Notes: a model not told the origin generated them from the sequence alone. 64,000 nucleotides of DNA from Terriglobales bacterium (GCA_052145015.1 JBKQPN010000102.1:12310-76309), one strand, 5' to 3'. Shown: positions 1 through 64,000, counted from the first letter of the stretch. Numbers and translations are program-made.

Positions 1-320
1 CAATCGGAGCCCGGCAGGGCGGCACAAGGATTGGATGGGCATCTCCGGCCACAGGTGTCGCCCTCTGGGCTCGTCGTTTTCTCTAATCTTCCCCCAGCGC
101 TCACGCGCTGGGCTCACCCAAATATCGCCCTGGCGGGCTATCCTCGCTGTCTCCAACAGTCAAGCTGGCGTCGGATCCATTTTGGTGGGGCGGGGCTTCA
201 AGCCGGCATTAAAGGCCTGCTCCACCCTGGTGAATAATCCAGGTGAGGACACTTTTCCACAGCCTGGCCCGCACCGAAATCACAGCGCTGCGATTATGCT
301 TGCTTCATGAGGAAACTCGG

Positions 321-1304
321 ATGCGAGTAGTGGTCACCGGAGGCGCGGGATACATCGGCAGCCATGCGGTGCGCGAGCTGGCGCGGCGCGGGCACCAAGT
401 CGTCATCTACGACAATCTCTCGACTGGCTACCGTCCCTTCGCCAATGGGTTCGAACTGGTCGAGGGCGACATCGGTGATCGCACGCGCCTCGAACCGGCG
501 CTGCGCGGGGCGCAGGCCGTGATGCACTTCGCCGCTCACTGCTACGTCGGCGAATCGGTCGAGAACCCGCGCAAGTATTTCAACAACAACGTGGAGTGCG
601 CTCTCGCCCTGCTGAACACGGCGGTCGACGCGGGGATAAAGACCTTCGTCTTTTCCTCCACCTGCGCCGTGTACGGCGTGCCGCTGAAGGTACCGATCAG
701 CGAAGACAATCCACGCGAGCCCATCAATCCGTACGGCGCCACCAAGCTGCTGTTCGAGCACGCGCTCGATGCCTATTCCAAGGCTTATGGTCTGCGCTTC
801 GCCGCGCTGCGCTATTTCAACGCCGCCGGCGCTGACGAGAGCGGCACGATCGGCGAAGCGCACGATCCGGAAACCCATTTGATCCCCCTGGCGCTGGAGG
901 CCGCGCGCGGCATCCGCACCATTGAGGTGTTCGGGCGCGACTATCCCACGCCCGACGGCACCTGCATCCGCGACTACATCCACGTGAACGATCTCGCCGA
1001 GGCGCACGCGTTGGCCATCGAATACCTCGCCGGGGGGGGTGCATCGGTCGCCCTGAACCTGGGCACCGGCCAGGGACACTCGGTGATGGAAGTGCTGGCG
1101 GCGGTGGAAGCGGTCACCGGGCGCTCGCCCGACCGGCGATATGGTCCGCGGCGGCCGGGCGATCCTCCGGCGCTGGTGGCCGATCCCACACGAGCGGCGC
1201 AGGTGCTGGGCTGGAAAGCGCGGCGGCCGCTGAGAAACGTGGTCGAGACCGCGTGGCACTGGATGCAGAACAGTTCGAAAGTGCTGGCGTGCGCGCCCCG
1301 ATGA
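321..1304 (+). CDS. galE: UDP-glucose 4-epimerase (extended SDR)
   Basis: Track ORF 243..1304. Internal ATG at 321 gives MRVVVTGGAGYIGSH (GxxGxxG Rossmann N-terminus). YxxxK is present in NPYGATKLL. About 327 aa, typical GalE length. Confidence 0.9.
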   Translation: MRVVVTGGAGYIGSHAVRELARRGHQVVIYDNLSTGYRPFANGFELVEGDIGDRTRLEPALRGAQAVMHFAAHCYVGESVENPRKYFNNNVECALALLNTAVDAGIKTFVFSSTCAVYGVPLKVPISEDNPREPINPYGATKLLFEHALDAYSKAYGLRFAALRYFNAAGADESGTIGEAHDPETHLIPLALEAARGIRTIEVFGRDYPTPDGTCIRDYIHVNDLAEAHALAIEYLAGGGASVALNLGTGQGHSVMEVLAAVEAVTGRSPDRRYGPRRPGDPPALVADPTRAAQVLGWKARRPLRNVVETAWHWMQNSSKVLACAPR

Positions 1305-1339
1305 ACGCGCTCGCTGACTTTACGAAGTAAAAACACGAA

Positions 1340-1365
1340 GGGCGCGGAACCCGAATTCCGCGCCC
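1340..1365. terminator. GC hairpin between convergent galE and the PEP-CTERM gene (bidirectional terminator candidate)
   Basis: GGGCGCGGAA-cccgaa-TTCCGCGCCC, perfect 10-bp stem. An A5 run at 1329..1333 gives a T-run after the stem on the minus strand. Confidence 0.6.
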
Positions 1366-1381
1366 GGTTGGTTGAGAATGG

Positions 1382-1702
1382 TTAGCTTGAGGGACGGAGC
1401 CGACGCCGCACCAGCACGCCAGCCGAGATCAGTCCGCTCCCCAGCAGGAGTAGTGACGCTGGCTCTGGGATTGGGACCGCAGGGTCGACGACGGAGACAC
1501 TGCCCAACGGCGCTTGTTGCGCGCGGCTGGGGCTGGATTGCATCAAGGATACAGGCGTGGGGTTGGCCTGCGCGATCTGAACAACCGGAGTCGTGGAAGC
1601 GGAATCCTTGGCGCTCACCGGCGAGGTATCGCTGGAGAGTCTGCCCAAGGCCACAAAGGCCACAAAGGCCACGATCACCACGATGAGCCCGAACTTCTTC
1701 AT
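1382..1702 (-). CDS. Small secreted PEP-CTERM sorting-domain protein (106 aa)
   Basis: Track ORF 1382..1816. ATG at 1702 gives the signal peptide MKKFGLIVVIVAFVAFVAL. The middle is Ser/Thr/Pro/Gln-rich. The C-terminus VPIPEPASLLLLGSGLISAGVLVRRRLR has a PEP motif, a TM helix and an Arg cluster. Confidence 0.75.
   Translation of the reverse strand: MKKFGLIVVIVAFVAFVALGRLSSDTSPVSAKDSASTTPVVQIAQANPTPVSLMQSSPSRAQQAPLGSVSVVDPAVPIPEPASLLLLGSGLISAGVLVRRRLRPSS
1647..1673. repeat. 3 x 9-bp tandem repeat (AAGGCCACA) inside the signal-peptide coding region
   Basis: aaggccaca aaggccaca aaggccacg read directly. On the minus strand it encodes VAFVAFVA. Confidence 0.9.
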
Positions 1703-1969
1703 TCTCCCCCTCACAAGCCCCACCACAGGTTCTGTAGGGTCGGTGTCCAGACCCCTTCCCACGGACAACACGCCGCCGGTTATTGCTGGAGACAGCCGGT
1801 ATAGGGCAATCGTCATACCAAGCCGGCCTTCCGCCCTGGAAAACTAGTGCATTATTTATCAATTACTTAGAGGTGGATTGTAGGCTACCCTACAAAACCG
1901 CGGCGGCGGCAGATGCAATTCCTTGCACCTAATTGACAAGATGGCGGCAATCCGCGGATTTCCACCTAT

Positions 1970-3523
1970 CTATTGCAAGCGGGAGTTGGCGGTGGCCGCT
2001 AAGGCCTCCGCATGAGCAGATTGCTCTTCGATTTCGACCGCCAAGGCGCGCTTCAACGCCTGCGCCAGCACCAGGCGGAACTCCTGGAGCAGGAGATTGA
2101 TGTCCACCGGCAGCGTGCTGTGCGCATATTGCGTGTAGATCACCAGGTAGCCGTGACGGCCGGAACCGGGCAGGGCAAGATCCAGTGACATACTCCACGC
2201 CGGAACCGAGAAAGTGCTGCCCACGCGTCCCCAGGTGAGGTGCACGACGGAGTCGCGGCCGCCGAAGGGCGCCGCATGCGACCGGGCCAGGGTGGCCGAG
2301 CGCAACTCGAAGCCGTCGAAAGCGTTGCCGCTGAAAGTTTCCGCCAGCACCTGGCTGAGTTCCGTGAGGCGATCCACCTGGGCCAGACGAAAGGTGGCGC
2401 GCCGGAACGCCAGGTTGTTGACGATGACCTGCTTCTGCTCCAGGGTGCGGCGCGCGATGCGATGCAGCTCGAAGAACTCGGGATAGTTGAGGTGCTGCAC
2501 TCCGATCCAGATGCCGGCGCCGATCACGAACAGCACCACCCCGATAGTCGGCCCGCCGGGGTAGAGCAACAGCGCGCTCAGCAGTCCGAACACGGCGGAG
2601 ACTCCATAAAGGATCACGACCACCTGGCGCTGGCTCAGGCCGCGCTCCAGCAGCTTGTGATGGATGTGATGGCGGTCGGGAGCGAACAGGGGTTGTCCGC
2701 TGAGGAAGCGGCGCACCACCGAGATGCCGGTCTCCAGGATGGGCAGGCCGAAGGAGACCACGGGAATCGCCACCGCCACCGCGGTGGAGGATTTCCCCGC
2801 GCCCATCAGCGCCAGCACGCTGAGCACGAAGCCAATGAACAAACTGCCGCAGTCGCCGAGGAAAATGGTCGCCGGGTTGAAGTTGAAGCGCAGGAATCCC
2901 AGGATCGCGCCCGCCAGCGCCAGCCCGATCAGGCCGATCATCACCCGGCCGTTCATCAGCGAGATCACCACCACCGTCAGGGTGGAGAAAAGCGCCGAGC
3001 CCGCGGCCAGGCCGTCCAGGCCGTCCACCAGGTTGAAGGCGTTGGTGATGAGCAACACCCAGAAGACGGTGGCGATCAGCGAACCCGCGAAGCCGAGGCT
3101 GCGGTTGCCGAACAGCAGCGGCAGTTCGATGACGCGGAAGCCGCCCAAAAAGATGGACACCGCCGCGATGATCTCCACCGCGAACTTCATCCACGGCCCC
3201 ACGGAAAACAGATCGTCGTAGAGGCCGAGCAGGAAGATCAGCAGCGTGGGCAGCAGGATGCCGAGGATGAGGCGCGGGGCGAAGACATAGCCGAAGCGGG
3301 AGAACGCCATCAGCGCGGCCACTACGCCGATCAAGCACAGGAAAATAGCAACGCCGCCCAGACGCGGGATGGGCGCGGTGTGGACGTCGCGCTCCCGCAG
3401 CCGGCGGCTCTTCCAGCCGCGGCTCAGGGCCTGGTCACGGACGTAGCGGGTCAGGAAAAATGAAATCAGCAGAGATACGATAAAGGTCGCGCAGTATGTC
3501 AGGCCCAAAGATTTCAACGGCAC
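1970..3523 (-). CDS. Polyprenyl-phosphate HexNAc-1-phosphate transferase (MraY/WecA family) with about 170-aa C-terminal extension
   Basis: 517-aa ORF with many TM helices. Motifs: LYDDLFSV, NAFNLVDGLDGLAAG, FLGDCGSLFIGF, DRHHIHHKLL. GTG start at 3523; a TTG at 3517 is an alternative. Confidence 0.85.
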   Translation of the reverse strand: MPLKSLGLTYCATFIVSLLISFFLTRYVRDQALSRGWKSRRLRERDVHTAPIPRLGGVAIFLCLIGVVAALMAFSRFGYVFAPRLILGILLPTLLIFLLGLYDDLFSVGPWMKFAVEIIAAVSIFLGGFRVIELPLLFGNRSLGFAGSLIATVFWVLLITNAFNLVDGLDGLAAGSALFSTLTVVVISLMNGRVMIGLIGLALAGAILGFLRFNFNPATIFLGDCGSLFIGFVLSVLALMGAGKSSTAVAVAIPVVSFGLPILETGISVVRRFLSGQPLFAPDRHHIHHKLLERGLSQRQVVVILYGVSAVFGLLSALLLYPGGPTIGVVLFVIGAGIWIGVQHLNYPEFFELHRIARRTLEQKQVIVNNLAFRRATFRLAQVDRLTELSQVLAETFSGNAFDGFELRSATLARSHAAPFGGRDSVVHLTWGRVGSTFSVPAWSMSLDLALPGSGRHGYLVIYTQYAHSTLPVDINLLLQEFRLVLAQALKRALAVEIEEQSAHAEALAATANSRLQ

Positions 3524-3647
3524 TCTCCTACCGGCGAAAAGCCCAACTGCACGAAGTGGCGATCTGCTTCCCTACTGCTTAGTTTCTCTTTTCTCGCTTC
3601 CGGTTTCTTCCGAGAAGCGCGGGGCGAACCTGCGGAGTAACCTTGGC

Positions 3648-4640
3648 CTACCTTGCCACTGGCAAGCTCACCGACTTGCGTACCTGTTGCGCGATCCAGG
3701 GATAGGTGCGCGACAAACCCTGCTCCAGCGAGATGGCGGGCTCCCAGCCCAGCACCTGGCGCAGGCGCGAATTGTCGGAGTTGCGCCCGCGCACCCCCTG
3801 CGGCCCGGGCACGTGGACCTTGCGGATGGTGACGCCAGCGATGGCCGCGATCATGTCCGCCAACTCGTTGATGGTGACCATCCGATCCTGGCCGAGATTC
3901 AACGGCTGGCTGAAATCGGAACGCATGAGCTTGTTCAGGCCGAGCACGCAATCGTCGATGTAACAGAAGGAGCGCGTCTGCTCGCCGTCGCCCCAGATAT
4001 CAATGTCGTGATTGCCGGTGAGCTTGGCGTGCGCGATCTTGCGGCAGAGCGCGGCCGGCGCCTTCTCGCGTCCGCCGTCCCACGTGCCCAGCGGCCCGAA
4101 AATGTTATGGAAGCGCACGATGCGGGTCTCGATCCCGCACTCCTCGCGGTAGTGGGTGCACAGCCGCTCGATCACCAGCTTCTCCCAGCCGTAGGCATCC
4201 TGCGGCGCGGCGGGATAGGCGTCTTCTTCCTTTAGCGGCTTGCAGTCGGTCTCGGTCTGCAGATATTCGGGATAGATGCAGGCGGAGGAGGTGAACAGAT
4301 ACCGCTTGACCTGGTTGGCGCGCGCGGCTTCCAGGGTGTGGATGTTGATGAGCGCGTTGTTGTGCAGGATCTGCGCGTGGTTGGCGGAGATGAATCCCAT
4401 GCCGCCCATGTCGGCGGCGAGAGCGTATACCTCGTCCATGCCTTCGGTGGCGCGCAGGCAGTTCTCCCAGCGGCGCAGGTCGAGAAGCTGGAAGTCATCG
4501 GCGTCGCTGGGGGTGAACTCAGGATGCTTGATGTCCACCCCGCGGACCCAGTAGCCCTCTCGGCGCAGGAACGACACCAGGTGATGCCCGATGAAGCCTC
4601 CCGCGCCGGTCACGAGAATTTTGCTGGTAGATTTCGGCAC
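3648..4640 (-). CDS. GDP-mannose 3,5-epimerase-like NAD-dependent epimerase
   Basis: 330 aa. GTG start with AGGAGA 9 nt upstream. Rossmann motif ILVTGAGGFIGHH. Collinear blocks recalled from GDP-mannose 3,5-epimerase: ADMGGMGFI, SSACIYPE, PQDAYGWEKL, RFHNIFGPLGTWDGGREKAPAALCRK, GDGEQTRSF, PGPQGVRGRNSDN. Confidence 0.8.
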   Translation of the reverse strand: MPKSTSKILVTGAGGFIGHHLVSFLRREGYWVRGVDIKHPEFTPSDADDFQLLDLRRWENCLRATEGMDEVYALAADMGGMGFISANHAQILHNNALINIHTLEAARANQVKRYLFTSSACIYPEYLQTETDCKPLKEEDAYPAAPQDAYGWEKLVIERLCTHYREECGIETRIVRFHNIFGPLGTWDGGREKAPAALCRKIAHAKLTGNHDIDIWGDGEQTRSFCYIDDCVLGLNKLMRSDFSQPLNLGQDRMVTINELADMIAAIAGVTIRKVHVPGPQGVRGRNSDNSRLRQVLGWEPAISLEQGLSRTYPWIAQQVRKSVSLPVAR

Positions 4641-4653
4641 GATGAACTTTCTC

Positions 4654-5913
4654 CTATGAAGAGTGACGCGGCTGGGAGACGCTGGCGGCAGCCGCGGTTC
4701 GCGAAAAATCGGTAGCCATCGTTTCCAGCGCCCGGATCATCTGCGGGACCAGGATCTGCCGGGAGAACTGGCTGGCGAACTCACGGGCGTACGACCGATC
4801 CGCGCTCGGGTGCTGCGCGGCCACGAGAATTTGCCGGATCACGCTTTCCACTTCCCCGTGTCCAGAAACCAACGCCGAGCCGTTGCCCTGGAAGTCGGCA
4901 ACCAAATCGGTGATGTGACTCTCCTTGGGGCCAATATATAAAAACGGCGCACCCACAGCAAGAATGTTGTACAGCTTGCAGGGATGCACGATGCCCACGA
5001 AAGCCCCGCCCATCACCACCACATGCAGGTCGGCGGCGGAAAGCGAGCCAGCAAGTTCCTCCTGCGGCTGATAGGGCAGGCAGCGGATGTTGGGCGCGCC
5101 GCGACGATAGAGCGCCAGGGGTTTGCGAAACTCACTGCCGCCGCCCACGAACAGGAAAACAATCTCGGGGCGATCGGCGAGGCGCTCAGCCGCCGCCAGC
5201 AGCGTGTCCAGCGGGTGGCACGGGCTGTGGTTGCCGGAGTACATCACGACGAATTTTTCCGCCAAGCCGTGGCGGTCGCGAAAACGCCGGCGCGCTTCCG
5301 GATCGAAGCGCACGCAATCATCGTGCGCCCAGGGCGGAATCACGGCAACCTTCTCCGCCGCGATGCCCTTGGCGCGGATGCGCTGCTGCATGAAGCGGTC
5401 CAGGGCAACGATGCGCTCGGCGCGGCGCATGCTGTAGAGCATCAGGCGGCCGAGCAGGCGCGCGGTCAGCGACTCCGGGCGCAGCCAGCCGGCGGCGATG
5501 GCTTCGTCGGGATTCAGGTCCATGGACCAGAACAGCAGCTTGCGTGCCTTCAGCGGCACCGCCAGCGCCGCCAGTAACGAGATCAGCGGCGGCGAGGTCA
5601 TGGCGATGGCCACATCGAAGCGCGGCAGAAACAGCAGGTGCAGAGCGCAGCTCAGCATGAAGCTGGCAAAGTCGGCAGCACGCCGCCAGCGCGCGGCCTT
5701 GCCGAATCCGGTGGAGAGAGCGCGGATAATGCGGACGCCGCGCCAGTTCTCACGCGGCGGGAAACGCCGCGCACGGTCGTCGTAGGCGCGGTAGTCGGCC
5801 AGTACGGTTACCTGGTGTCCGGCTTTGACGAGCGAGGCGGCCAGATCGCCCGCGTGCTGCGCGCTGGAGACCACGTCGGGGTAAAAGGCCTGGTTGAGGA
5901 TGAGGATTTTCAT
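4654..5913 (-). CDS. Glycosyltransferase, GT-B fold (GT4, WcaI-like)
   Basis: 419 aa. N-terminus MKILILNQAFYPDVVSSAQHAGDLA. ATGA overlap with the stop of the upstream lipoprotein gene (5910..5913). Confidence 0.85.
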   Translation of the reverse strand: MKILILNQAFYPDVVSSAQHAGDLAASLVKAGHQVTVLADYRAYDDRARRFPPRENWRGVRIIRALSTGFGKAARWRRAADFASFMLSCALHLLFLPRFDVAIAMTSPPLISLLAALAVPLKARKLLFWSMDLNPDEAIAAGWLRPESLTARLLGRLMLYSMRRAERIVALDRFMQQRIRAKGIAAEKVAVIPPWAHDDCVRFDPEARRRFRDRHGLAEKFVVMYSGNHSPCHPLDTLLAAAERLADRPEIVFLFVGGGSEFRKPLALYRRGAPNIRCLPYQPQEELAGSLSAADLHVVVMGGAFVGIVHPCKLYNILAVGAPFLYIGPKESHITDLVADFQGNGSALVSGHGEVESVIRQILVAAQHPSADRSYAREFASQFSRQILVPQMIRALETMATDFSRTAAAASVSQPRHSS

Positions 5914-6341
5914 GAATTCAGAGGCGCCGCAAACTCAATCACCGCCTTCGAGGCCCGCGATGATTTACCCCACATCTCAATTAGGTATTCCTTGCCCCGC
6001 TTCAGGGCGAACGTTTTTTCGAAAGCCGGCGTTACGGCTCGGTACGCCTCGTATTCAGGAAACGCTGTGGCAATGTTGTTTTGTCCGGCACAGAGCGTAA
6101 TCTTGTATATCTGACTCCGGTTATCTGTGGGTGGGAACAAAGCCGTGAGGTCCAACACCACCTCTCCAGTATTGCGATCTGTCAGACGCACTCGTGTAAT
6201 GGTGGTCGGGTACTCTCCGAGAGTTTCAACATGAACCACGACGGTGTCTGCGGTTTGAGTTAGCCGAATCGAAGGACGCGAGGCACACCCCACAAGAGTG
6301 CACGTAAACACCAGGGAAAAGACAACGACGAGACGCGGCAT
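5910..6341 (-). CDS. Hypothetical lipoprotein (143 aa)
   Basis: Track ORF 5910..6473. ATG at 6341 gives MPRLVVVFSLVFTCTLVGC (lipobox-like LVGC). Visibly lower GC than its neighbours. Translationally coupled to the downstream glycosyltransferase. Confidence 0.6.
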   Translation of the reverse strand: MPRLVVVFSLVFTCTLVGCASRPSIRLTQTADTVVVHVETLGEYPTTITRVRLTDRNTGEVVLDLTALFPPTDNRSQIYKITLCAGQNNIATAFPEYEAYRAVTPAFEKTFALKRGKEYLIEMWGKSSRASKAVIEFAAPLNS

Positions 6342-6412
6342 GAGCGTTCCGGCGCAGCTTCCTACGGCCATACCTCCTGAACCGGGTCCGTGTCGCCAGC
6401 CATCGCTCCCCT

Positions 6413-8146
6413 TCACCGCTCCACCATGTAGTTGCCGAGGAAAAGCACGTCCATGCGCGTGCGCTGGAAGCAATCCATGGCCTGGTCAGGGGTGCAAACG
6501 ATGGGCTCGTCCTCATTGAACGAGGTGTTGAGCACGACCGGGACGCCGGTGATGCGGTCGAACTCGCGAATCAAGTCGTAATACACGGGATTGGCCTCGC
6601 GCGAGACCGTCTGCAATCGGCCGGAGCCATCCACGTGCGTGACCGCCGGGATGGCGTCGCGTTTCTCCGGCTTGATCTGGTAGACCATCAGCATGCTGGG
6701 CGCGGGATGGGTCTGCTCGAAGTACTCGGCGACGCGGTCCTCGAGAATCGACGGCGCGAATGGGCGGAAGGGCTCGCGCTTCTTGATGCGCGCGTTGAGG
6801 ATGTCCTTCATATCCGGGCGCCGCGGGTCCACCACGATGCTGCGATTGCCCAGGGCGCGCGGGCCGAACTCCATACGCCCCTGGAACCAGCCGACGATCT
6901 TGCCGTCGGCGATGGCCTGCGCCGCCGCGCGGGTGAGTTCGGCATCGTCAAGCAGGCGATACCCGAGCCCGCTCGAGCGCACGACGCGTTCGATCTGCCC
7001 GTTCTTGTATTCCGGGCCGGTGTAGGCGTGGCCCATGATGAAGGTGCGCGGCCGCTGGAGCAGTACGTTTTCGATCCAGTAACACACGCCGAGCGCGGTG
7101 CCGGCATCGCCCGCGGCCGGCTGCACGTACACTTCTTCGAACGGCGTGTTGAGCAGAATCTTGCCGTTCATCACCGAGTTGAACGCCACGCCGCCGGCCA
7201 GCGCCAGCCGCTTGCTTCCCGTCTTCTGGTGCAGGTGCTTCAGGATGTGGAAGCCGACTTCTTCCAGCCGCGCTTGCAGCGAGGCGGCGATGTCCTCGTA
7301 ATGCGAGGCCAGCGGCACGCCGTTGTTGCGCGCCGGGCCGAAGGTCTCGATGAATTTGTCGGAGAAGATGCGGCCGATGGTGGGCGAACCGTCGTCCCAC
7401 GTCATCTCGACACCCTCAGAATGGTGCAGGAAATAGTCGAGGTTCAGCTTGAAGCCGCCGTCGCGCTCGGTCTGGACGATGTCGCGGAACTGCTCCAGGA
7501 AGCGCGGCTTGCCATAGGGCGCCAGGCCCATCACTTTGCCTTCATCGCCGTACTTGGGAAAGCCCAGGTACTGGCTGGTGGCGGTGTACACGATGCCGAC
7601 AGAGTGCGGATACTCGATCACGCCCTCGACCTCGATGCGGTTCCCTTCCCCATAGCCCCACATGGTGCTGATGAAGTCGCCGAAGCCGTCGATGGAGAGG
7701 ATCGCAGCCTGGTCGAAGCCGGAGACCAGAAAGCAGCTCGCCATGTGCGCCTTGTGATGCTCCACGTTGTGAAACTGGGCGCGGAAAGAGTCGGCGGGAA
7801 CGTCGAGGGCGCGCGCCAGTTCCTCGCGCAGGTTGCGCACCTTGGCGGCGTTGGCCAGCCGGGCGGCAATCAGCCCCGACAGGCCCGAGAGCCGCGTGAT
7901 CGAGAACAGGATCTTCTTGTGCAGGTGCGCCGAAGGATCGCGCGAGATGCCGACGTGGTCGAGTTCGGCGGCGGTTATGCCCGCGGCGTCGAGGCAGTAG
8001 CGGATGGCCAGCGCGGGAAAGCCCGCGCAATGCTTCTTGCGATTGAACCGTTCTTCTTCCGCGGCGGCCACCAGCTTGCCATCATGTACGATCGCCGCCG
8101 ACGCATCCCCGTGGTAAGCATTAATTCCCAGGATGTACAAACCCAC
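6413..8146 (-). CDS. Carbamoyltransferase (NodU/CmcH family)
   Basis: 577 aa. ILGINAYHGDASAAIV, EERFNRKKH, and C-terminal VLNTSFNEDEPIVCTP are typical of NodU/CmcH O-carbamoyltransferases. Confidence 0.9.
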   Translation of the reverse strand: MGLYILGINAYHGDASAAIVHDGKLVAAAEEERFNRKKHCAGFPALAIRYCLDAAGITAAELDHVGISRDPSAHLHKKILFSITRLSGLSGLIAARLANAAKVRNLREELARALDVPADSFRAQFHNVEHHKAHMASCFLVSGFDQAAILSIDGFGDFISTMWGYGEGNRIEVEGVIEYPHSVGIVYTATSQYLGFPKYGDEGKVMGLAPYGKPRFLEQFRDIVQTERDGGFKLNLDYFLHHSEGVEMTWDDGSPTIGRIFSDKFIETFGPARNNGVPLASHYEDIAASLQARLEEVGFHILKHLHQKTGSKRLALAGGVAFNSVMNGKILLNTPFEEVYVQPAAGDAGTALGVCYWIENVLLQRPRTFIMGHAYTGPEYKNGQIERVVRSSGLGYRLLDDAELTRAAAQAIADGKIVGWFQGRMEFGPRALGNRSIVVDPRRPDMKDILNARIKKREPFRPFAPSILEDRVAEYFEQTHPAPSMLMVYQIKPEKRDAIPAVTHVDGSGRLQTVSREANPVYYDLIREFDRITGVPVVLNTSFNEDEPIVCTPDQAMDCFQRTRMDVLFLGNYMVER

Positions 8147-8266
8147 TCCCTGCTGGCTGGCCGAACCTGGTTCTTGACTTCAACCGTTGTGAAAATCTTA
8201 GGTGAAGATGAGCGCTCCGGTAAGTTACTCGTTCGGTGCCGCCGTGCAAGACAGGGAAGGCCAAAA

Positions 8267-8332
8267 CCACAGAGGACACAGAGGACGCAGAGGTTTTCAA
8301 CTCATGCTCCGCGTCCTCTGCGTCCTCGGCGG
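8267..8332. repeat. Hairpin of tandem about 9-bp units (CACAGAGGA x3 / loop / complementary arm)
   Basis: Left arm 8267..8293, right arm 8309..8332. Pairing covers about 26 positions with 3 mismatches. The right arm encodes the last codons (PRTQRTRSMS) of the GT2 ORF. Confidence 0.85.
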
Positions 8333-9202
8333 TTCTGGTTTACTGGATTTTTTATTGCGCTCAAATAATTTCGCGTCGATGAGGAAGCGGAACCAGAAGC
8401 CCTGGAGAAAGTGAAAGATCATGCCTTCCTTGCCGTCGAGAAAACCGAGGCGGAGGAAGTAGCGGTAGAACCAGTAGAGAAAGGCGCGCAGGAACAGCGG
8501 CAGCTTCCAGTAGAGCCCTTCGCGCAGCCAGCGGCGGCGCTCAATGGGATTGCCGAAGGGCGAGGCTTCGACCCGGCCCTCGGGATCGCAGCCTTCAGCG
8601 ATCTCGCGCGCTTCCAGTTCCGCCCAGCGCACGTGGCGAGTGGACCACACGCTCAAATCCGAGGTCAGCACGTCCATGTAGTCGTGCTGCAGCTTGCGCA
8701 CGTTGCCGCGCACCACGTAGTGCTGGTCGTAGAGGCGCTCTTCGCATCCGCCGCGGTCCTTGCGGAAGAGCCGCAGGTGGTAGCTGGGATAGTGTCCGCC
8801 GTGCCGGATCCAGCGGCCCATAAAGAGGGTGCGCTTGCGGAACAGGAAGCCGTCCACGTCCGCCGGCGGATTGAGCAGGATGCCGTTGATCTCGGCGGCC
8901 AGTTCCGGGGTGAGGCGCTCGTCGGAGTCGAGATGCAGCACCCACTCGGCGGCCAGCGGCAGATGGTTCTGCGCCCAGTTGCGCTGCGCGCCGTAGGTCT
9001 CGAAGGGATGCTCGAAGACGGCGGCGCCGGCCTGGCGCGCGATCTCGCGCGTGCCATCGGTCGAGCCGGAATCCACCACCAGCACTTCGCAATCGAGGTG
9101 CTTCAGGCTCTCAAGGCAATCGGGGAGGTTCGCCTCCTCGTTATAGGCAAGCACGATGACCGAGACCCTCGGGCGACCGCCGCCCGGCTGGGCTTCGGTC
9201 AC
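8297..9202 (-). CDS. Glycosyltransferase family 2
   Basis: Track ORF 8297..9406 trimmed to the GTG at 9202, which overlaps the asnB-like stop (GTGA). GT-A motifs: VSVIVLAYNEEANLPDCLESL, VVDSGSTDGT, DSDE. Confidence 0.85.
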   Translation of the reverse strand: MTEAQPGGGRPRVSVIVLAYNEEANLPDCLESLKHLDCEVLVVDSGSTDGTREIARQAGAAVFEHPFETYGAQRNWAQNHLPLAAEWVLHLDSDERLTPELAAEINGILLNPPADVDGFLFRKRTLFMGRWIRHGGHYPSYHLRLFRKDRGGCEERLYDQHYVVRGNVRKLQHDYMDVLTSDLSVWSTRHVRWAELEAREIAEGCDPEGRVEASPFGNPIERRRWLREGLYWKLPLFLRAFLYWFYRYFLRLGFLDGKEGMIFHFLQGFWFRFLIDAKLFERNKKSSKPEPPRTQRTRSMS

Positions 9203-11124
9203 TGCACCAGAACGGGCGCCGACTTGTGCTGCGCGAACCAATGTCCCAATGTCACCATCGCCCAGACGCGCGACCACGCCGGGCTCCTGGGTTCTCGTAA
9301 GAAGGTTTGCGTGATGGGTGCGATCCCTGCGGGATCGATGAGGCCGGAGTTCTTGAGCGAACGCAAACTCTCTTCCATGGTCTCGCGCAGCGGTCCCAGC
9401 AACCACAGGCCGATGGGAGGCATGAAGCCGCGCTTGCCCTGCTCCAACTGAGCAGGGGTATAGAGGCCCTCACACATGGTGCGCAACAGGTGCTTGGAAG
9501 GAGCGCCCTTGGGCAAGAGCAAACCGCCGGGCAGGCGGAAGGCCCAGTCCACCAGGTCGAGGTCGAGCAGCGGCACGCGGATCTCGAGCGAGTTGGCCAT
9601 GCCGAAGACGTCGCTGTCGCGCAGCAGCACGTTCTCCAGATAAAACGCCGACTCCAGGCGCGCCACCGAAGCCACCGGGTCCGATGCCGCCACCCACCCG
9701 TCGCAGTTCAGCTCCGGAACCTGGTAGTTCGGCGTGAGATCCAGTTCCGCAAATCCGAGGCCGAGCCGCGTTAGACCTTGGTCGGAGAGCAGGCGGCGGG
9801 TGTGGAAGTAGATGGCGAGGAAATCCGGGCCGGCGGTGGCGATGTCCGCGGCTTTGGAGCGCACCACCGAGTTCATGGATAGCGCGAGGTTGCGCGCCAG
9901 CGCCGCGCGCCAGCTCGGTGGCAGCGACGCCATCCACGCCATCGCGCGGTGGAGGCGCGGGACGCGGCGGAAGCTGTTGTATCCGGCGAACAGTTCGTCG
10001 CCGCCCATGCCGGAGAGCGCCACGCTGATGCCCTGCTCGTGCACCGCCCGCGCTACCAGGTAGGTGTTGAAGCCGTCCATCGAGGGTTGGTCCATGGCGG
10101 CGAGGGCGTCGCGCATCCATGCCAGCGCGGTCGATTCCTCTACCGGATACTCGTGATACTGCACGCCGAAGCGCGCCGCGGTGATGCGCGCGATGGCGGC
10201 CTCGTCGTACACAGGATCGTCGGAGAATGAGACGGTGAAAGCGTTGAGGTGATCGGCCGCACTCTGGAACCGGCGCGCGATGCCCAGCACGGCGGTGGAA
10301 TCGAGACCCGAGCTCAAAAAGATGCCGACGCGCACGTCGCTGAGCAGATGGCGGCGCACCGACTGCTCGAGCAACGTGCGGCCTTCTTCCGCCACTTCCT
10401 CCAGGCTGCGCTGGCGCTCGCCGTCGGGCCGCGGGAATTGCCAGTACGTGCCCTGGGCAGTCGAGCGTCCGAGGCTGTCGAATTCTTTCCACGCGCCGCG
10501 CGCCAGGGCGAAGACGCCTTCGAACAGCGTGAGCGGTTCCTGCACCGCGCCGTACGCAAGATAACCGGCGAGAGCGCGCTGGCTGACCACCGGCGGCGCC
10601 AGGCCGCTGCTCATCAGGGCGCGGACTTCCGAGGCGCACACGAACCATTCACCTTCGCGCGCGGCATAGTAGAGCGGCTTGATGCCGAGATGATCGCGGG
10701 CAATCAGCAGGCGCGAACGGCGCGCGTCCCAGAGGGCGAAGGCGAACATGCCGCGCAGACGCGGAAGGCAATCGACGCCCCAATGCTGATAGGCGCGCAG
10801 CAGCACTTCGGTGTCGCTGTGGCCGCGGAAGGTGAAGCCCGCTTGTTGCAGCTCGCGGCGGAGGTCGGGCGAGTTGTAGATCTCGCCGTTGTATACCAGC
10901 ACGTCGCCGGTGTCGGGATTGTGCATGGGCTGGTGCCCGTGCGGAGAGAGGTCGAGGATGGCCAGCCGGCGGTTGCCCAGGCCCACGATCCCGCCGCCCA
11001 CCTGCAACACGATGGCGCCCTGGTCATCGGGACCGCGATGCGCCTGGGCGTCGTTCATGGTGTGGACCATGGCCGCGGCGCATTCCGGTTTGTGCTTCCC
11101 CAGCAATGCGGCGATTCCGCACAT
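9199..11124 (-). CDS. Asparagine synthase (glutamine-hydrolysing) family amidotransferase, EPS-associated type
   Basis: 641 aa. MCGIA Ntn N-terminus (Cys2). PP-loop FLSSGLDST. Sits inside a polysaccharide locus. Confidence 0.9.
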   Translation of the reverse strand: MCGIAALLGKHKPECAAAMVHTMNDAQAHRGPDDQGAIVLQVGGGIVGLGNRRLAILDLSPHGHQPMHNPDTGDVLVYNGEIYNSPDLRRELQQAGFTFRGHSDTEVLLRAYQHWGVDCLPRLRGMFAFALWDARRSRLLIARDHLGIKPLYYAAREGEWFVCASEVRALMSSGLAPPVVSQRALAGYLAYGAVQEPLTLFEGVFALARGAWKEFDSLGRSTAQGTYWQFPRPDGERQRSLEEVAEEGRTLLEQSVRRHLLSDVRVGIFLSSGLDSTAVLGIARRFQSAADHLNAFTVSFSDDPVYDEAAIARITAARFGVQYHEYPVEESTALAWMRDALAAMDQPSMDGFNTYLVARAVHEQGISVALSGMGGDELFAGYNSFRRVPRLHRAMAWMASLPPSWRAALARNLALSMNSVVRSKAADIATAGPDFLAIYFHTRRLLSDQGLTRLGLGFAELDLTPNYQVPELNCDGWVAASDPVASVARLESAFYLENVLLRDSDVFGMANSLEIRVPLLDLDLVDWAFRLPGGLLLPKGAPSKHLLRTMCEGLYTPAQLEQGKRGFMPPIGLWLLGPLRETMEESLRSLKNSGLIDPAGIAPITQTFLREPRSPAWSRVWAMVTLGHWFAQHKSAPVLVQ

Positions 11125-11227
11125 TCAGTCGGTCACGACTCCTTGCAAGGGATGGAAATGCGCAGGCTCGATGGGCTCGGCTTGGTGTGAGTGGCCCGTG
11201 ATGTAGCGCAGCAAAAAAAATCCAGAG

Positions 11228-12424
11228 TCAGGGAGCACTTTGTTCTTTGAGCACGAGCTTACCATAGAGTTCGAGCATCGCCCGGCTGACTGTTTCCCAA
11301 CTGAATTCCTCCTCCATCCAGCGGCGGCCGCGCTGGCCCATCTCGGCGAGTGGCATGTGGCTGATGCGCTCGATGGCCGCGGCCAGGGTGGCGGGATCGT
11401 TCTCCACCCAGAGGCCGCATCCGCGCGCTTCGACTCCGGCCCACGGAGTGCCCTTGCTCGCGATCACGGGAACACCGTGCGCCAGCGCCTCGGCCACCAC
11501 CATGGCGAAATTTTCCGTGTGCGAGGGAAAGACCGCGAGGTCGCTGGCGGCGAACAGATCGGTCTTGGCCTGGCCGCGCACCTCGCCCACAAAGCTGACG
11601 TGTTCGCGCAATCCCAGTTGGCGAGCGCTTTCCTCGAGCGCGGCGCTGTAGTCCGCATCGCCCGCGCCCGCGATGGTCAAGCACCAAGGCTTCGCGACTT
11701 GCAGTCGCTGGCAGGCGGCGAGCAGGTTCTCGATGCCTTTCTTGGGATCAAGACGGCCGAGGAACAGCAGCCGCAGGCCTCCTGAACCGTTACGGCGATC
11801 GATCCGCAGCGGCAGTTCGACGCCGTTGGGGATCACCGCGGCTCGGACGCCGGGAAACCTGGCTGCGCTCTCCGCGGCTTCCTGCTCCGAAGTGACGTGC
11901 AGGACCATGCCTCGCGGAGCGAGCCTGCCACAGAGGCTTTCCCATCCTGCCTTCAGCCCCGGACGCCGCGAGTTCGGCCAGCGTTGCAGCGCGCCACGCG
12001 GCGACCACACCAGCGGCTTCTGGAGCCAGCGGCACGCCGCCAGCGTGGGCAGCGTGGGGAAGTTGTAAACCGCGGTGAGGTGGACCAGGTCGGCCCAGCG
12101 TATCGAAGGCGTCAGCCACCGCGCCAGTTGCGGAGAGACGGAATGGCGGAAAATTCGTGGACAGTACCGCACGGAAACGCCCGGCGGCAGCGTGACCGGT
12201 GCGTCCTTGGCGACGTCGAGCACGGCGCCCAGGCCGTTGGCGTCGGTGGTCAGCACGTGCACTTCGCAGCCCTGGCGCACCAGTCCGGAGCACAGCTCGT
12301 AGACGGAAGTAATGGGACCGCCGTAGTTGAAGGCGGGATAGAAAGACGGCACGATGTGCAGAACCTTCACGCCGGAAGGCTCGCGAATGAGTTGTGGTAC
12401 TCTCGTTTCACCAGTGATCCCCAT
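11228..12424 (-). CDS. Glycosyltransferase family 1/4 (GT-B)
   Basis: Only the C-terminal about 399 aa of track ORF 11228..13324 is protein-like: VKVLHIVPSFYPAFNYGGP, and FPSHTENFAMVVAEALAHGVPVIAS (E-x7-E region). Start is ATG 12424 or GTG 12370. Confidence 0.8.
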   Translation of the reverse strand: MGITGETRVPQLIREPSGVKVLHIVPSFYPAFNYGGPITSVYELCSGLVRQGCEVHVLTTDANGLGAVLDVAKDAPVTLPPGVSVRYCPRIFRHSVSPQLARWLTPSIRWADLVHLTAVYNFPTLPTLAACRWLQKPLVWSPRGALQRWPNSRRPGLKAGWESLCGRLAPRGMVLHVTSEQEAAESAARFPGVRAAVIPNGVELPLRIDRRNGSGGLRLLFLGRLDPKKGIENLLAACQRLQVAKPWCLTIAGAGDADYSAALEESARQLGLREHVSFVGEVRGQAKTDLFAASDLAVFPSHTENFAMVVAEALAHGVPVIASKGTPWAGVEARGCGLWVENDPATLAAAIERISHMPLAEMGQRGRRWMEEEFSWETVSRAMLELYGKLVLKEQSAP

Positions 12425-12430
12425 TCTGCC

Positions 12431-13462
12431 ATGAGTGCGCGACTTCGTCGCAAAGTTGTGCTGGTAACCTCCGGGTTGGGGACGGCACACGGCGGCATCG
12501 GCGTGGTTTCGCAATCGATCCTGAAAGCGCTGGCCGGCGAGCACGAGGTGGCGCTGTGGCGGCATCCGGTCGCTCTGCCGCGCTTTCTGCGCCGGGGAAT
12601 GTTCGCGGCGCGCGCTCTGTGGGGCTCGCTGAGCCGGCCGGACTTCGTTTTCTACGAACATGTTCACCTGGCCGCCATCCACCACCTGCTGCCCCGGCTG
12701 AAGGGAGTGCCGTACGGCGTCTTCCTGCACGGCATCGAGGTCTGGGAACCGCTGGTCGCACGGCGGCGCGAGGCGCTGCTGCAGGCCAGCATTCTGCTCT
12801 CCAACTCCGCGGCCACGGTGACGGCCGCGCGCGCGGTGAACCCGTGGCTGCCGGAAGTCCAGGTGACCTGGCTGGGAGTGCCGCGGCGCCAAACCGCGGT
12901 GCGGGCCGGCGAACTGCCGCCGGTGGGGCTGATCGTGGGGCGCATGGCCTCGGTGGAGCGCCTCAAAGGGCACGATCCCGTGCTCGATGCATGGCCGGAA
13001 GTGCGCAAATCCATTCCCGCCGCCAGGCTGCTCATCGTCGGCGCCGGTAATGACCAGGCCCGGCTCCGGCGGCGCGTCGCCCAGGAACAGATCGCCGGAG
13101 TCGAATTCCTCGGACGCTTGAGCGACCAGGAACGCGACCAACTCTACGCGCGCTGCCGGCTGTTCTTCTTTCCCTCCAAGCAGGAGGGGTTCGGCCTGGC
13201 TGGAGTGGAGGCGGCAGCCGCGGGCGTGCCGGTCATGGGGCTGGCAGGAACCGTGATGAGCGAACTCTTTCCCAACGGCGGCGCCATCCTTGTCGACGAT
13301 CTCCTGGCTTCCACCATCACGCAAGCCGCCGTACGCGTGCTAGGCGATTCCGCGTACGCCACCGCCGTGGGACTCGCGGCCCGCCAGCGCGTGGAAGAGA
13401 ACTTCCTGGAAGAACACTTCATCGCACGCTTCCAGGCAGCGCTGAAGCCGCTGTTGCAATAG
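12431..13462 (+). CDS. Glycosyltransferase family 1 (GT-B)
   Basis: Internal ATG at 12431 of track ORF 11897..13462 gives MSARLRRKVVLVTSGLGTAHGGIG. C-terminal FFFPSKQEGFGLAGVEAAAAGVPVMG. Confidence 0.8.
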   Translation: MSARLRRKVVLVTSGLGTAHGGIGVVSQSILKALAGEHEVALWRHPVALPRFLRRGMFAARALWGSLSRPDFVFYEHVHLAAIHHLLPRLKGVPYGVFLHGIEVWEPLVARRREALLQASILLSNSAATVTAARAVNPWLPEVQVTWLGVPRRQTAVRAGELPPVGLIVGRMASVERLKGHDPVLDAWPEVRKSIPAARLLIVGAGNDQARLRRRVAQEQIAGVEFLGRLSDQERDQLYARCRLFFFPSKQEGFGLAGVEAAAAGVPVMGLAGTVMSELFPNGGAILVDDLLASTITQAAVRVLGDSAYATAVGLAARQRVEENFLEEHFIARFQAALKPLLQ

Positions 13463-13635
13463 TCAGGCCCGGGTTGTGCAAAACCTTGCACATACGGCCA
13501 ACCGTCCCGCGGTTTGCTTTTCTGCCAAAAAGTCGGTCTTTTCTGTGGGTTAGGCTGCGCGGCGATTTGGTCCGGCGATTGCACCATAAAGGTTGCAGTC
13601 AGGGCCGATCTTTTCGGCAACAAGGGACAAAGCAA

Positions 13636-14475
13636 ATGAGAACCATGGTTAGCAGGCTTGCCATTTCAGCGGCGCTGTTGATGCTGGTGGCGGTTGGGGT
13701 GGCCAACGCACAGAATTGCAGCAGCTCGATCCAGGCTTGTGGATGCACCATTAACTCAGCGGGCGCCTATACCGTAGACTCGGATCTGACCGCGGCTCAG
13801 GGCCTCACTTCTCGCGGCAGTTGCATCGACGTAGCCGCAGCCAACGTCAAGCTCTTCACCAACGGTCACAACATCACCGGGGCCGGAACTGGAACCGGTG
13901 TCGGCATTAATCTGCTGTCGACCGCCGGCAGTCTTTTCCTCGCCGCCGCAGGCCCCAACAGCACGTACACCACGGTCAGCGGCTGGCAATACGGGATGCA
14001 GAGTCTGGCGGACAACGTGACCTCGGAAGGCTTCTACTTCTCCGGCAACACCACGGGCGTGCTGATAAAAGACGCGGATAACAACAACGTCAGTTGCTTT
14101 GGCGCCTATAACAACTCCGTTTACGGGGTGTGGGTGCGGGCTGGATCCGGCAATCAGATCGATTTCGGCGGGGCATGGAACAACGGAGTCGCCGGGGTTT
14201 ACCTCGGCTGCTCGGGTACCGGGCCCTCCGGACAGGCGTGCACGGGAAGCTCCCACTCGCCCAGTGGCAACTTCATCTTCGAGGTCTTTTCCTATCCTGG
14301 CCCGCCCCCGCAGAGCTATGGCATCGCGGTGGAGAAGGGCAGCAAGCAGAACTCGATCGTGGACAACTTTTTCCTCAGCAACTCGGTGGATGATCTCTTT
14401 GATGGCAACACCAGCGGCGCGAACGTGTGGCATGCGAACAAATACGCGACTGCCAATCAAAGCTTCATTCAATAG
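13636..14475 (+). CDS. Secreted right-handed beta-helix repeat protein
   Basis: ATG at 13636 gives a signal peptide (MRTMVSRLAISAALLMLVAVGVANA). Repeated G-x-G/N-rich turns follow (NGHNITGAGTGTGVGINL, NNSVYGVWVRAGSGNQI, NNGVAGVYLG). Lower GC than the flanks. Confidence 0.6.
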   Translation: MRTMVSRLAISAALLMLVAVGVANAQNCSSSIQACGCTINSAGAYTVDSDLTAAQGLTSRGSCIDVAAANVKLFTNGHNITGAGTGTGVGINLLSTAGSLFLAAAGPNSTYTTVSGWQYGMQSLADNVTSEGFYFSGNTTGVLIKDADNNNVSCFGAYNNSVYGVWVRAGSGNQIDFGGAWNNGVAGVYLGCSGTGPSGQACTGSSHSPSGNFIFEVFSYPGPPPQSYGIAVEKGSKQNSIVDNFFLSNSVDDLFDGNTSGANVWHANKYATANQSFIQ

Positions 14476-14586
14476 GTTGCAGCATCGAGAGGTACGTTTG
14501 GTTCGAAGCGAATGTCCCTGAACGACCGCGGCCCCCACCCGGGCCGCGGGGAGAAAAACAGCTCCCATTGACCCTTGTCTCCTTGC

Positions 14587-14613
14587 AGCCGCCTAACCGG
14601 GCGGCTTTTTTAT
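14587..14613 (+). terminator. Rho-independent terminator
   Basis: AGCCGCC-taaccg-GGCGGCT followed by TTTTTTATT, downstream of the beta-helix gene. Confidence 0.7.
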
Positions 14614-14647
14614 TGCCGGACGGTTTTGGCCAGAGGGGACCCGATCC

Positions 14648-15688
14648 TCAGTATCCCACCTGTTTGTCCACCAGGCCGAGCAGGGGGGCGCCGGCAAGAT
14701 AGCGCCGGAGGTTCTCCTTGATCAGCGCGTAGTGGCGCTCCCACATCTTGTCGGTGGTGGCGGCGGTGTGGGGCGTGATCAGCAGGCTGTCCAGCTCCCA
14801 GAGCGGCGAACCCGCAGGCAATGGTTCCTGGTCGAAGACGTCGAGGGCGGCGCCGCCGATGCGGCGGTTCCGCAGCGCCTCGGTCAGAGCCGCCTCATCA
14901 ATCAGCGCGCCGCGGGCAACGTTGATCACATACGCCTCGGGCTTCATGCGGGCAAGACGCTCGGCGTTGATGATGCGCTGCGTCTTGTCGGTGAGCGGCG
15001 CGGCGAGAACAAGGAAGTCGGATTGCGAAATGACCTCGTCGAGGCGGTCGAGGCCGAAGGTCTCGATGGTGGATAGGGGTCCCTCGACTCGCGCGCCAAC
15101 CCCGGGCGCGCTCGCTCGGGATGACAGGGCGTTGTTGTTCTTGTCGGGATGCTGGCGGACGACCAGCACGCGCATTCCCAGCGCCGCGGCGCTGCGGGCG
15201 ACTTCGCTGCCGATCGCGCCGTAGCCGATCAGTCCCAGGGTCGAGCCGGCGAGTTCCGTCGGATGCGGATGCTGGCAGCTAACCTGTTCCTGCGCCCACA
15301 CCTGCTGTTGCTGGTAGCGCACCGCCGCGGGCAGACGCTTGGCGAGCGCAAACATGAGCGCAATAGCGTGCTCGGCGACCACCGGCCCGTGAACCGAGCG
15401 GGCGTTGGTAACGACGATGTCGCTCGCGCGCAGCTCGGGCGACATCAACTGGTGGACCGCGGCGGCGGTGGAATGGATCCAGCGCAGCTTCTTCGCGGCG
15501 CGGACCTGCTCGCCCCGCAGCGACCATCCGAAGAAAATCTCGGCATCACGAATGTGCTCATCGACATTTTTGTAGGTGTTGCGCTGTTCCGCTTCGATCT
15601 GCGGGAAGTCGCGATGAATGCGCTCGCCCAGCCACTGGGGCGCGCACCAGAGAGCGAAGGGATGCTGGATAAGAATCAGTAATTTCAT
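14648..15688 (-). CDS. D-isomer-specific 2-hydroxyacid dehydrogenase family
   Basis: 346 aa. NAD-binding LGLIGYGAIGSEVA. ARGALIDEAAL and HTAATT motifs. About 20-aa insertion (KNNNALSSRASAPGVGARVEG). Confidence 0.85.
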   Translation of the reverse strand: MKLLILIQHPFALWCAPQWLGERIHRDFPQIEAEQRNTYKNVDEHIRDAEIFFGWSLRGEQVRAAKKLRWIHSTAAAVHQLMSPELRASDIVVTNARSVHGPVVAEHAIALMFALAKRLPAAVRYQQQQVWAQEQVSCQHPHPTELAGSTLGLIGYGAIGSEVARSAAALGMRVLVVRQHPDKNNNALSSRASAPGVGARVEGPLSTIETFGLDRLDEVISQSDFLVLAAPLTDKTQRIINAERLARMKPEAYVINVARGALIDEAALTEALRNRRIGGAALDVFDQEPLPAGSPLWELDSLLITPHTAATTDKMWERHYALIKENLRRYLAGAPLLGLVDKQVGY

Positions 15689-15692
15689 TTTC

Positions 15693-15774
15693 GCCGCGGA
15701 TGAACGCGGATCAACGCGGATGTCAAACCAGAGATTTTAATTGATTCGCCCGGCGTCCTCCGCGTCCTCTGCGG
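15693..15774. repeat. Two different tandem arrays flanking an AT-rich spacer
   Basis: (AACGCGGATS)x3 at 15693..15722 and GTCCTCCGCGTCCTCTGCGG at 15752..15774. Only partly complementary (CGCGGA/TCCGCG). Confidence 0.7.
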
Positions 15775-15777
15775 TTT

Positions 15778-17397
15778 TCATTTCTTGGCAGGATCTATAG
15801 GTAAGCGCAAATCGTGGCCGGTCATTTCCTTGGGCTGCGGAATACCGAGGATACCGAGCACGGTCGGCGAAATGTCCTGCAGTGCGCCGTCGGGGCGGAG
15901 ACTGAATTTCGTGTCCTGATCGCTGACAATGATGAGCGGCACCGGATTGGTGGTGTGCGCGGTGTGCGGGCCTCCCGTGGCGGGATCGATCATCATCTCG
16001 GCGTTGCCGTGGTCGGCGGTAACCATCATGGCGGCACCCTTCTGGCGCACCGCGGTGTAGATGCGGCCGAGGCAGGCGTCCACGGTTTCGACCGCCTGGA
16101 TGGTGGGCGGGATCTTGCCGGAGTGGCCGACCATGTCGGCGTTGGCGAAGTTGACGACGATCACGTCGAAGGCGGTATCGTTCACCGCTTTGACCACGGC
16201 GTCGGCGATGCCGCTGGCCGACATTTCCGGCTTCAGGTCATAGGTCGCGACCTTGGGTGAAGGCACCAGCACGCGGTCTTCGCCAGGAAACGGCTGCTCC
16301 ACGCCGCCGTTGAAGAAGTAGGTGACGTGCGCGTACTTTTCGGTTTCGGCCACGCGCAGGTTGCGCAGGTGCAGGTTGGCCATGACGTTGGCCAGGATAT
16401 TGGAGAGCGCTTCCGGCGCCACCACGTAGGGCAGCGTGAACTGCTTGTCGTAACGAGTCATGCACAGGTAATGCAGGTTGGCGGGGACGCGCTCGCGCGG
16501 AATGGTGCGATCGAGATCTTCGGCGCCGGGCAGCTCGCGTCCGTCTTCCGCCGAAAGATGGCTCTTGCGGGCAAGAGCACGCGTGATCTGGCGGGCGCGG
16601 TCGGCGCGAAAATTGAAGTCGATACACGCGTCGTCATCGCGAACGCGGGCCAGTGGCTCTCCGCGATTATCCACGCAAACGAAGGGCAGGACGAACTCGT
16701 CGGTCACTCCCTTGTTGTAGGAATCCTTCACGCCCTGCACCGGATCGATGTATGTGCCGCCCTCGCCCTTGCCTTCGACCATCGCGGCGAAGGCTTTCTC
16801 GATGCGCTCCCAGCGGCGGTCGCGGTCCATGGCGTAGTAGCGGCCTTCGATCGAAGCGATCTTCCCGACGCCGTACTCGCGCATCTTCTGCTGGAGTTGC
16901 TCGATGTAGCCGGCGCCATTGGTGGGCAGGGTGTCGCGGCCGTCCATGAAGCAGTGGAGGAAGACGCGATCCACGCCGTTCTGCTTCGCCATGCGCAGGA
17001 GCGCGTAAAGATGCTCCTCGGAAGAGTGCACGCCGCCATCGGAGAGCAGTCCGAAGATGTGCAAGCGGCGCCCGCCCGTGCGCGCGTGCTTGATGGCCGC
17101 CAGCAGCTCGGGGTTGGAGAAAAACTCTCCGTTCTGGATCATCAGGTCGAGGCGGGTGATGTCCATGTACACCACGCGGCCGGCGCCGATGTTGAGGTGC
17201 CCGACCTCGCTGTTGCCCATCTGCCCGTCGGGCAGCCCGACGTAGCGACCGCTGGTGTGGATGAGCGTGTTGGGATAATCGCGCAGAAGCTGATCGTAGA
17301 TGGGCTTGCGCGCCAGCGAGATGGCGTTGGCCTTCGAGGGCGGCGCGTATCCCCAGCCGTCGAGGATGATGAGGACGAGTGGCTTCGGTCTAGGCAT
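15778..17397 (-). CDS. gpmI: 2,3-bisphosphoglycerate-independent phosphoglycerate mutase
   Basis: 539 aa. [35 protein letters not shown]. Confidence 0.95.
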
Positions 17398-17407
17398 GGT
17401 TTCCTTT

Positions 17408-17435
17408 CACCACGGAGACACGGAGGCACAGAGGA
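17408..17435. repeat. One-armed tandem array (CACGGAGA/CACGGAGG/CACAGAGGA)
   Basis: Read directly between the gpmI start and the hicA stop. Confidence 0.8.
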
Positions 17436-17482
17436 ACTTCAGATTGTAGTTGGCGGACCGAAGATTGGGAACCAGGCGAGTC

Positions 17483-17731
17483 TTAGGCACCGAACAGCTT
17501 GATTGCCAGTTGGTTGCGATCAATCTCCAAATAGCTCGCAACCTCAGAGAGGACGCCGCTCAGGGTACCAACCCGAAGAGCCATATGTGCTGGCACGGTG
17601 ATATGGTGCTCTTTGCCGCGAGCCGTGGAAGTCAGACGCAGATGGCTGCCGACCTGGCGCGTGACCCGGTAACCGCACGGTTCAAGCATTTTGGCAAGCT
17701 CGCGGCCGCTCAGGTCACGAGGAAGCTTCAC
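17483..17731 (-). CDS. hicA: HicA-family mRNA interferase toxin
   Basis: 82 aa. LSGRELAKMLEPCGYRVTRQVGSHLRL...HHITVPAH..LRVGTLSGVL fits the HicA/YcfA pattern. GTG start overlaps the hicB stop (GTGA). Confidence 0.75.
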   Translation of the reverse strand: MKLPRDLSGRELAKMLEPCGYRVTRQVGSHLRLTSTARGKEHHITVPAHMALRVGTLSGVLSEVASYLEIDRNQLAIKLFGA

Positions 17732-17940
17732 GCAGGGATGACCTCATCCTTGACAATGTGCAGGCGGATCACAGCGGGGCGCGAGTCTTCCTCGAAATGG
17801 CACTGCACCGCCTCACGCACCATTTTTCGGAGCTCGTCGAGGGTTTCAGCTTGCGTGAAGATAGCGTGTCCCAAAGCGCGAGCCTCAAGCCCGCCCTCTG
17901 GGGACTCTTGCACGGAAAAAATAATCTCACTCGATTTCAT
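17728..17940 (-). CDS. hicB: HicB-like antitoxin, N-terminal domain only (70 aa)
   Basis: IIFSVQESPEGGLEARALGHAIFTQAETLDELRKMVREAVQCHFEE resembles the HicB/UPF0150 fold. No RHH/HTH extension. Confidence 0.65.
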   Translation of the reverse strand: MKSSEIIFSVQESPEGGLEARALGHAIFTQAETLDELRKMVREAVQCHFEEDSRPAVIRLHIVKDEVIPA

Positions 17941-17969
17941 CGCATCGATTATAGGGCATTCTCCGCAAC

Positions 17970-20618
<2,649 letters not shown>

Positions 20619-20695
20619 GTGCTTGCGCCATCGAGTCCGCGATCGATTTTGAACACCTCGAGTTTGAACACAAGGTCAGCCAAGGAGGAATGGTG

Positions 20696-21331
20696 ATGAA
20701 GAGAGTAATCCGTGTGACGTTGGCGATGCTGCTGCTGGCAGCGGCGGCCGTGGCGCAAGAGGGCGCGTCGCTGCCGGCGGGAACCGGCCTGCGCATGAAA
20801 CTGGAGACACCGCTTTCCACCCACAAAAGCAAAGTGGGCGATGTGTTCACCGGGCGGGTGACCGAGGCGGTGGTGGTCAACGGCGCCACCATGGTGCCGG
20901 TGGGCGCGTCGGTGACCGGCCGGGTGACCAAGCTGAGCGAGCCGCGGCGCATTGCCGGCAAGCCCACCATCGCGCTGCTGCCCGACCGCATCGTCCTGCC
21001 CAACGGGAACGAATACGTGATCACCGCCACGGTGATGGACACAGCCAGGTCGTCGCGCACTACGGTGGACGATGAAGGCAGGATCCATGGCTCGGCTCGC
21101 AGCGGGCGCGATAACGTTGAAGCCGCGGCGGGCTCCGGCGCCGGCGCCGTGGTCGGCATCCTGGCCGCGGGAGCGAAGGGCGGCTTCATCGGCGCAGGGA
21201 TCGGATTCGGCGTCGTTACTACGCATTGGTTGCTTACCAGACATTCTGCCCAGCTTCCCACTGGAACGGAGATTTTTCTTGAGCTGGACCGCCCGGTGCT
21301 GATGGCCAGCGCAGGAGTGGCGGGAGAGTAA
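20696..21331 (+). CDS. Secreted hypothetical protein with C-terminal glycine zipper
   Basis: AGGAGG 7 nt upstream of the ATG at 20696. Signal peptide MKRVIRVTLAMLLLAAAAVAQ. Glycine zipper GSGAGAVVGILAAGAKGGFIGAGIGFG. Confidence 0.6.
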   Translation: MKRVIRVTLAMLLLAAAAVAQEGASLPAGTGLRMKLETPLSTHKSKVGDVFTGRVTEAVVVNGATMVPVGASVTGRVTKLSEPRRIAGKPTIALLPDRIVLPNGNEYVITATVMDTARSSRTTVDDEGRIHGSARSGRDNVEAAAGSGAGAVVGILAAGAKGGFIGAGIGFGVVTTHWLLTRHSAQLPTGTEIFLELDRPVLMASAGVAGE

Positions 21332-21362
21332 GTTTCACGTTTCAGGTTTCACGTTTCACGTT
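21332..21362. repeat. Tandem heptamer array (GTTTCAC/GTTTCAG x4)
   Basis: Read directly, immediately after the stop codon at 21331. Confidence 0.85.
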
Positions 21363-21388
21363 GGGGAGCGCCAGCTCCCCCTTTTTAT
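21363..21388 (+). terminator. Rho-independent terminator
   Basis: GGGGAGC-gcca-GCTCCCC followed by CTTTTTATT. Confidence 0.75.
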
Positions 21389-21401
21389 TGAGCGATTGAG
21401 A

Positions 21402-21428
21402 ATCGGGTCATCGGGTGATTGGGTGATT
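21402..21428. repeat. ATCGGGTS-unit array, one-armed copy
   Basis: atcgggtc atcgggtg attgggtg attg. Confidence 0.8.
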
Positions 21429-21461
21429 GAACAGGGGGAGGGTGCCGTCCCGTTCCTTACT

Positions 21462-21521
21462 CTGTCATCCCGAGCGAAGCGCGACGCGAGTTGGCGAGCG
21501 GAGAGCGAGTCGAGCGACCCC
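21462..21521. repeat. Solo arm of the GTCATCCCGAGC palindromic element
   Basis: ctgtcatcccgagcgaagcgcgacgcgagttggcgagcggagagcgagtcgagcgacccc is about 85% identical by eye to one arm of 49841..49981. Confidence 0.7.
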
Positions 21522-21553
21522 TACTGCACCGCGCGGGTTGTCGCGCCCCGCAA

Positions 21554-22396
21554 TCACGCCGGCCAAAGCGACAGCGCCGTCTTCGTGAGGATCTGCTCTT
21601 TCGCCGCCTCGGAGAGCGGCAGCGCGCGGAAATCGTCCAGGTTCTGCTTGATGTCAGGGACGCCGGGCCCGGGCCAGTCGGTGCCGAAGACGGTCTTGGT
21701 CGCGATCTCCTCCAGCCGCGGGAAATACTTCAACAGCGTTTTGGGCGGAATGCCGCTGATATCGAGATAGACGTTGGCGTGGCGGCGCACCAGGAAGAAC
21801 GCGGTGTTCATCCACAGCGGACGGCCGCCGTGCGCCAGCAGAATCTTCAGGCGCGGGAAATCCACGGCCACGTCGTCCACGTGGATGGGGTCGCCGAACT
21901 TGTTGCGCGCACCCGGGAAAATTGACGTACCGGTGTGGACCATCACCGGCACGCCGTTGGCTTCGGCGGCGCGGTAGAGAATCTCCAGCTCTTTCACGCC
22001 GTGCAGGTAGTCGTTGGGATAGAGCAACTGGTGCGGCGGGTGGACCTTGATCATGCGTATGCCGAGACGGAGCAGGTGATCCACGTCGGCCATGAAGTTG
22101 GTGCTGTGCCGCGGATGCAGACTGCCACAAGGAATCAGGCGGCGCGGGTCTTCCTTGACGTAGCCGGCGATGAAAGTGTTGACCTCGGGCGTGAAGCCGA
22201 TGACCTCGGGCGCCACGTAATTGATGAGCACGGCGCGGTCGATGCCACAGGCGTCCAGGTGCTTGAGGAACGCCTTGGGCGAGCGGCAGAATTCGCAGAT
22301 CTGGTCGAAGTTAGGCCGCTTGCGCTTCATCGCGGCCAGCGCGCCCGGGTTGAACATCTCCATGGGCTGAATGTGGATGTGGCAGTCGGTGATCAA
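21554..22396 (-). CDS. Amidohydrolase-2 (TIM-barrel metal-dependent hydrolase/decarboxylase) family
   Basis: 280 aa. N-terminal ITDCHIHI metal motif. IKVHPPHQ, VMVHTG, LLAHGG. TTG start at 22396. Confidence 0.8.
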   Translation of the reverse strand: MITDCHIHIQPMEMFNPGALAAMKRKRPNFDQICEFCRSPKAFLKHLDACGIDRAVLINYVAPEVIGFTPEVNTFIAGYVKEDPRRLIPCGSLHPRHSTNFMADVDHLLRLGIRMIKVHPPHQLLYPNDYLHGVKELEILYRAAEANGVPVMVHTGTSIFPGARNKFGDPIHVDDVAVDFPRLKILLAHGGRPLWMNTAFFLVRRHANVYLDISGIPPKTLLKYFPRLEEIATKTVFGTDWPGPGVPDIKQNLDDFRALPLSEAAKEQILTKTALSLWPA

Positions 22397-22471
22397 GGTC
22401 AGTGGTAAGTGGTCAGTGATAAGTGGTAAGCAATCGCCTTAACTTACCACTTATCACTTCCCACTTCTCAC
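22397..22471. repeat. Hairpin of tandem heptamers (AAGTGGT/CAGTGAT)
   Basis: Perfect 16-bp core: 22415..22430 pairs with 22443..22458, 12-nt loop. Lies between the FAD-subunit stop and the amidohydrolase start. Confidence 0.9.
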
Positions 22472-23448
22472 TTTCTTGCTGCTTCGAGAACGGCTCGCTT
22501 GGCGAAGACGCGAATCATCTCGCGGCGATATTCAGGCGTGAGCGCGGACGTGGTCAGCGGCTTCGCCGCGCGGGCGGCCAGTTCGCCAACCGCCGCGGCA
22601 ATTTCTTCGGTTACCGGCTTCCCAACCAGTTCCTTCTCCACGCCGCGAATCAACAACGGCGCAGGATTCACGGCAGTGATGGCGACGCGCGCATCTTCCA
22701 CGTGCCCGTTCGAGCGCTTAATCACAACGGCCACTCCGGCCAGCGGATAGTCGATGGAGCCTCGCACGCGCAGCTTGCGGTAGACGCCACGGTATCCGGC
22801 GGTGCGCTCGGGCACGAAGACGCGCGTGACCATCTCGTTCTTCGCAAGCTTCATGCGGGCGTCGCCCACGTTGGTGTAGAAATCGCGCAGCGCCAGACGG
22901 CGTGTGCCCGCGGGGCCGGCGATCTCCATCTCGGCATCAAGGCAGAGCAGCGCCGGAGGCGTATCGCCGGAGAAAACCGCCCAGCACTTGCTGCCGCCAG
23001 GAGCCACGTGGCAGAGGTCGCCATCCTTCTTGATGCAAAATCCGCAGGAGGTGCGCCAGGTGAGCGACTGGTTGTACCACAGGCAGCGCGTGTCCAGACA
23101 GATGTTGCCGCCCAGCGTGCCCATGTTGCGCAGGATGGGCGAGGCCACCGTCTTGGCGGCTTCGTGCAGCACGGGATAATCGCGCCGGATGAGGCCGGAG
23201 CGCTCGATCTCGGTGAGTGTGGTGAGTGCGCCGATCTCAGTACCCTGCCCTGGGACGTTGCGGACGCCGCGCAGTTCGGCGATGCGGCGGATGTCGATCA
23301 TCCAGGCCGGCGTGAAGAGGCGCTGCTTCATGGACGGAATCAGGTCCGTTCCGCCCGCGACGATCTGCGCGTCGGCGTATTTGCCGAGAAGTTCGACGGC
23401 CTCAGCAAGGGTTCGCGGGCGCAGCAGCTTGAAGTCGGGCAGTGACAT
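22468..23448 (-). CDS. Molybdopterin-dehydrogenase FAD-binding (medium) subunit, HcrB-like with Cys-rich insert
   Basis: AGGTDLIPSMKQ FAD motif. GGNICLDTRCLWYNQSLTWRTSCGFCIKKDGDLCHVAPGGSKCWAVFSGD resembles the [4Fe-4S] loop recalled from 4-hydroxybenzoyl-CoA reductase beta. Start is ATG 23448 or 23484. Confidence 0.75.
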   Translation of the reverse strand: MSLPDFKLLRPRTLAEAVELLGKYADAQIVAGGTDLIPSMKQRLFTPAWMIDIRRIAELRGVRNVPGQGTEIGALTTLTEIERSGLIRRDYPVLHEAAKTVASPILRNMGTLGGNICLDTRCLWYNQSLTWRTSCGFCIKKDGDLCHVAPGGSKCWAVFSGDTPPALLCLDAEMEIAGPAGTRRLALRDFYTNVGDARMKLAKNEMVTRVFVPERTAGYRGVYRKLRVRGSIDYPLAGVAVVIKRSNGHVEDARVAITAVNPAPLLIRGVEKELVGKPVTEEIAAAVGELAARAAKPLTTSALTPEYRREMIRVFAKRAVLEAARK

Positions 23449-23490
23449 GAGGTCAGTTGTAAGGTCGTTCGCGGTTACAGCCAATCCATT

Positions 23491-25842
23491 CTACGGCGTG
23501 CCGTAGAGACGGTGGTAGATGCCGGCGTTGCGCAGGATCGCCTGCACGTACTCGCGGGTCTCGGTGAAGGGGATGGACTCGACGAATTCGGCGGGCTCGC
23601 GGAAATTCCCCGATGAGCGCCACTCTTCCACGCGGTCGGCGCCGGCGTTGTAGGCCGCCAGCGCCAATTCCAGCTTGCCGTCGAACTTCTGCACCAGTTG
23701 CCGGAAATAACGCGTGCCCAGTTGCACGTTGACCCCGGGTTCCGCCAGCATGCCGACCGAATACCTTCTGACGTTCAGCTCGTGCGCCATGCGCTTGCCG
23801 GTAACCGGCAGCAGTTGCATCAGGCCGATGGCATCGGCGCGCGAGACCGCGGCGGGATTGAACTCCGATTCCTGCCGGATCAGCGCCGCCACCAGATAGG
23901 GATCAAGCTGGTTCTCCGCCGCGTATTTCTTGACGTCGTTCCACCACGGCCGCGGGAATAACGCTTCCCACACCGGGCGCGGCAGTTGCTCGATCTCCAG
24001 GCCGAAGTATCCGGGCACAGCGCGCTTCAGCGTCTGCAAGGCGCGATCGTAGCGGTCCTGCTCCTGGTAGAGATGCGCGATCTGAGCCAGCGCCCAGGGC
24101 GCGTCGCCATTCTTATTGGCCGCCTGCAGCTCCCGCATGGCCAGCTCGTAGAGCGCGCCGTTCTCCAGCAGCAGGCTCTTCTGGGCGCGCAGGTCGTCGG
24201 AGGGCAGCTCGGTGTTGTCCACGCCCGCCAGCGGCCGCAGCGCGGGAATGTGATCGAGCAAAGGATCCGCCACCGGATCGGTGCTGGGCGGGAGGCCGCG
24301 CAGCCGCGTGCGCGCCAGGTCGGCGTAGTAGTAATGGCGGAAGCGGTCCAGGATCTTCTGGTAGTAAGCGCGGGCGCGGGCATCATCGTGCTCGTCTTCC
24401 GCGATCCGTCCCCGCCAGTAGAGCGAAGGCACCACCTGGTTGGAGGTGGGATACAGTTCCACCTGCTTTTCGAACCGCCAGCGGGCTTCCGTGTTGCGGC
24501 CCAGGCGGAAACTCAGCCATGCCGCTTTCCAGTGCGCGTAAGGCGCGTACTTGCCGGTGGGAAAGCGCTGCGCCATCTCGGCATAGAGCGCGGCGGCGTG
24601 GTCGTAGTCCGGCCGCAGCAGGTACAGGTTGGCAGCCGAGAACAGCGCTTCCTCGAGCCACGGGCTGCTGGGATAACTGCCGCGCAGGCTGGAGAGCGTT
24701 TGCTCGACGCGATTGATGTCGGGGCGCTCCATCTCCAGCAGCAGGTACAGGCGCAGGGCATCGGGTTCGCCGGTCATGGGCGGCAGCCCGGCCAGGGCCT
24801 GCTGCGTCTCGTAAGTCCGGCCGCCGTGATAGAGCGCCGCCGCCAGCCCCACCCGTATGCCCGCGAGTTCTTCCGGCGGCGCCTGCTTCACCAGGGCGCG
24901 ATATTCAAGGATAGCGTCGGTGTGACGGCGCGCCTGGGCCAACAGCTCGGCGCGCGTCTTCTGCTCCTGGAAGGTGACCGGAGGCACGCCCGGAACCCCC
25001 GCCAGCGGCCGCAGCAGAAGCTCGGCGTCGGCGGCTTCGGCGGCCAGCGGCATGGTGTAGTAGATCCGACGCAGCGTCTGCGCCGCTTTTACCGGCTGTC
25101 CGGCCGCGGAGTAGGCGCGGCCCAGCACCAATTCCAGATCGGCGCGGGTGGGGATGCGGTGCGCCTCGAGCAACGCGATGGCCTGCTGCTCATGCCCGGT
25201 CGAGACCAGCGCTCCGGCGTAGGCCACCATGGCATCGCGCTCCAGCAGCGAGTCCGGATACTTCGTCTGGAACCCTTCGAGAGCCGCGGCCGCGTGGGTG
25301 GGATCTCCGGCGCCTGAGTAGGCGGAGGCGAGATAGTAGTCCACGTAGTCGCCCAGTTCGCCGGCGTGGGCGCGCGCGTTCTTGAGCGGATCAATGGCGG
25401 CGGGATACTGCCGGTCGAGCACGTGCGCGTATCCCGCGACCAGCCAGGCCAGCGAGCCGGCTTCGTCGTTGTGCGCGCGCGCGTACTTCTCCACCCCGGC
25501 ATAGGCAGCCGGGCCGCGATCCTGCAGCAGTTGGCGCGCCATCGGCTTCAGCGCAGCCGAGGCCACGAAGGCGCGCTTCACCCGCGTCACGCGGATGGGC
25601 GTGACGTGTTTCTTCTTCGCCGTCGTGGTTCTCTTCTTGGTGCTGGCGGGCTTCTTGGTTGCGGTGCTGGTAGGCTTCCTGGCTGTCGCGCTGGTGGGCT
25701 TCTTGATTGTGCTGGCCTTCTTCTTCGCGCTGGAACTCTGCGACGAGGTCTCGCCGCCCGATTGCTGCGCCGCCAACCTGGGCGTTACCAGCCCGGCGAG
25801 CACGAGGGTGAGAATGAAAACGCGACTGCGCGCGGCCAGCAT
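23491..25842 (-). CDS. Soluble lytic murein transglycosylase (Slt70-like) with Lys/Thr-rich N-terminal tract
   Basis: C-terminal LIRQESEFNPAAVSRADAIGLMQLLP and AAYNAGADRV (SLT domain). Superhelical TPR-like middle. The stop of the upstream gene overlaps the start (TGATG). Confidence 0.85.
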   Translation of the reverse strand: MLAARSRVFILTLVLAGLVTPRLAAQQSGGETSSQSSSAKKKASTIKKPTSATARKPTSTATKKPASTKKRTTTAKKKHVTPIRVTRVKRAFVASAALKPMARQLLQDRGPAAYAGVEKYARAHNDEAGSLAWLVAGYAHVLDRQYPAAIDPLKNARAHAGELGDYVDYYLASAYSGAGDPTHAAAALEGFQTKYPDSLLERDAMVAYAGALVSTGHEQQAIALLEAHRIPTRADLELVLGRAYSAAGQPVKAAQTLRRIYYTMPLAAEAADAELLLRPLAGVPGVPPVTFQEQKTRAELLAQARRHTDAILEYRALVKQAPPEELAGIRVGLAAALYHGGRTYETQQALAGLPPMTGEPDALRLYLLLEMERPDINRVEQTLSSLRGSYPSSPWLEEALFSAANLYLLRPDYDHAAALYAEMAQRFPTGKYAPYAHWKAAWLSFRLGRNTEARWRFEKQVELYPTSNQVVPSLYWRGRIAEDEHDDARARAYYQKILDRFRHYYYADLARTRLRGLPPSTDPVADPLLDHIPALRPLAGVDNTELPSDDLRAQKSLLLENGALYELAMRELQAANKNGDAPWALAQIAHLYQEQDRYDRALQTLKRAVPGYFGLEIEQLPRPVWEALFPRPWWNDVKKYAAENQLDPYLVAALIRQESEFNPAAVSRADAIGLMQLLPVTGKRMAHELNVRRYSVGMLAEPGVNVQLGTRYFRQLVQKFDGKLELALAAYNAGADRVEEWRSSGNFREPAEFVESIPFTETREYVQAILRNAGIYHRLYGTP

Positions 25843-26915
25843 CAACCGGGAAAATTCGCTCCTAGCAGAGAGGCGTCGTTGTCCGCGAGGATGCGGACCA
25901 GTTCCTTGGTAAAGTAGTCGGTAGAGGCAGCGGGAGTACTGCCGTACCGCTTGTGGTAGGAGGCGCGGCTCTTGTCGATATCTTCCTTGAGCCGGTCGTA
26001 GAGGTCCCGGGCGGCGCGCCCCTCCGCCACTTTGGCCTGGTTGTACAGCTTGATCTCATCCACCAGCAAACGGGCAAAGCGCTGGGCGCGCAGGTGGAGA
26101 TCGCGCTCCTCGGGGCTCCAGTCCGATTCCGGAGTGGCGACGGCGATGGCCGTCCTGGAGGCAGCGGGCGCGGCCTGCTGTGAGGCGGCGTGCGGTGGGG
26201 CGGAGGCGGCCACGGCGGCCGCTCGCTCCGGCGTCACCGAGGCCACCGTCACCTGCGACCGCTCGGGCGCCGGCGGCGCCGGCTCCGGTGCTGGAGCGCC
26301 TCCTATCATGGCTTTGCGCAGCGCCAGCACTTCCAGCCACATGCCGGCGGAGCGCATCAGCAGCTTGAGCGCGGACACATCGAGCTTGCCGCCCTCCAGC
26401 CCGCAGTCCGAATACACCAGGGCGGAAACTTTTTCGCGCAGCACCAGCGGCAACAGGATGGCGTTGCCTCCGGCGGCGTGTCCGACCCGGGCCAGGAAGT
26501 TGGGATCGAAATCCAGGCCGGCCGCACCTGGGACGCGCTCGTGCACCACCCGCGCGACCACGGCGTCGGTCAGGTTGAGGTTGAAGTTGCGCAGGCCGTT
26601 GTCGTCGGGAAATCCGCGCGCCTGCCACACCGTGGCGGTCTCGCCGCGCACCACGAACAGGGCTACGCGCCCGCTGAAGCGGGCCGCGAAATCCAGCAGC
26701 ACATTGAGAATGTCGGCTTGCGAGGTAACGTCCTGCAGCGCCGCCAGCGCGGCTTCCAGCACTGCCGACGCGGCTCCGCCCTCGCTGGCGCCGGCGGCCG
26801 GCAGCTCGGCTATGACCCGCCGCACCATCTCCTGGCGGATCTCCGGCAGGTGGCGCGCCAGCACCTCCGATACCACCCGCTCCGCGATGAATTCGATCTG
26901 TTTGGAATCCTGCAT
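25842..26915 (-). CDS. Hypothetical GAF-like protein with conserved helical C-terminus
   Basis: ATG at 26915 (MQDSKQIEF). The central region looks GAF-like (ILNVLLDFAARFSGRVALFVV...ALVYSD). Ala/Pro linker. C-terminal FARLLVDEIKLYNQAKVAEGR. Confidence 0.55.
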   Translation of the reverse strand: MQDSKQIEFIAERVVSEVLARHLPEIRQEMVRRVIAELPAAGASEGGAASAVLEAALAALQDVTSQADILNVLLDFAARFSGRVALFVVRGETATVWQARGFPDDNGLRNFNLNLTDAVVARVVHERVPGAAGLDFDPNFLARVGHAAGGNAILLPLVLREKVSALVYSDCGLEGGKLDVSALKLLMRSAGMWLEVLALRKAMIGGAPAPEPAPPAPERSQVTVASVTPERAAAVAASAPPHAASQQAAPAASRTAIAVATPESDWSPEERDLHLRAQRFARLLVDEIKLYNQAKVAEGRAARDLYDRLKEDIDKSRASYHKRYGSTPAASTDYFTKELVRILADNDASLLGANFPG

Positions 26916-27089
26916 GAAAAGTGAAACGCGGCGCTCCCTGTGTAGTGCGGTAGCTCTGTAGCGATTATAGAGCCAAATCCATCCCCGCCCAACGGGGGGC
27001 ACCAAAGCGCTAAACGGACGGGAAGTGGACTTCGGTGTTCTAACGATATGTCGAGATGCGGCCAAAAACACGTCCAAAGGCGACGGTGC

Positions 27090-27120
27090 CCCACATCTGC
27101 CCGACTTTGGCAGATGTGGG
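27090..27120. other. Perfect 12-bp hairpin in a 380-bp divergent intergenic region
   Basis: CCCACATCTGCC-cgacttt-GGCAGATGTGGG followed by TATTTCC. Confidence 0.8.
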
Positions 27121-27295
27121 TATTTCCAGCCCAGGATCCGCGCTCATATTTCCTGCCCACCAAAGCCTGGTGCACCCGTCCAAACCGTATGGCTTTGCGT
27201 ACATAGAGAAGATGAGGTGCGCGTGGACTCGCCGAGCGCCCCAGAACCAGCTACAATAGCCAATTCGATTGCACGAAATTGTGCATCCGGGGACC

Positions 27296-27928
27296 ATGGC
27301 GATCATCGAAACAAAGGCAAGGGACGCAGCAGCGACGGACGAGCTGGCGCTGGTACAGGCCGCCAAGCGCGGCGATGTAGCGGCGTTTGAACAACTGGTC
27401 AAGCGGTATGACCGGAACATCTTCCGCATCGCGCAGCACATCACGCAGAACCGCGAGGATGCGGAAGACGTGGTGCAGGATGCGTTCCTGAAAGCGTACG
27501 AAAACCTGGAGCAGTTCCAGGGGAACTCGAAGTTTTATACCTGGCTGGTCCGGATCGCGGTGAACGAGTCGCTGATGAAGTTGCGGCGGCGCCGCTCCAA
27601 CCGCACGGTGTCGCTGGACGAGGATATCCAGACGGAAGAGGACACCATGCCGCGCGAAGTCGCGGACTGGTCGCCGAATCCGGAGCAGCTCTACAAGCAG
27701 GGCGAGCTCAAGGACATCCTGCGCAAGACGGTCCAGGGGCTGCCGGCCAGTTTTCGCACGGTGTTCGTGCTGCGGGACGTAGAGGGCCTCTCCACCGAAG
27801 AGACGGCGGAGGCCTTGGACCTGAGTATCCCTGCGGTGAAGTCCAGGCTGCTGCGGGCGCGCTTGCAGTTGCGGGAACGGCTGAACAAATACTTCAGGAA
27901 ACCCAAGGGCGGAGACGGTAAAAAGTGA
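27296..27928 (+). CDS. ECF-type RNA polymerase sigma-70 family factor
   Basis: Region 2: DAEDVVQDAFLKAYENL..FYTWLVRIAVNESL. Region 4: FVLRDVEGLSTEETAEALDLSIPAVKSRL. Start is ATG 27296 or TTG 27269. Confidence 0.9.
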   Translation: MAIIETKARDAAATDELALVQAAKRGDVAAFEQLVKRYDRNIFRIAQHITQNREDAEDVVQDAFLKAYENLEQFQGNSKFYTWLVRIAVNESLMKLRRRRSNRTVSLDEDIQTEEDTMPREVADWSPNPEQLYKQGELKDILRKTVQGLPASFRTVFVLRDVEGLSTEETAEALDLSIPAVKSRLLRARLQLRERLNKYFRKPKGGDGKK

Positions 27929-28176
27929 CGTGCACGGATTTCCTTAAAGAACTGACCGACTACCTGGACGCCACCATCGACGCCAGCACACAAGCGGAAC
28001 TGGAAGACCATCTCGCCTGGTGCCACAACTGCTACGTTATCTGCAACACCACCAAGAAGACCATCGAGATCTACCGCGACTCCCAACTGTACGAACTTCC
28101 CGAAGACCTCCGCACCAGACTCGAAGTCGCCATCCTCGGCAAGTGCACGGCCAAGAAAAAGCGCTCCACCACGTAG
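27925..28176 (+). CDS. Soluble zinc-binding anti-sigma factor (ZAS, RsrA-like)
   Basis: 83 aa, no TM helix. Cys3 plus H29-x3-C33-x2-C36 (HLAWCHNC). GTGA overlap with the sigma gene stop. Confidence 0.75.
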   Translation: MTCTDFLKELTDYLDATIDASTQAELEDHLAWCHNCYVICNTTKKTIEIYRDSQLYELPEDLRTRLEVAILGKCTAKKKRSTT

Positions 28177-28463
28177 GCGTCTCAAAAAGACATGCCGGCG
28201 GCACCATCGCGCCAGTGGTCTGCAAGATCATGTAGCCACGCCACATGCGCCTTCATGGGACTGACGGCTCCAGATTCGGAGGGCTGCGTCTTTTACCTGT
28301 GCAAAACATAGATTTGCAGTTGGCTGAATTTGTGGCAAACTGAGCGCTCCTTTTTCCGGGTTCCTGAATCTAATCAGCTAGGCAACCTAAAATTTGGGTC
28401 TCCCAAGGCGGGACCGACCAGGGCCTCCGGGTCTATGGGTCGGAGGCACAAGGGGTGTGGTAG

Positions 28464-28697
28464 ATGCTTGCGAATGTTTTCGACGCGCTGTTCGGTTGCT
28501 GGCACAAGAACTACACTTTCCCCAGAAGCATTCGGCGTGGGGAACGTTCCCCGGTGGCATCGGTGACCGGAACCTACGTGGTCTGCCTGGACTGTGGGAA
28601 AGAACTGCCATACGACTGGAACTCGATGAAGATCGTGTCGGCGCCGCAGGAAGCGCCGGGCATTGTGGAGACGGTAGAGTCGTACGTCGGGAAGTAA
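28464..28697 (+). CDS. Small Cys-containing hypothetical protein (zinc-ribbon-like, 77 aa)
   Basis: GCWH...CLDCG. AAGGGG about 10 nt upstream of the ATG. Confidence 0.5.
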   Translation: MLANVFDALFGCWHKNYTFPRSIRRGERSPVASVTGTYVVCLDCGKELPYDWNSMKIVSAPQEAPGIVETVESYVGK

Positions 28698-28848
28698 GCG
28701 CCGGACACGGCCCCCCGCGCCAGCGTTTGAGGGTCTAGTCTTTTTCCCTTTGTGATTGTACCCGCTTGGCCGATAATGCCGCTCCCCTTGGGCGTGACTG
28801 CCCAGATTTTTCTGCCGGGCTAACCCCGCGCCCGGATTCAGGTCCCTT

Positions 28849-29073
28849 GTGGAGATGCCCATGACGATAGCGGCTTCCCAGGCTCGCTTTGGCTGGCTTC
28901 GCACCCGCGGGCTGCGGCTGATCTTCTTCTTCGCTTACGCCCTGATGGTGCTGATGATCCTGGAGCAGGGACGCATCATCCACGCCCAACAGTTGCTGAT
29001 CCGCCAACTCTACCCGGACAGCGTGGAACTGAACTCCGCGCGCGCGCGCCTGCACCAGCAGGCGCATCACTGA
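28849..29073 (+). CDS. Small single-TM hypothetical protein
   Basis: 74 aa with one hydrophobic helix (LRLIFFFAYALMVLMIL). Start uncertain (GTG 28849, ATG 28855 or 28861). Confidence 0.35.
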   Translation: MEMPMTIAASQARFGWLRTRGLRLIFFFAYALMVLMILEQGRIIHAQQLLIRQLYPDSVELNSARARLHQQAHH

Positions 29074-29101
29074 TCCCACCCACCGCGATTATGATGTCGT
29101 G

Positions 29102-30112
29102 ATGCCGGCGTCGCCTACGTCCGCCCGCTCGGCGCCGTGGGGGACGATTGCGGCCGCATTGGCTTCGTTCCTGGCGTTGCTGGTGGCCATCTGGTTCGCG
29201 GCCGCGCATTTCCGGGTGCTGGAGACGACCGGCGGCAGCCGCGCCACCTTCGTTCTGAGCTTCGCCCTGCTGTTCGCGCCCTTTTGGGGGTTCGGATTCG
29301 GAGCCGCCACACCCCTGCGCCACGCCCTCCACGCACGCTGGGCGCGGGTGCTCGCTCCCGGCCTCCTGGCCAGCTCGTATTTGGCTTTTTCCCTGCCCCG
29401 CGGGGAATTCCAGTGGCGATACTGCGCTGCGCTGGTCGGAATTCCCATCCTGGTCGCGCTGCTGCTGGAGTTCTGCACGCACCAGGAGCCCGGCGCACGC
29501 GCGACGCTCCAGTGGCCCGACCTGCTTGCGCTGGCGCTGTTGGGCGTGCCTATCGTGATGCGCTGGCTGCAGGGAGCATATCCGCATCCCGCGATGAGCG
29601 CCCTGCCCAAGCTGCTGCTCACCGACGCCGCCCTCTATGGATTTCTCGTGGTGCGCAATCTCGAGGACGTAGGCTACGATTTCCGCCCGCACGGACGCGA
29701 TCTGTCCATCGGCCTGCGCGAACTGCTGTTCTTCGCTCCCATCGGGATCGGTGGAGGCTTCCTGCTGCACTTCATCGGCTTCCACCGAGTGGCGCCTACG
29801 GCGTGGGAGTTCTGCGCGGGATGGCTCGCCACCTTCATCCTGATCGCCATTCCCGAGGAATTGTTCTTCCGCGGGATTCTGCTGAACCTGCTGCAGCGCC
29901 GCCTGGGACCGCGCGCGGCGTTGCTGATCAGCGCCGTGGTCTTCGGCTTTTCCCACTTCAACAAGCGCGCGGTGTTCAACTGGCGCTACATCATCCTGGC
30001 CACCATCGCGGGGATCTTTTACGGGCGGGCGTGGCGGAACCGGCGGCGCTTGTTCACCTCCGGCATCACCCATGCCACCGTGGACGTGATCTGGGGGACG
30101 TGGTTCAAGTAA
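29102..30112 (+). CDS. CPBP (CAAX/Abi) family intramembrane metalloprotease
   Basis: Multi-TM. EELFFRG, FGFSH and the downstream HATVD motifs. Confidence 0.85.
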   Translation: MPASPTSARSAPWGTIAAALASFLALLVAIWFAAAHFRVLETTGGSRATFVLSFALLFAPFWGFGFGAATPLRHALHARWARVLAPGLLASSYLAFSLPRGEFQWRYCAALVGIPILVALLLEFCTHQEPGARATLQWPDLLALALLGVPIVMRWLQGAYPHPAMSALPKLLLTDAALYGFLVVRNLEDVGYDFRPHGRDLSIGLRELLFFAPIGIGGGFLLHFIGFHRVAPTAWEFCAGWLATFILIAIPEELFFRGILLNLLQRRLGPRAALLISAVVFGFSHFNKRAVFNWRYIILATIAGIFYGRAWRNRRRLFTSGITHATVDVIWGTWFK

Positions 30113-30185
30113 TCGGGTGATCGGAACATCGGCTCATCGGAAGATCTGAAAACAATCAGCCGATGACCCGATCTCCCGATGAGCC
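30112..30185. repeat. ATCGGGTS-unit hairpin between convergent genes
   Basis: Left arm 30112..30140 (atcgggtg atcggaac atcggctc atcgg), 19-nt loop, right arm 30160..30185. Inner 16 positions pair 14/16. Confidence 0.85.
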
Positions 30186-30187
30186 AA

Positions 30188-31465
30188 TTACTGGTCGCGC
30201 CGCTTCAGCGTGGGGCGGTCGTCGTCCGGCTTGTTACTGGAGTCGCTGCTGTCGCCGCTGCCGCTATCGCTGGGATGATTGTCGCTGGCGGTACGCCGCA
30301 GCGTGGGACGGTTCCTGTCCTTGTCATCGGTCAGCTTGCGGCGGTTTTCGATGGACGCCAGCCGCGCCTTCACGTGCTGGAACTCCGAGGTGTCCACAAT
30401 ATACTCGGGACGCGGCGGCAGGATGTGGTTGATCTCCTCCTGGCTCTTGGCGATGCGCTCCGGAGTCTGCGGGTGGGTAGCGAAGGCCTTGGCCAGCGAG
30501 CCCGGCTTCTTCTTCTCCTTGGCCTGCACCTTCTCGAAGAAGGCAATGAAGGATTCCGGATCGTACCCGGTCTTGTACATGTATTCGACGCCCAAATAAT
30601 CGGCCTCCGCCTCGAAGCCGCGGGAGAAGGAGAGGAAGGTCAGCGGCAAAGCCAGGCTGGCGACCGAGCTCACCGCGTAACCGATGCCGCCTCCGATAAA
30701 GATCAGCGGGATGGAAGCGAAGTTGGCCAGTTGCGCGCGCGTCATCTGGCGCGTGGCATGGCGTGCGCACACGTGCGAGATCTCGTGCGCCATCACTCCC
30801 GCCAGCTCCGACTCGTTGTCCGCGGCCAGGATCAGCCCCGAGTTCACGTAGAAGAAGCCCCCGGGCAGGGCGAAGGCGTTGATCTCGTCGGAATCGATCA
30901 CCTTGATGGTGAACGGCACCTTGGCGTCGGAGTTGCGCACCAGGTTCTGTCCGATGCGGTTCACGTACTCATTCACCACCGGGTCTTGTACCAGCTTGAC
31001 GCTCTGCTCCACCTGCATGGCGTACTGCTTGCCCATGCGGATCTCTTTTTCCAGCGAATACCAGTTGCCCAGCCCGGTGCCGCCCATGTTGCGGTTGCCG
31101 ATGGAATCAACGTCGTCCTTGCTCCCCGCCTTGACGTTCTTGTTCTTGTTGTTCGTCTCCGGGGTACTGCTGGTGGCAGCGGCCGGCGGCGTGTTGTCGG
31201 GAGCCGCGGGCGGAACGCTGCTGTCTTTATCCTGGCTCGCTGCGGGCGGGTTCGAGTCGGTGCTGGCAGGCGTAGTGCTCGCAGGCGTAGTGCTGTCTGG
31301 AGCAGGCGATTTCTGCGGGTCCTGGCTCGCCGCGGGCGGCTTCGAGTCGGTGCTGGCAGGGGTCGTGCTGTCCGGAACAGGCGCTTTCTGCGTGTCCTGG
31401 GCAAGCGCGAACGGGCTCAGACACCACAGCAAGGCAACCGCTAGAGCGATGGCGCGGAACTTCAT
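30188..31465 (-). CDS. M48 family zinc metallopeptidase
   Basis: ATG at 31465 gives signal peptide MKFRAIALAVALLWCLSPFALA. HEISH zinc motif (MAHEISHVCARH). LPGGFFYVNSGL. Low-complexity N- and C-terminal tails. Confidence 0.85.
   Translation of the reverse strand: MKFRAIALAVALLWCLSPFALAQDTQKAPVPDSTTPASTDSKPPAASQDPQKSPAPDSTTPASTTPASTDSNPPAASQDKDSSVPPAAPDNTPPAAATSSTPETNNKNKNVKAGSKDDVDSIGNRNMGGTGLGNWYSLEKEIRMGKQYAMQVEQSVKLVQDPVVNEYVNRIGQNLVRNSDAKVPFTIKVIDSDEINAFALPGGFFYVNSGLILAADNESELAGVMAHEISHVCARHATRQMTRAQLANFASIPLIFIGGGIGYAVSSVASLALPLTFLSFSRGFEAEADYLGVEYMYKTGYDPESFIAFFEKVQAKEKKKPGSLAKAFATHPQTPERIAKSQEEINHILPPRPEYIVDTSEFQHVKARLASIENRRKLTDDKDRNRPTLRRTASDNHPSDSGSGDSSDSSNKPDDDRPTLKRRDQ
31230..31400. 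repeat. Tandem duplication (about 90 + 75 bp) inside the M48 gene
   Basis: Two units, each starting tcctggctcgc.gcgggcgg.ttcgagtcggtgctggcagg. They encode PDSTTPAST..DS.PPAASQD twice. Confidence 0.8.
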
Positions 31466-31645
31466 GGGGCTCCCTCGCAAAACGTGTACCGGGGGGGCGG
31501 GCACGCTGATTATACTACCGTTAACAAGACTGCTGGATTGGACATAGTCTGCCCCACAAATTAGACGCAAAAAGCGGCGGCTGGGTTACCTAAGAGATTG
31601 AGGCGTTTGACGCGCTGGCCGTGACCATGCACCCCCGGCTCCACA

Positions 31646-31683
31646 ATCACCCGATCGCCCGATGACCCGATCATCCGATCCGG
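31646..31683. repeat. ATCGGGTS-unit array, one-armed, reverse orientation
   Basis: atcacccg atcgcccg atgacccg atcatccg atccgg, directly after the ino1 stop. Confidence 0.85.
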
Positions 31684-33024
31684 CTAATCGTAGTACTCCA
31701 GCCCCAGGTGCGTGATCAGCGCCTCGCCCTTCAGGTGGCGCAGCGTGTTCTTCAGCTTCATGGACTGGATGAACAGGTCGTGCTCGGGATAGAGCCCGGG
31801 CGCGGTCATGGGCGACTTGAAGTAGAAGCTGAGCCACTCCTGGATGCCGAGGCCGCGCAGTTCGGCGCTGCGTTGCGCCAAGTCGAGGAAGAGCACCAGG
31901 TCGAGCACGATAGGCGCGGCCAGGATGGAGTCGCGGCACAGGAAGTCCACCTTGATCTGCATTGGATAGCCGAGCCAGCCGAAGATATCGATGTTGTCCC
32001 AACCCTCTTTGTTATCACCGCGTGGCGGGTAATAGTTAATGCGAACCTTGTGATAAATCTTGCCGTAAAGGTCGGGGTACATCTGCGGCTGCAAGATGTG
32101 CTCCAGCACGCCCAGCTTCGATTCTTCCTTGGTCTTGAAGGAGTCGGGATCGTCCAGCACTTCGCCGTCGCGGTTGCCCAGGATATTCGTGGAGTACCAG
32201 CCGCTCAGCCCCAGCATGCGCGCCTTGAAGCCGGGCGCGAGGATGGTCTTTATCAGCGTTTGCCCGGTCTTGAAATCCTTGCCGCAGATGGGAGCGTGGT
32301 TGCGCCGCGAGAGCTCTTGCATCACCGGGATGTCCACGGTCAGGTTGGGAGCGCCATTGGCGAAGGGCACGCCCTCGCTCAAAGCGGCGTAGGCGTAGAT
32401 CATCGAGGGCGCGATGTCCTCGTCGTTCTGCTCCAGGCCCTTCTCGAATGCTTTCACCGAGGCGTGCACCGCCTTGGGACGCAGGAAGATCTCGGTCGAG
32501 CCGCACCAGATCATGATGAAGCGGCTGGCGCCGGACGTCTTCTTGAACTCGCGGATGTCCTCGCGCACCTGCTCGGCCAGGTCCCGCTTATTCTTGCCCT
32601 TCTTCACGTTGGGCCCGTCGAGCTTGCGGACGTAATTTTGGTCGAACACCGCCTTGCGCGGCTTGATGGATTGCAGGAAGGGCTTGATCTGGTCGAGCAG
32701 GTCGCGCTCCAGCACGCCGGCGTTGCGGGCCGCGGCATACATGTCGTCGGTGTAAATATCCCAGCCGGTGAAGACCAGGTCGTCGAGGCCAGCCAGCGGC
32801 ATGAAATCCTTGACCTTGGGCGAGCGCGCGTCGGTGCGCTTCCCCAGGCGGATGGTGCCCATCTGGGTGAGCGAGCCGATGGGCTTCGCCAGCCCCCTGC
32901 GGATGGCTTCCACGCCCGCCACGAATGTTGTTGCCACCGCTCCCATGCCGGGGATCATCACTCCCAGCTTGCCCTTGGCCGGTTGGATCTGGCTGGATTT
33001 GCCGCTCGATTGCCGCTTCGCCAT
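31684..33024 (-). CDS. ino1: myo-Inositol-3-phosphate synthase
   Basis: 446 aa. GVMIPGMGAVATTFVAG Rossmann. WCGSTE, NGAPN, SGWYSTNILGNRDG. Confidence 0.88.
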   Translation of the reverse strand: MAKRQSSGKSSQIQPAKGKLGVMIPGMGAVATTFVAGVEAIRRGLAKPIGSLTQMGTIRLGKRTDARSPKVKDFMPLAGLDDLVFTGWDIYTDDMYAAARNAGVLERDLLDQIKPFLQSIKPRKAVFDQNYVRKLDGPNVKKGKNKRDLAEQVREDIREFKKTSGASRFIMIWCGSTEIFLRPKAVHASVKAFEKGLEQNDEDIAPSMIYAYAALSEGVPFANGAPNLTVDIPVMQELSRRNHAPICGKDFKTGQTLIKTILAPGFKARMLGLSGWYSTNILGNRDGEVLDDPDSFKTKEESKLGVLEHILQPQMYPDLYGKIYHKVRINYYPPRGDNKEGWDNIDIFGWLGYPMQIKVDFLCRDSILAAPIVLDLVLFLDLAQRSAELRGLGIQEWLSFYFKSPMTAPGLYPEHDLFIQSMKLKNTLRHLKGEALITHLGLEYYD

Positions 33025-33117
33025 GAATTATGCTTCCGCCCTTGTTCGATCAGAGTTGGTTGGACAAACGGGCTATCTTCTCGTATCGAGAGGGGATTTG
33101 CAAACCGGGGCGATTTG

Positions 33118-33960
33118 ATGAATGAGAAGGTGGCCGTCATAACCGGTTCTTCGAGCGGCATCGGCCTGCTGACCGCCATCGAACTGGCCCGCAGCGGCTA
33201 TCGCGTGGTCGCCACCATGCGCGACCTCGCGCGGTGCACACGCTTGGACGAAGCTGCCGAGCGCGCCGGAGTCTCAGGCCAACTCGACGTGCGGAGGCTC
33301 GACGTCACCGAGACCGATAGTATCCCCGGCGTGGTCGAAGCCGTGGTGCGCGACCACGGCCGCATCGATGTGCTGGTGAACAACGCCGGCTTCGCTATGG
33401 CCGGTTTTGCTGAAGACATGCGCCTGGCCGAGATCCGCCAGCAGTTCGAGACCAACTTTTTCGCCCACGTGGCCATGACCAAGGCGGTGCTGCCCGTCAT
33501 GCGGCGGCAGCGCTCGGGGCACATCATCATGGTGTCGTCGATCAGCGGGCGCGTCGGCCAGCCGGTGCTCAGCAGCTATTCGTCGTCAAAGTTTGCTCTG
33601 GAAGGATGGAGCGAGGCGCTGCGCATCGAGACCTTTTCGCTGGGCATCCGCGTAGTGCTCGTCGAGCCTGGCGCCTTCGGCACCGACATCTGGCAGCGCA
33701 ACGCGAAGCTCGGTGAGGGCACGTTCAGCACCGATTCTCCCAATCGCGAGCGCGCGGAGCGCTTCGCCGCCATGGCGAAGAAGCTGCATAAAGCCGATGC
33801 CATCGTGGTGGCACGGCTGATCGCCCGCATCGCCGCCGATCCCAATCCCAAGCTGCGCTACCGCATCGGCTTCGACGCCCACTTGCAGCGCTGGCTGCGC
33901 GCGCTGCTTCCCTGGCGTGCTTATGAGAAACTGGTGGCCAAGGCGGTGAAAATCAATTGA
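33118..33960 (+). CDS. Short-chain dehydrogenase/reductase
   Basis: ATG at 33118. VAVITGSSSGIG, NNAG, SSYSSSKFALEG (YxxxK). Confidence 0.9.
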   Translation: MNEKVAVITGSSSGIGLLTAIELARSGYRVVATMRDLARCTRLDEAAERAGVSGQLDVRRLDVTETDSIPGVVEAVVRDHGRIDVLVNNAGFAMAGFAEDMRLAEIRQQFETNFFAHVAMTKAVLPVMRRQRSGHIIMVSSISGRVGQPVLSSYSSSKFALEGWSEALRIETFSLGIRVVLVEPGAFGTDIWQRNAKLGEGTFSTDSPNRERAERFAAMAKKLHKADAIVVARLIARIAADPNPKLRYRIGFDAHLQRWLRALLPWRAYEKLVAKAVKIN

Positions 33961-34041
33961 GCCATTGAGTCATCGGGCCATTGAGTCATTTAAAACCAGC
34001 GGCCCCAATGACTCAATGGCTCAATGAATCAATGGCTCAAT
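33961..34041. repeat. Hairpin of tandem GCCATTGAGTCAT units
   Basis: Perfect 14-bp core: 33977..33990 pairs with 34007..34020, 16-nt loop. The right arm overlaps the last codons of the DedA gene. Confidence 0.9.
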
Positions 34042-34667
34042 CCCCTGATTCTGTGCGCCCAGCGCGACCACAGGAACCACGCCGCGCCAGCCAGGAACAC
34101 CGCTACGATCACCGCGTCGAAGCGATGGAACCACAGCTTCAGCCGCGGATCGGTTTCCCACCGCTCGCCCAGCTTCATGCCGATGTAGGCCAGCATCAGG
34201 CACCACGGCCACGAGCCGACGAAAGTGTAGACGTGGAAGCGCAGGCGCGGCATGCGGGCGATGCCGGCGGGCAGCGCGATGAAGGTGCGGATCACCGGCA
34301 GCAGCCGCGCGATGAACACCGCCGGGCTTCCCCAGCGCGCGAAGAAGTGGTCGGCCCAGTCCAGTTCGCCCCGGCTGAGCAGGATGTAGGAGCCGTAGCG
34401 CTCGACCAGCGGCCGTCCACCGAAGAAGCCGATCTCGTATGCGATCACCGAGCCCAGGTTGCAGCCAATCGCGCCAGCGGTCGCCACCCACAGCAGGTGG
34501 AAGCGTCCGGCGTAGACCAGATATCCGGAGAACGGCATGATCACTTCCGAAGGCAGCGGGATGCAGGCTGACTCGATGGCCATCAGGGCGACGATCCCCA
34601 GGTATCCACCCGAGGAGATCACGCCGATGATGAAGACGCTTAGAACAGAGATGGTGCGGGCGATCAT
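34029..34667 (-). CDS. DedA family membrane protein
   Basis: 212 aa. ESACIPLPSEVIMPFSGYL and LLPVIRTFIALPAGIARM, typical DedA/SNARE-associated motifs. Confidence 0.9.
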   Translation of the reverse strand: MIARTISVLSVFIIGVISSGGYLGIVALMAIESACIPLPSEVIMPFSGYLVYAGRFHLLWVATAGAIGCNLGSVIAYEIGFFGGRPLVERYGSYILLSRGELDWADHFFARWGSPAVFIARLLPVIRTFIALPAGIARMPRLRFHVYTFVGSWPWCLMLAYIGMKLGERWETDPRLKLWFHRFDAVIVAVFLAGAAWFLWSRWAHRIRGLSH

Positions 34668-34674
34668 GGAATCA

Positions 34675-34741
34675 GATGATCGGGAGATCGGGTCATCGGG
34701 TCATTTGAAAACAGAGCACACAATGACCCGATCACCCGATG
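34675..34741. repeat. ATCGGGTS-unit hairpin
   Basis: 34686..34705 pairs with 34722..34741 at 18/20, 16-nt loop. Confidence 0.9.
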
Positions 34742-34751
34742 CCCAGATTTC

Positions 34752-34976
34752 TCAAAACTCTTGCCCGTCCTGGGCAAAGGTATAGCCGGGCAGCGTGGCG
34801 CCCTCGGCCGTCTTCTTGACGTGGACCCGCAGGCTCTCGGTCGGCGTGCTGGAGTCGGCGGGGCGCAACATGGCGTATTGCGCCAGCGCCTCCTTGTAGA
34901 CCTTGGTGACCAGGAAGTTCTTCCCGCTCTGGTCGTGGCGCCAGATTTGCCCCGGCTGAATGGCTTTGACGGCCAT
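34752..34976 (-). CDS. Small hypothetical protein (74 aa)
   Basis: ORF with balanced composition (MAVKAIQPGQIWRHDQSGKNFLVTKVYKE...). No recognised family. Confidence 0.45.
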   Translation of the reverse strand: MAVKAIQPGQIWRHDQSGKNFLVTKVYKEALAQYAMLRPADSSTPTESLRVHVKKTAEGATLPGYTFAQDGQEF

Positions 34977-35037
34977 AAGGACAGAGTAGCGGCGCGCAGC
35001 GGGAAGGTCAAATGAGCGAAAGTCGCTGGCCCAAATC

Positions 35038-35886
35038 TCATTCCGGCAACTTGCCGCTCAGCAACTCTGGCAGCTTGGCTGCAGGGCAGCGCACCCCGAC
35101 ATAGAACGTCCCAAACGCGGCGTACACGGCGCTGACCTCGTCGAAGCGCATCTCGTAGATCAGCTTCTTGAAGATGAGCGGATCATCGGCGAACAGGTCC
35201 ACACCCCACTCCCAGTCGTCGAAGCCGATGGAGCCGGTGATCACCTGCTGCACCTTGCCGGCGTAGCGGCGGCCGACCTCGCCGTGCTCCGCCATCTGGC
35301 GCTGCCGCTCCTCGATGGGCAGGCGGTACCAGTTTTTGTCTTCTCCGCGCTTGCGGTCCATGGGATAGAAGCACAGGAATCGCGCCGCTGGGATCTTGGG
35401 ATAGAGCCGCGCCCGCATGGCTTCGCGCTGGCGGGCCATCGTGTCCTCGACCTCGCGGTCCCATTCCGGCGTGTGTGGCTCGATGCCGCGTTCGGCGAGC
35501 GAGCGGTAAAGCTTGACGCTCGAATCGTAGAGCCCGAGCTCGACCACGGAGAGATACGAAGTCGTGGGCTCGATGAAGGCATGCAGCCTGAGGCCGCTCA
35601 TCGCCAGCTCGGCCGACTTCAGCTCGCCGAAGCTGTCGCGGAAGTGCACCAGCATGAGGTCGGCCTTGTGCCCGAGCACGGAATAGATCGCGCTCCTGCC
35701 GGCTTCCTCGGCGGGAGCGAGCGCGGCGGCAGCTTCCTCGGCGATTGCCTTGCGCTCGGCGTCCGGCAGCGCCCGCCACGCGGTCCAGCGGAAGCGCGCC
35801 ATGTTGTGAAGCGCGCTCGCGCCCTCAATGGTCATCGGCACCTGCGCCATCTGTGCCGTCTCCAGGCTGGCCTTGCTTGCGGTCAT
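35038..35886 (-). CDS. Chlorite-dismutase family protein (HemQ/ChdC-like coproheme decarboxylase)
   Basis: FLCFYPMDRKRGEDKNWY, ERQRQMAEHG, ITGSIGFDDWEWGVDLFADD, IYEMRFDEVSA. Start is ATG 35886 (track ORF extends to 36171). Confidence 0.8.
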   Translation of the reverse strand: MTASKASLETAQMAQVPMTIEGASALHNMARFRWTAWRALPDAERKAIAEEAAAALAPAEEAGRSAIYSVLGHKADLMLVHFRDSFGELKSAELAMSGLRLHAFIEPTTSYLSVVELGLYDSSVKLYRSLAERGIEPHTPEWDREVEDTMARQREAMRARLYPKIPAARFLCFYPMDRKRGEDKNWYRLPIEERQRQMAEHGEVGRRYAGKVQQVITGSIGFDDWEWGVDLFADDPLIFKKLIYEMRFDEVSAVYAAFGTFYVGVRCPAAKLPELLSGKLPE

Positions 35887-35965
35887 GCGTGAACCCCCGT
35901 GTTCACAGGAATTGTAGCGAGTGTGGCATCCATTGTAATCTGTCCCGCCTACGGAGGGTTCCCTG

Positions 35966-36808
35966 ATGGTGCGCGGCATGATCCCCCGCCAGCCCGCCAA
36001 GACCGGACGCCACGAAGGCGCACGCCGCATGCCCAAGCCTTCGCCGCCGCCGCGGACGTTCACTCCCAAAGCCGTCGCACAGAAATCCACACCCAAACCG
36101 GCCCCACGGGTGAGCAAGCCCGCTGCCAAATACGATCCCCTGGCGCCGGAGCGCGTGCACGAGATCCTCAAGCGGCTGGACGAGCGCTATCCCAAGGCCA
36201 CCTGCGCGCTGCATCACAAGAGCGCCTGGGAGCTGCTGGTGGCGACTATCCTCTCGGCGCAGTGTACCGACGTGCGCGTCAACATGGTGACCCCGGTGCT
36301 GTTCCAGAAATATCCCACCGTCCAGCACTTCGCCGCGCTCAAGCCCGAGGAGTTGGAACCTGATATCCGCTCCACCGGCTTTTTTCGCAACAAGTCGAAA
36401 TCAGTGGTGGGAGCGGCCAGGAAGCTGGTCAGCGATTTCGGCGGAGAAGTCCCCAATGACATGGAGAAGCTGCTCTCGCTGCCGGGCGTGGCGCGCAAGA
36501 CCGCGAACGTCGTGCTCGGCAGCTGGTTCCACAATCCGGCCGGCGTGGTGGTGGATACGCACGTCACCCGCATCTCCCACCGTCTGGAGCTGACGCACCA
36601 GGAGACTGCCGAGAAGATCGAGCAGGACTTGATGAAGATCGTCCCGCGCGAGCGTTGGATCGACTTCAGCCATCAGGTGATCTGGCACGGTCGCCAGCTC
36701 TGCATAGCACGCTCGCCCAGGTGCGCCGAGTGTCCGCTGGAGAATTTGTGCCACGCCGCCGACAAAACCTGGAGCACGGTGGAGATTCACAAGGCGGCGA
36801 AGCCGTAG
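35966..36808 (+). CDS. nth: Endonuclease III with about 65-aa Lys/Pro-rich N-terminal extension
   Basis: GGAGGG 7 nt upstream of the ATG. LVATILSAQCTD, LPGVARKTANVVL (HhH), C-x6-C-x2-C-x5-C cluster (CIARSPRCAECPLENLC). Confidence 0.9.
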   Translation: MVRGMIPRQPAKTGRHEGARRMPKPSPPPRTFTPKAVAQKSTPKPAPRVSKPAAKYDPLAPERVHEILKRLDERYPKATCALHHKSAWELLVATILSAQCTDVRVNMVTPVLFQKYPTVQHFAALKPEELEPDIRSTGFFRNKSKSVVGAARKLVSDFGGEVPNDMEKLLSLPGVARKTANVVLGSWFHNPAGVVVDTHVTRISHRLELTHQETAEKIEQDLMKIVPRERWIDFSHQVIWHGRQLCIARSPRCAECPLENLCHAADKTWSTVEIHKAAKP

Positions 36809-36840
36809 GTAGTACCGAGTACCCAGTACCGAGTACCGAG
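36809..36840. repeat. Tandem heptamer array (GTACCGA/GTACCCA x4)
   Basis: Read directly between the nth stop and the S9 peptidase start. Confidence 0.85.
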
Positions 36841-36857
36841 CAGGCACGGGAGCCTTC

Positions 36858-38834
36858 ATGCGCCTTCTGTTTGCATTTGTTATGTTTGTCCTCATGGCTA
36901 CCAACCTGGTTGCGGAGCAAAATGCCGCCGCGCCCGCCTTCATCACCGACCCGCGGCAGATCCAGAGCAAAGGCAACCCCGACGTGCAGCAATGGCAGCT
37001 CTCCATCGAGAAGCTGTACATGATCCGCCGCGTGGGCGGCACGGCCTGGTCGCACGACGACAAGCAGATCGCCTTTATCTCGAACATCAGCGGCCGCAAC
37101 AATCTGTGGCTGGCGCCGGCCGAGGGCGGCTGGCCGGTGCAGTTGACCATCAGCGACCAGCGCCAGGCTTCGCCCGCCTGGTCGCCCGACGGCAAGTGGA
37201 TCGCCTACATCTCCGACCACGACGGCGACGAGCAGTGGGACATCTTCCTGGTCTCGCCCGCAAACGGCGACGTGGTCAACCTGACCAACACGCCGGCGAT
37301 CTCGGAGGAAAGCCCGGCGTGGGCGCCCGACGGACGCCACCTCACCTACCAGGTGAAGCCGCAGACTTCGTCCACCTACGAGATCGACGTGATGGACATC
37401 CTCACCCGCAAGGTGCGCCACATCACCACGGGTACGCCCGCCGAGCTCGGGAACAATGCTCCCATCTGGTCGCGCGACGGCAAATGGATTGCCTATACGC
37501 AGCAGCACGCCGCCGGCAAGGACTCCAACATCTTCGTCGCCGAGGTCGCGACCGGCAAGAGCACGCTAGTCACGCCGCATGAGGGCGAGCACAACTTCAG
37601 CGCCGCCGACTGGTCAGCCGACGGCAAGAAGCTGCTTATCACCTCCAACGCCGGCAACGGCTACGACAACGTCGGCCTGCTCGACGTGGCTTCGAAGAAG
37701 ATCGACTGGCTGACCGAGGACAAGTGGGAGGTCTCAGCCGGATTCTTTTCACCCGATGGACGCCAAGTCACCTGGACCGTCAACGTGGACGGTAATGTCC
37801 AAGTGGTGCTGCACGAGCTGGCCGCGCACCGCTCGCAGACGCTGCCCCTGCCCGCGGGTGTGAACTCGCTGGGCGGCGCCGAATCGGCGTTCACGCGCGA
37901 CGGCTCACGGCTGCTCTACTATCACAACGGTCCGGATTCGCCGAACGACGTTTGGGTTTACACCTTCGCCGGCAAACGCTCGCACCAGGTGACGCATTCG
38001 CTGGTCGGCGGCGTACGCTCCAGCGACCTGGTAAAACCCTTCCTCGTCCACTACCCCAGCACCGACGGCAAGTGGACCATCTCCGCCTTCGTCTATGTGC
38101 CCTACAACATGCCCCGCGACGGCCGCAATGCCGCTGTCGTATATGTGCACGGCGGGCCGACGGCGCAGACGCAGAACGGCTTCGACCGCATCGTGCAATT
38201 TCTGGCCAACGCCGGCTACCTGGTGATCGCGCCTAACTATCGCGGCTCGACCGGATACGGCAAAGAGTTCATGGACGCCAATCGCTTCGACATGGGCGGC
38301 GGCGACCTCGCCGACGTGGTGGCCGCGGCCGAGTGGATCAAGAAGTCCGGCTATCCCGATCCCCAGAAAATCGTGCTCATGGGCGGCAGCTACGGCGGCT
38401 ACCTAACCATGATGGGCGTCACCAAGGCGCCCGACGAGTGGGCCGCGGGCGTGCCCATCGTGCCCTTCGTCAACTGGTTCACCGAAGTGAAGAACGAAGA
38501 CCCCCTACTGCAGCAGTACGACTTGGCCACCATGGGCGATCCGGAGAAGAACAAGGCACTGTGGGAAGAGCGCTCGCCCATCTTCTTTGTGGACCGCATC
38601 AAGGCGCCGCTGCTGCTGCTGGCCGGAGCGCACGATCCGCGCTGTCCGGAAGAAGAATCCGCACAGGTGGCCGAGGCCATCAAGAAGCGCGGCGGGGTGG
38701 TGGAGTTGAAGGTGTACGAGAACGAGGGCCATGGCTTCGCCCGCATCGAGAACCAGATCGACGCCTACAAGCGCGTAGCCAACTTCCTGAAGAAATACGT
38801 CCCGCCCGCCGATTGCAGTTGCACGCTGGAGTAG
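36858..38834 (+). CDS. S9 family serine peptidase with N-terminal beta-propeller
   Basis: Signal peptide. Repeated WSPDGKWIAY / WAPDGRHLTY / WSRDGKWIAY blades. GGSYGG nucleophile elbow. Confidence 0.85.
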   Translation: MRLLFAFVMFVLMATNLVAEQNAAAPAFITDPRQIQSKGNPDVQQWQLSIEKLYMIRRVGGTAWSHDDKQIAFISNISGRNNLWLAPAEGGWPVQLTISDQRQASPAWSPDGKWIAYISDHDGDEQWDIFLVSPANGDVVNLTNTPAISEESPAWAPDGRHLTYQVKPQTSSTYEIDVMDILTRKVRHITTGTPAELGNNAPIWSRDGKWIAYTQQHAAGKDSNIFVAEVATGKSTLVTPHEGEHNFSAADWSADGKKLLITSNAGNGYDNVGLLDVASKKIDWLTEDKWEVSAGFFSPDGRQVTWTVNVDGNVQVVLHELAAHRSQTLPLPAGVNSLGGAESAFTRDGSRLLYYHNGPDSPNDVWVYTFAGKRSHQVTHSLVGGVRSSDLVKPFLVHYPSTDGKWTISAFVYVPYNMPRDGRNAAVVYVHGGPTAQTQNGFDRIVQFLANAGYLVIAPNYRGSTGYGKEFMDANRFDMGGGDLADVVAAAEWIKKSGYPDPQKIVLMGGSYGGYLTMMGVTKAPDEWAAGVPIVPFVNWFTEVKNEDPLLQQYDLATMGDPEKNKALWEERSPIFFVDRIKAPLLLLAGAHDPRCPEEESAQVAEAIKKRGGVVELKVYENEGHGFARIENQIDAYKRVANFLKKYVPPADCSCTLE

Positions 38835-38836
38835 CC

Positions 38837-38925
38837 GTCAGCAGTCAGCAATCAGCACTCAGCAGTCAGCCTGCAGTGGACCAGGTTTTGCTTTGGCTGA
38901 ATGCTGAGTGCTGAATGCTGAGCGC
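38837..38925. repeat. Hairpin of tandem heptamers (CAGCAnT)
   Basis: 38841..38870 pairs with 38896..38925 at 26/30, 25-nt loop. The right arm creates the spurious upstream start 38915. Confidence 0.9.
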
Positions 38926-38965
38926 TCCCTTGCACCTTCCACCCTGCCTGCCGCATCCATTGCTC

Positions 38966-39964
38966 ATGCACTCAGTTGAATTTCTCTCCGGCCACCAGAC
39001 GCTGGACGACAACGCCCTGCTCGACGCCTACTCGCAGGCGGTGGTTGCGGCGGCCGATAAAATCAGCCCCGCCGTGGTCAACGTGGAAGTACGGCACCGG
39101 GTGGCGACGCCCCAGGGCGCGCGCGAGGCCCGCGGCGGCGGTTCCGGCTTCGTCTTCACGCCGGACGGCTTCCTGCTCACCAACAGCCACGTGGTCCACG
39201 GCGCCGAGCGGATTGACGTTGCGCTGGCCGATGGCCGGCGTCTTCCGGGGACGCTCATCGGCGACGATCCCGGCAGCGATCTGGCCGTCGTGCGCATCGA
39301 CGCCCCCGAGCTGGCGACCGCGGAACTGGGCGACTCGGCGCAGGTGCGCGTGGGACAACTGGTGGTCGCCATCGGCAATCCACTGGGCTTCGAATCCAGC
39401 GTGACCGCGGGCGTGGTCAGCGCGCTTGGGCGCTCGCTGCGCTCCAGCTCCGGCCGCCTGATCGACGACATTATCCAGACCGACGCCGCGCTCAATCCCG
39501 GCAACTCCGGCGGGCCGCTGGTCACTGCCGACGGCCGCGTGGTGGGCGTGAACACCGCGACCATCCGCCCGGCGCAGGGCATCTGCTTCGCCATCGGCAT
39601 TAACACCGCCAAGTTCGTCGCCGGACGGCTGATCCGCGACGGCCGCATCAAGCGCAGCTACATCGGCGTGGTTGGGCAGACCATTTCCCTGCCCCGCAAA
39701 CTGGTGCGCTTCCACGCGCTCGAGCAGGACCGCGGCATCCTGGTGCTCTCGGTCGAGCCGGCGAGCCCGGCGGCTGAGGCGGGAGTGCGGGAGCGCGACA
39801 TCATTGTCTCCTTCGACGGGCAGCGCGTCTCCGGCATCGACGACCTGCAGCGCCTGCTCACCGACGTGCGCATCGGCGCGCTGACCCGGCTGGTGGTGTT
39901 GCGCGGCGCCGAGAAGCTGGAAATCGCGCTGACGCCGCTCGAGACCCCGGAGCCCGCGCGCTGA
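38966..39964 (+). CDS. HtrA/DegP-family trypsin-like serine protease with PDZ domain
   Basis: [21 protein letters not shown] triad motifs. C-terminal PDZ ([18 protein letters not shown]). Confidence 0.85.
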
Positions 39965-39994
39965 GCTGGGCCACAATTGGTGCATGGGTAAGGG

Positions 39995-40120
39995 GGCACG
40001 CCTTCAGGCGTGCCAAACAAGGGAGGCAGGAAAGTCGGCTTTAGCCGCTGCGGGAATCTCCCTCAGGGCCTAAAGGCCTATTCATCTGGGGAGGCTAGCG
40101 GCACGGGTAGAAGCCGTGCC
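39995..40120. repeat. Cluster of REP-like GC hairpins
   Basis: GGCACGCC-ttca-GGCGTGCC (39995..40014). GGCTTTAGCCGC (40037..40048). GGCC-taaa-GGCC. GGCACGG-gtagaag-CCGTGCC (40100..40120). Confidence 0.75.
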
Positions 40121-40184
40121 CCTTCACCTCTCAAGCACCTGGACACATCAACTGCGGATCTGTTGTAACCGCCAAAGGACTACC

Positions 40185-41333
40185 ATGCACGGATTGGCCG
40201 CCGCCGCAGGCATCGCGATCATCGCGGCCGTCCTGTGGGAGGCCTTCGAGACGGTTGTCCTGCCGCGGCGCGTCACCCGCCATTTCCGCTTCACGCGCCT
40301 GTTCTACCGTGCGACTTGGAAGCCGTGGGCCGCGCTGCTTGGCCACGTGCAGCCGGTGAAGCGCCGCGAATCCTATTTGAGCTACTTCGGCCCGCTGTCG
40401 CTGCTGGGATTGCTCGTGGCCTGGGCGGTGCTGCTGGTAACCGGCTTTGCCTTGTTGCACTGGGCGGCCGGCTCCAGCATGATCGTGGCGACTCCCGGCC
40501 TGCCCGGTGGATTCTGGACCGACCTCTACATGAGCGGCACCACGTTCTTCACCCTGGGACTGGGCGACGTCACCCCGCGCAGCCCGCTGGCGCGCTTTGT
40601 CACTGTGGTGGAGTCGGGGATGGGTTTCGGCTTTCTGGCGCTGGTGATTGGCTATCTGCCCACGATTTTTCAGGCGTTTTCGCGGCGCGAGGTCAACATC
40701 ACGCTGCTGGATGCGCGCGCCGGCTCACCGCCGTCCGCGGTCGAACTGCTGCGGCGACACGCGTCCGACCATGGCCGGGAAGCGTTGCATGAGTTGTTGC
40801 GCGATTGGGAGCGCTGGTCGGCCGAACTGCTGGAGAGCCACCTCTCCTACCCCGTGCTCTGCTATTTCCGCTCGCAGCACGATAACCAGAACTGGCTGGC
40901 CGCGCTGACCACCATCCTCGATACCTGCGCGCTGGCGATCGTCGGGATGGAGAACATGCCCCGGCGCCAGGCCCAGCTCACCTTTGCCGTGGCGCGGCAT
41001 GCGGTCGTGGATCTGGCACAGATCTTCAGCGCCGCGCCCGCGTATGGGCACGAGCGGCTGGCCGCGGAGCAGATGTCCGAATTGCGCACCGCCCTGGCGG
41101 AAGCGGGATGGAAGCTGGAAGAGGGCAGCGCCGCTGAAGCCAAGCTGGACAAGCTGCGCGGGATGTATGAACCGTATGTCCACGCGCTCGGCCACTACTT
41201 GCATTTCACGCTGCCGGGCTGGTTCCCGCCAGCCAGCCATCGCGACAACTGGCAGACCAGCGCCTGGGGACGCATCTCGGGCGGCATCGCTGAGCCGGCT
41301 TCGGTCGAAGCCCGGCAGGACGACCACTTCTGA
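40185..41333 (+). CDS. Potassium-channel-like ion transport protein
   Basis: ATG at 40185. Pore motif TFFTLGLGDVTP between TM helices. Long soluble C-terminal domain of unknown function. Confidence 0.65.
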   Translation: MHGLAAAAGIAIIAAVLWEAFETVVLPRRVTRHFRFTRLFYRATWKPWAALLGHVQPVKRRESYLSYFGPLSLLGLLVAWAVLLVTGFALLHWAAGSSMIVATPGLPGGFWTDLYMSGTTFFTLGLGDVTPRSPLARFVTVVESGMGFGFLALVIGYLPTIFQAFSRREVNITLLDARAGSPPSAVELLRRHASDHGREALHELLRDWERWSAELLESHLSYPVLCYFRSQHDNQNWLAALTTILDTCALAIVGMENMPRRQAQLTFAVARHAVVDLAQIFSAAPAYGHERLAAEQMSELRTALAEAGWKLEEGSAAEAKLDKLRGMYEPYVHALGHYLHFTLPGWFPPASHRDNWQTSAWGRISGGIAEPASVEARQDDHF

Positions 41334-41344
41334 ATTTCAGCAGG

Positions 41345-41421
41345 AACGCCACGGATGAGCACGGATGAAACACGGATAGGAGTCCAATCCGTGACGATCC
41401 GTGCTAATCCGTGGCGTTTTT
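41345..41421. repeat. Hairpin of tandem CACGGATGA units followed by T5 (terminator-like) between convergent genes
   Basis: Left arm 41345..41377, 9-nt loop, right arm 41387..41418. Paired blocks of 12 + 9 + 7 bp. TTTTT at 41417..41421. Confidence 0.9.
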
Positions 41422-41430
41422 GCCGCAGAG

Positions 41431-42243
41431 CTATTTGCGCTCCACCAGCGCTTTTACCAGCCCAGGGATGGTGAATTCCTGTGCCTCCACGTCCACCGGC
41501 AACCCCAGTTCGCGCAGCGTCGCCGAGGTCACCGGGCCGATGGAGACGGTGGCAATGCCATGAAGTAATTTGGCCGGCTCATCGGAACCCAGCAGGACCA
41601 CGAAGTTCCGCACCGTCGATGAACTGGTGAAGGTCACGGCCGTCGGGCGCTGGCGTGGATCGCTCAGCACCTTCTGCAGGCGCGCGCGCGACTCCTCCGG
41701 CACCACCGTCTCGTAAGCCTCGACCACGTGCACCCGCGCGCCCGCCTTGCGCAGCTCCTCCGGGATCACGTCGCGCGCCACCTTGGCGCGCACCAGCAGC
41801 ACCCGCTGGCCGCGCACCTGCTCCCACAGCGCTTCCACGACGGATTCCGCGACGTACTTCTCGGGCACCACGTCCACCGGCAGACCGTGCTCCTCGATCT
41901 TCTCGCGCGTAGCCGGACCGATGGCGGCGATGTTGAGGTGCAGCAGCTTCTCCGGGCCGAATCCCAGCTTCTCCATGCGAGCAAACAGCGCTTCCACGCC
42001 GTTGACGCTGGTCAGGATGAGCCAGTCGTAGTTCTCGATGTTGTTGAGCGTGGCGTCGAGCGCTACGTAAGACGCCGGCGGACGGATCTCGATGGCGGGG
42101 ATCTCGACCACCGCCGCTCCCAGCGCTTCCAGTTCCTCGGCCAGGCTGCCAGCCTGGTCCTTGGCGCGGGTGATGAGCACGCGCTCACCGGCCAGCGGCT
42201 TCTCGGCTGCGTGCGAACGTTTAGGTTGGGATTTGCCGCTCAT
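41431..42243 (-). CDS. hemD: Uroporphyrinogen-III synthase
   Basis: 270 aa. HEM4-like ([26 protein letters not shown]). ATGA overlap with the hemC stop. Confidence 0.85.
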
Positions 42244-43175
42244 GGCTGTTGCGGCGCTGCCGCCGCCTCTCCATACACCGCGCGCAGGATAGCTTCGGCG
42301 CCGCGCGCCAGCAGTCTCTTGCCCACGCGCACGCCCAGTTCTTCGGGATCGCTGCCCGTCTGCTGCTCGCGCAGCACCTCGGAGCCATCCGGCTGGGCCA
42401 CGATGGCGGTCAGCTTCAGCGCGCCGTCCACAGCTTCAGCATACGCTCCGATGGGTACCTGGCAGCCGCCGCCCAGGGTTCGCAGCAGCGCGCGCTCAGC
42501 ACTGGTGGTGCGGCGGGCGGCGATGTCATCGAGGAAAGCCAACTGCTTCACCGTGGCGGCATCGTCCGCGCGGGCTTCAATGCCCAACGCTCCCTGACCC
42601 ACGGCCGGACACATGACGTCCACCGGCAGGACTTCGCGCACCCGCTCGGTGCGTTCCAGGCGATTGAGGCCGGCGGCGGCCAGGATGATGGCGTCGAACT
42701 CTCCACTCTCCAGCTTGCGCAGCCGCGTGTCCACGTTGCCGCGCAGGGGAAAGATGTTCAGGTCCGGCCGCACCGCCTTGATCTGGGCCTGCCGCCTCAG
42801 GCTGCTGGTACCGACGCGCCCGCCCTGGGGCAGTTCGGTGAACCGGCTGTAGCGCAGCGAGAGAAAGACGTCGCGCGGGTCCTGACGCGTCATCACCGCG
42901 GCCAGCGTGAAGGTGGTCGCCAGCTCCGTCGGCAGGTCCTTCAGGCTGTGGACGGCCAGGTGTACGCGCCGCTCGGCCAGCGCTTCTTCGATCTCCTTGG
43001 TGAACATGCCCTTGGTCCCAACCTGCGCCAGAGCGACCTCGGTGATCTTGTCGCCGGTGGTCTTGATGACCTCGATCTCGACCTGATGCCCCTCCGCGCG
43101 CAACAGGCCGGAGACGTGGTTGGCCTGCCACAAGGCCAGTTGCGACCCCCGCGAGCCAATGCGCAGCTTCGCCAT
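42240..43175 (-). CDS. hemC: Hydroxymethylbilane synthase (porphobilinogen deaminase)
   Basis: [33 protein letters not shown]. Confidence 0.95.
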
Positions 43176-44468
43176 CTAGTCCTTGGAGCCGTCGGTGGCG
43201 GCTTTGCTTTTGTCTTCGAGGTTGAAGATGCGGCGGATCAGCTCCACCACCGGGCCTTCGCCCTGGTCGCGCGCGGCGCTTTTCAGGGTGGTGATGGGAG
43301 TGTGCAGGATCTTGTTGATGATGCCGCGGGTAAGCGCCTCGATCGCCGCATCCTGCTCGGGCGTGGTCTGGCCGAAGCGTCCGCGCAGGCGCTCGACTTC
43401 CGCCTGGCGTATGTTTTCCAGGTGCTCCTGCAAGGAGACGATGGTGGGCACCACGTGGCTGGTCTGCAGGCGCGCGGCGAAGCGCTCAACCTCGGTGTCG
43501 ATGATCTGCTCGGCGCGCTCCGCCTCTTTTTTGCGGTCGGCCACGTGCGCCGACGCCACCTGTTGCAGGTCGTCGATGTCATAGACGAAGATGCCGTCCA
43601 GCTCGTTCATCGCCGGATCGACGTCGCGGGGCACGGCGATGTCGATAAAGAACATGGGACGGTTCTTGCGGCGGGCCAGGAAGCGCTCGCCGTGCTCGCG
43701 GCGGAAGATGGCGTGCGGCGCCCCGGTGGAGGTGATGACAATGTCGGCCTTGTCGGCGGTCTCGTAGAGCTTGTCGAAGTGGATGGCGTTGCCGTGGAAG
43801 CGCTCCGCCATCTCCAGCGCCTTTTCGTACGTGCGGTTGGCTACGAAGATGGACCCGGCGCCGTGCGCCAGCAGGTGCCGCGCCGCCAGTTCGCTCATCT
43901 TCCCCGCGCCGATCAGGTACACGGCGCGCCCTTCGAGCGAGCCAAAAATCTTCTGCGCCAGCTCCACCGCTACTGAAGCCACCGACACCGCCGAGGTCCC
44001 GATGGCGGTCTCGGAGCGCACCCGCTTGGCCACGGCGAAAGCGCGGGTGACCAGCGCGTCCAGGTGCGAGTTGATGGCGCCCACGCCGCGGGCCACCGCG
44101 TAGGCCTGCTTCACCTGTCCCAGGATCTGCGGCTCGCCCACCACCATGGAGTCCAGGCTGGAGGTCACGCGGAACAGGTGCCGCACCGCCTCGCGCTCGC
44201 GGTATTCGTAGAGGTGCTGCTCCACCGTGCAGGGCTCGACCTGGAAGTATTCGCGGATGAAGCTGCGCAGGTCGGCGGTGCCGTTCTGTGCGCGCGCCAC
44301 GAGTTCCACCCGGTTGCAGGTGGAGACAATCATCGCTTCCTCAATGCCGGCGTGCCCGGCCAGCCGCTTGGTGGCTTCCGGCAGGCGCGATTCGGGGATG
44401 GCCAGCCGCTCGCGCACCTCGACCGGCGCCGTCTTGTGGTTCACGCCGATGAGCAGGAAGCGGTTCAT
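43176..44468 (-). CDS. hemA: Glutamyl-tRNA reductase
   Basis: Internal ATG at 44468 of track ORF 43176..45395 gives MNRFLLIGVNHKTAPVEVRE. STCNRVE, LIGAGKM. Confidence 0.95.
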   Translation of the reverse strand: MNRFLLIGVNHKTAPVEVRERLAIPESRLPEATKRLAGHAGIEEAMIVSTCNRVELVARAQNGTADLRSFIREYFQVEPCTVEQHLYEYREREAVRHLFRVTSSLDSMVVGEPQILGQVKQAYAVARGVGAINSHLDALVTRAFAVAKRVRSETAIGTSAVSVASVAVELAQKIFGSLEGRAVYLIGAGKMSELAARHLLAHGAGSIFVANRTYEKALEMAERFHGNAIHFDKLYETADKADIVITSTGAPHAIFRREHGERFLARRKNRPMFFIDIAVPRDVDPAMNELDGIFVYDIDDLQQVASAHVADRKKEAERAEQIIDTEVERFAARLQTSHVVPTIVSLQEHLENIRQAEVERLRGRFGQTTPEQDAAIEALTRGIINKILHTPITTLKSAARDQGEGPVVELIRRIFNLEDKSKAATDGSKD

Positions 44469-45280
44469 GGGGCGATAAACCTGTGCACGCCGCTGACGTA
44501 ATTCGCCGCCCAGGCCAGGATGGCCGCCAGGAACGCGAAGGTCGAAAGATACGCCGCCTTCCGTCCGCGCCAGCCCGAGTTCCAGCGCGTGTACACCAGC
44601 AGCATGTACACCGCGTACATCAGCAGCGAGAGCACGATCTTGGGATCGAGGAAGTAGTGCGAGCCGAACTCCGACTGCGCGATCACCGACCCGGCCACGA
44701 TCCCGAAGGTCATGAAGGGAAAGCCGAGCAGGAGCGAGCGGTAGCCCATCTGGTCGATGACTTCCAGCGCCGGCAGCCGCGACATCAGCCCGCCCCCCCG
44801 CTTCGACTTCAGCGTCCGCTCCTGCAGCAGGTAGAGCAAGCTTGCGGCGAAGCTGAAGAAAAGCGCGGCGTAGCCGATGAAGATCAGCGCGACGTGTACC
44901 AGGATCCAGCCGCTGCGCAGCACCGGCGAAGTAAACTGCGGCGGCTTCAGCCCTACCGCCGCCGAGAACGTCAGCAGAAACACCAGCGGGAAGACGAAGA
45001 TCCCCGGGGCGGTGGTGCGGTAGCGCACATAGACCACGGTGAAGAACACCATGATGAGGAACGCCAGCAGGGATTCCGAGGTGTGGATCGAATCCGGCAT
45101 CAGGCGGCCCACGTTGACGTAGTGCTCGGTGAGCGAGACGAAGTGCAGCACGAAGGCGATGCCGATCACCGGCATGATGATGCGGGAGATGATCTCGTGG
45201 CGTCGGACCAGGGCCAGCAGGGCATAGAGCAGTCCCAGGCCGTAAAAGCCCACCGCGACGCGCAACCAGAACAGGGGCAT
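44465..45280 (-). CDS. Cytochrome c assembly (CcsA/HemX-like) membrane protein
   Basis: 271 aa, about 8 TM helices, Trp-rich C-terminal region. ATGA overlap with the hemA start, analogous to Bacillus hemX. Confidence 0.75.
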   Translation of the reverse strand: MPLFWLRVAVGFYGLGLLYALLALVRRHEIISRIIMPVIGIAFVLHFVSLTEHYVNVGRLMPDSIHTSESLLAFLIMVFFTVVYVRYRTTAPGIFVFPLVFLLTFSAAVGLKPPQFTSPVLRSGWILVHVALIFIGYAALFFSFAASLLYLLQERTLKSKRGGGLMSRLPALEVIDQMGYRSLLLGFPFMTFGIVAGSVIAQSEFGSHYFLDPKIVLSLLMYAVYMLLVYTRWNSGWRGRKAAYLSTFAFLAAILAWAANYVSGVHRFIAP

Positions 45281-45466
45281 AAGCTCTCAGTTTCCGCCGC
45301 GCAGACCGGCCCCACTCCGGACGGGCTGCCCCAGGCGGGATGCTCAAAGGATTATAGTAGGGACCGCGCTCAACCGGCAGTAGGCCCGCAATCACAGGGG
45401 GGTGTGACCGTTGTCACACCGAGCCATGCCCGAGCGGCCACATGAATGCCAGTGTGCATTTCAGAT

Positions 45467-45496
45467 CGCACGATCACCCGATCACCCGATTCCGAG
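45467..45496. repeat. ATCGGGTS-unit array, one-armed, reverse orientation
   Basis: cgcacgat cacccgat cacccgat tccgag. Overlaps the last codons (..LGIG) of ORF 45482..45853. Confidence 0.8.
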
Positions 45497-45853
45497 CGGC
45501 TCCAGCAGCTCCCTGATGTTCTCGCCGTCGATCACCAGCCTCCGGCCGTGCTCGATCATCCCTTCCACCTCGTCAAAGGCGCGCAGCAGGCGCATCTTGG
45601 CGGCGGCGTACTGCTCCGTCTCGGTGAGCTCGCGGCCGTGCGCGGCGCCCCAGGCCCGTAGCGCTTCCGGCTTCAGGAAGACGCTGGTGGAAAACGTGGT
45701 CTTGCGGTCGGCGCTGACGTCGAAGATGAACTCGGTGGCTCCGGTGTCCGGCGGCGGCGCCGGGCGCTTGCCCACGAAGTAGTACTGGTACACGTAGCCG
45801 GTGGCCCCGGTGTAGGTCTTCATGCGGCGGACGGGCGCGGGCTCCGGCTTCAT
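45482..45853 (-). CDS. Hypothetical protein (123 aa)
   Basis: ORF with protein-like composition. No recognised family. ATG for MKTYTG is an alternative start. Confidence 0.5.
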   Translation of the reverse strand: MKPEPAPVRRMKTYTGATGYVYQYYFVGKRPAPPPDTGATEFIFDVSADRKTTFSTSVFLKPEALRAWGAAHGRELTETEQYAAAKMRLLRAFDEVEGMIEHGRRLVIDGENIRELLEPLGIG

Positions 45854-45947
45854 GCCAACAGTTTATAACGCTTGCAGGCGGCTGCGGGCTTTTGCCATAT
45901 ACAATCCCGACGTTCTGAGCTAATGCCACCGGCTGAGGGAAGGACTT

Positions 45948-46373
45948 ATGGACACCAATCCAGCAAACGACGATGACGTGAAGGCGATCAAGAAGCTGGG
46001 AGCGGACTATTTCGGAGCGGCAAACGCCGGGGATCCGGATGGATGTGCGGCCACGATGGCTCCCGATGTAGTCATCATGCCTCCGAATCGGCTTCCCATC
46101 GTCGGCAAAGACGAGATTCGCCGCCTCGCCCACGATTATCACGCCACGTTTGAACTAAAATACGCCCTGGATTACGATGAGGTCGAAACCGCGGGGAATT
46201 TGGGATTTGCTCGCGCGACTGTAACCGGTACGCGAACATCCAAGTCTGACGGCGGGGTTGAACAGGTAAGCGTGCAGAACCTTTGGATTCTTAAACGGCA
46301 GGCCGATGGTAAATGGAAGTTCTGGCGCATTATGTTTAACAGCACGGTTTCCCCGCAAACACCTAAGTTTTGA
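45948..46373 (+). CDS. SnoaL/DUF4440-like (NTF2 fold) protein
   Basis: 141 aa. The pattern ...ADYFGAANAGDPDGCAATMAPDVVIMPPN...GKWKFWRIMFNS is typical of NTF2-like proteins. Confidence 0.65.
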   Translation: MDTNPANDDDVKAIKKLGADYFGAANAGDPDGCAATMAPDVVIMPPNRLPIVGKDEIRRLAHDYHATFELKYALDYDEVETAGNLGFARATVTGTRTSKSDGGVEQVSVQNLWILKRQADGKWKFWRIMFNSTVSPQTPKF

Positions 46374-46397
46374 GAATTCCCGCCTAAGGAGAGTGCG

Positions 46398-46637
46398 ATG
46401 GCTGAACCGACCTACGAGGAGCTGAAGGCAAAGCTGACGGAACTGGAGCGCAAGGGCACACGCGCGGGCGCGCTGGAATTCCGCGTTGGTGAAAAAGGAG
46501 GGGTCAGCGTGTACGGTCTCGGCCGCTTTCCGGTGACCCTCTACTACGAGCAGTGGATCCGCTTGCTGGACGCCAGCGCAGACTTGCGGGCATTCCTGGA
46601 AAACAATAAAGACAAACTGAAGCTGAAGCAGAAGTGA
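46398..46637 (+). CDS. Small hypothetical protein (79 aa)
   Basis: AAGGAGAG upstream. Coiled N-terminus, then GEKGGVSVYGLGRFPVTLYYEQW. Confidence 0.5.
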   Translation: MAEPTYEELKAKLTELERKGTRAGALEFRVGEKGGVSVYGLGRFPVTLYYEQWIRLLDASADLRAFLENNKDKLKLKQK

Positions 46638-46762
46638 AACCCGGGTCCGGTTGATGGGACCCACCCGCATGCGTCCAGACCGGCGGCCGGCGCTTGCCAA
46701 CCTCCGCCGAGTGGCCTATAGTCCGCGCTGCATTTCAATCGCAACTCAGGGAGAGAAAAAAG

Positions 46763-47242
46763 ATGCGCAAACTCTTGCTCGTGGTGTTTTCCCTACTGTT
46801 GTTCGCCTCCGCGGCGATGGCCCAGGGAAAGGTTGACACCAAGTGGCACTGCTCGAAACCGGCGGCGGAGCACAAGTTAAACGTAGGCGACATGCCGGAT
46901 CACACCTACTCGATCATCCAAGGCACGTGCAGCGCGACCGCCAGCGACAGCGGCTTCGCAGAGAAGACCGGCGAATATACGGAATTTCAGGAAACGTGGA
47001 AAGCGTCCATGAGCGGGCATGGCCGCTTCAACGTTACGATGGACAACGGAGACAAGGTTTATTACACCTACGAAACAACGGCCCCAACAGACATCACGAA
47101 ACCAGCCTCCAACAAATGGACGATCCACAGCGGTACCGGAAAGCACAAGGGCAGCAAGGGTTCAGGGACCTGCTCCGGAAAAAACAGCGCAGACGGATCC
47201 TCTGACTGGGCGTGCACCGGCACCTATTCGATGGGCAAGTAA
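46763..47242 (+). CDS. Secreted hypothetical protein (159 aa, 6 Cys)
   Basis: ATG at 46763 gives signal peptide MRKLLLVVFSLLLFASAAMAQ. Confidence 0.6.
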   Translation: MRKLLLVVFSLLLFASAAMAQGKVDTKWHCSKPAAEHKLNVGDMPDHTYSIIQGTCSATASDSGFAEKTGEYTEFQETWKASMSGHGRFNVTMDNGDKVYYTYETTAPTDITKPASNKWTIHSGTGKHKGSKGSGTCSGKNSADGSSDWACTGTYSMGK

Positions 47243-47304
47243 GCCGGAAAGATGTGTGGGTGCCCCACCCTTGGCCGCCTTTGCCAAGGGTGGGCCGCGC
47301 TCCT

Positions 47305-48696
47305 CTACAGTCCTACATAGGTCGCGCGCTTGAGGAATTCGCCCTGGCCGGCGCGGCCGAGGAATTTGTCGCCTTCCACCACCACGCGTCCGCGTGAGAG
47401 CACCACGTCGGGCATTCCCGTGACTTTGATTCCCTCGAACATCGAATAATCCACCCGCATGTGGTGCGTTTTGGCGCTGATAGTGTGCTGGCGTTTGGGA
47501 TCGAAGATCACCAGGTCCGCATCGCTGCCGACGGCAATCGTCCCTTTGCGCGGGTAAAGGCCGAAGAGCTTGGCGGGCGTGGTCGCGACCAGTTCCACGA
47601 AGCGGTTCACGCTGAAGCGCCCCTGCGCCACGCCGCCCGAATACACCAGGCTCATGCGGTGCTCGACGCCCGGGCCGCCGTTAGGAATTTTGGTGAAGTC
47701 GCCGATACCCATCTCCTTCTGCTCCTTGTAGCAGAATGGGCAGTGGTCGGTGGAGACCACCTGCAGATGGTCGGCCTTCAGCCCTTGCCACAGCTTTTCC
47801 TGGTGCCACTTCTCGCGCAGCGGCGGGGTGAAGACATACTTCGCGCCCTCGAAGCCGGGCACATCGAAGTTCTCGATCGAGAGATAAAGATATTGCGGAC
47901 ACGTTTCCGCATAGACGGGCAGGCCGCGGTCGCGGGCTTCGCGGACTTTCTCCAGCGCGTCATTGCAACTGAGGTGGACGATATAGACGGGCGCGCCCGC
48001 CATCTCCGCCAGCGCGATAGCGCGTGCCGTAGCCTCGGCCTCCGCCGTGGTGGGGCGGGTGAGCGCGTGATACTTGGGCGCGGTCTTGCCCTCGGCCAGC
48101 GCCTGCTTGACGATCACGTCGATGGCGCCGCCGTTCTCCGCGTGCATGCAAACCATGGCGCCGGTCTTGGCGGCGCTGCGGAAGGCCTTGAAGATCGAGG
48201 CATCGTCGAGCATGAACACGCCGGGATAGGCCATGAACAGCTTGAAGCTGCTGACGCCGTCGCGCACCAGCGCCGGCATCTCGTCGAGGCAGGCGTCGGG
48301 CAGGTCGGTGATGATGCAGTGGAAGGCGTAGTCGCTGGTGGCTTTGGAAGCGGCCTTCTGCATCCAGGTATCGAAGGCGGTGCGCAGCGACTGCCCCTTG
48401 TACTGGATGGCGAAGTCGATCAGCGTGGTGGTTCCGCCGAACAACGCGGCGCGCGTACCGGTCTCGAAATCATCGGCGCTGGTGGTGCCGCCGAAGGGCA
48501 TGTCGAGATGCGTGTGCACGTCGATGCCGCCGGGAAAGACGTACCTGCCGCCGGCTTCGATCACGCGGCCGGCGTTCTCGCGCGGCAGGCTGCGGCCGAT
48601 GGCGACGATCTTCCCTGCTTCGATAGCCACGTCGGCGGCGTAGGTATCCGTTGCCGTCACGACCGTGCCGCCAGCGATAACCGTGTCGAACGCCAT
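47305..48696 (-). CDS. Dihydropyrimidinase / D-hydantoinase
   Basis: 463 aa. GGIDVHTHLDMPFGGT, the carboxylated-Lys region FKLFMAY, VHLS, STDHCPF. Confidence 0.9.
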   Translation of the reverse strand: MAFDTVIAGGTVVTATDTYAADVAIEAGKIVAIGRSLPRENAGRVIEAGGRYVFPGGIDVHTHLDMPFGGTTSADDFETGTRAALFGGTTTLIDFAIQYKGQSLRTAFDTWMQKAASKATSDYAFHCIITDLPDACLDEMPALVRDGVSSFKLFMAYPGVFMLDDASIFKAFRSAAKTGAMVCMHAENGGAIDVIVKQALAEGKTAPKYHALTRPTTAEAEATARAIALAEMAGAPVYIVHLSCNDALEKVREARDRGLPVYAETCPQYLYLSIENFDVPGFEGAKYVFTPPLREKWHQEKLWQGLKADHLQVVSTDHCPFCYKEQKEMGIGDFTKIPNGGPGVEHRMSLVYSGGVAQGRFSVNRFVELVATTPAKLFGLYPRKGTIAVGSDADLVIFDPKRQHTISAKTHHMRVDYSMFEGIKVTGMPDVVLSRGRVVVEGDKFLGRAGQGEFLKRATYVGL

Positions 48697-48777
48697 TCCG
48701 TGTGCCTCCTCCGCTAATCGGGATGCCGGTGCATTCTATGCTATATTTCCGCCACTTTTCCCGCGGGTGGGAGGCAC

Positions 48778-49785
48778 ATGAAATTCGGGATCACCTTTAA
48801 GCCGGACATGACGGTGGAGCGCATCCTCCGCCTGACGCGCCAGGCGGAGCAAGCCGGCTTCGACTACACGTGGATCTTTGACTCGCACGTGCTGTGGATG
48901 GACCCGTATCCGCTGATGACCCTGATGGCCGCCAACACCCGCCACATGAGGATCGGGCCGTGCGTCACCAATCCCGCGGTGCGCGACATCACCGTGACCG
49001 CCAGCCTGTTCGCCACGCTCAACCTGATTTCCGGCGGGCGCATGGACCTGGGCATCGGACGCGGCGACAGCTCACGTCGCGTGCTGGGCAAGAAGCCGGT
49101 CACGCCCAAGGAATTGGAACAGTCGATCCAAACCTTCCGCGACCTGACTGCCGGGCGCGAGATCCAGTACGAAGGCCAGCCCACGCGCATCACTTGGTCG
49201 AAGCAGTCGCCGCCGGTGTGGGTCGCAGGCTATGGACCGAAAGTCCTGAACATGGCGGGACGCGTGGCCGACGGCATCATCCTGCAATTCGCCGATCCTG
49301 ACCTGATCGAGTGGTGTATGGGGTTCGTGAAGGAGGGCGCGCGCCAAGCCGGGCGCGATCCCAAGTCGATCGAGGTGATGGCGGCGGCGCCGGTGTGGGT
49401 CGCGGAGAATCTGGAAACGGCGCGCGAGCATGTGCGCTGGTTCCCTGCCCTGGTGTCGAATCACGTGGTGGACCTGCTGTCGAAATACAAGCCAGAAGAA
49501 CTTCCGCCGGCGCTGACGTCGTACGTGCGCACTCGCGCCGGTTACGATTACCTGCATCACTGCGAGGTGGGCAGCGACAATGCGGAGTTCGTCTCCGATG
49601 AAGTGGTGGACCGCTTTTGCGTGGTCGGTCCCGTCGAAGCGCACCGCGAGAAGCTGCGCAAGCTGGCGTCGGTGGGCGTGACCCAGTTCAACATTTATCT
49701 GATGTGCGGCGAGGAAGAGCAGACGCTGGAGATCTACGAGCGCGAGGTGCTGCCGCAGTTCAGGGCGGCCAAGGCGGCGAGGTAA
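48778..49785 (+). CDS. Luciferase-like (LLM) flavin/F420-dependent oxidoreductase, Mer-like
   Basis: 335 aa. MKFGITFKP, AEQAGFDYTWIFDSH, GPCVTNPAVRD, SGGRMDLGIGRGDS. Confidence 0.85.
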   Translation: MKFGITFKPDMTVERILRLTRQAEQAGFDYTWIFDSHVLWMDPYPLMTLMAANTRHMRIGPCVTNPAVRDITVTASLFATLNLISGGRMDLGIGRGDSSRRVLGKKPVTPKELEQSIQTFRDLTAGREIQYEGQPTRITWSKQSPPVWVAGYGPKVLNMAGRVADGIILQFADPDLIEWCMGFVKEGARQAGRDPKSIEVMAAAPVWVAENLETAREHVRWFPALVSNHVVDLLSKYKPEELPPALTSYVRTRAGYDYLHHCEVGSDNAEFVSDEVVDRFCVVGPVEAHREKLRKLASVGVTQFNIYLMCGEEEQTLEIYEREVLPQFRAAKAAR

Positions 49786-49800
49786 GGCTTCTTTGAAGGG

Positions 49801-49818
49801 GCGCGGCTTTAGCCGCGC
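49801..49818 (+). terminator. GC hairpin after the LLM gene (weak terminator / REP-like)
   Basis: GCGCGGC-ttta-GCCGCGC. Shares the 12-mer GGCTTTAGCCGC with 40037..40048. Confidence 0.45.
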
Positions 49819-49840
49819 CGTTCTGGAATCTCTTCAAGAA

Positions 49841-49981
49841 TTGTCATCCCGAGCAAGCGCGAGCCGAGCTAGCGAGGTGAGCGCGACGCGAGGGATCTGC
49901 AGTTGATGAAAGTACAAACGCAAGGTCCCTCGGCTCGCGCTCCGCTCGCAAGCTCGCGTCGTGCTTCGCTCGGGATGACAA
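49841..49981. repeat. 141-bp palindromic element (arms starting TTGTCATCCCGAGC)
   Basis: Arms 49841..49896 and 49925..49981 are about 80% complementary by eye. Lies between convergent genes. A solo arm is at 21462..21521. Confidence 0.85.
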
Positions 49982-49991
49982 ATAGAACAAT

Positions 49992-51308
49992 TTACCGCGC
50001 TCCCACCGCCGCGTGGCGCTTCTCCTCCACGGCGGCCAGCGCGCGGTCGAGCAGGCGGATGGCCTCGTCCACATCGGCCTTCGAGATGTTCATGGGCGGC
50101 GACATGCGGATCACGTTGCCCCACAGTCCGCCTTTGCCGATCAGCAAGCCTGCGCGGCGCGCTTCTTCCATCAGTTGGCCGGTTTCCTGCGGCGCCGGCT
50201 CTTTCGACACGCGGTCTTTCACCAGCTCGATGCCCTGCATCAGGCCCTTGCCGCGCACGTCGCCGATGACGGAGTACTTCTCTTTGAGCCCTTCCAGTCC
50301 TTCGCGGAAGTAGTTGCCCACCACGTGCGTGTTCTCGAGGAGATTGTCTTCTTCAATCAAGTCAAGGGTAGCTTTGGCAGCGACAGAAGTAACAGGATTG
50401 CCGCCAAAAGTGGATATCTGCAGCCCGCGGAAGCTGGCGGCGATCTCCGGACGAGTAAACGTTCCGCCGACGGGCGCGCCGTTGGCCAGGCCTTTGGCGG
50501 CGGTGATGATGTCGGGAGTAACTTCCCAGTGCTCGATGCCGAACCACTTGCGGCCGGTGCGTCCCCAGCCGGTCTGCACCTCGTCGGCGATGAAGTCGCC
50601 GCCATACTGCTTCACTGTCTTGAAGACAATCTTGAAGTACTCCGGCGGAGGTGTGATGAATCCGCCGACCCCCTGGATGGGCTCGGCGATGAAGCCGGCG
50701 ATGCGCCCGGAGGTCGAAGTCTGGATAACGGCTTCCACGTCGTTCGCGCAAGCGACGCCGCAGTCGGGATAAGTCTTCCCCAGCGGACACCGATAGCAAT
50801 AGGGGTTCATAGCGTGGACCACGCCGAATCCCCCGGGCAGAGATTGCCGCCATGGGTTCTGTCCGGTGAGCGACTGCGCCAGTTGCGAGCGGCCGCTGTA
50901 GCCGTGGCGCAGGGCGATGATCTCGAAGTTGCCGCTGTGCGCGCGAGCGAGCTGGATGGCCATCTCGTTGGCTTCGGTGCCGCTGTTGGTGAAGTAGCTT
51001 TGGCTGATCTCGCCGGGGGTCAGGCGCGCGATCTTCTCCGCCAGCGCCACGATGGCCTCGTTGGGAAAAACCGTGGAGGCGTGCTGCAGCTTGTCGACCT
51101 GCGCCTTGACCTTCGAGGTGATGCGCGGGTTGGCGTGGCCCGCCGAAATGGTAACGATGCCGCCGAAGAAATCGAGATACTTCTTGCCCTCGACGTCCCA
51201 CAGGTACTGCATGCTGGCGTGGTCGGTGACCAGGGGCTCGGAGTAGTAGGTGCTGACCGAGGGGAACAGGTACTGCTTATATTTGCGGATGATCTCGTCT
51301 TTAGTCAT
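49992..51308 (-). CDS. Class-III (omega) aminotransferase, beta-alanine/AGXT2-like
   Basis: ATG at 51308 (MTKDEIIRKY). SGTEANE, DEVQTGWGRTG, and TAAKG, the region holding the PLP-binding Lys. Confidence 0.88.
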   Translation of the reverse strand: MTKDEIIRKYKQYLFPSVSTYYSEPLVTDHASMQYLWDVEGKKYLDFFGGIVTISAGHANPRITSKVKAQVDKLQHASTVFPNEAIVALAEKIARLTPGEISQSYFTNSGTEANEMAIQLARAHSGNFEIIALRHGYSGRSQLAQSLTGQNPWRQSLPGGFGVVHAMNPYCYRCPLGKTYPDCGVACANDVEAVIQTSTSGRIAGFIAEPIQGVGGFITPPPEYFKIVFKTVKQYGGDFIADEVQTGWGRTGRKWFGIEHWEVTPDIITAAKGLANGAPVGGTFTRPEIAASFRGLQISTFGGNPVTSVAAKATLDLIEEDNLLENTHVVGNYFREGLEGLKEKYSVIGDVRGKGLMQGIELVKDRVSKEPAPQETGQLMEEARRAGLLIGKGGLWGNVIRMSPPMNISKADVDEAIRLLDRALAAVEEKRHAAVGAR

Positions 51309-51316
51309 GGCAAACC

Positions 51317-52219
51317 TTAATCTGCGGCCGCAGCCCGGCCGCCGGTGGAACTCTGTGCGGTGAGAACGCCGTAGGTTTCGGGACGGCGATCGCGGAAGAA
51401 CTGCCACACCTTGCGCACTTCCGCGATCAGGTCGAGGTCGAGGTCGGCGACCAGCACCTCGTCCTTATCGCGGCTGGCCTGGGCGACAATTTTGCCGCGG
51501 GGATTGCAGAAGTAACTCTTGCCGTAGAACTCGCCGATGCTCCACGGCTTCTCGTCACCCACGCGGTTGATAGCGGCGATGAAGTACTGGTTGGCGACGG
51601 CGTGCGCCGGCTGCTCGAGCTCCCACAGGTATTCCGAGAGCCCGGCCACGGTGGCCGAGGGATTAAAAACAATCTCGGCGCCGTTCAGGCCGAGAGCGCG
51701 AGCGCCTTCGGGAAAGTGGCGGTCGTAACAGATGTACACGCCGATCTTAGCGTACTTGGTCTCGAATACCGGGTAGCCGAGGTCGCCGGGAGTGAAATAG
51801 AACTTTTCCCAGAAGCCGGGATGGCAGTGCGGGATGTGGTGCTTGCGGTACTTGCCCAGGTAGCGGCCGTCGGCGTCGATGACCGCGGCGGTGTTGAAGT
51901 AGAAGCCGGGCATGGTCTCTTCGTACACGGGGACGACCATCACCATGTGGTGCCTGGCCGCGAGCTCCTGCATGCGGCGAACGCTGGGGCCCTCGGGCAC
52001 GGCCTCAGCCAGTTCGTACCAGCGGGGGTCCTGCTCGGCGCAGAAATACGGCCCGTAGAAGAGTTCCTGCAGGCAGAGCACCTGGGTTCCCTGCTTCGCC
52101 GCCTGCTCGATCAGGCTGACGTGCTTCTGGATCATGGCCTCTTTGATTTCGGCCAGCGAGTGGTCGGGACCGAGAACATTTCGCGCCTGAATCAGGCCGC
52201 AGCGGACAATGCGAGGCAT
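51317..52219 (-). CDS. Carbon-nitrogen hydrolase (beta-ureidopropionase / N-carbamoyl amidohydrolase-like)
   Basis: ATG at 52219 (MPRIVRCGLIQ). LQELF (Glu), YRKHHIP (Lys), VYICYDRHFPE (Cys) catalytic triad context. Confidence 0.85.
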   Translation of the reverse strand: MPRIVRCGLIQARNVLGPDHSLAEIKEAMIQKHVSLIEQAAKQGTQVLCLQELFYGPYFCAEQDPRWYELAEAVPEGPSVRRMQELAARHHMVMVVPVYEETMPGFYFNTAAVIDADGRYLGKYRKHHIPHCHPGFWEKFYFTPGDLGYPVFETKYAKIGVYICYDRHFPEGARALGLNGAEIVFNPSATVAGLSEYLWELEQPAHAVANQYFIAAINRVGDEKPWSIGEFYGKSYFCNPRGKIVAQASRDKDEVLVADLDLDLIAEVRKVWQFFRDRRPETYGVLTAQSSTGGRAAAAD

Positions 52220-52252
52220 GACGGGTATCCCCCGGAAAGCCGCACTATAGCA

Positions 52253-52282
52253 TGTAGAGACGCAGTATGCTGCGTCTCTACA
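52253..52282. repeat. Perfect 13-bp hairpin TGTAGAGACGCAG-tatg-CTGCGTCTCTACA
   Basis: Read directly. A related GAGACGC...GCGTCTC hairpin is at 59363..59384. Confidence 0.9.
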
Positions 52283-52296
52283 GGTCTCGGCAATCG

Positions 52297-53436
52297 TTAC
52301 TGTTGGCTGGCCCTCATCTTTGTCTGTCTCACAAAAATCGATTTGGGCACCATGCAATGGATGCCCTTGCGGATGTCCACCACCTCCATGACCCGGCAAT
52401 CAGCGACCAGCGAAGCCAGCGCGTAAGCTTCGTAGCGGTCCATAGGCACCATCTTCTGGGTTGAGAGCCAATCAATCGTGTTGCGAGTGGCGATCTTCAT
52501 GGCTTCGGTGAGGTCTTCGTCGAAACCAGTGAATATCCAGTAATCCTTGTTTTCCGCCTGCGGCCATTCGACTTTCATGTCCTTGCGTACGATGGGCTGG
52601 ATCTCGATCTCCTTGTAAGCGCACTCCAGCGCTTCCAGGTTGACCTCGCCGTTGCCTTGCAGGCAGTGGGAGTCGCCGGTCCAGATCAGCGCGCCCTTGA
52701 CGAACACCGGCAGATACAGCGTGGATCCGGCCTGCAGTTCGTTCAGGTCCATGTTGGAGCCGTTCTTCCACGGACGCAGGGTGCTGGTGCGGCCTTTGTC
52801 GTCCTTGATCGGCGGCCCGGCCTTCTCCTTGGGTTCGTTGGGATCGGGAGCGACGGCGATGACGCCGGGAAACGGCTTGAGGTGGAGCACGATGCCGGGT
52901 TTGAACTCCGTGGTCATCTTCGCCAGGTCGAACTTGTAATAGCGGACGAAGCCTTCGGGGAATTCCTTTGGCAGCAGGCCGGTGGGAAACTGCTTGCCCG
53001 GCAGGTTGAAGTTCTGGCCGTATTCCTTGGGAACGATCTTGAGGATGCGTATCTCCAGGGTGTCGCCGGGCTCGGCGCCGTTCACGTAAATAGGGCCGGT
53101 GATGGAGTGCGGTCCGCCGCCGTCATTCTCCTTGCGCAGACGGGCGAGGTCGTCCATCGCCGGACCTTCGAGGGTGTGATCTGTTGGCTTAGGTTTGATC
53201 TGATCGAGGGCGTGGTACCAGGTCTCGATGGAGACGGTGTCGCCGGAATCCACCGTGAGCTTGGGCTTCTCGTTCACGTCGAACCAGCCCCACTGCACGT
53301 TCTCCTTGGTGGCGGGCAGTGTGTAGTGCTTGCCAGCCTCGGGCTTTTTCTTTGCCGGAGTCTGCTGGGCGAACGCTATACAGCTTGCGAAGATAGACGC
53401 GGCAATAACAGAAACCAATGCGGCATTGCGTTTCAT
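52297..53436 (-). CDS. Acetamidase/formamidase family amidase with signal peptide
   Basis: ATG at 53436 (MKRNAALVSVIAASIFASCIAFAQ). LTVDSGDTVSIET, GPHSITGPIYVNGAEPGDTLEIRI. Confidence 0.85.
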   Translation of the reverse strand: MKRNAALVSVIAASIFASCIAFAQQTPAKKKPEAGKHYTLPATKENVQWGWFDVNEKPKLTVDSGDTVSIETWYHALDQIKPKPTDHTLEGPAMDDLARLRKENDGGGPHSITGPIYVNGAEPGDTLEIRILKIVPKEYGQNFNLPGKQFPTGLLPKEFPEGFVRYYKFDLAKMTTEFKPGIVLHLKPFPGVIAVAPDPNEPKEKAGPPIKDDKGRTSTLRPWKNGSNMDLNELQAGSTLYLPVFVKGALIWTGDSHCLQGNGEVNLEALECAYKEIEIQPIVRKDMKVEWPQAENKDYWIFTGFDEDLTEAMKIATRNTIDWLSTQKMVPMDRYEAYALASLVADCRVMEVVDIRKGIHCMVPKSIFVRQTKMRASQQ

Positions 53437-53460
53437 CCTGGCCTCCCTTGAAGTGAATTG

Positions 53461-53505
53461 GACAAAAACACGACCGCAATGCCCCAAATGGGCAGCATTG
53501 CGGTC
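53461..53505 (-). terminator. Rho-independent terminator after the MFS gene
   Basis: GACCGCAATGC(CCCA..TGGG)GCATTGCGGTC stem at 53472..53505. On the minus strand it is followed by GTGTTTTTGTC. Confidence 0.65.
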
Positions 53506-53544
53506 CCAGATGGCATATATGCGGGCCCTACGAAAGCTTCACGA

Positions 53545-54885
53545 TCACGCAGCCCCGGACACTTGGCCCGACCCGACGGTGTGATTCAGCGTGGCTTCCG
53601 CGTTGGCGATTGTACGCCGGGCCAACGGCTTCAGCCAGAGTAGCGCCAGGAACGCAGCGAGGATATCGCAGGCAACCATGACGTAAAAGATCGGCACCCA
53701 TGAACCCGTCTTCAGCATTACGTAGGCGGCAACCGGCGCGGAAAAGATCGCCGCTGTTCCCTTTGCCGTATACACGAGGCCGTAGTTCGTGGTCGCCCAT
53801 TTGCGCCCGAACAGGTCACCCGTGATCGAGGGGAAGAGCGAGAAGATTTCGCCCCAGGCGAAGAAGACGAGGCTGGAAAGGATGACAAACATGGTCGGCC
53901 GACTAATGGTCTGCAGCCACGCCCAAATGAAGATGCCTTCGAGCAGGAAAGCGCTAAACATGGCATTTTCCCGGCCGATGTGGTCCGAGATCCAGCCCCA
54001 CAGCGGGCGAGTCACGCCGTTGACGATGCGGTTCAATTCAATGGCCAGGACCGTCGCCGACATTCCCCAGAACATGATCGCCTTATCTACTTTGTAGGTG
54101 GTGGCGATCACCTTGAGTTGCGCCGTCACCACCAGCCCGCCGAAGGCCACCAGCGTCATCATGAAATAGATCATCCAGAAGGAGCTGGTCTTGAGCATCT
54201 GCGCCGGCGTCATGTCCACACTGGAGCTGTGGACTTTCGCCTTGACCTGCGCCTCCTTCTCCTTCCAGTTCGGCGGCGTCCAGCCCTCGGGTGGCTTAGC
54301 CAGGAACAGCGCCGCCACCAACACAATGGCCCCCTGGATGAGGCCGAAGAAGATGAAGGTGTGCTGATAGCCGGAAACCTTGATCATGTTGGCGATGGGT
54401 TCAACGCTTACCGCAGTCCCCACGCCATAGGCGCCGGCGGTCAGCCCGACACAAAGCCCGCGGTATTCGGGGAACCACTTCAGGACATTGCCGATGGTGC
54501 CGCCGTAAATAAATCCGGCGCCGACGCCACCCACCATGTACCAGAAGTAAAGGCCGCGCAGGGTCTCGGCATAGCCGGAACCCGCCCAGCCCAACCCCAC
54601 CAGAACCCCGCCCATGCCCAGCATGAAGCGCGGACCAATGCGGTCGATCAACGCCCCTTCGAAGGGAACGAGCCAGGTTTCCACCAGGATGAAGGCTGCG
54701 AAGACACCCTGGACGACCGTGAGGGAAACGTGCAGGTGGGTTTGTATGGGTATAACGAACAGGGTCCAGGCATATTGCAGGTTCGCGATGGCCGCCATCG
54801 CAACGATGCCGGCGATCAACTGGATCCAACGATTGACGATGCGTGACGGGTGAATCGCGCCTGCGGGCGTCGCGTAATCAGCCAT
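53545..54885 (-). CDS. MFS transporter, oxalate/formate antiporter (OFA) family
   Basis: GGAGG 5 nt upstream of the ATG at 54885. RWIQLIAGIVAMAAIANLQYAWTLF, LIDRIGPR. 12 TM helices. Confidence 0.85.
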   Translation of the reverse strand: MADYATPAGAIHPSRIVNRWIQLIAGIVAMAAIANLQYAWTLFVIPIQTHLHVSLTVVQGVFAAFILVETWLVPFEGALIDRIGPRFMLGMGGVLVGLGWAGSGYAETLRGLYFWYMVGGVGAGFIYGGTIGNVLKWFPEYRGLCVGLTAGAYGVGTAVSVEPIANMIKVSGYQHTFIFFGLIQGAIVLVAALFLAKPPEGWTPPNWKEKEAQVKAKVHSSSVDMTPAQMLKTSSFWMIYFMMTLVAFGGLVVTAQLKVIATTYKVDKAIMFWGMSATVLAIELNRIVNGVTRPLWGWISDHIGRENAMFSAFLLEGIFIWAWLQTISRPTMFVILSSLVFFAWGEIFSLFPSITGDLFGRKWATTNYGLVYTAKGTAAIFSAPVAAYVMLKTGSWVPIFYVMVACDILAAFLALLWLKPLARRTIANAEATLNHTVGSGQVSGAA

Positions 54886-54999
54886 AAGCACACCTCCCCG
54901 GTGGCTCGACGGACTAACCAGTAATCAACAAAATGCCGTTTTCCTTTCTGCGTCCAGCTTGGTCCGGGAGCGAAACACTAGCACGGAATGCAACCTGGG

Positions 55000-55032
55000 A
55001 ATAAGAAACCGCCCGCGTCCTTACGCGGGCGG
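55000..55032 (-). terminator. Rho-independent terminator overlapping the beta-subunit stop codon
   Basis: CCGCCCGCG-tcctta-CGCGGGCGG (55009..55032). On the minus strand it is followed by TTTCTTATT. Confidence 0.7.
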
Positions 55033-56046
55033 ATGGTCAGCTTCAATCTCCCTATGGAAGGGGATGGCCCCCGGGATCAACCATTTGTTCCACATCTCGT
55101 CCACTTTGCTCTGGAAGTAATCGATATCGTCGTCGGTGAAGTGGGCGAAGCGTCCCTGGCGGAGCAGGTAATCACGCACCGGCTGCCGCGGAATGCGCTT
55201 GTCGGCGATCTGCTGGGTGCGGCCGGTCAGCCGCAGGACGCCATCTTCCACCTCATACAGCGGCCATATCCCGGTGTTCACCGACAGCTCGCCCAGCTCG
55301 TGCGACTGAATGGGGTCGTAGTCCCAGCCCTTGGGGCAGGGATCGAGCGAGTGGATGAAGGTTGGCCCGCCGATGGTTAGCGCCTTGCGGATGGCGTTCA
55401 TGCCCTGCAGACCATAGGACATGCAGATGGTCGCCACGTAGCGGCAGGTTGGATGCCCGGCCGCCATCATCCCCGCCATGTTCTTCTTCCAGCGGTGATG
55501 CATGATGCGCTTCACCGGGCCGGGCGTGCTGAAGGTGGTGTTGGCGCCCCACGGGGTACTGCCCGAGAGCTGGATGTCGGTGTTGGCATACGATTCGTTG
55601 TCGTACATCAGGATCAGGCAGTTGTAGTCGGGGTGGGTCAAGGTGGCGGAAATGCCGCCGAGGCCCATGTCCGCGCCGCCGCCATCGCCGCAGAAGGCGA
55701 TCACGTTGATGGGCTCGTTCTTCATCTTGCCCTTGCGCATGAGCGCCTTCAGGCCGGCGGCCGTGCCCAGCGCCGCCGAACCGCTGCTGCCGAGCTGGGT
55801 GTGCATCCACGGCACCGACCACGAGGTGCTGTAGTAGGTGGTGTTGGCCACGTACATGCAGCCGGTGCTGCCCAGCACGATGGTGCGCGGGCCAGCAGCC
55901 TTCACCATCATCTTCATCACCAGCGCCGATTCGCAGCCCTGGCAGGTCCGGTGCCCCGAGGTAAAGAATTCTTCCAGGGGCAGCTTCTTAACTCCCTTGA
56001 AAGGATCCAGATTCTGGGTCGGCTCGATATTTACGTAGGTAGCCAT
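55021..56046 (-). CDS. 2-oxoacid:ferredoxin oxidoreductase beta (TPP-binding) subunit
   Basis: CQGCES and GSTGC cluster cysteines. GDGGGADMGLGG...YDNESYANT TPP motif. Confidence 0.9.
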   Translation of the reverse strand: MATYVNIEPTQNLDPFKGVKKLPLEEFFTSGHRTCQGCESALVMKMMVKAAGPRTIVLGSTGCMYVANTTYYSTSWSVPWMHTQLGSSGSAALGTAAGLKALMRKGKMKNEPINVIAFCGDGGGADMGLGGISATLTHPDYNCLILMYDNESYANTDIQLSGSTPWGANTTFSTPGPVKRIMHHRWKKNMAGMMAAGHPTCRYVATICMSYGLQGMNAIRKALTIGGPTFIHSLDPCPKGWDYDPIQSHELGELSVNTGIWPLYEVEDGVLRLTGRTQQIADKRIPRQPVRDYLLRQGRFAHFTDDDIDYFQSKVDEMWNKWLIPGAIPFHREIEADHPPA

Positions 56047-56092
56047 CTGTTACTCGTCCTTTCTGGCGGCAGAAGCGCGCCAGCAAAATCGT

Positions 56093-57325
56093 TTATTCGC
56101 GCAGCCCAATCCACTGCGTCAAAGGTTGCGTCTTGCCCGCCGCCGCTGCATACACCGAGTCGGTCATGCGGGTGATGTCGGGCAGGGTCACCTCGCGGCC
56201 GCCCAGGCCGCAGATGAAGTCCAGCACCGGCAGCTTGGGACCGGGCGCGGAGTAGAGCGCGGTCTTGACTTCGTTGGCGACCACGCCGCCCATGTAGGGC
56301 GAGCCGAAAGAGTAGTCGCGGTCGACCACGCCCACTGCCTTGAAGCGACTGAGCGACTTGGCCAGCGCTTCCGCCGGGAAGGGACGGAACCAGCGCAAGC
56401 GCACGAACCCGACTTTCTTCCCTTCCTTGCGCATCTGGCGGACCGCTACCTTCATGGGGATGGAGAGCGTGCCCATGCCCAGCAGCACGATGTCGGCATC
56501 CTCGGTCATGTACTCCTCGAAGAACGGATTGCCGTAGGAGCGGCCGAAGATGCGCTCGAAGTCGGCATAGGCTTCCTTGATCACCGCCGTGGTCCGCTCC
56601 ATGGCGGCGTAGTTCTGGCGCCGGATCTCCATGACCCAATCCTCGTTCGCCTGCGGCGCGACGGTGATGGGGTTATCGGGATGCAGCAGCAGGTCAGCGC
56701 GGTTGTAGCGGGGTAGGAATTCGTTGACCTTTTCTTGCGACGGAATTTTCACCAGCGCCTGCGAGTGGGTAAGGAAAGCGCCATCGCAACTGATGCCGCA
56801 GGGCAAAAAGATCCTGCGGTCCTCGGCCACGCGATAGGCGATGAGCGCGGTGTCGAGGGCTTCCTGGGCGTTATCCACCCAGACCAGCATCCAGCCCAGG
56901 TCGCGCACGGCCAGGGCGTCGTTGTGCTCGGTTCCAAAGGCGCCGGGATCATCCAGAGCGCGGTTGCCCACCATGGCGATCATGGGAATGCGCAGCGCGG
57001 GGGTGACCGTCAGCGCTTCCATGGCGTACATCCAACCCACGCCGCTGGAGCCGACGAAAACTCGCGCGCCCACCGCGGACGCGTGCTTGACGATCTCGAA
57101 CTGCGAGTGTTCGCCTTCCGCCACGATGTATTCGCAATCCATCTCGCCATAAGACACCAGCTTGGCAACGTACTGCATGACGGTATCGTAGGGGCGAATG
57201 GGGTAGGCCGTGATCACGTCCACGTCGGCCAGCTTGCAGGCCACGGCAATGGCCTCGCTGCCCGTGATCAGGGCGGTTTCATCTGTTTTGTGGTGTTGTT
57301 CCAGCGTCTCTACCATCTGTGCCAT
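56093..57325 (-). CDS. 2-oxoacid:ferredoxin oxidoreductase alpha subunit (YPIRP variant)
   Basis: 410 aa. ITGSEAIAVA, AYPIRPYD (Arg where pyruvate enzymes have Thr), GNRALDDPGAFG. Confidence 0.9.
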   Translation of the reverse strand: MAQMVETLEQHHKTDETALITGSEAIAVACKLADVDVITAYPIRPYDTVMQYVAKLVSYGEMDCEYIVAEGEHSQFEIVKHASAVGARVFVGSSGVGWMYAMEALTVTPALRIPMIAMVGNRALDDPGAFGTEHNDALAVRDLGWMLVWVDNAQEALDTALIAYRVAEDRRIFLPCGISCDGAFLTHSQALVKIPSQEKVNEFLPRYNRADLLLHPDNPITVAPQANEDWVMEIRRQNYAAMERTTAVIKEAYADFERIFGRSYGNPFFEEYMTEDADIVLLGMGTLSIPMKVAVRQMRKEGKKVGFVRLRWFRPFPAEALAKSLSRFKAVGVVDRDYSFGSPYMGGVVANEVKTALYSAPGPKLPVLDFICGLGGREVTLPDITRMTDSVYAAAAGKTQPLTQWIGLRE

Positions 57326-57346
57326 AAACCGCTTTCCTCCTGATCA

Positions 57347-58519
57347 CTAACCTTCGCGCGCGATCTCCAGCATTTCGGGAACTTGCTCCTTGTACTGCCC
57401 GCGGTAACGGAAACCGTGCGAGCGTTCCGGCCGCGATTCGATCTTCTCCGTCAGCCAGGTCTTGTACCCGGGCTTGTCCTTCCTCCACGCCTCCCACTGG
57501 CTGGAATTGTCCCGGAACTCCGTTTCGTTGATCATGGTGACGCAGTTGGGCACCGGGCAGACAGCCTCGCAGACGCCGCAGCCGCAACAGGCCTGCATGT
57601 TGGCGTCGTAGAGACCTTCCGGGGTAACGTCGAAGCAGGTATCCGGACACTGCAGCCAGCACAGCGTGCACTTGATGCAGGTATCAAAGTCCACCACCGG
57701 ACGCATGGTCCGGGTGCTGAACTTCTTGAACGTGGGATTGCGATCGGGGCGATACCCGCCCATGGCATGGGTGCCGGGATCTTCGATCTGCTTGCCGGTA
57801 GCGATGCAGGGAATGGCCACACCATCGCCCATCTCGTGCCACTTGGGCAGATCGAACTTGTACGGCGTTTCCGGGTTCCCCTGGGTGGGACGGACCGTGG
57901 TGCTCGAAAAGCGCTCGTACGCCCGCTCCGCCGAGGCCGCCTTCACCGAATCGTGCCACTCGTCGAGGATGATCTTCTTGAGCCCGTCGAGCGTGAACAG
58001 CTCGGGCAGGATGCGGGCGATGGCCCCCAGGATGCGCACGTCGCTGTGGTCGTCCTTGTACACCCAAAGCCCGGAAAAGCTAGGCGTGCCTTTCAGGATG
58101 CCAAGCTGGTACGGGTACTCCTTGCGGTGCGCCATGGAAATCAGCGCCTCGGGCGTTTCCCGGGAGGTGACGATCAGTGTCCCGTCCTGCTGGAGCAGCT
58201 TGTTGACCGGCTGCAGCCCATACCACGCCCAAGACTCCACGCCCTTGCACAGGGTGTCGTCGAGGGCGATGGTGATGTCCACCTCCTTGGGTTCGTACTT
58301 CGCCATGCCGTGCTCGAGCGTCTCCTGGTCGGAGCCCACGATGGCGAAGCTCTTGGCCGGAATGCCGTTGCGCTCCGGGCTGTCGCTGTAGCGCCCGAAG
58401 CTGATGCCAGGCTTGCCGGCCTGGTGCGCCGCCAGCACGATACCCCGGCTGATGTTTTTGGCCAGGGTCTTCTGGAAAATCCCTCGGTAGATAATCTCGA
58501 CCGCAAATAACCGGCCCAT
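57347..58519 (-). CDS. 2-oxoacid:ferredoxin oxidoreductase fused gamma + delta (2x[4Fe-4S]) subunit
   Basis: GGAGG 6 nt upstream of the ATG at 58519. N-terminal gamma domain. CIKCTLCWLQCP and CCGCGVCEAVCP ferredoxin motifs. Confidence 0.88.
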   Translation of the reverse strand: MGRLFAVEIIYRGIFQKTLAKNISRGIVLAAHQAGKPGISFGRYSDSPERNGIPAKSFAIVGSDQETLEHGMAKYEPKEVDITIALDDTLCKGVESWAWYGLQPVNKLLQQDGTLIVTSRETPEALISMAHRKEYPYQLGILKGTPSFSGLWVYKDDHSDVRILGAIARILPELFTLDGLKKIILDEWHDSVKAASAERAYERFSSTTVRPTQGNPETPYKFDLPKWHEMGDGVAIPCIATGKQIEDPGTHAMGGYRPDRNPTFKKFSTRTMRPVVDFDTCIKCTLCWLQCPDTCFDVTPEGLYDANMQACCGCGVCEAVCPVPNCVTMINETEFRDNSSQWEAWRKDKPGYKTWLTEKIESRPERSHGFRYRGQYKEQVPEMLEIAREG

Positions 58520-58539
58520 GCGAAACCTCCGTCGTTTAG

Positions 58540-59271
58540 TCAAAACTTGTTGAGGACGATCTCCGATACCTCTTCGATGTGCCTGCGCATCGCCAGTTCC
58601 GCCGCGACCGGATCGTGCCGCTTGATGGCGGCCAGGATCCGTCGGTGGCCGGCAATGGATTTCTGCGGCCGCCCCTCCACTTGCAAAGAGCGTTCGCGAG
58701 TCTCCCGCAACAGGTCCATCAGAACATCCAGGACCTTCAACACCACGCTGTTGTCCGACGCCATGGCAATGGCGTAGTGGAACTCGTTGTCCTCCTCGAT
58801 GGCGGCGTCGCCCTGGCGGAGCTTCTCGCTCTGCCGCACCATGATGTCCTCCATCTCGGCAACGTCGGCGGCGGAGGCGTGGGTGGCCGCGCGCGCCGCC
58901 AGCGGCGGCTCCAGCATCTTGCGCACGTCCAGCAGTTCCACCACCAGCTTGCGTTTCTGCACCAGCACCGAGGTCAGGGGATTAATCAGGGCGTCCGCGG
59001 AAAGCTCGCGCACGATCGTGCCCGAGCCTTGCCTGGGTTCGACCATGCCCACCAGCTCCAGCCGGCGGATGGCATCGCGGATCGAGCTGCGGCTGACGCC
59101 GAAGCTCTCCGCCAGTTCGCGCTCCGGGGGCAGCATGTCGCCGGGCTTCATGCGCTCGGCAATGAGTTGCTCGAGCCGCCGCGCCACCTCTTCATAGACC
59201 TTGTTGCGGCGGATGGCCTCGAATTCGGGTTTGGCGGTGGCGTTCACTTCGTCGGTGATTGGTCCACTCAT
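58540..59271 (-). CDS. GntR family (FadR/FCD subfamily) transcriptional regulator
   Basis: LPPERELAESFGVSRSSIRDAIRRLELVGMV wHTH plus a helical FCD domain. 20 bp upstream of the oxidoreductase genes. Confidence 0.9.
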   Translation of the reverse strand: MSGPITDEVNATAKPEFEAIRRNKVYEEVARRLEQLIAERMKPGDMLPPERELAESFGVSRSSIRDAIRRLELVGMVEPRQGSGTIVRELSADALINPLTSVLVQKRKLVVELLDVRKMLEPPLAARAATHASAADVAEMEDIMVRQSEKLRQGDAAIEEDNEFHYAIAMASDNSVVLKVLDVLMDLLRETRERSLQVEGRPQKSIAGHRRILAAIKRHDPVAAELAMRRHIEEVSEIVLNKF

Positions 59272-59274
59272 CAG

Positions 59275-59302
59275 ACCATTGGTTCAGTTAGCGGACCAAT
59301 TG
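59275..59302. promoter_or_regulatory. Candidate GntR operator (two GACCAwTkGT copies)
   Basis: GACCATTGGT..N11..GACCAATTGT within 35 bp upstream of the GntR start codon. TTGGT-N11-ACCAA symmetry. Confidence 0.25.
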
Positions 59303-59362
59303 TACACCTGCGTGTCAAGTACTTTTCTGCCCCGAGGGCGCCGGCCTACATTCTTGGCTGTC

Positions 59363-59384
59363 GAGACGCCTTCTGCTGCGTCTC
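59363..59384. repeat. GAGACGC-n8-GCGTCTC hairpin
   Basis: Read directly. Same core as 52253..52282. Confidence 0.8.
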
Positions 59385-59476
59385 TCCCTCTGAATAGCGA
59401 CCCGGCGCGTGAGCGGTCCCGGGTAGACTAAACTGCCGCGCCAGGACCAAGCGGGGCCGGCCTGCTGGAGACCTCC

Positions 59477-60669
59477 ATGAACTTTCTCCGATTTCTGCTG
59501 ACAATTGTGCTGCTGGCTTCGGGTTCCCTCGGCTTGTCGGCCGCGGATTCCAAGACTGCAGGTGGCACGGCCACCTTCACCTTGCCCTTCGAGCTGATCG
59601 ATAACCGTGTGTTCATCGAGCTTCGCCTGAATGGGAAAGGTCCTTACCACTTCATTCTCGACACTGGCGCGGTCGCCGATATAGGCGACCACGTGGCCCA
59701 GCAGCTTGGGCTAAAACCGGAAGAGGCCGGCGAAGGCCAGGGCGTAGGCGAGAAGAAACAGCACTTTGGCCGGACCCACATCGCCGCGGTTCAAATCGGA
59801 GAGCTGCAATTGCGCGACGTCGAATTCGGCGTCCTGTCCCTGGACGACTCACCCCAGGTTTTCGGCGCCAAGCCGGTGGCATCATCGGACTCGAAGTCTT
59901 CGAGCGGATGGTAGTGAAGCATGACTACGTGCGACGCATCCTCACCTTCACCCCGCCGGAGAAATTCACCTACTCCGGCGCGGGGAGCATCGTGCACTTC
60001 GAGCGGCCTCGCCAGATTCCCGTCGTCGAGGCCGAACTGGACGGCATACCCGGCAAGTTCGGTGTGGATACCGGGGCACGCTCGGCCATGCTGCTCTATG
60101 GCCCCTTCTGTGCCCAAAACCAGCTTCAGGAGAAATATGGCGCCAGGCTGGAAGGCGTGACCGGCTGGGGCCTGGGCGGTCCGGTGCGTTCACTGCTGGC
60201 GCGTGCGAAAGAACTCAAGATTGGCGATGTGCGAGTACGCGACCTCGTCATTCGGCTCTCCACCCAGAAAACCGGACTGACCACCTCTTCCGCGATGGCG
60301 GGATTGATCGGCCCCGATGTGCTGGCGCAATTTGACGTCACCTTCGACTACGCCCGCAGCCGCATCATCTTCGAGAAGAACCAGAGTTACGGACGCCGCG
60401 ACAGCTATGATCGCGCCGGCGTCTGGATGGGCCAGAATGGCAAACATTTCAGCGTCGTGGATGTGATTGGCGGAGGTCCCGCGCAGGAAGCCGGCGTGAA
60501 ACAGGGCGACACCATCCTTGCCATCGACGGCAAAAGCACCGAAACCCTGGTGCTGCCGGATGTGCGGGAAAGCATGCGCCGCCGCCCGGTGGGCGACAAG
60601 GTCAGTCTGCTGCTGGAATCCGAAGGCAAGCAGCGGACGGCTGTGATTACCATCCGAGACCTGGTTTGA
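59477..60669 (+). pseudogene. Two-lobed retropepsin-like aspartyl protease + PDZ, interrupted by a 1-nt frameshift near 59878
   Basis: ORFs 59477..59914 and 59908..60669. ILDTGAV and GVDTGAR motifs. The frame-2 reading GIIGLEVFERMVV continues ...VFGAKPV of frame 1 at GTG|GC. Signal peptide present. C-terminal PDZ (VIGGGPAQEAGVKQGDTILAIDG). Confidence 0.6.
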
Positions 60670-60757
60670 CCCCGTTCCCGGCTTCCGGGTTGCAACCGCC
60701 GCGTCCATCCACTAAAACAGTGGCAGCCGCTTGCAACCGGGTTCCACACGTCCGCCG

Positions 60758-63391
60758 ATGGCCAAACACTCCAGGGCATTCGCCGCCGGGACACTGCTGC
60801 TCGTCCTGCTCCTCGTGTGCCCGCGCACCGCGCCACACTTGGCGGCCAGCCCGGCGCCGGCGCGGGGCACCAGCGAACTCGGGCAACTGCTCATCAAGCT
60901 GCACACCACGGCGCGGCTGCTGCACACCGTCGCCCATCCTGACGACGAGGATGGCGGCATGCTGGTGCTGGAAGCGCGTGGAGAAGGGGTCACCGCCCTG
61001 CAGTTGACCCTGACCCGCGGCGAAGGCGGACAGAACCGCACCGGCAGCAACCTGTTCGACGAGCTGGGGGTGCTGCGCACCCTGGAATTGCTGGCCGCCG
61101 ACCAGTATTACGGGGTGGAGCAGCGCTTTACCCGCGTCGCCGATTTCGGTTACTCCAAGAGCGCCGACGAGACCTTCGACAAGTGGCACGGGCACGACGT
61201 CGCGCTCGCCGACATGGTGAGGGTAATCCGCACCTTCCGGCCGGACGTGATTGTCACTCGCTTCCAGGGCACGGCGCGCGACGGCCACGGCCATCACCAG
61301 GCCGATGGCATTCTCACCCGCGAAGCCTTTCGCGCCGCCGGCGATCCCTCGCGCTTCAGCGAACAGATCAGTGAAGGACTCCAGCCCTGGCAGGCGAAGA
61401 AGCTCTACATCCGCGGCGGCAGTGACGATTACACGCTGGCGCTCGACAGCGGCGCCCAGTCGCCGGTGCTGGGCATGAGCTTCGTGCAGTACGCCATGCA
61501 GGGCCTGCGGCACCAGCTCTCGCAGGGCGCGGGGGAATGGCAGCTTTCCGCGCGGCCGCACGTCTCCTACTACAAGCTGGTGGATTCGGTGCTGCCCCTG
61601 CCGCGAGAGGGCGCGCACGAACACGATTTCTTCGACGGCATCGATCGCACCCTGCCCGGCCTCGCGGACCGCATCGGCGGCGAGGAGTCCAAGGTCCCCT
61701 TCCTGCGCCCGGCGCTGGCCGCCATCAAGGAGCGGGTAGACGAGGCCACGCACCTGGTCCCCGGTCCTTCCTCCGGCCTGGCCGGGCCATTGCTGGCCGG
61801 CGAGCAGCAGGTGGCGGACCTGATGGACCAGATCGAACAATCGCAGCTCTCGTCCGCGGCGAAATCCGAGTTGCTGGTCAACCTGCGCACCAAACGGCAG
61901 CAGTTCCAGCGCGCGGCCGAGCTGGCCTTGAACCTGGAGCTGCGCATCTCCATCACGCCTCCGGGCAACGGCATGCTGGTTCCGGGACAGACGGTGCGCC
62001 TCGCGGCTGAGCTGCGCAATTCCGGCGACGAGGCGGTGCAAGTGCAGCAGATCGCGCTCGAACTGCCGGAAGGTTGGAGCGCGCCCCCGGTGTGGATCAG
62101 GCCGGCGCGGCTGAAACCCGGCGAGAGCACCACCGTGGCCTTCAACCTGACGGTGGCGGCGGATGCGGAGCTGACCCGTCCTTACTGGCACCGCGACGAT
62201 CCGGAAACCGATACGGTGTACCAGATCGACGATCCCCGCTATGCCACGCTTCCCTTCCCGCCGCCGCCGGTTGCGGCCCATGCGGTATTCGCGTTCGGCG
62301 CATACCGCGGCACGGTGCGGGCGATCGCGCGCGCGTCCATGGCGGAGAACAGTCCGCCACTGGCGGTGGTGCCGGCGTTCTCGCTGCTGATTGCGCCACG
62401 CACGCACGTAGTGCCTGCCGATTCCACCTCGCCGACCACGGTGGTGGTCGAGGTCCGCGGCTACGTCTCGGGCGAAGCCAGCATTTACTTGCGCGCGCCT
62501 CAGGGATGGACGGTCTTGCCCAACTCCGCCCCGGTGCGTTTCGAGCACAGCGGCCAGGAGCGGAAGGTCAATTTCAAGCTGACCCCGCCCGGCGGCGCCT
62601 ATCGTCCGGGAAAGCTCCGTGTGCGCGCGGTGCTGGAGGCCGCAGGGCGGCAGTATTCCGAAGGCTTCACCGTGGTGACGGGCGAGGACCTCGGCACCTC
62701 TTATTATTACCAGCCGGCGGTGGAGCAGTTGAGCGTGGTGAGCGTAAAAGTGCCGGCGGGACTGAAGATCGGCTACGTCATGGGCGCGGGCGATGACATC
62801 CCCACCGTGCTGCGCGAACTCGGCTTGAGCGTGGAGATGATCTCGCCGGATCAGGTGGCGCGCGGCTACCTCGGACGCTTCGACACCATCATCCTCGGAA
62901 TCCGCGCCTACGACACCCGCGCCGACCTCCGCCAGAACAACCGCCGCCTGCTCGATTACGTGGACCACGGCGGCACGCTGCTGGTGCAGTACAACACCAA
63001 TCCCGAGGAATTCAATGCCGGGCACTACACGCCCTATCCGGCCGAGCTCAGCCATGATCGCGTGAGCGTGGAAGAAGCGCCGGTGACCCTGCTCGAACCC
63101 TACGACCGGCTCTTCCGCTTTCCCAATGCCATCACCGAAAAGGATTTCGCCGGCTGGGTGCAGGAGCGCGGGCTTTACTTCATGGACAAGTGGGACAACC
63201 ACTACCGGCCGCTGCTTTCCTGCTCCGACCCGGGCGAGCCGCCGCGCGAAGGCGGATTGCTGCGGGCCCGCTCCGGCCACGGCACCTACATCTACACCGG
63301 CTATGCTTTCTTCCGCCAGCTTCCCAATGGAGTCCCCGGGGCCATCCGACTGTACGTGAATCTGCTGAGCGCCGGCCATGGTAAGCCCTAG
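60758..63391 (+). CDS. Large PIG-L (LmbE-like) family deacetylase with C-terminal GATase1/ThuA-like domain
   Basis: ATG at 60758 gives a signal peptide. VAHPDDEDGG and TRGEGGQN LmbE motifs. C-terminal DTIILGIRAY...HGGTLLVQYN. Confidence 0.8.
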   Translation: MAKHSRAFAAGTLLLVLLLVCPRTAPHLAASPAPARGTSELGQLLIKLHTTARLLHTVAHPDDEDGGMLVLEARGEGVTALQLTLTRGEGGQNRTGSNLFDELGVLRTLELLAADQYYGVEQRFTRVADFGYSKSADETFDKWHGHDVALADMVRVIRTFRPDVIVTRFQGTARDGHGHHQADGILTREAFRAAGDPSRFSEQISEGLQPWQAKKLYIRGGSDDYTLALDSGAQSPVLGMSFVQYAMQGLRHQLSQGAGEWQLSARPHVSYYKLVDSVLPLPREGAHEHDFFDGIDRTLPGLADRIGGEESKVPFLRPALAAIKERVDEATHLVPGPSSGLAGPLLAGEQQVADLMDQIEQSQLSSAAKSELLVNLRTKRQQFQRAAELALNLELRISITPPGNGMLVPGQTVRLAAELRNSGDEAVQVQQIALELPEGWSAPPVWIRPARLKPGESTTVAFNLTVAADAELTRPYWHRDDPETDTVYQIDDPRYATLPFPPPPVAAHAVFAFGAYRGTVRAIARASMAENSPPLAVVPAFSLLIAPRTHVVPADSTSPTTVVVEVRGYVSGEASIYLRAPQGWTVLPNSAPVRFEHSGQERKVNFKLTPPGGAYRPGKLRVRAVLEAAGRQYSEGFTVVTGEDLGTSYYYQPAVEQLSVVSVKVPAGLKIGYVMGAGDDIPTVLRELGLSVEMISPDQVARGYLGRFDTIILGIRAYDTRADLRQNNRRLLDYVDHGGTLLVQYNTNPEEFNAGHYTPYPAELSHDRVSVEEAPVTLLEPYDRLFRFPNAITEKDFAGWVQERGLYFMDKWDNHYRPLLSCSDPGEPPREGGLLRARSGHGTYIYTGYAFFRQLPNGVPGAIRLYVNLLSAGHGKP

Positions 63392-64000
63392 CGTGCCAGG
63401 GCAGGCAGACCGCGGCACGACCCTGGTCCGCGGCGTAGGCCTGGGCTCGGCCACCGCGCTGAACATGATCGACATGATCGGCGTGGGGCCGTTCATCACC
63501 ATCCCCCTCATCATCAGCGCCGCCGGAGGCCCGCAGGCCATGCTGGGCTGGATCCTGGGCGCGGCCCTGGCGTTGTGCGACGGCATGGTGTGGGCGGAGC
63601 TGGGCGCGGCCATGCCCGGCTCGGGCGGCTCGTATCGTTACCTGAAAGAAATCTACGGTCCGGCACGGCTGGGACGGCTGGTGTCGTTTCTGTTCGTGTG
63701 GCAGCTTTCCTTCAGCGCGCCGCTTTCAGTCGCTTCGGGCTGCCTCGGACTGGCGCAGTACGCGAGCTACCTGCTGCCATCGCTGGAGAAGACGTATCTG
63801 GCGACGACACTCGCGTGGGTCGTGCCTGGGCTGGGACCGCTCGAAGCGCGTGTGCTGGTCAACCGCGCAACCTTCGTGGCCATCGCGGCGTGCGCAGTCG
63901 CCGTCCTGCTGCTGTACCGGCGGATCAGCATGGTGGGACGGCTCTCCAAGCTGCTCTGGGTGGGCGTGCTGGCGACGGTGGCATGGGTGATCGTCGCCGG
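63378..64000 (+). CDS. APC-family amino acid permease (3'-truncated by window end)
   Basis: Not in the track because no stop is reached. Own translation: MVSPSVPGQADRGTTLVRGVGLGSATALNMIDMIGVGPFITIPL...GSGGSYRYLKEIYG. 14-nt overlap with the PIG-L gene end. Confidence 0.8.
   Translation, partial: MVSPSVPGQADRGTTLVRGVGLGSATALNMIDMIGVGPFITIPLIISAAGGPQAMLGWILGAALALCDGMVWAELGAAMPGSGGSYRYLKEIYGPARLGRLVSFLFVWQLSFSAPLSVASGCLGLAQYASYLLPSLEKTYLATTLAWVVPGLGPLEARVLVNRATFVAIAACAVAVLLLYRRISMVGRLSKLLWVGVLATVAWVIVA

Follow-up and report, generated by a model that had tools for sequence, protein, structure and literature searches.

A predicted regulated operon for a relative of oxalate oxidoreductase, adjoined by an oxalate-type transporter gene, in a soil acidobacterium

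The sequence of a 64,000-nt stretch of DNA from a Terriglobales bacterium (hereafter the window) indicates that this soil acidobacterium has a regulated operon for an enzyme that is a close relative of oxalate oxidoreductase (OOR) yet distinct from it, together with an adjoining gene for an oxalate-type transporter. The assignment of the enzyme to the OOR type is near certain. We favour oxalate as its substrate with moderate confidence and, to a similar degree, read the module as one for an oxalate:acceptor oxidoreductase that is induced by oxalate, needs no CoA and has a variant active-site loop. To our knowledge, the OOR of Moorella is the sole known oxalate:ferredoxin oxidoreductase, and the window-type module may represent an oxalate breakdown route in uncultured soil bacteria that current gene surveys overlook. 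Translation confirmed the six minus-strand ORFs of the module region, encoding a GntR regulator, a fused gamma-delta chain, an alpha chain, a beta chain, a transporter and an amidase. These genes, their motifs, a 20-nt intergenic gap and two hairpin terminators lie where the original prediction had placed them.

OOR was the best match of each of the three enzyme chains. The alpha chain (56093..57325, minus strand; 410 aa, domains I-II) contains the Pfam domains POR_N and PFOR_II, and chain 5c4i_A of OOR was its best match both in the PDB (1.4e-99, vs 2.3e-63 for the runner-up, a PFOR alpha chain) and, with its predicted fold as the query, in Foldseek (TM 0.88/0.92). The beta chain (55021..56046, minus strand; 341 aa, domain VI, Pfam TPP_enzyme_C) matched 5c4i_C best (4.7e-80, vs 8.5e-57 for a PFOR beta chain); its translation reads GDGGGADMG...YDNESYANT, comprising the TPP/Mg motif, and the alignment keeps the CxxC, GCMYV and PCPKGW cysteines, which include the ligands of the proximal [4Fe-4S] cluster, as well as Asn143-beta (the Asn of YDNESYANT). 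The end of the beta gene is overlapped by a predicted intrinsic-terminator-like hairpin (55009..55032, minus strand) that has a 10-bp stem with nine GC pairs followed by UUUCUUAUU, and a folding energy of -21.7 kcal/mol (z = -3.9; 0 of 200 shuffles fold as well). The remaining chain (57347..58519, minus strand; 390 aa) is a fusion of domain III (gamma) and domain V (delta, two [4Fe-4S] clusters), with two CxxCxxCxxxCP motifs, CIKCTLCWLQCP and CCGCGVCEAVCP, in its translation. Pfam recognised its 4Fe-4S dicluster domain, while the N-terminal domain III was detected by OOR-delta matches only. Its top PDB match was the OOR delta chain 5c4i_B (1.3e-19, in two stretches), and the profile of its clade aligned by hhalign with Moorella-type delta chains (probability 99.5%, E 2.4e-22, columns 7-335 vs 15-316), spanning the full length of OOR delta. 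The predicted model of this chain is weak; its eight best Foldseek matches were all OOR delta chains. Residues 336-390 form a clade-specific C-terminal extension. Agreement between PDB, NCBIfam, profile-profile and predicted-fold comparisons, with OOR ahead throughout, supports assignment of the three chains to the OOR type and not to the Por, Vor, Kor or Ior type. The three-chain layout and delta-alpha-beta gene order of Moorella OOR, which the original prediction had recognised, were likewise borne out.

This kinship has limits. The OOR models were the top NCBIfam match of every chain, yet all scores fell under the equivalog cut-offs (NF045791 on alpha, 384 vs 500 bits; NF045792 on beta, 322 vs 590; NF045790 on gamma-delta, 80 vs 230), which counts against oxalate as the substrate. 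The Por models were also below their cut-offs (PorA_Arch 355 vs 550 bits, PorB 279 vs 405, PorD_Arch 54 vs 120). In a neighbour-joining tree of alpha chains (392 columns, 500 bootstraps), sequences with the motif YPIRP formed one clade, divided into a Moorella-type and a window-type clade, each of the three recovered in 500/500 bootstraps. The window enzyme falls in this sister clade, outside the characterised OORs; its alpha chain is ~43% identical to characterised OOR and ~35% to enzymes with YPITP. Neither a grouping with Por, Vor or Kor enzymes nor a misalignment of the substrate-binding arginines, either of which would have spoken against OOR, was observed. The proposed kinship to OOR stood on the best matches of all three chains, whereas orthology did not, given the sister-clade position, the ~43% identity and the sub-cut-off scores. 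Members of both YPIRP clades are found together in single genomes. Such coexistence often goes along with a divergence of function and counts against the oxalate reading.

The active site was examined in the alpha translation, where AYPIRPYD (Arg44) is followed 78 residues on by GNRALDD (Arg122). The HMMER alignment pairs alpha residues 20-211 with OOR residues 7-198 without a gap, so Arg44 corresponds to Arg31-alpha and Arg122 to Arg109-alpha; the suggested match of the two arginines to the substrate-binding pair of OOR thus holds exactly. In OOR, Arg31-alpha replaces the Thr of YPITP to give YPIRP (PMC5020499). Among 95 OFOR alpha representatives, YPIRP was restricted to the OOR and window clades, and ~80 others read YPITP. 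Four catalytic residues of OOR have been curated, Arg31-alpha, Asp116-alpha, Asn143-beta and Glu154-gamma (PMC12654022). The window enzyme keeps Arg31-alpha and Asn143-beta, in support of oxalate, although the equivalents of Asn143-beta and Arg109-alpha are also kept in other OFORs and are non-discriminating. Asp116-alpha lies on the plug/switch loop and is, with Arg31, central to the bait-and-switch mechanism of OOR (PMC5020499, PMC12654022). Its equivalent in the window loop ALDDPGAFG (123-131) is Ala129, and Ala occupies this position in 199/199 window-clade sequences examined, which counts against oxalate. The same 199 sequences all read ALDDPGAF, as against LDPPGDF in 122/122 Moorella-clade sequences; the invariant signature of the window clade is YPIRPYD plus GNRALDDPGAFG. 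Glu154-gamma was aligned by both MAFFT and hhalign with an invariant Asp156, in a stretch of low similarity and beside an indel of four residues.

The gene following the beta gene encodes an MFS transporter of the OFA family (53545..54885, minus strand; 446 aa; TIGR04259, MFS_1). It passes the cut-off of the TIGR04259 oxalate/formate antiporter model (458 vs 335 bits), and its best PDB match is OxlT (8hpj, 2.6e-57). Fourteen binding or gating residues of OxlT were taken from PMC10070484; ten are identical in the window protein (Gln34, Tyr35, Thr38, Tyr124, Ala147, Tyr150, Asn268, Arg272, Trp324 and Lys355) and two are conservatively replaced. The changed sites (Tyr328 to Phe, Trp352 to Tyr, Gln63 to Ile and Gln66 to Glu) are the same in 53/53 module-linked homologs, all of which also keep Arg272 and Lys355. 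In the lactate transporter SfMCT, the residue equivalent to Lys355 is Cys (PMC10070484). With the curated model passed and both basic residues retained, the view that the adjoining transporter fits oxalate gains support, and we presume it to be an oxalate importer. However, since the OxlT binding residues are conserved throughout the OFA family, whose members other than OxlT are all uncharacterised (PMC10070484), this evidence points to a small dianion and not to oxalate uniquely. A predicted terminator-like hairpin, GACCGCAAUGC...GCAUUGCGGUC followed by GUGUUUUUGU, lies downstream at approximately 53462..53505 on the minus strand (-24.7 kcal/mol, z = -3.9).

At the head of the operon, a GntR-family regulator (58540..59271, minus strand; 243 aa; Pfam GntR 1.4e-20, FCD 3.6e-29) has the N-terminal winged helix-turn-helix, the C-terminal FCD domain and the palindromic TGGT...ACCA-type operator of the FadR/FCD subfamily. 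Its closest NCBIfam models were NanR, LldR, PdhR and GlcC, each under its cut-off, and it shares 29% identity with the FCD regulator encoded at the Moorella OOR locus. Its stop codon is separated by 20 nt from the ATG of the gamma-delta gene, with GGAGG 8 nt 5′ of that ATG. The predicted operator, TGGTCCACTCATCAGACCA (59260..59278), is an inverted repeat with half-sites TGGTC and GACCA and a 9-nt spacer. This repeat extends over the ATG annotated as the start of the regulator gene; it is the sole site of the strict type in the module region of the window. Of 71 orthologous loci, 43 have a strict TGGTC-N7-10-GACCA no more than ~35 nt from where the regulator gene starts; the background frequency of this motif is 0.0013 per 160 nt (10 matches in 1.27 Mb). 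This several-hundred-fold enrichment 5′ of the regulator gene supports the reading as an oxalate module, and the regulator is presumably a repressor of the operon that responds to small carboxylates. Operator-like sites were also seen 5′ of a gene for an OprO/P-type anion porin in two to three related loci.

We surveyed 80 related genome loci, all from MAGs, and found the GntR-gamma/delta-alpha-beta order, behind a TGGTC-N7-10-GACCA operator, conserved across phyla. The module is not special to its source bacterium but widespread in uncultured soil Acidobacteriota, Myxococcota and Armatimonadota. The regulator gene lies 5′ of the gamma-delta gene in 72/80 loci, and a carboxylate transporter is usually found 3′ of the enzyme genes: an OFA-type MFS follows the beta gene in 52/80, and TctCBA takes its place in seven. 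Thirteen loci contain an ortholog of the plant/yeast-type oxalate-CoA ligase (6qjz, 2e-127; 5ie0, 1e-124; next family 8e-73), adjoining a PanE-family reductase, a glyoxylate-type aminotransferase and a malate-synthase-like gene. The PanE family includes the oxalyl-CoA reductase PanE2 of Methylobacterium (PMC8411744), and this neighbourhood suggests that oxalyl-CoA assimilation may run alongside OOR-like oxidation in a subset of loci. In four loci, an OOR operon with the Moorella signature and a 50%-identical CDC48-type ATPase gene lies directly beside the module; in one of them (L020) it follows in the same direction after a single regulator gene. Only a minority of the loci have ligase or Moorella-type neighbours, and the window has neither, which counts against oxalate.

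On our preferred reading, the region would be an inducible module, complete in itself, for the catabolism of oxalate, which is a small dicarboxylic 2-oxoacid. The FCD-type GntR repressor, bound to TGGTC-N9-GACCA at the start of its own gene, would keep the regulator-gamma/delta-alpha-beta genes down and leave the operator on binding the acid. The OFA transporter would import oxalate through the Arg/Lys pair used by OxlT, and since no formate would be produced, it is probably a uniporter or symporter and not an oxalate/formate antiporter. The three chains would form an OOR-type (alpha-beta-gamma/delta)2 enzyme in which TPP, between alpha and beta, attacks oxalate while the substrate is held by Arg122 and by Arg44, the YPIRP arginine specific to OOR. 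Two CO2 would be freed without CoA, and two low-potential electrons would pass from the beta [4Fe-4S] cluster to the two delta-domain clusters and on to ferredoxin or another acceptor encoded elsewhere. Because Asp116 is absent from the plug/switch loop, which has Ala129 in its place and a clade-specific acidic residue, Asp126, with another, Asp47, beside YPIRP, the switch half of the bait-and-switch mechanism would have to work differently. Oxalate is favoured by the kinship of all three chains to OOR, by the confinement of YPIRP to one clade, by the gene neighbourhoods of the 80 loci and by the parallel layout of the Moorella locus. Three further points count against it: identity to the characterised enzyme is only ~43%, no electron-acceptor gene is linked to the module, and OFORs are often oxygen-sensitive while many Terriglobales are aerobic.

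On an unlikely alternative reading, the window clade would be a sister of OOR that has acquired a new function, with the same TPP/Fe-S machinery acting on another small 2-oxoacid or analogue (e.g. glyoxylate, oxamate, mesoxalate or hydroxypyruvate). Asp116 would then have been lost, and Asp47 and Asp126 gained, to suit a substrate with something other than a carboxylate as its second group. The differing loop signatures, each invariant in its clade, and the scores under the OOR equivalog cut-offs would fit this reading, and the presence of both clades in one genome, even side by side, would fit a division of labour. Also in its favour are the recurrent glyoxylate-using neighbours (class V aminotransferase and malate-synthase-like protein) and an FmdA/AmdA amidase, near the module in the window and five other loci, that could supply the acid from an amide. 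Yet Arg31, which binds the second carboxylate in OOR, is strictly kept, an acidic residue aligns with Glu154-gamma, and the linked transporter retains the two dianion-binding basic residues of OxlT; moreover, the most specific recurrent neighbour is the oxalate-CoA ligase ortholog and not a glyoxylate-specific enzyme, and the siting of a Moorella-type OOR next to the module, after a single regulator gene, is at least as compatible with one common substrate. We give hardly any credence to an ordinary pyruvate, 2-oxoisovalerate or 2-oxoglutarate:ferredoxin oxidoreductase, even though JGI and NCBI label relatives "pyruvate ferredoxin oxidoreductase alpha/delta subunit" or "4Fe-4S dicluster-binding protein" and PorA_Arch is the second-best NCBIfam model (355 bits). 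Against it stand the Arg in place of the YPITP Thr, the PorA, PorB and PorD scores far under cut-off, the fully supported YPIRP-clade placement with ~35% identity to YPITP enzymes, the OOR-like three chains with fused gamma-delta, and a dedicated regulator and dicarboxylate transporter, a context other than central metabolism.

Also improbable is that the module here includes the amidase, which would hydrolyse an amide (oxamate, oxamide or formamide) outside the cell or in the periplasm, the acid then being imported by the OFA transporter and oxidised. The FmdA/AmdA-family amidase (52297..53436, minus strand; Pfam FmdA_AmdA 7e-32) has an N-terminus, MKRNAALVSVIAASIFASCIAFAQQ, that by eye resembles a signal peptide; in the window and two related loci (L001, L002) its gene comes directly 3′ of the gene for the MFS transporter and is read from the same strand, and a related gene lies just 5′ of the regulator in two more (L026, L040). 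However, a strong predicted terminator stands between the two genes, no operator site lies 5′ of the amidase gene, the best PDB matches of the protein are uncharacterised acetamidase-like proteins, and its score on the formamidase model is far under the cut-off (68 vs 500 bits). Members of its cluster occur near the module in only 6/80 loci, in varying positions and orientations; its inclusion in the module was thus not upheld, and we regard it as a peripheral neighbour outside the core.

Several known systems can be compared with the OOR-type module that we favour. The four-subunit PorABDG/VorABDG enzymes (e.g. the PFOR of Methanosarcina acetivorans, PDB 9BT4) have superfamily, fold, cofactors and electron path in common with the window enzyme (9bt4_A vs window alpha, Foldseek TM 0.87), but differ in the YPITP Thr, the unfused gamma and delta, ~30-35% identity, the lack of a dedicated regulator and transporter context, and CoA-dependent chemistry, which is presumably absent here. 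OxlT, the oxalate:formate antiporter of Oxalobacter formigenes (PDB 8HPJ/8HPK; TIGR04259), belongs to the same OFA family at low overall identity; unlike it, the window transporter is paired with an enzyme expected to yield CO2 only. Among the oxalyl-CoA routes of aerobic oxalotrophs, the frc/oxc route and, in Methylobacterium extorquens, the oxalyl-CoA synthetase plus oxalyl-CoA reductase PanE2 route share the presumed substrate and the soil niche, whereas the OOR-type reaction involves neither CoA nor formate, and the window is without oxc, frc, oxalate-CoA ligase or PanE-like genes; a Pfam search of the called ORFs of the 64-kb window, five of which had no Pfam match, found no oxc- or frc-type domains (TPP_enzyme_N/M, CoA_transf_3).

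The closest system is the OOR of Moorella thermoacetica (Moth_1591-1593; EC 1.2.7.10; PDB 5C4I, 5EXD, 5EXE; NCBIfam NF045790-92). Shared with it are the three chains in (gamma)delta-alpha-beta order, the YPIRP Arg31-alpha, Arg109-alpha, Asn143-beta, the TPP motif and the ligands for three [4Fe-4S] clusters. The logic of its locus is also the same, with an FCD-type GntR gene upstream of delta-alpha-beta and a carboxylate permease downstream. In contrast, the window enzyme reads ALDDPGAF for TLDPPGDF (Asp116 to Ala, Pro113 to Asp) and YPIRPYD for YPIRPYT, and has Asp for Glu154-gamma, by an alignment beside an indel in a weakly similar region. Its gamma-delta chain escapes Pfam PF01558 and is 75 residues longer, owing to an insertion in domain III, a lengthened linker and the 55-residue C-terminal extension. 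The CDC48-type ATPase gene of the Moorella locus has no counterpart in the window module, and the Moorella permease is of the LctP type, as opposed to the OFA MFS or TctCBA of window-type loci. The hosts differ as well, being soil Acidobacteriota, Myxococcota and Armatimonadota in place of anaerobic Firmicutes.

The six minus-strand genes predicted from the sequence were all found at their predicted positions: a GntR regulator with GntR and FCD domains (58540-59271), a gamma-delta chain with a 4Fe-4S dicluster domain (57347-58519; Pfam/NCBIfam for both), an alpha chain with POR_N and PFOR_II (56093-57325), a beta chain with TPP_enzyme_C (55021-56046), an MFS transporter scoring above the cut-off of the curated oxalate/formate antiporter model TIGR04259 (53545-54885; 458 vs 335 bits) and a protein assigned to the FmdA/AmdA family by Pfam/NCBIfam (52297-53436). 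The motifs described for these proteins were likewise present, namely both CxxCxxCxxxCP motifs, the GDGG...N TPP motif, AYPIRPYD and GNRALDD. The regulator stop codon is separated by the expected 20 nt from the gamma-delta ATG, which is preceded by a GGAGG ribosome-binding site, and the two hairpin plus T-run sites were confirmed (-21.7 and -24.7 kcal/mol, z about -3.9 each). Scanning the window with Rfam and for tRNAs revealed no RNA element or tRNA, and a sigma-70 consensus scan gave no convincing promoter.

The oxalate oxidoreductase (OOR) of Moorella thermoacetica (PDB 5C4I) was the best PDB match for each of the three chains. For alpha, the E-value was 1.4e-99, followed by the pyruvate:ferredoxin oxidoreductase (PFOR) of M. 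acetivorans (2.3e-63); for beta, 4.7e-80, followed by 8.5e-57; and for gamma-delta, 1.3e-19, with both the N-terminal and the C-terminal parts matched. Residues 20-211 of alpha align to OOR free of gaps, and this alignment places Arg44 on Arg31 and Arg122 on Arg109 of OOR, as had been proposed. In hhalign, the gamma-delta profile aligned with Moorella-type delta along its whole length (probability 99.5%, E 2.4e-22). The alpha chain modelled with AlphaFold (pLDDT 82) was structurally closest to 5c4i_A according to Foldseek; its TM-score to OOR (0.88) is so near that to PFOR alpha (0.87) that the alpha fold cannot tell the two enzymes apart. The gamma-delta model was weak (pLDDT 59) because the available homologs are all at least 78% identical, so that its domain III part alone is informative; its eight best structural matches were still OOR delta chains. 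We conclude with near certainty that the three chains form a three-chain 2-oxoacid:ferredoxin oxidoreductase (OFOR) of the OOR family.

The original prediction had proposed the enzyme as a candidate OOR. Membership of the family held for all chains, but the enzyme falls in a sister clade of OOR and below the curated cut-offs: OOR models were top-scoring in NCBIfam for every chain, yet the scores stayed well under the equivalog thresholds (384/500, 322/590 and 80/230 bits). An alignment of 95 full-length alpha representatives, drawn from an exhaustive HMMER search, showed that the YPIRP arginine is limited to two groups, all other OFORs carrying YPITP. In a neighbour-joining tree built from Kimura-corrected distances (not maximum likelihood; 52 sequences, 392 columns, 500 bootstraps), the YPIRP clade and the Moorella-type and window-type clades inside it each received 100% bootstrap. 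The Moorella-type and window-type clades share a mean identity of 43% with each other and of 35% with other OFORs. The window-type signature, YPIRPYD plus GNRALDDPGAFG(V/T)EH, occurred in 198 of 199 sequences, and the Moorella-type signature, (Y/F)PIRPYT plus ...LDPPGDFG..., in 122 of 122.

Two secondary sources, PMC5020499 and PMC12654022, centre the bait-and-switch mechanism of OOR on Arg31-alpha and Asp116-alpha, and the curated catalytic residues given there (PMC5020499 section 7; PMC12654022 section 3.4) are Arg31-alpha, Asp116-alpha, Glu154-gamma and Asn143-beta. The window enzyme retains Arg31 and Asn143, its Asp156, invariant in the window-type clade, aligns with the Glu154 position, and Asp116 is replaced by Ala129. 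It is also acidic where OOR has Pro113 (Asp126) and Thr33 (Asp47). The plug/switch loop, residues 123-132, is the sole internal stretch of low confidence near the active site in the alpha model. The window-type clade would be a naturally occurring version of the OOR bait-and-switch mechanism without its switch aspartate. Relative to Moorella delta, the gamma-delta chain is enlarged by an insertion in domain III, by a longer linker and by ∼55 additional residues at the C-terminus. This C-terminal extension (residues 336-390; window 57347-57514; …SQWEAWRKDK…RSHGFRYRGQY…) gave no Pfam match, is conserved clade-wide and is absent from Moorella OOR delta.

The best PDB match of the transporter was OxlT, the oxalate:formate antiporter of Oxalobacter formigenes (2.6e-57). 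Fourteen binding or gating residues are listed for OxlT (PMC10070484); ten are identical in the window protein, Arg272 and Lys355 among them, two more show conservative aromatic changes, and Gln63 and Gln66 differ. This pattern is common to all 53 module-linked MFS proteins, while a related lactate transporter carries Cys at the Lys355 position. All members of the OFA family besides OxlT are uncharacterised (PMC10070484).

Among related genome loci (designated L001, L020 and so on), 43 of 71, from several phyla, have a palindrome, TGGTC-N7-10-GACCA, at most ∼35 nt from the start of the regulator gene, the background rate being 10 matches in 1.27 Mb. The window copy, TGGTCCACTCATCAGACCA, lies at 59260-59278. 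Since it overlaps the annotated regulator ATG (59271), translation may start instead at an in-frame GTG at codon 9 (∼59247), in which case the operator would lie immediately before the coding region. In L063 (14242) and L072 (14439) a similar site precedes an OprO/P-type anion porin gene by ∼40 nt, and in L010 (7177) one lies at the start of such a gene; these porin-linked sites read TGGTC-N9-GACCA. The porin gene is found repeatedly in the vicinity of the module, accompanied by genes for a 650-aa secreted protein and a small 160-aa protein. The arrangement fits an autoregulated repressor of the FadR type, which would bind this operator and respond to an effector, and the module would offer a defined operator-regulator pair. 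Orthology between the window and Moorella GntR proteins was rejected, as their similarity (29%) is generic to the FCD family.

The order GntR-gamma/delta-alpha-beta was kept in essentially all of the 80 loci compared. Downstream of beta, 52 of the 80 carry an OFA-family MFS gene and 7 carry TctC-TctB-TctA. The amidase cluster was present in only 6 of 80, with varying orientation. In the window, the segment 47305-52399 encodes a dihydropyrimidinase-like amidohydrolase, a luciferase-like oxidoreductase (plus strand), a class III aminotransferase and a CN-hydrolase, a set that resembles reductive pyrimidine or beta-amino-acid catabolism. We rejected the dihydropyrimidinase, CN-hydrolase and aminotransferase genes as part of the module because their synteny is confined to the closest relatives (L001, L005).

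As many as 13 of the 80 loci have an oxalate-CoA ligase ortholog next to the module; it lies upstream of the regulator in, for example, L023 (about 1300-7900), L021, L027, L031, L032 and L059, and downstream in L041, L042 and L045. Its top PDB matches were plant and yeast oxalate-CoA ligases (2e-127, 1e-124 and 2e-116; next family 8e-73). It usually stands beside a PanE-family reductase and a class V (glyoxylate-type) aminotransferase, sometimes with a malate-synthase-like gene; the M. extorquens enzyme PanE2 acts as an oxalyl-CoA reductase (PMC8411744), and the group looks like an oxalate-to-glyoxylate assimilation set. A second OOR operon, whose alpha and beta bear the Moorella signature, was found beside the module in four loci: L019 (2759-7729, minus), L020 (6364-11264, plus), L036 (8016-8669, plus) and L063 (1213-6062, minus). 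In L020 it directly follows the window-type genes in the same direction. In this second operon, domain III stands alone as a 217-aa protein, and the ferredoxin domain occurs in fusion with a 610-aa GltD-like NAD(P)-binding flavoprotein. The product may be an oxalate oxidoreductase linked to NAD(P). The Moorella OOR locus runs FCD regulator, AAA ATPase, delta, alpha, beta and LctP permease; a CDC48-type ATPase 50% identical to that of the Moorella operon lies near the second operon in L019 and L063, and L075 carries an LctP permease 42% identical to the OOR-linked one. A search of the window found no homolog of oxalate-CoA ligase, the PanE-like reductase, the aminotransferase, malate synthase, the CDC48 ATPase or LctP. 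When the other window ORFs were called by codon-position GC and scanned with Pfam, neither oxalyl-CoA decarboxylase nor formyl-CoA transferase was detected, as anticipated (five ORFs matched no Pfam family).

One scan recovered at least 586 GTDB species genomes with a PIRPY-motif relative. The best 80 of them are 74-96% identical, all of them metagenome-assembled genomes (MAGs), mostly of Terriglobales and other Acidobacteriota, and also of Anaeromyxobacteraceae/Myxococcales, Armatimonadota, hot-spring lineages and others; the nearest locus belongs to a Terriglobales MAG (96% identity). OY969886.1 and CAVPPV010000002.1 are examples of MAG sequences with the module. More than 5,000 related proteins were found in metagenomes (E ≤ 1e-20), the nearest being very numerous in soil metagenomes, with annotations that read pyruvate:ferredoxin oxidoreductase or hypothetical. 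The cluster look-up returned only metagenomic sources and no cultured carrier. Several MAGs hold two window-type copies (L001/L052, L003/L053, L040/L056 and L023/L078) with alpha chains ∼76% identical, each copy being accompanied by a separate OFA transporter wherever the contig is long enough to show it.

What is observed is an OOR-family OFOR in a sister position with an altered loop, a conserved regulator/operator/transporter module and recurrent oxalate-related neighbours. Judged from these sequence features, oxalate is probably the physiological substrate. It would act as both inducer and substrate and be converted to 2 CO2 in a CoA-independent reaction whose electrons would pass to a ferredoxin encoded elsewhere. 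Current annotation labels the module genes 'pyruvate ferredoxin oxidoreductase'; given the YPIRP arginine, we consider a PFOR very unlikely. The main rival, for which the loss of Asp116 leaves room, is a sister-clade enzyme acting on a different small 2-oxoacid; it seems rather unlikely beside an OxlT-like transporter and the retained Arg31. The stronger form of this idea, that the clade embodies a new 2-oxoacid:acceptor oxidoreductase specificity (e.g. for glyoxylate, oxamate or another C2-C3 acid) and not one for oxalate, we hold to be unlikely; such an enzyme would have descended from an OOR ancestor by remodelling of the plug/switch loop and would work beside true OOR in soil Acidobacteria. 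It would be a novel activity widespread in uncultured soil bacteria.

Taking oxalate as the substrate, the sister clade would provide a CoA-independent, formate-free route in dominant soil phyla. Environmental oxalotrophy surveys rely on oxc/frc markers, and reviews caution that they are underestimates because of alternative routes (PMC13409138); in the available surveys and reviews OOR is regarded as belonging to anaerobes and goes unsurveyed (PMC8062136, PMC12654022). Across the literature searched, oxalotrophy surveys left out or ignored OOR, and Acidobacteria were named for oxc sequences only. On present evidence, the most fitting description of the system is a sister family of OOR, widespread and unrecognised, that combines a modified switch loop with a putative regulator-operator pair of its own and an OxlT-like transporter.

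Elsewhere, the 63% GC window contains many long spurious antisense-type ORFs. A 988-aa ORF (60647-63613, minus) was rejected by codon-position GC as an antisense artefact of a PIG-L/NPCBM-associated gene (60731-63391, plus). In a 739-aa ORF (43176-45395, minus), glutamyl-tRNA reductase domains begin only at residue 316; because an overlapping 271-aa ORF (44465-45280, minus) has a stronger codon-position GC signal, the longer one is probably over-called and masks a separate upstream gene. The hemC and hemD genes come next (41431-43175). A large polysaccharide-biosynthesis cluster unrelated to the module occupies 243-13324 and encodes epimerases, glycosyltransferases of families 1, 2 and 4, a carbamoyltransferase and an asparagine synthase.
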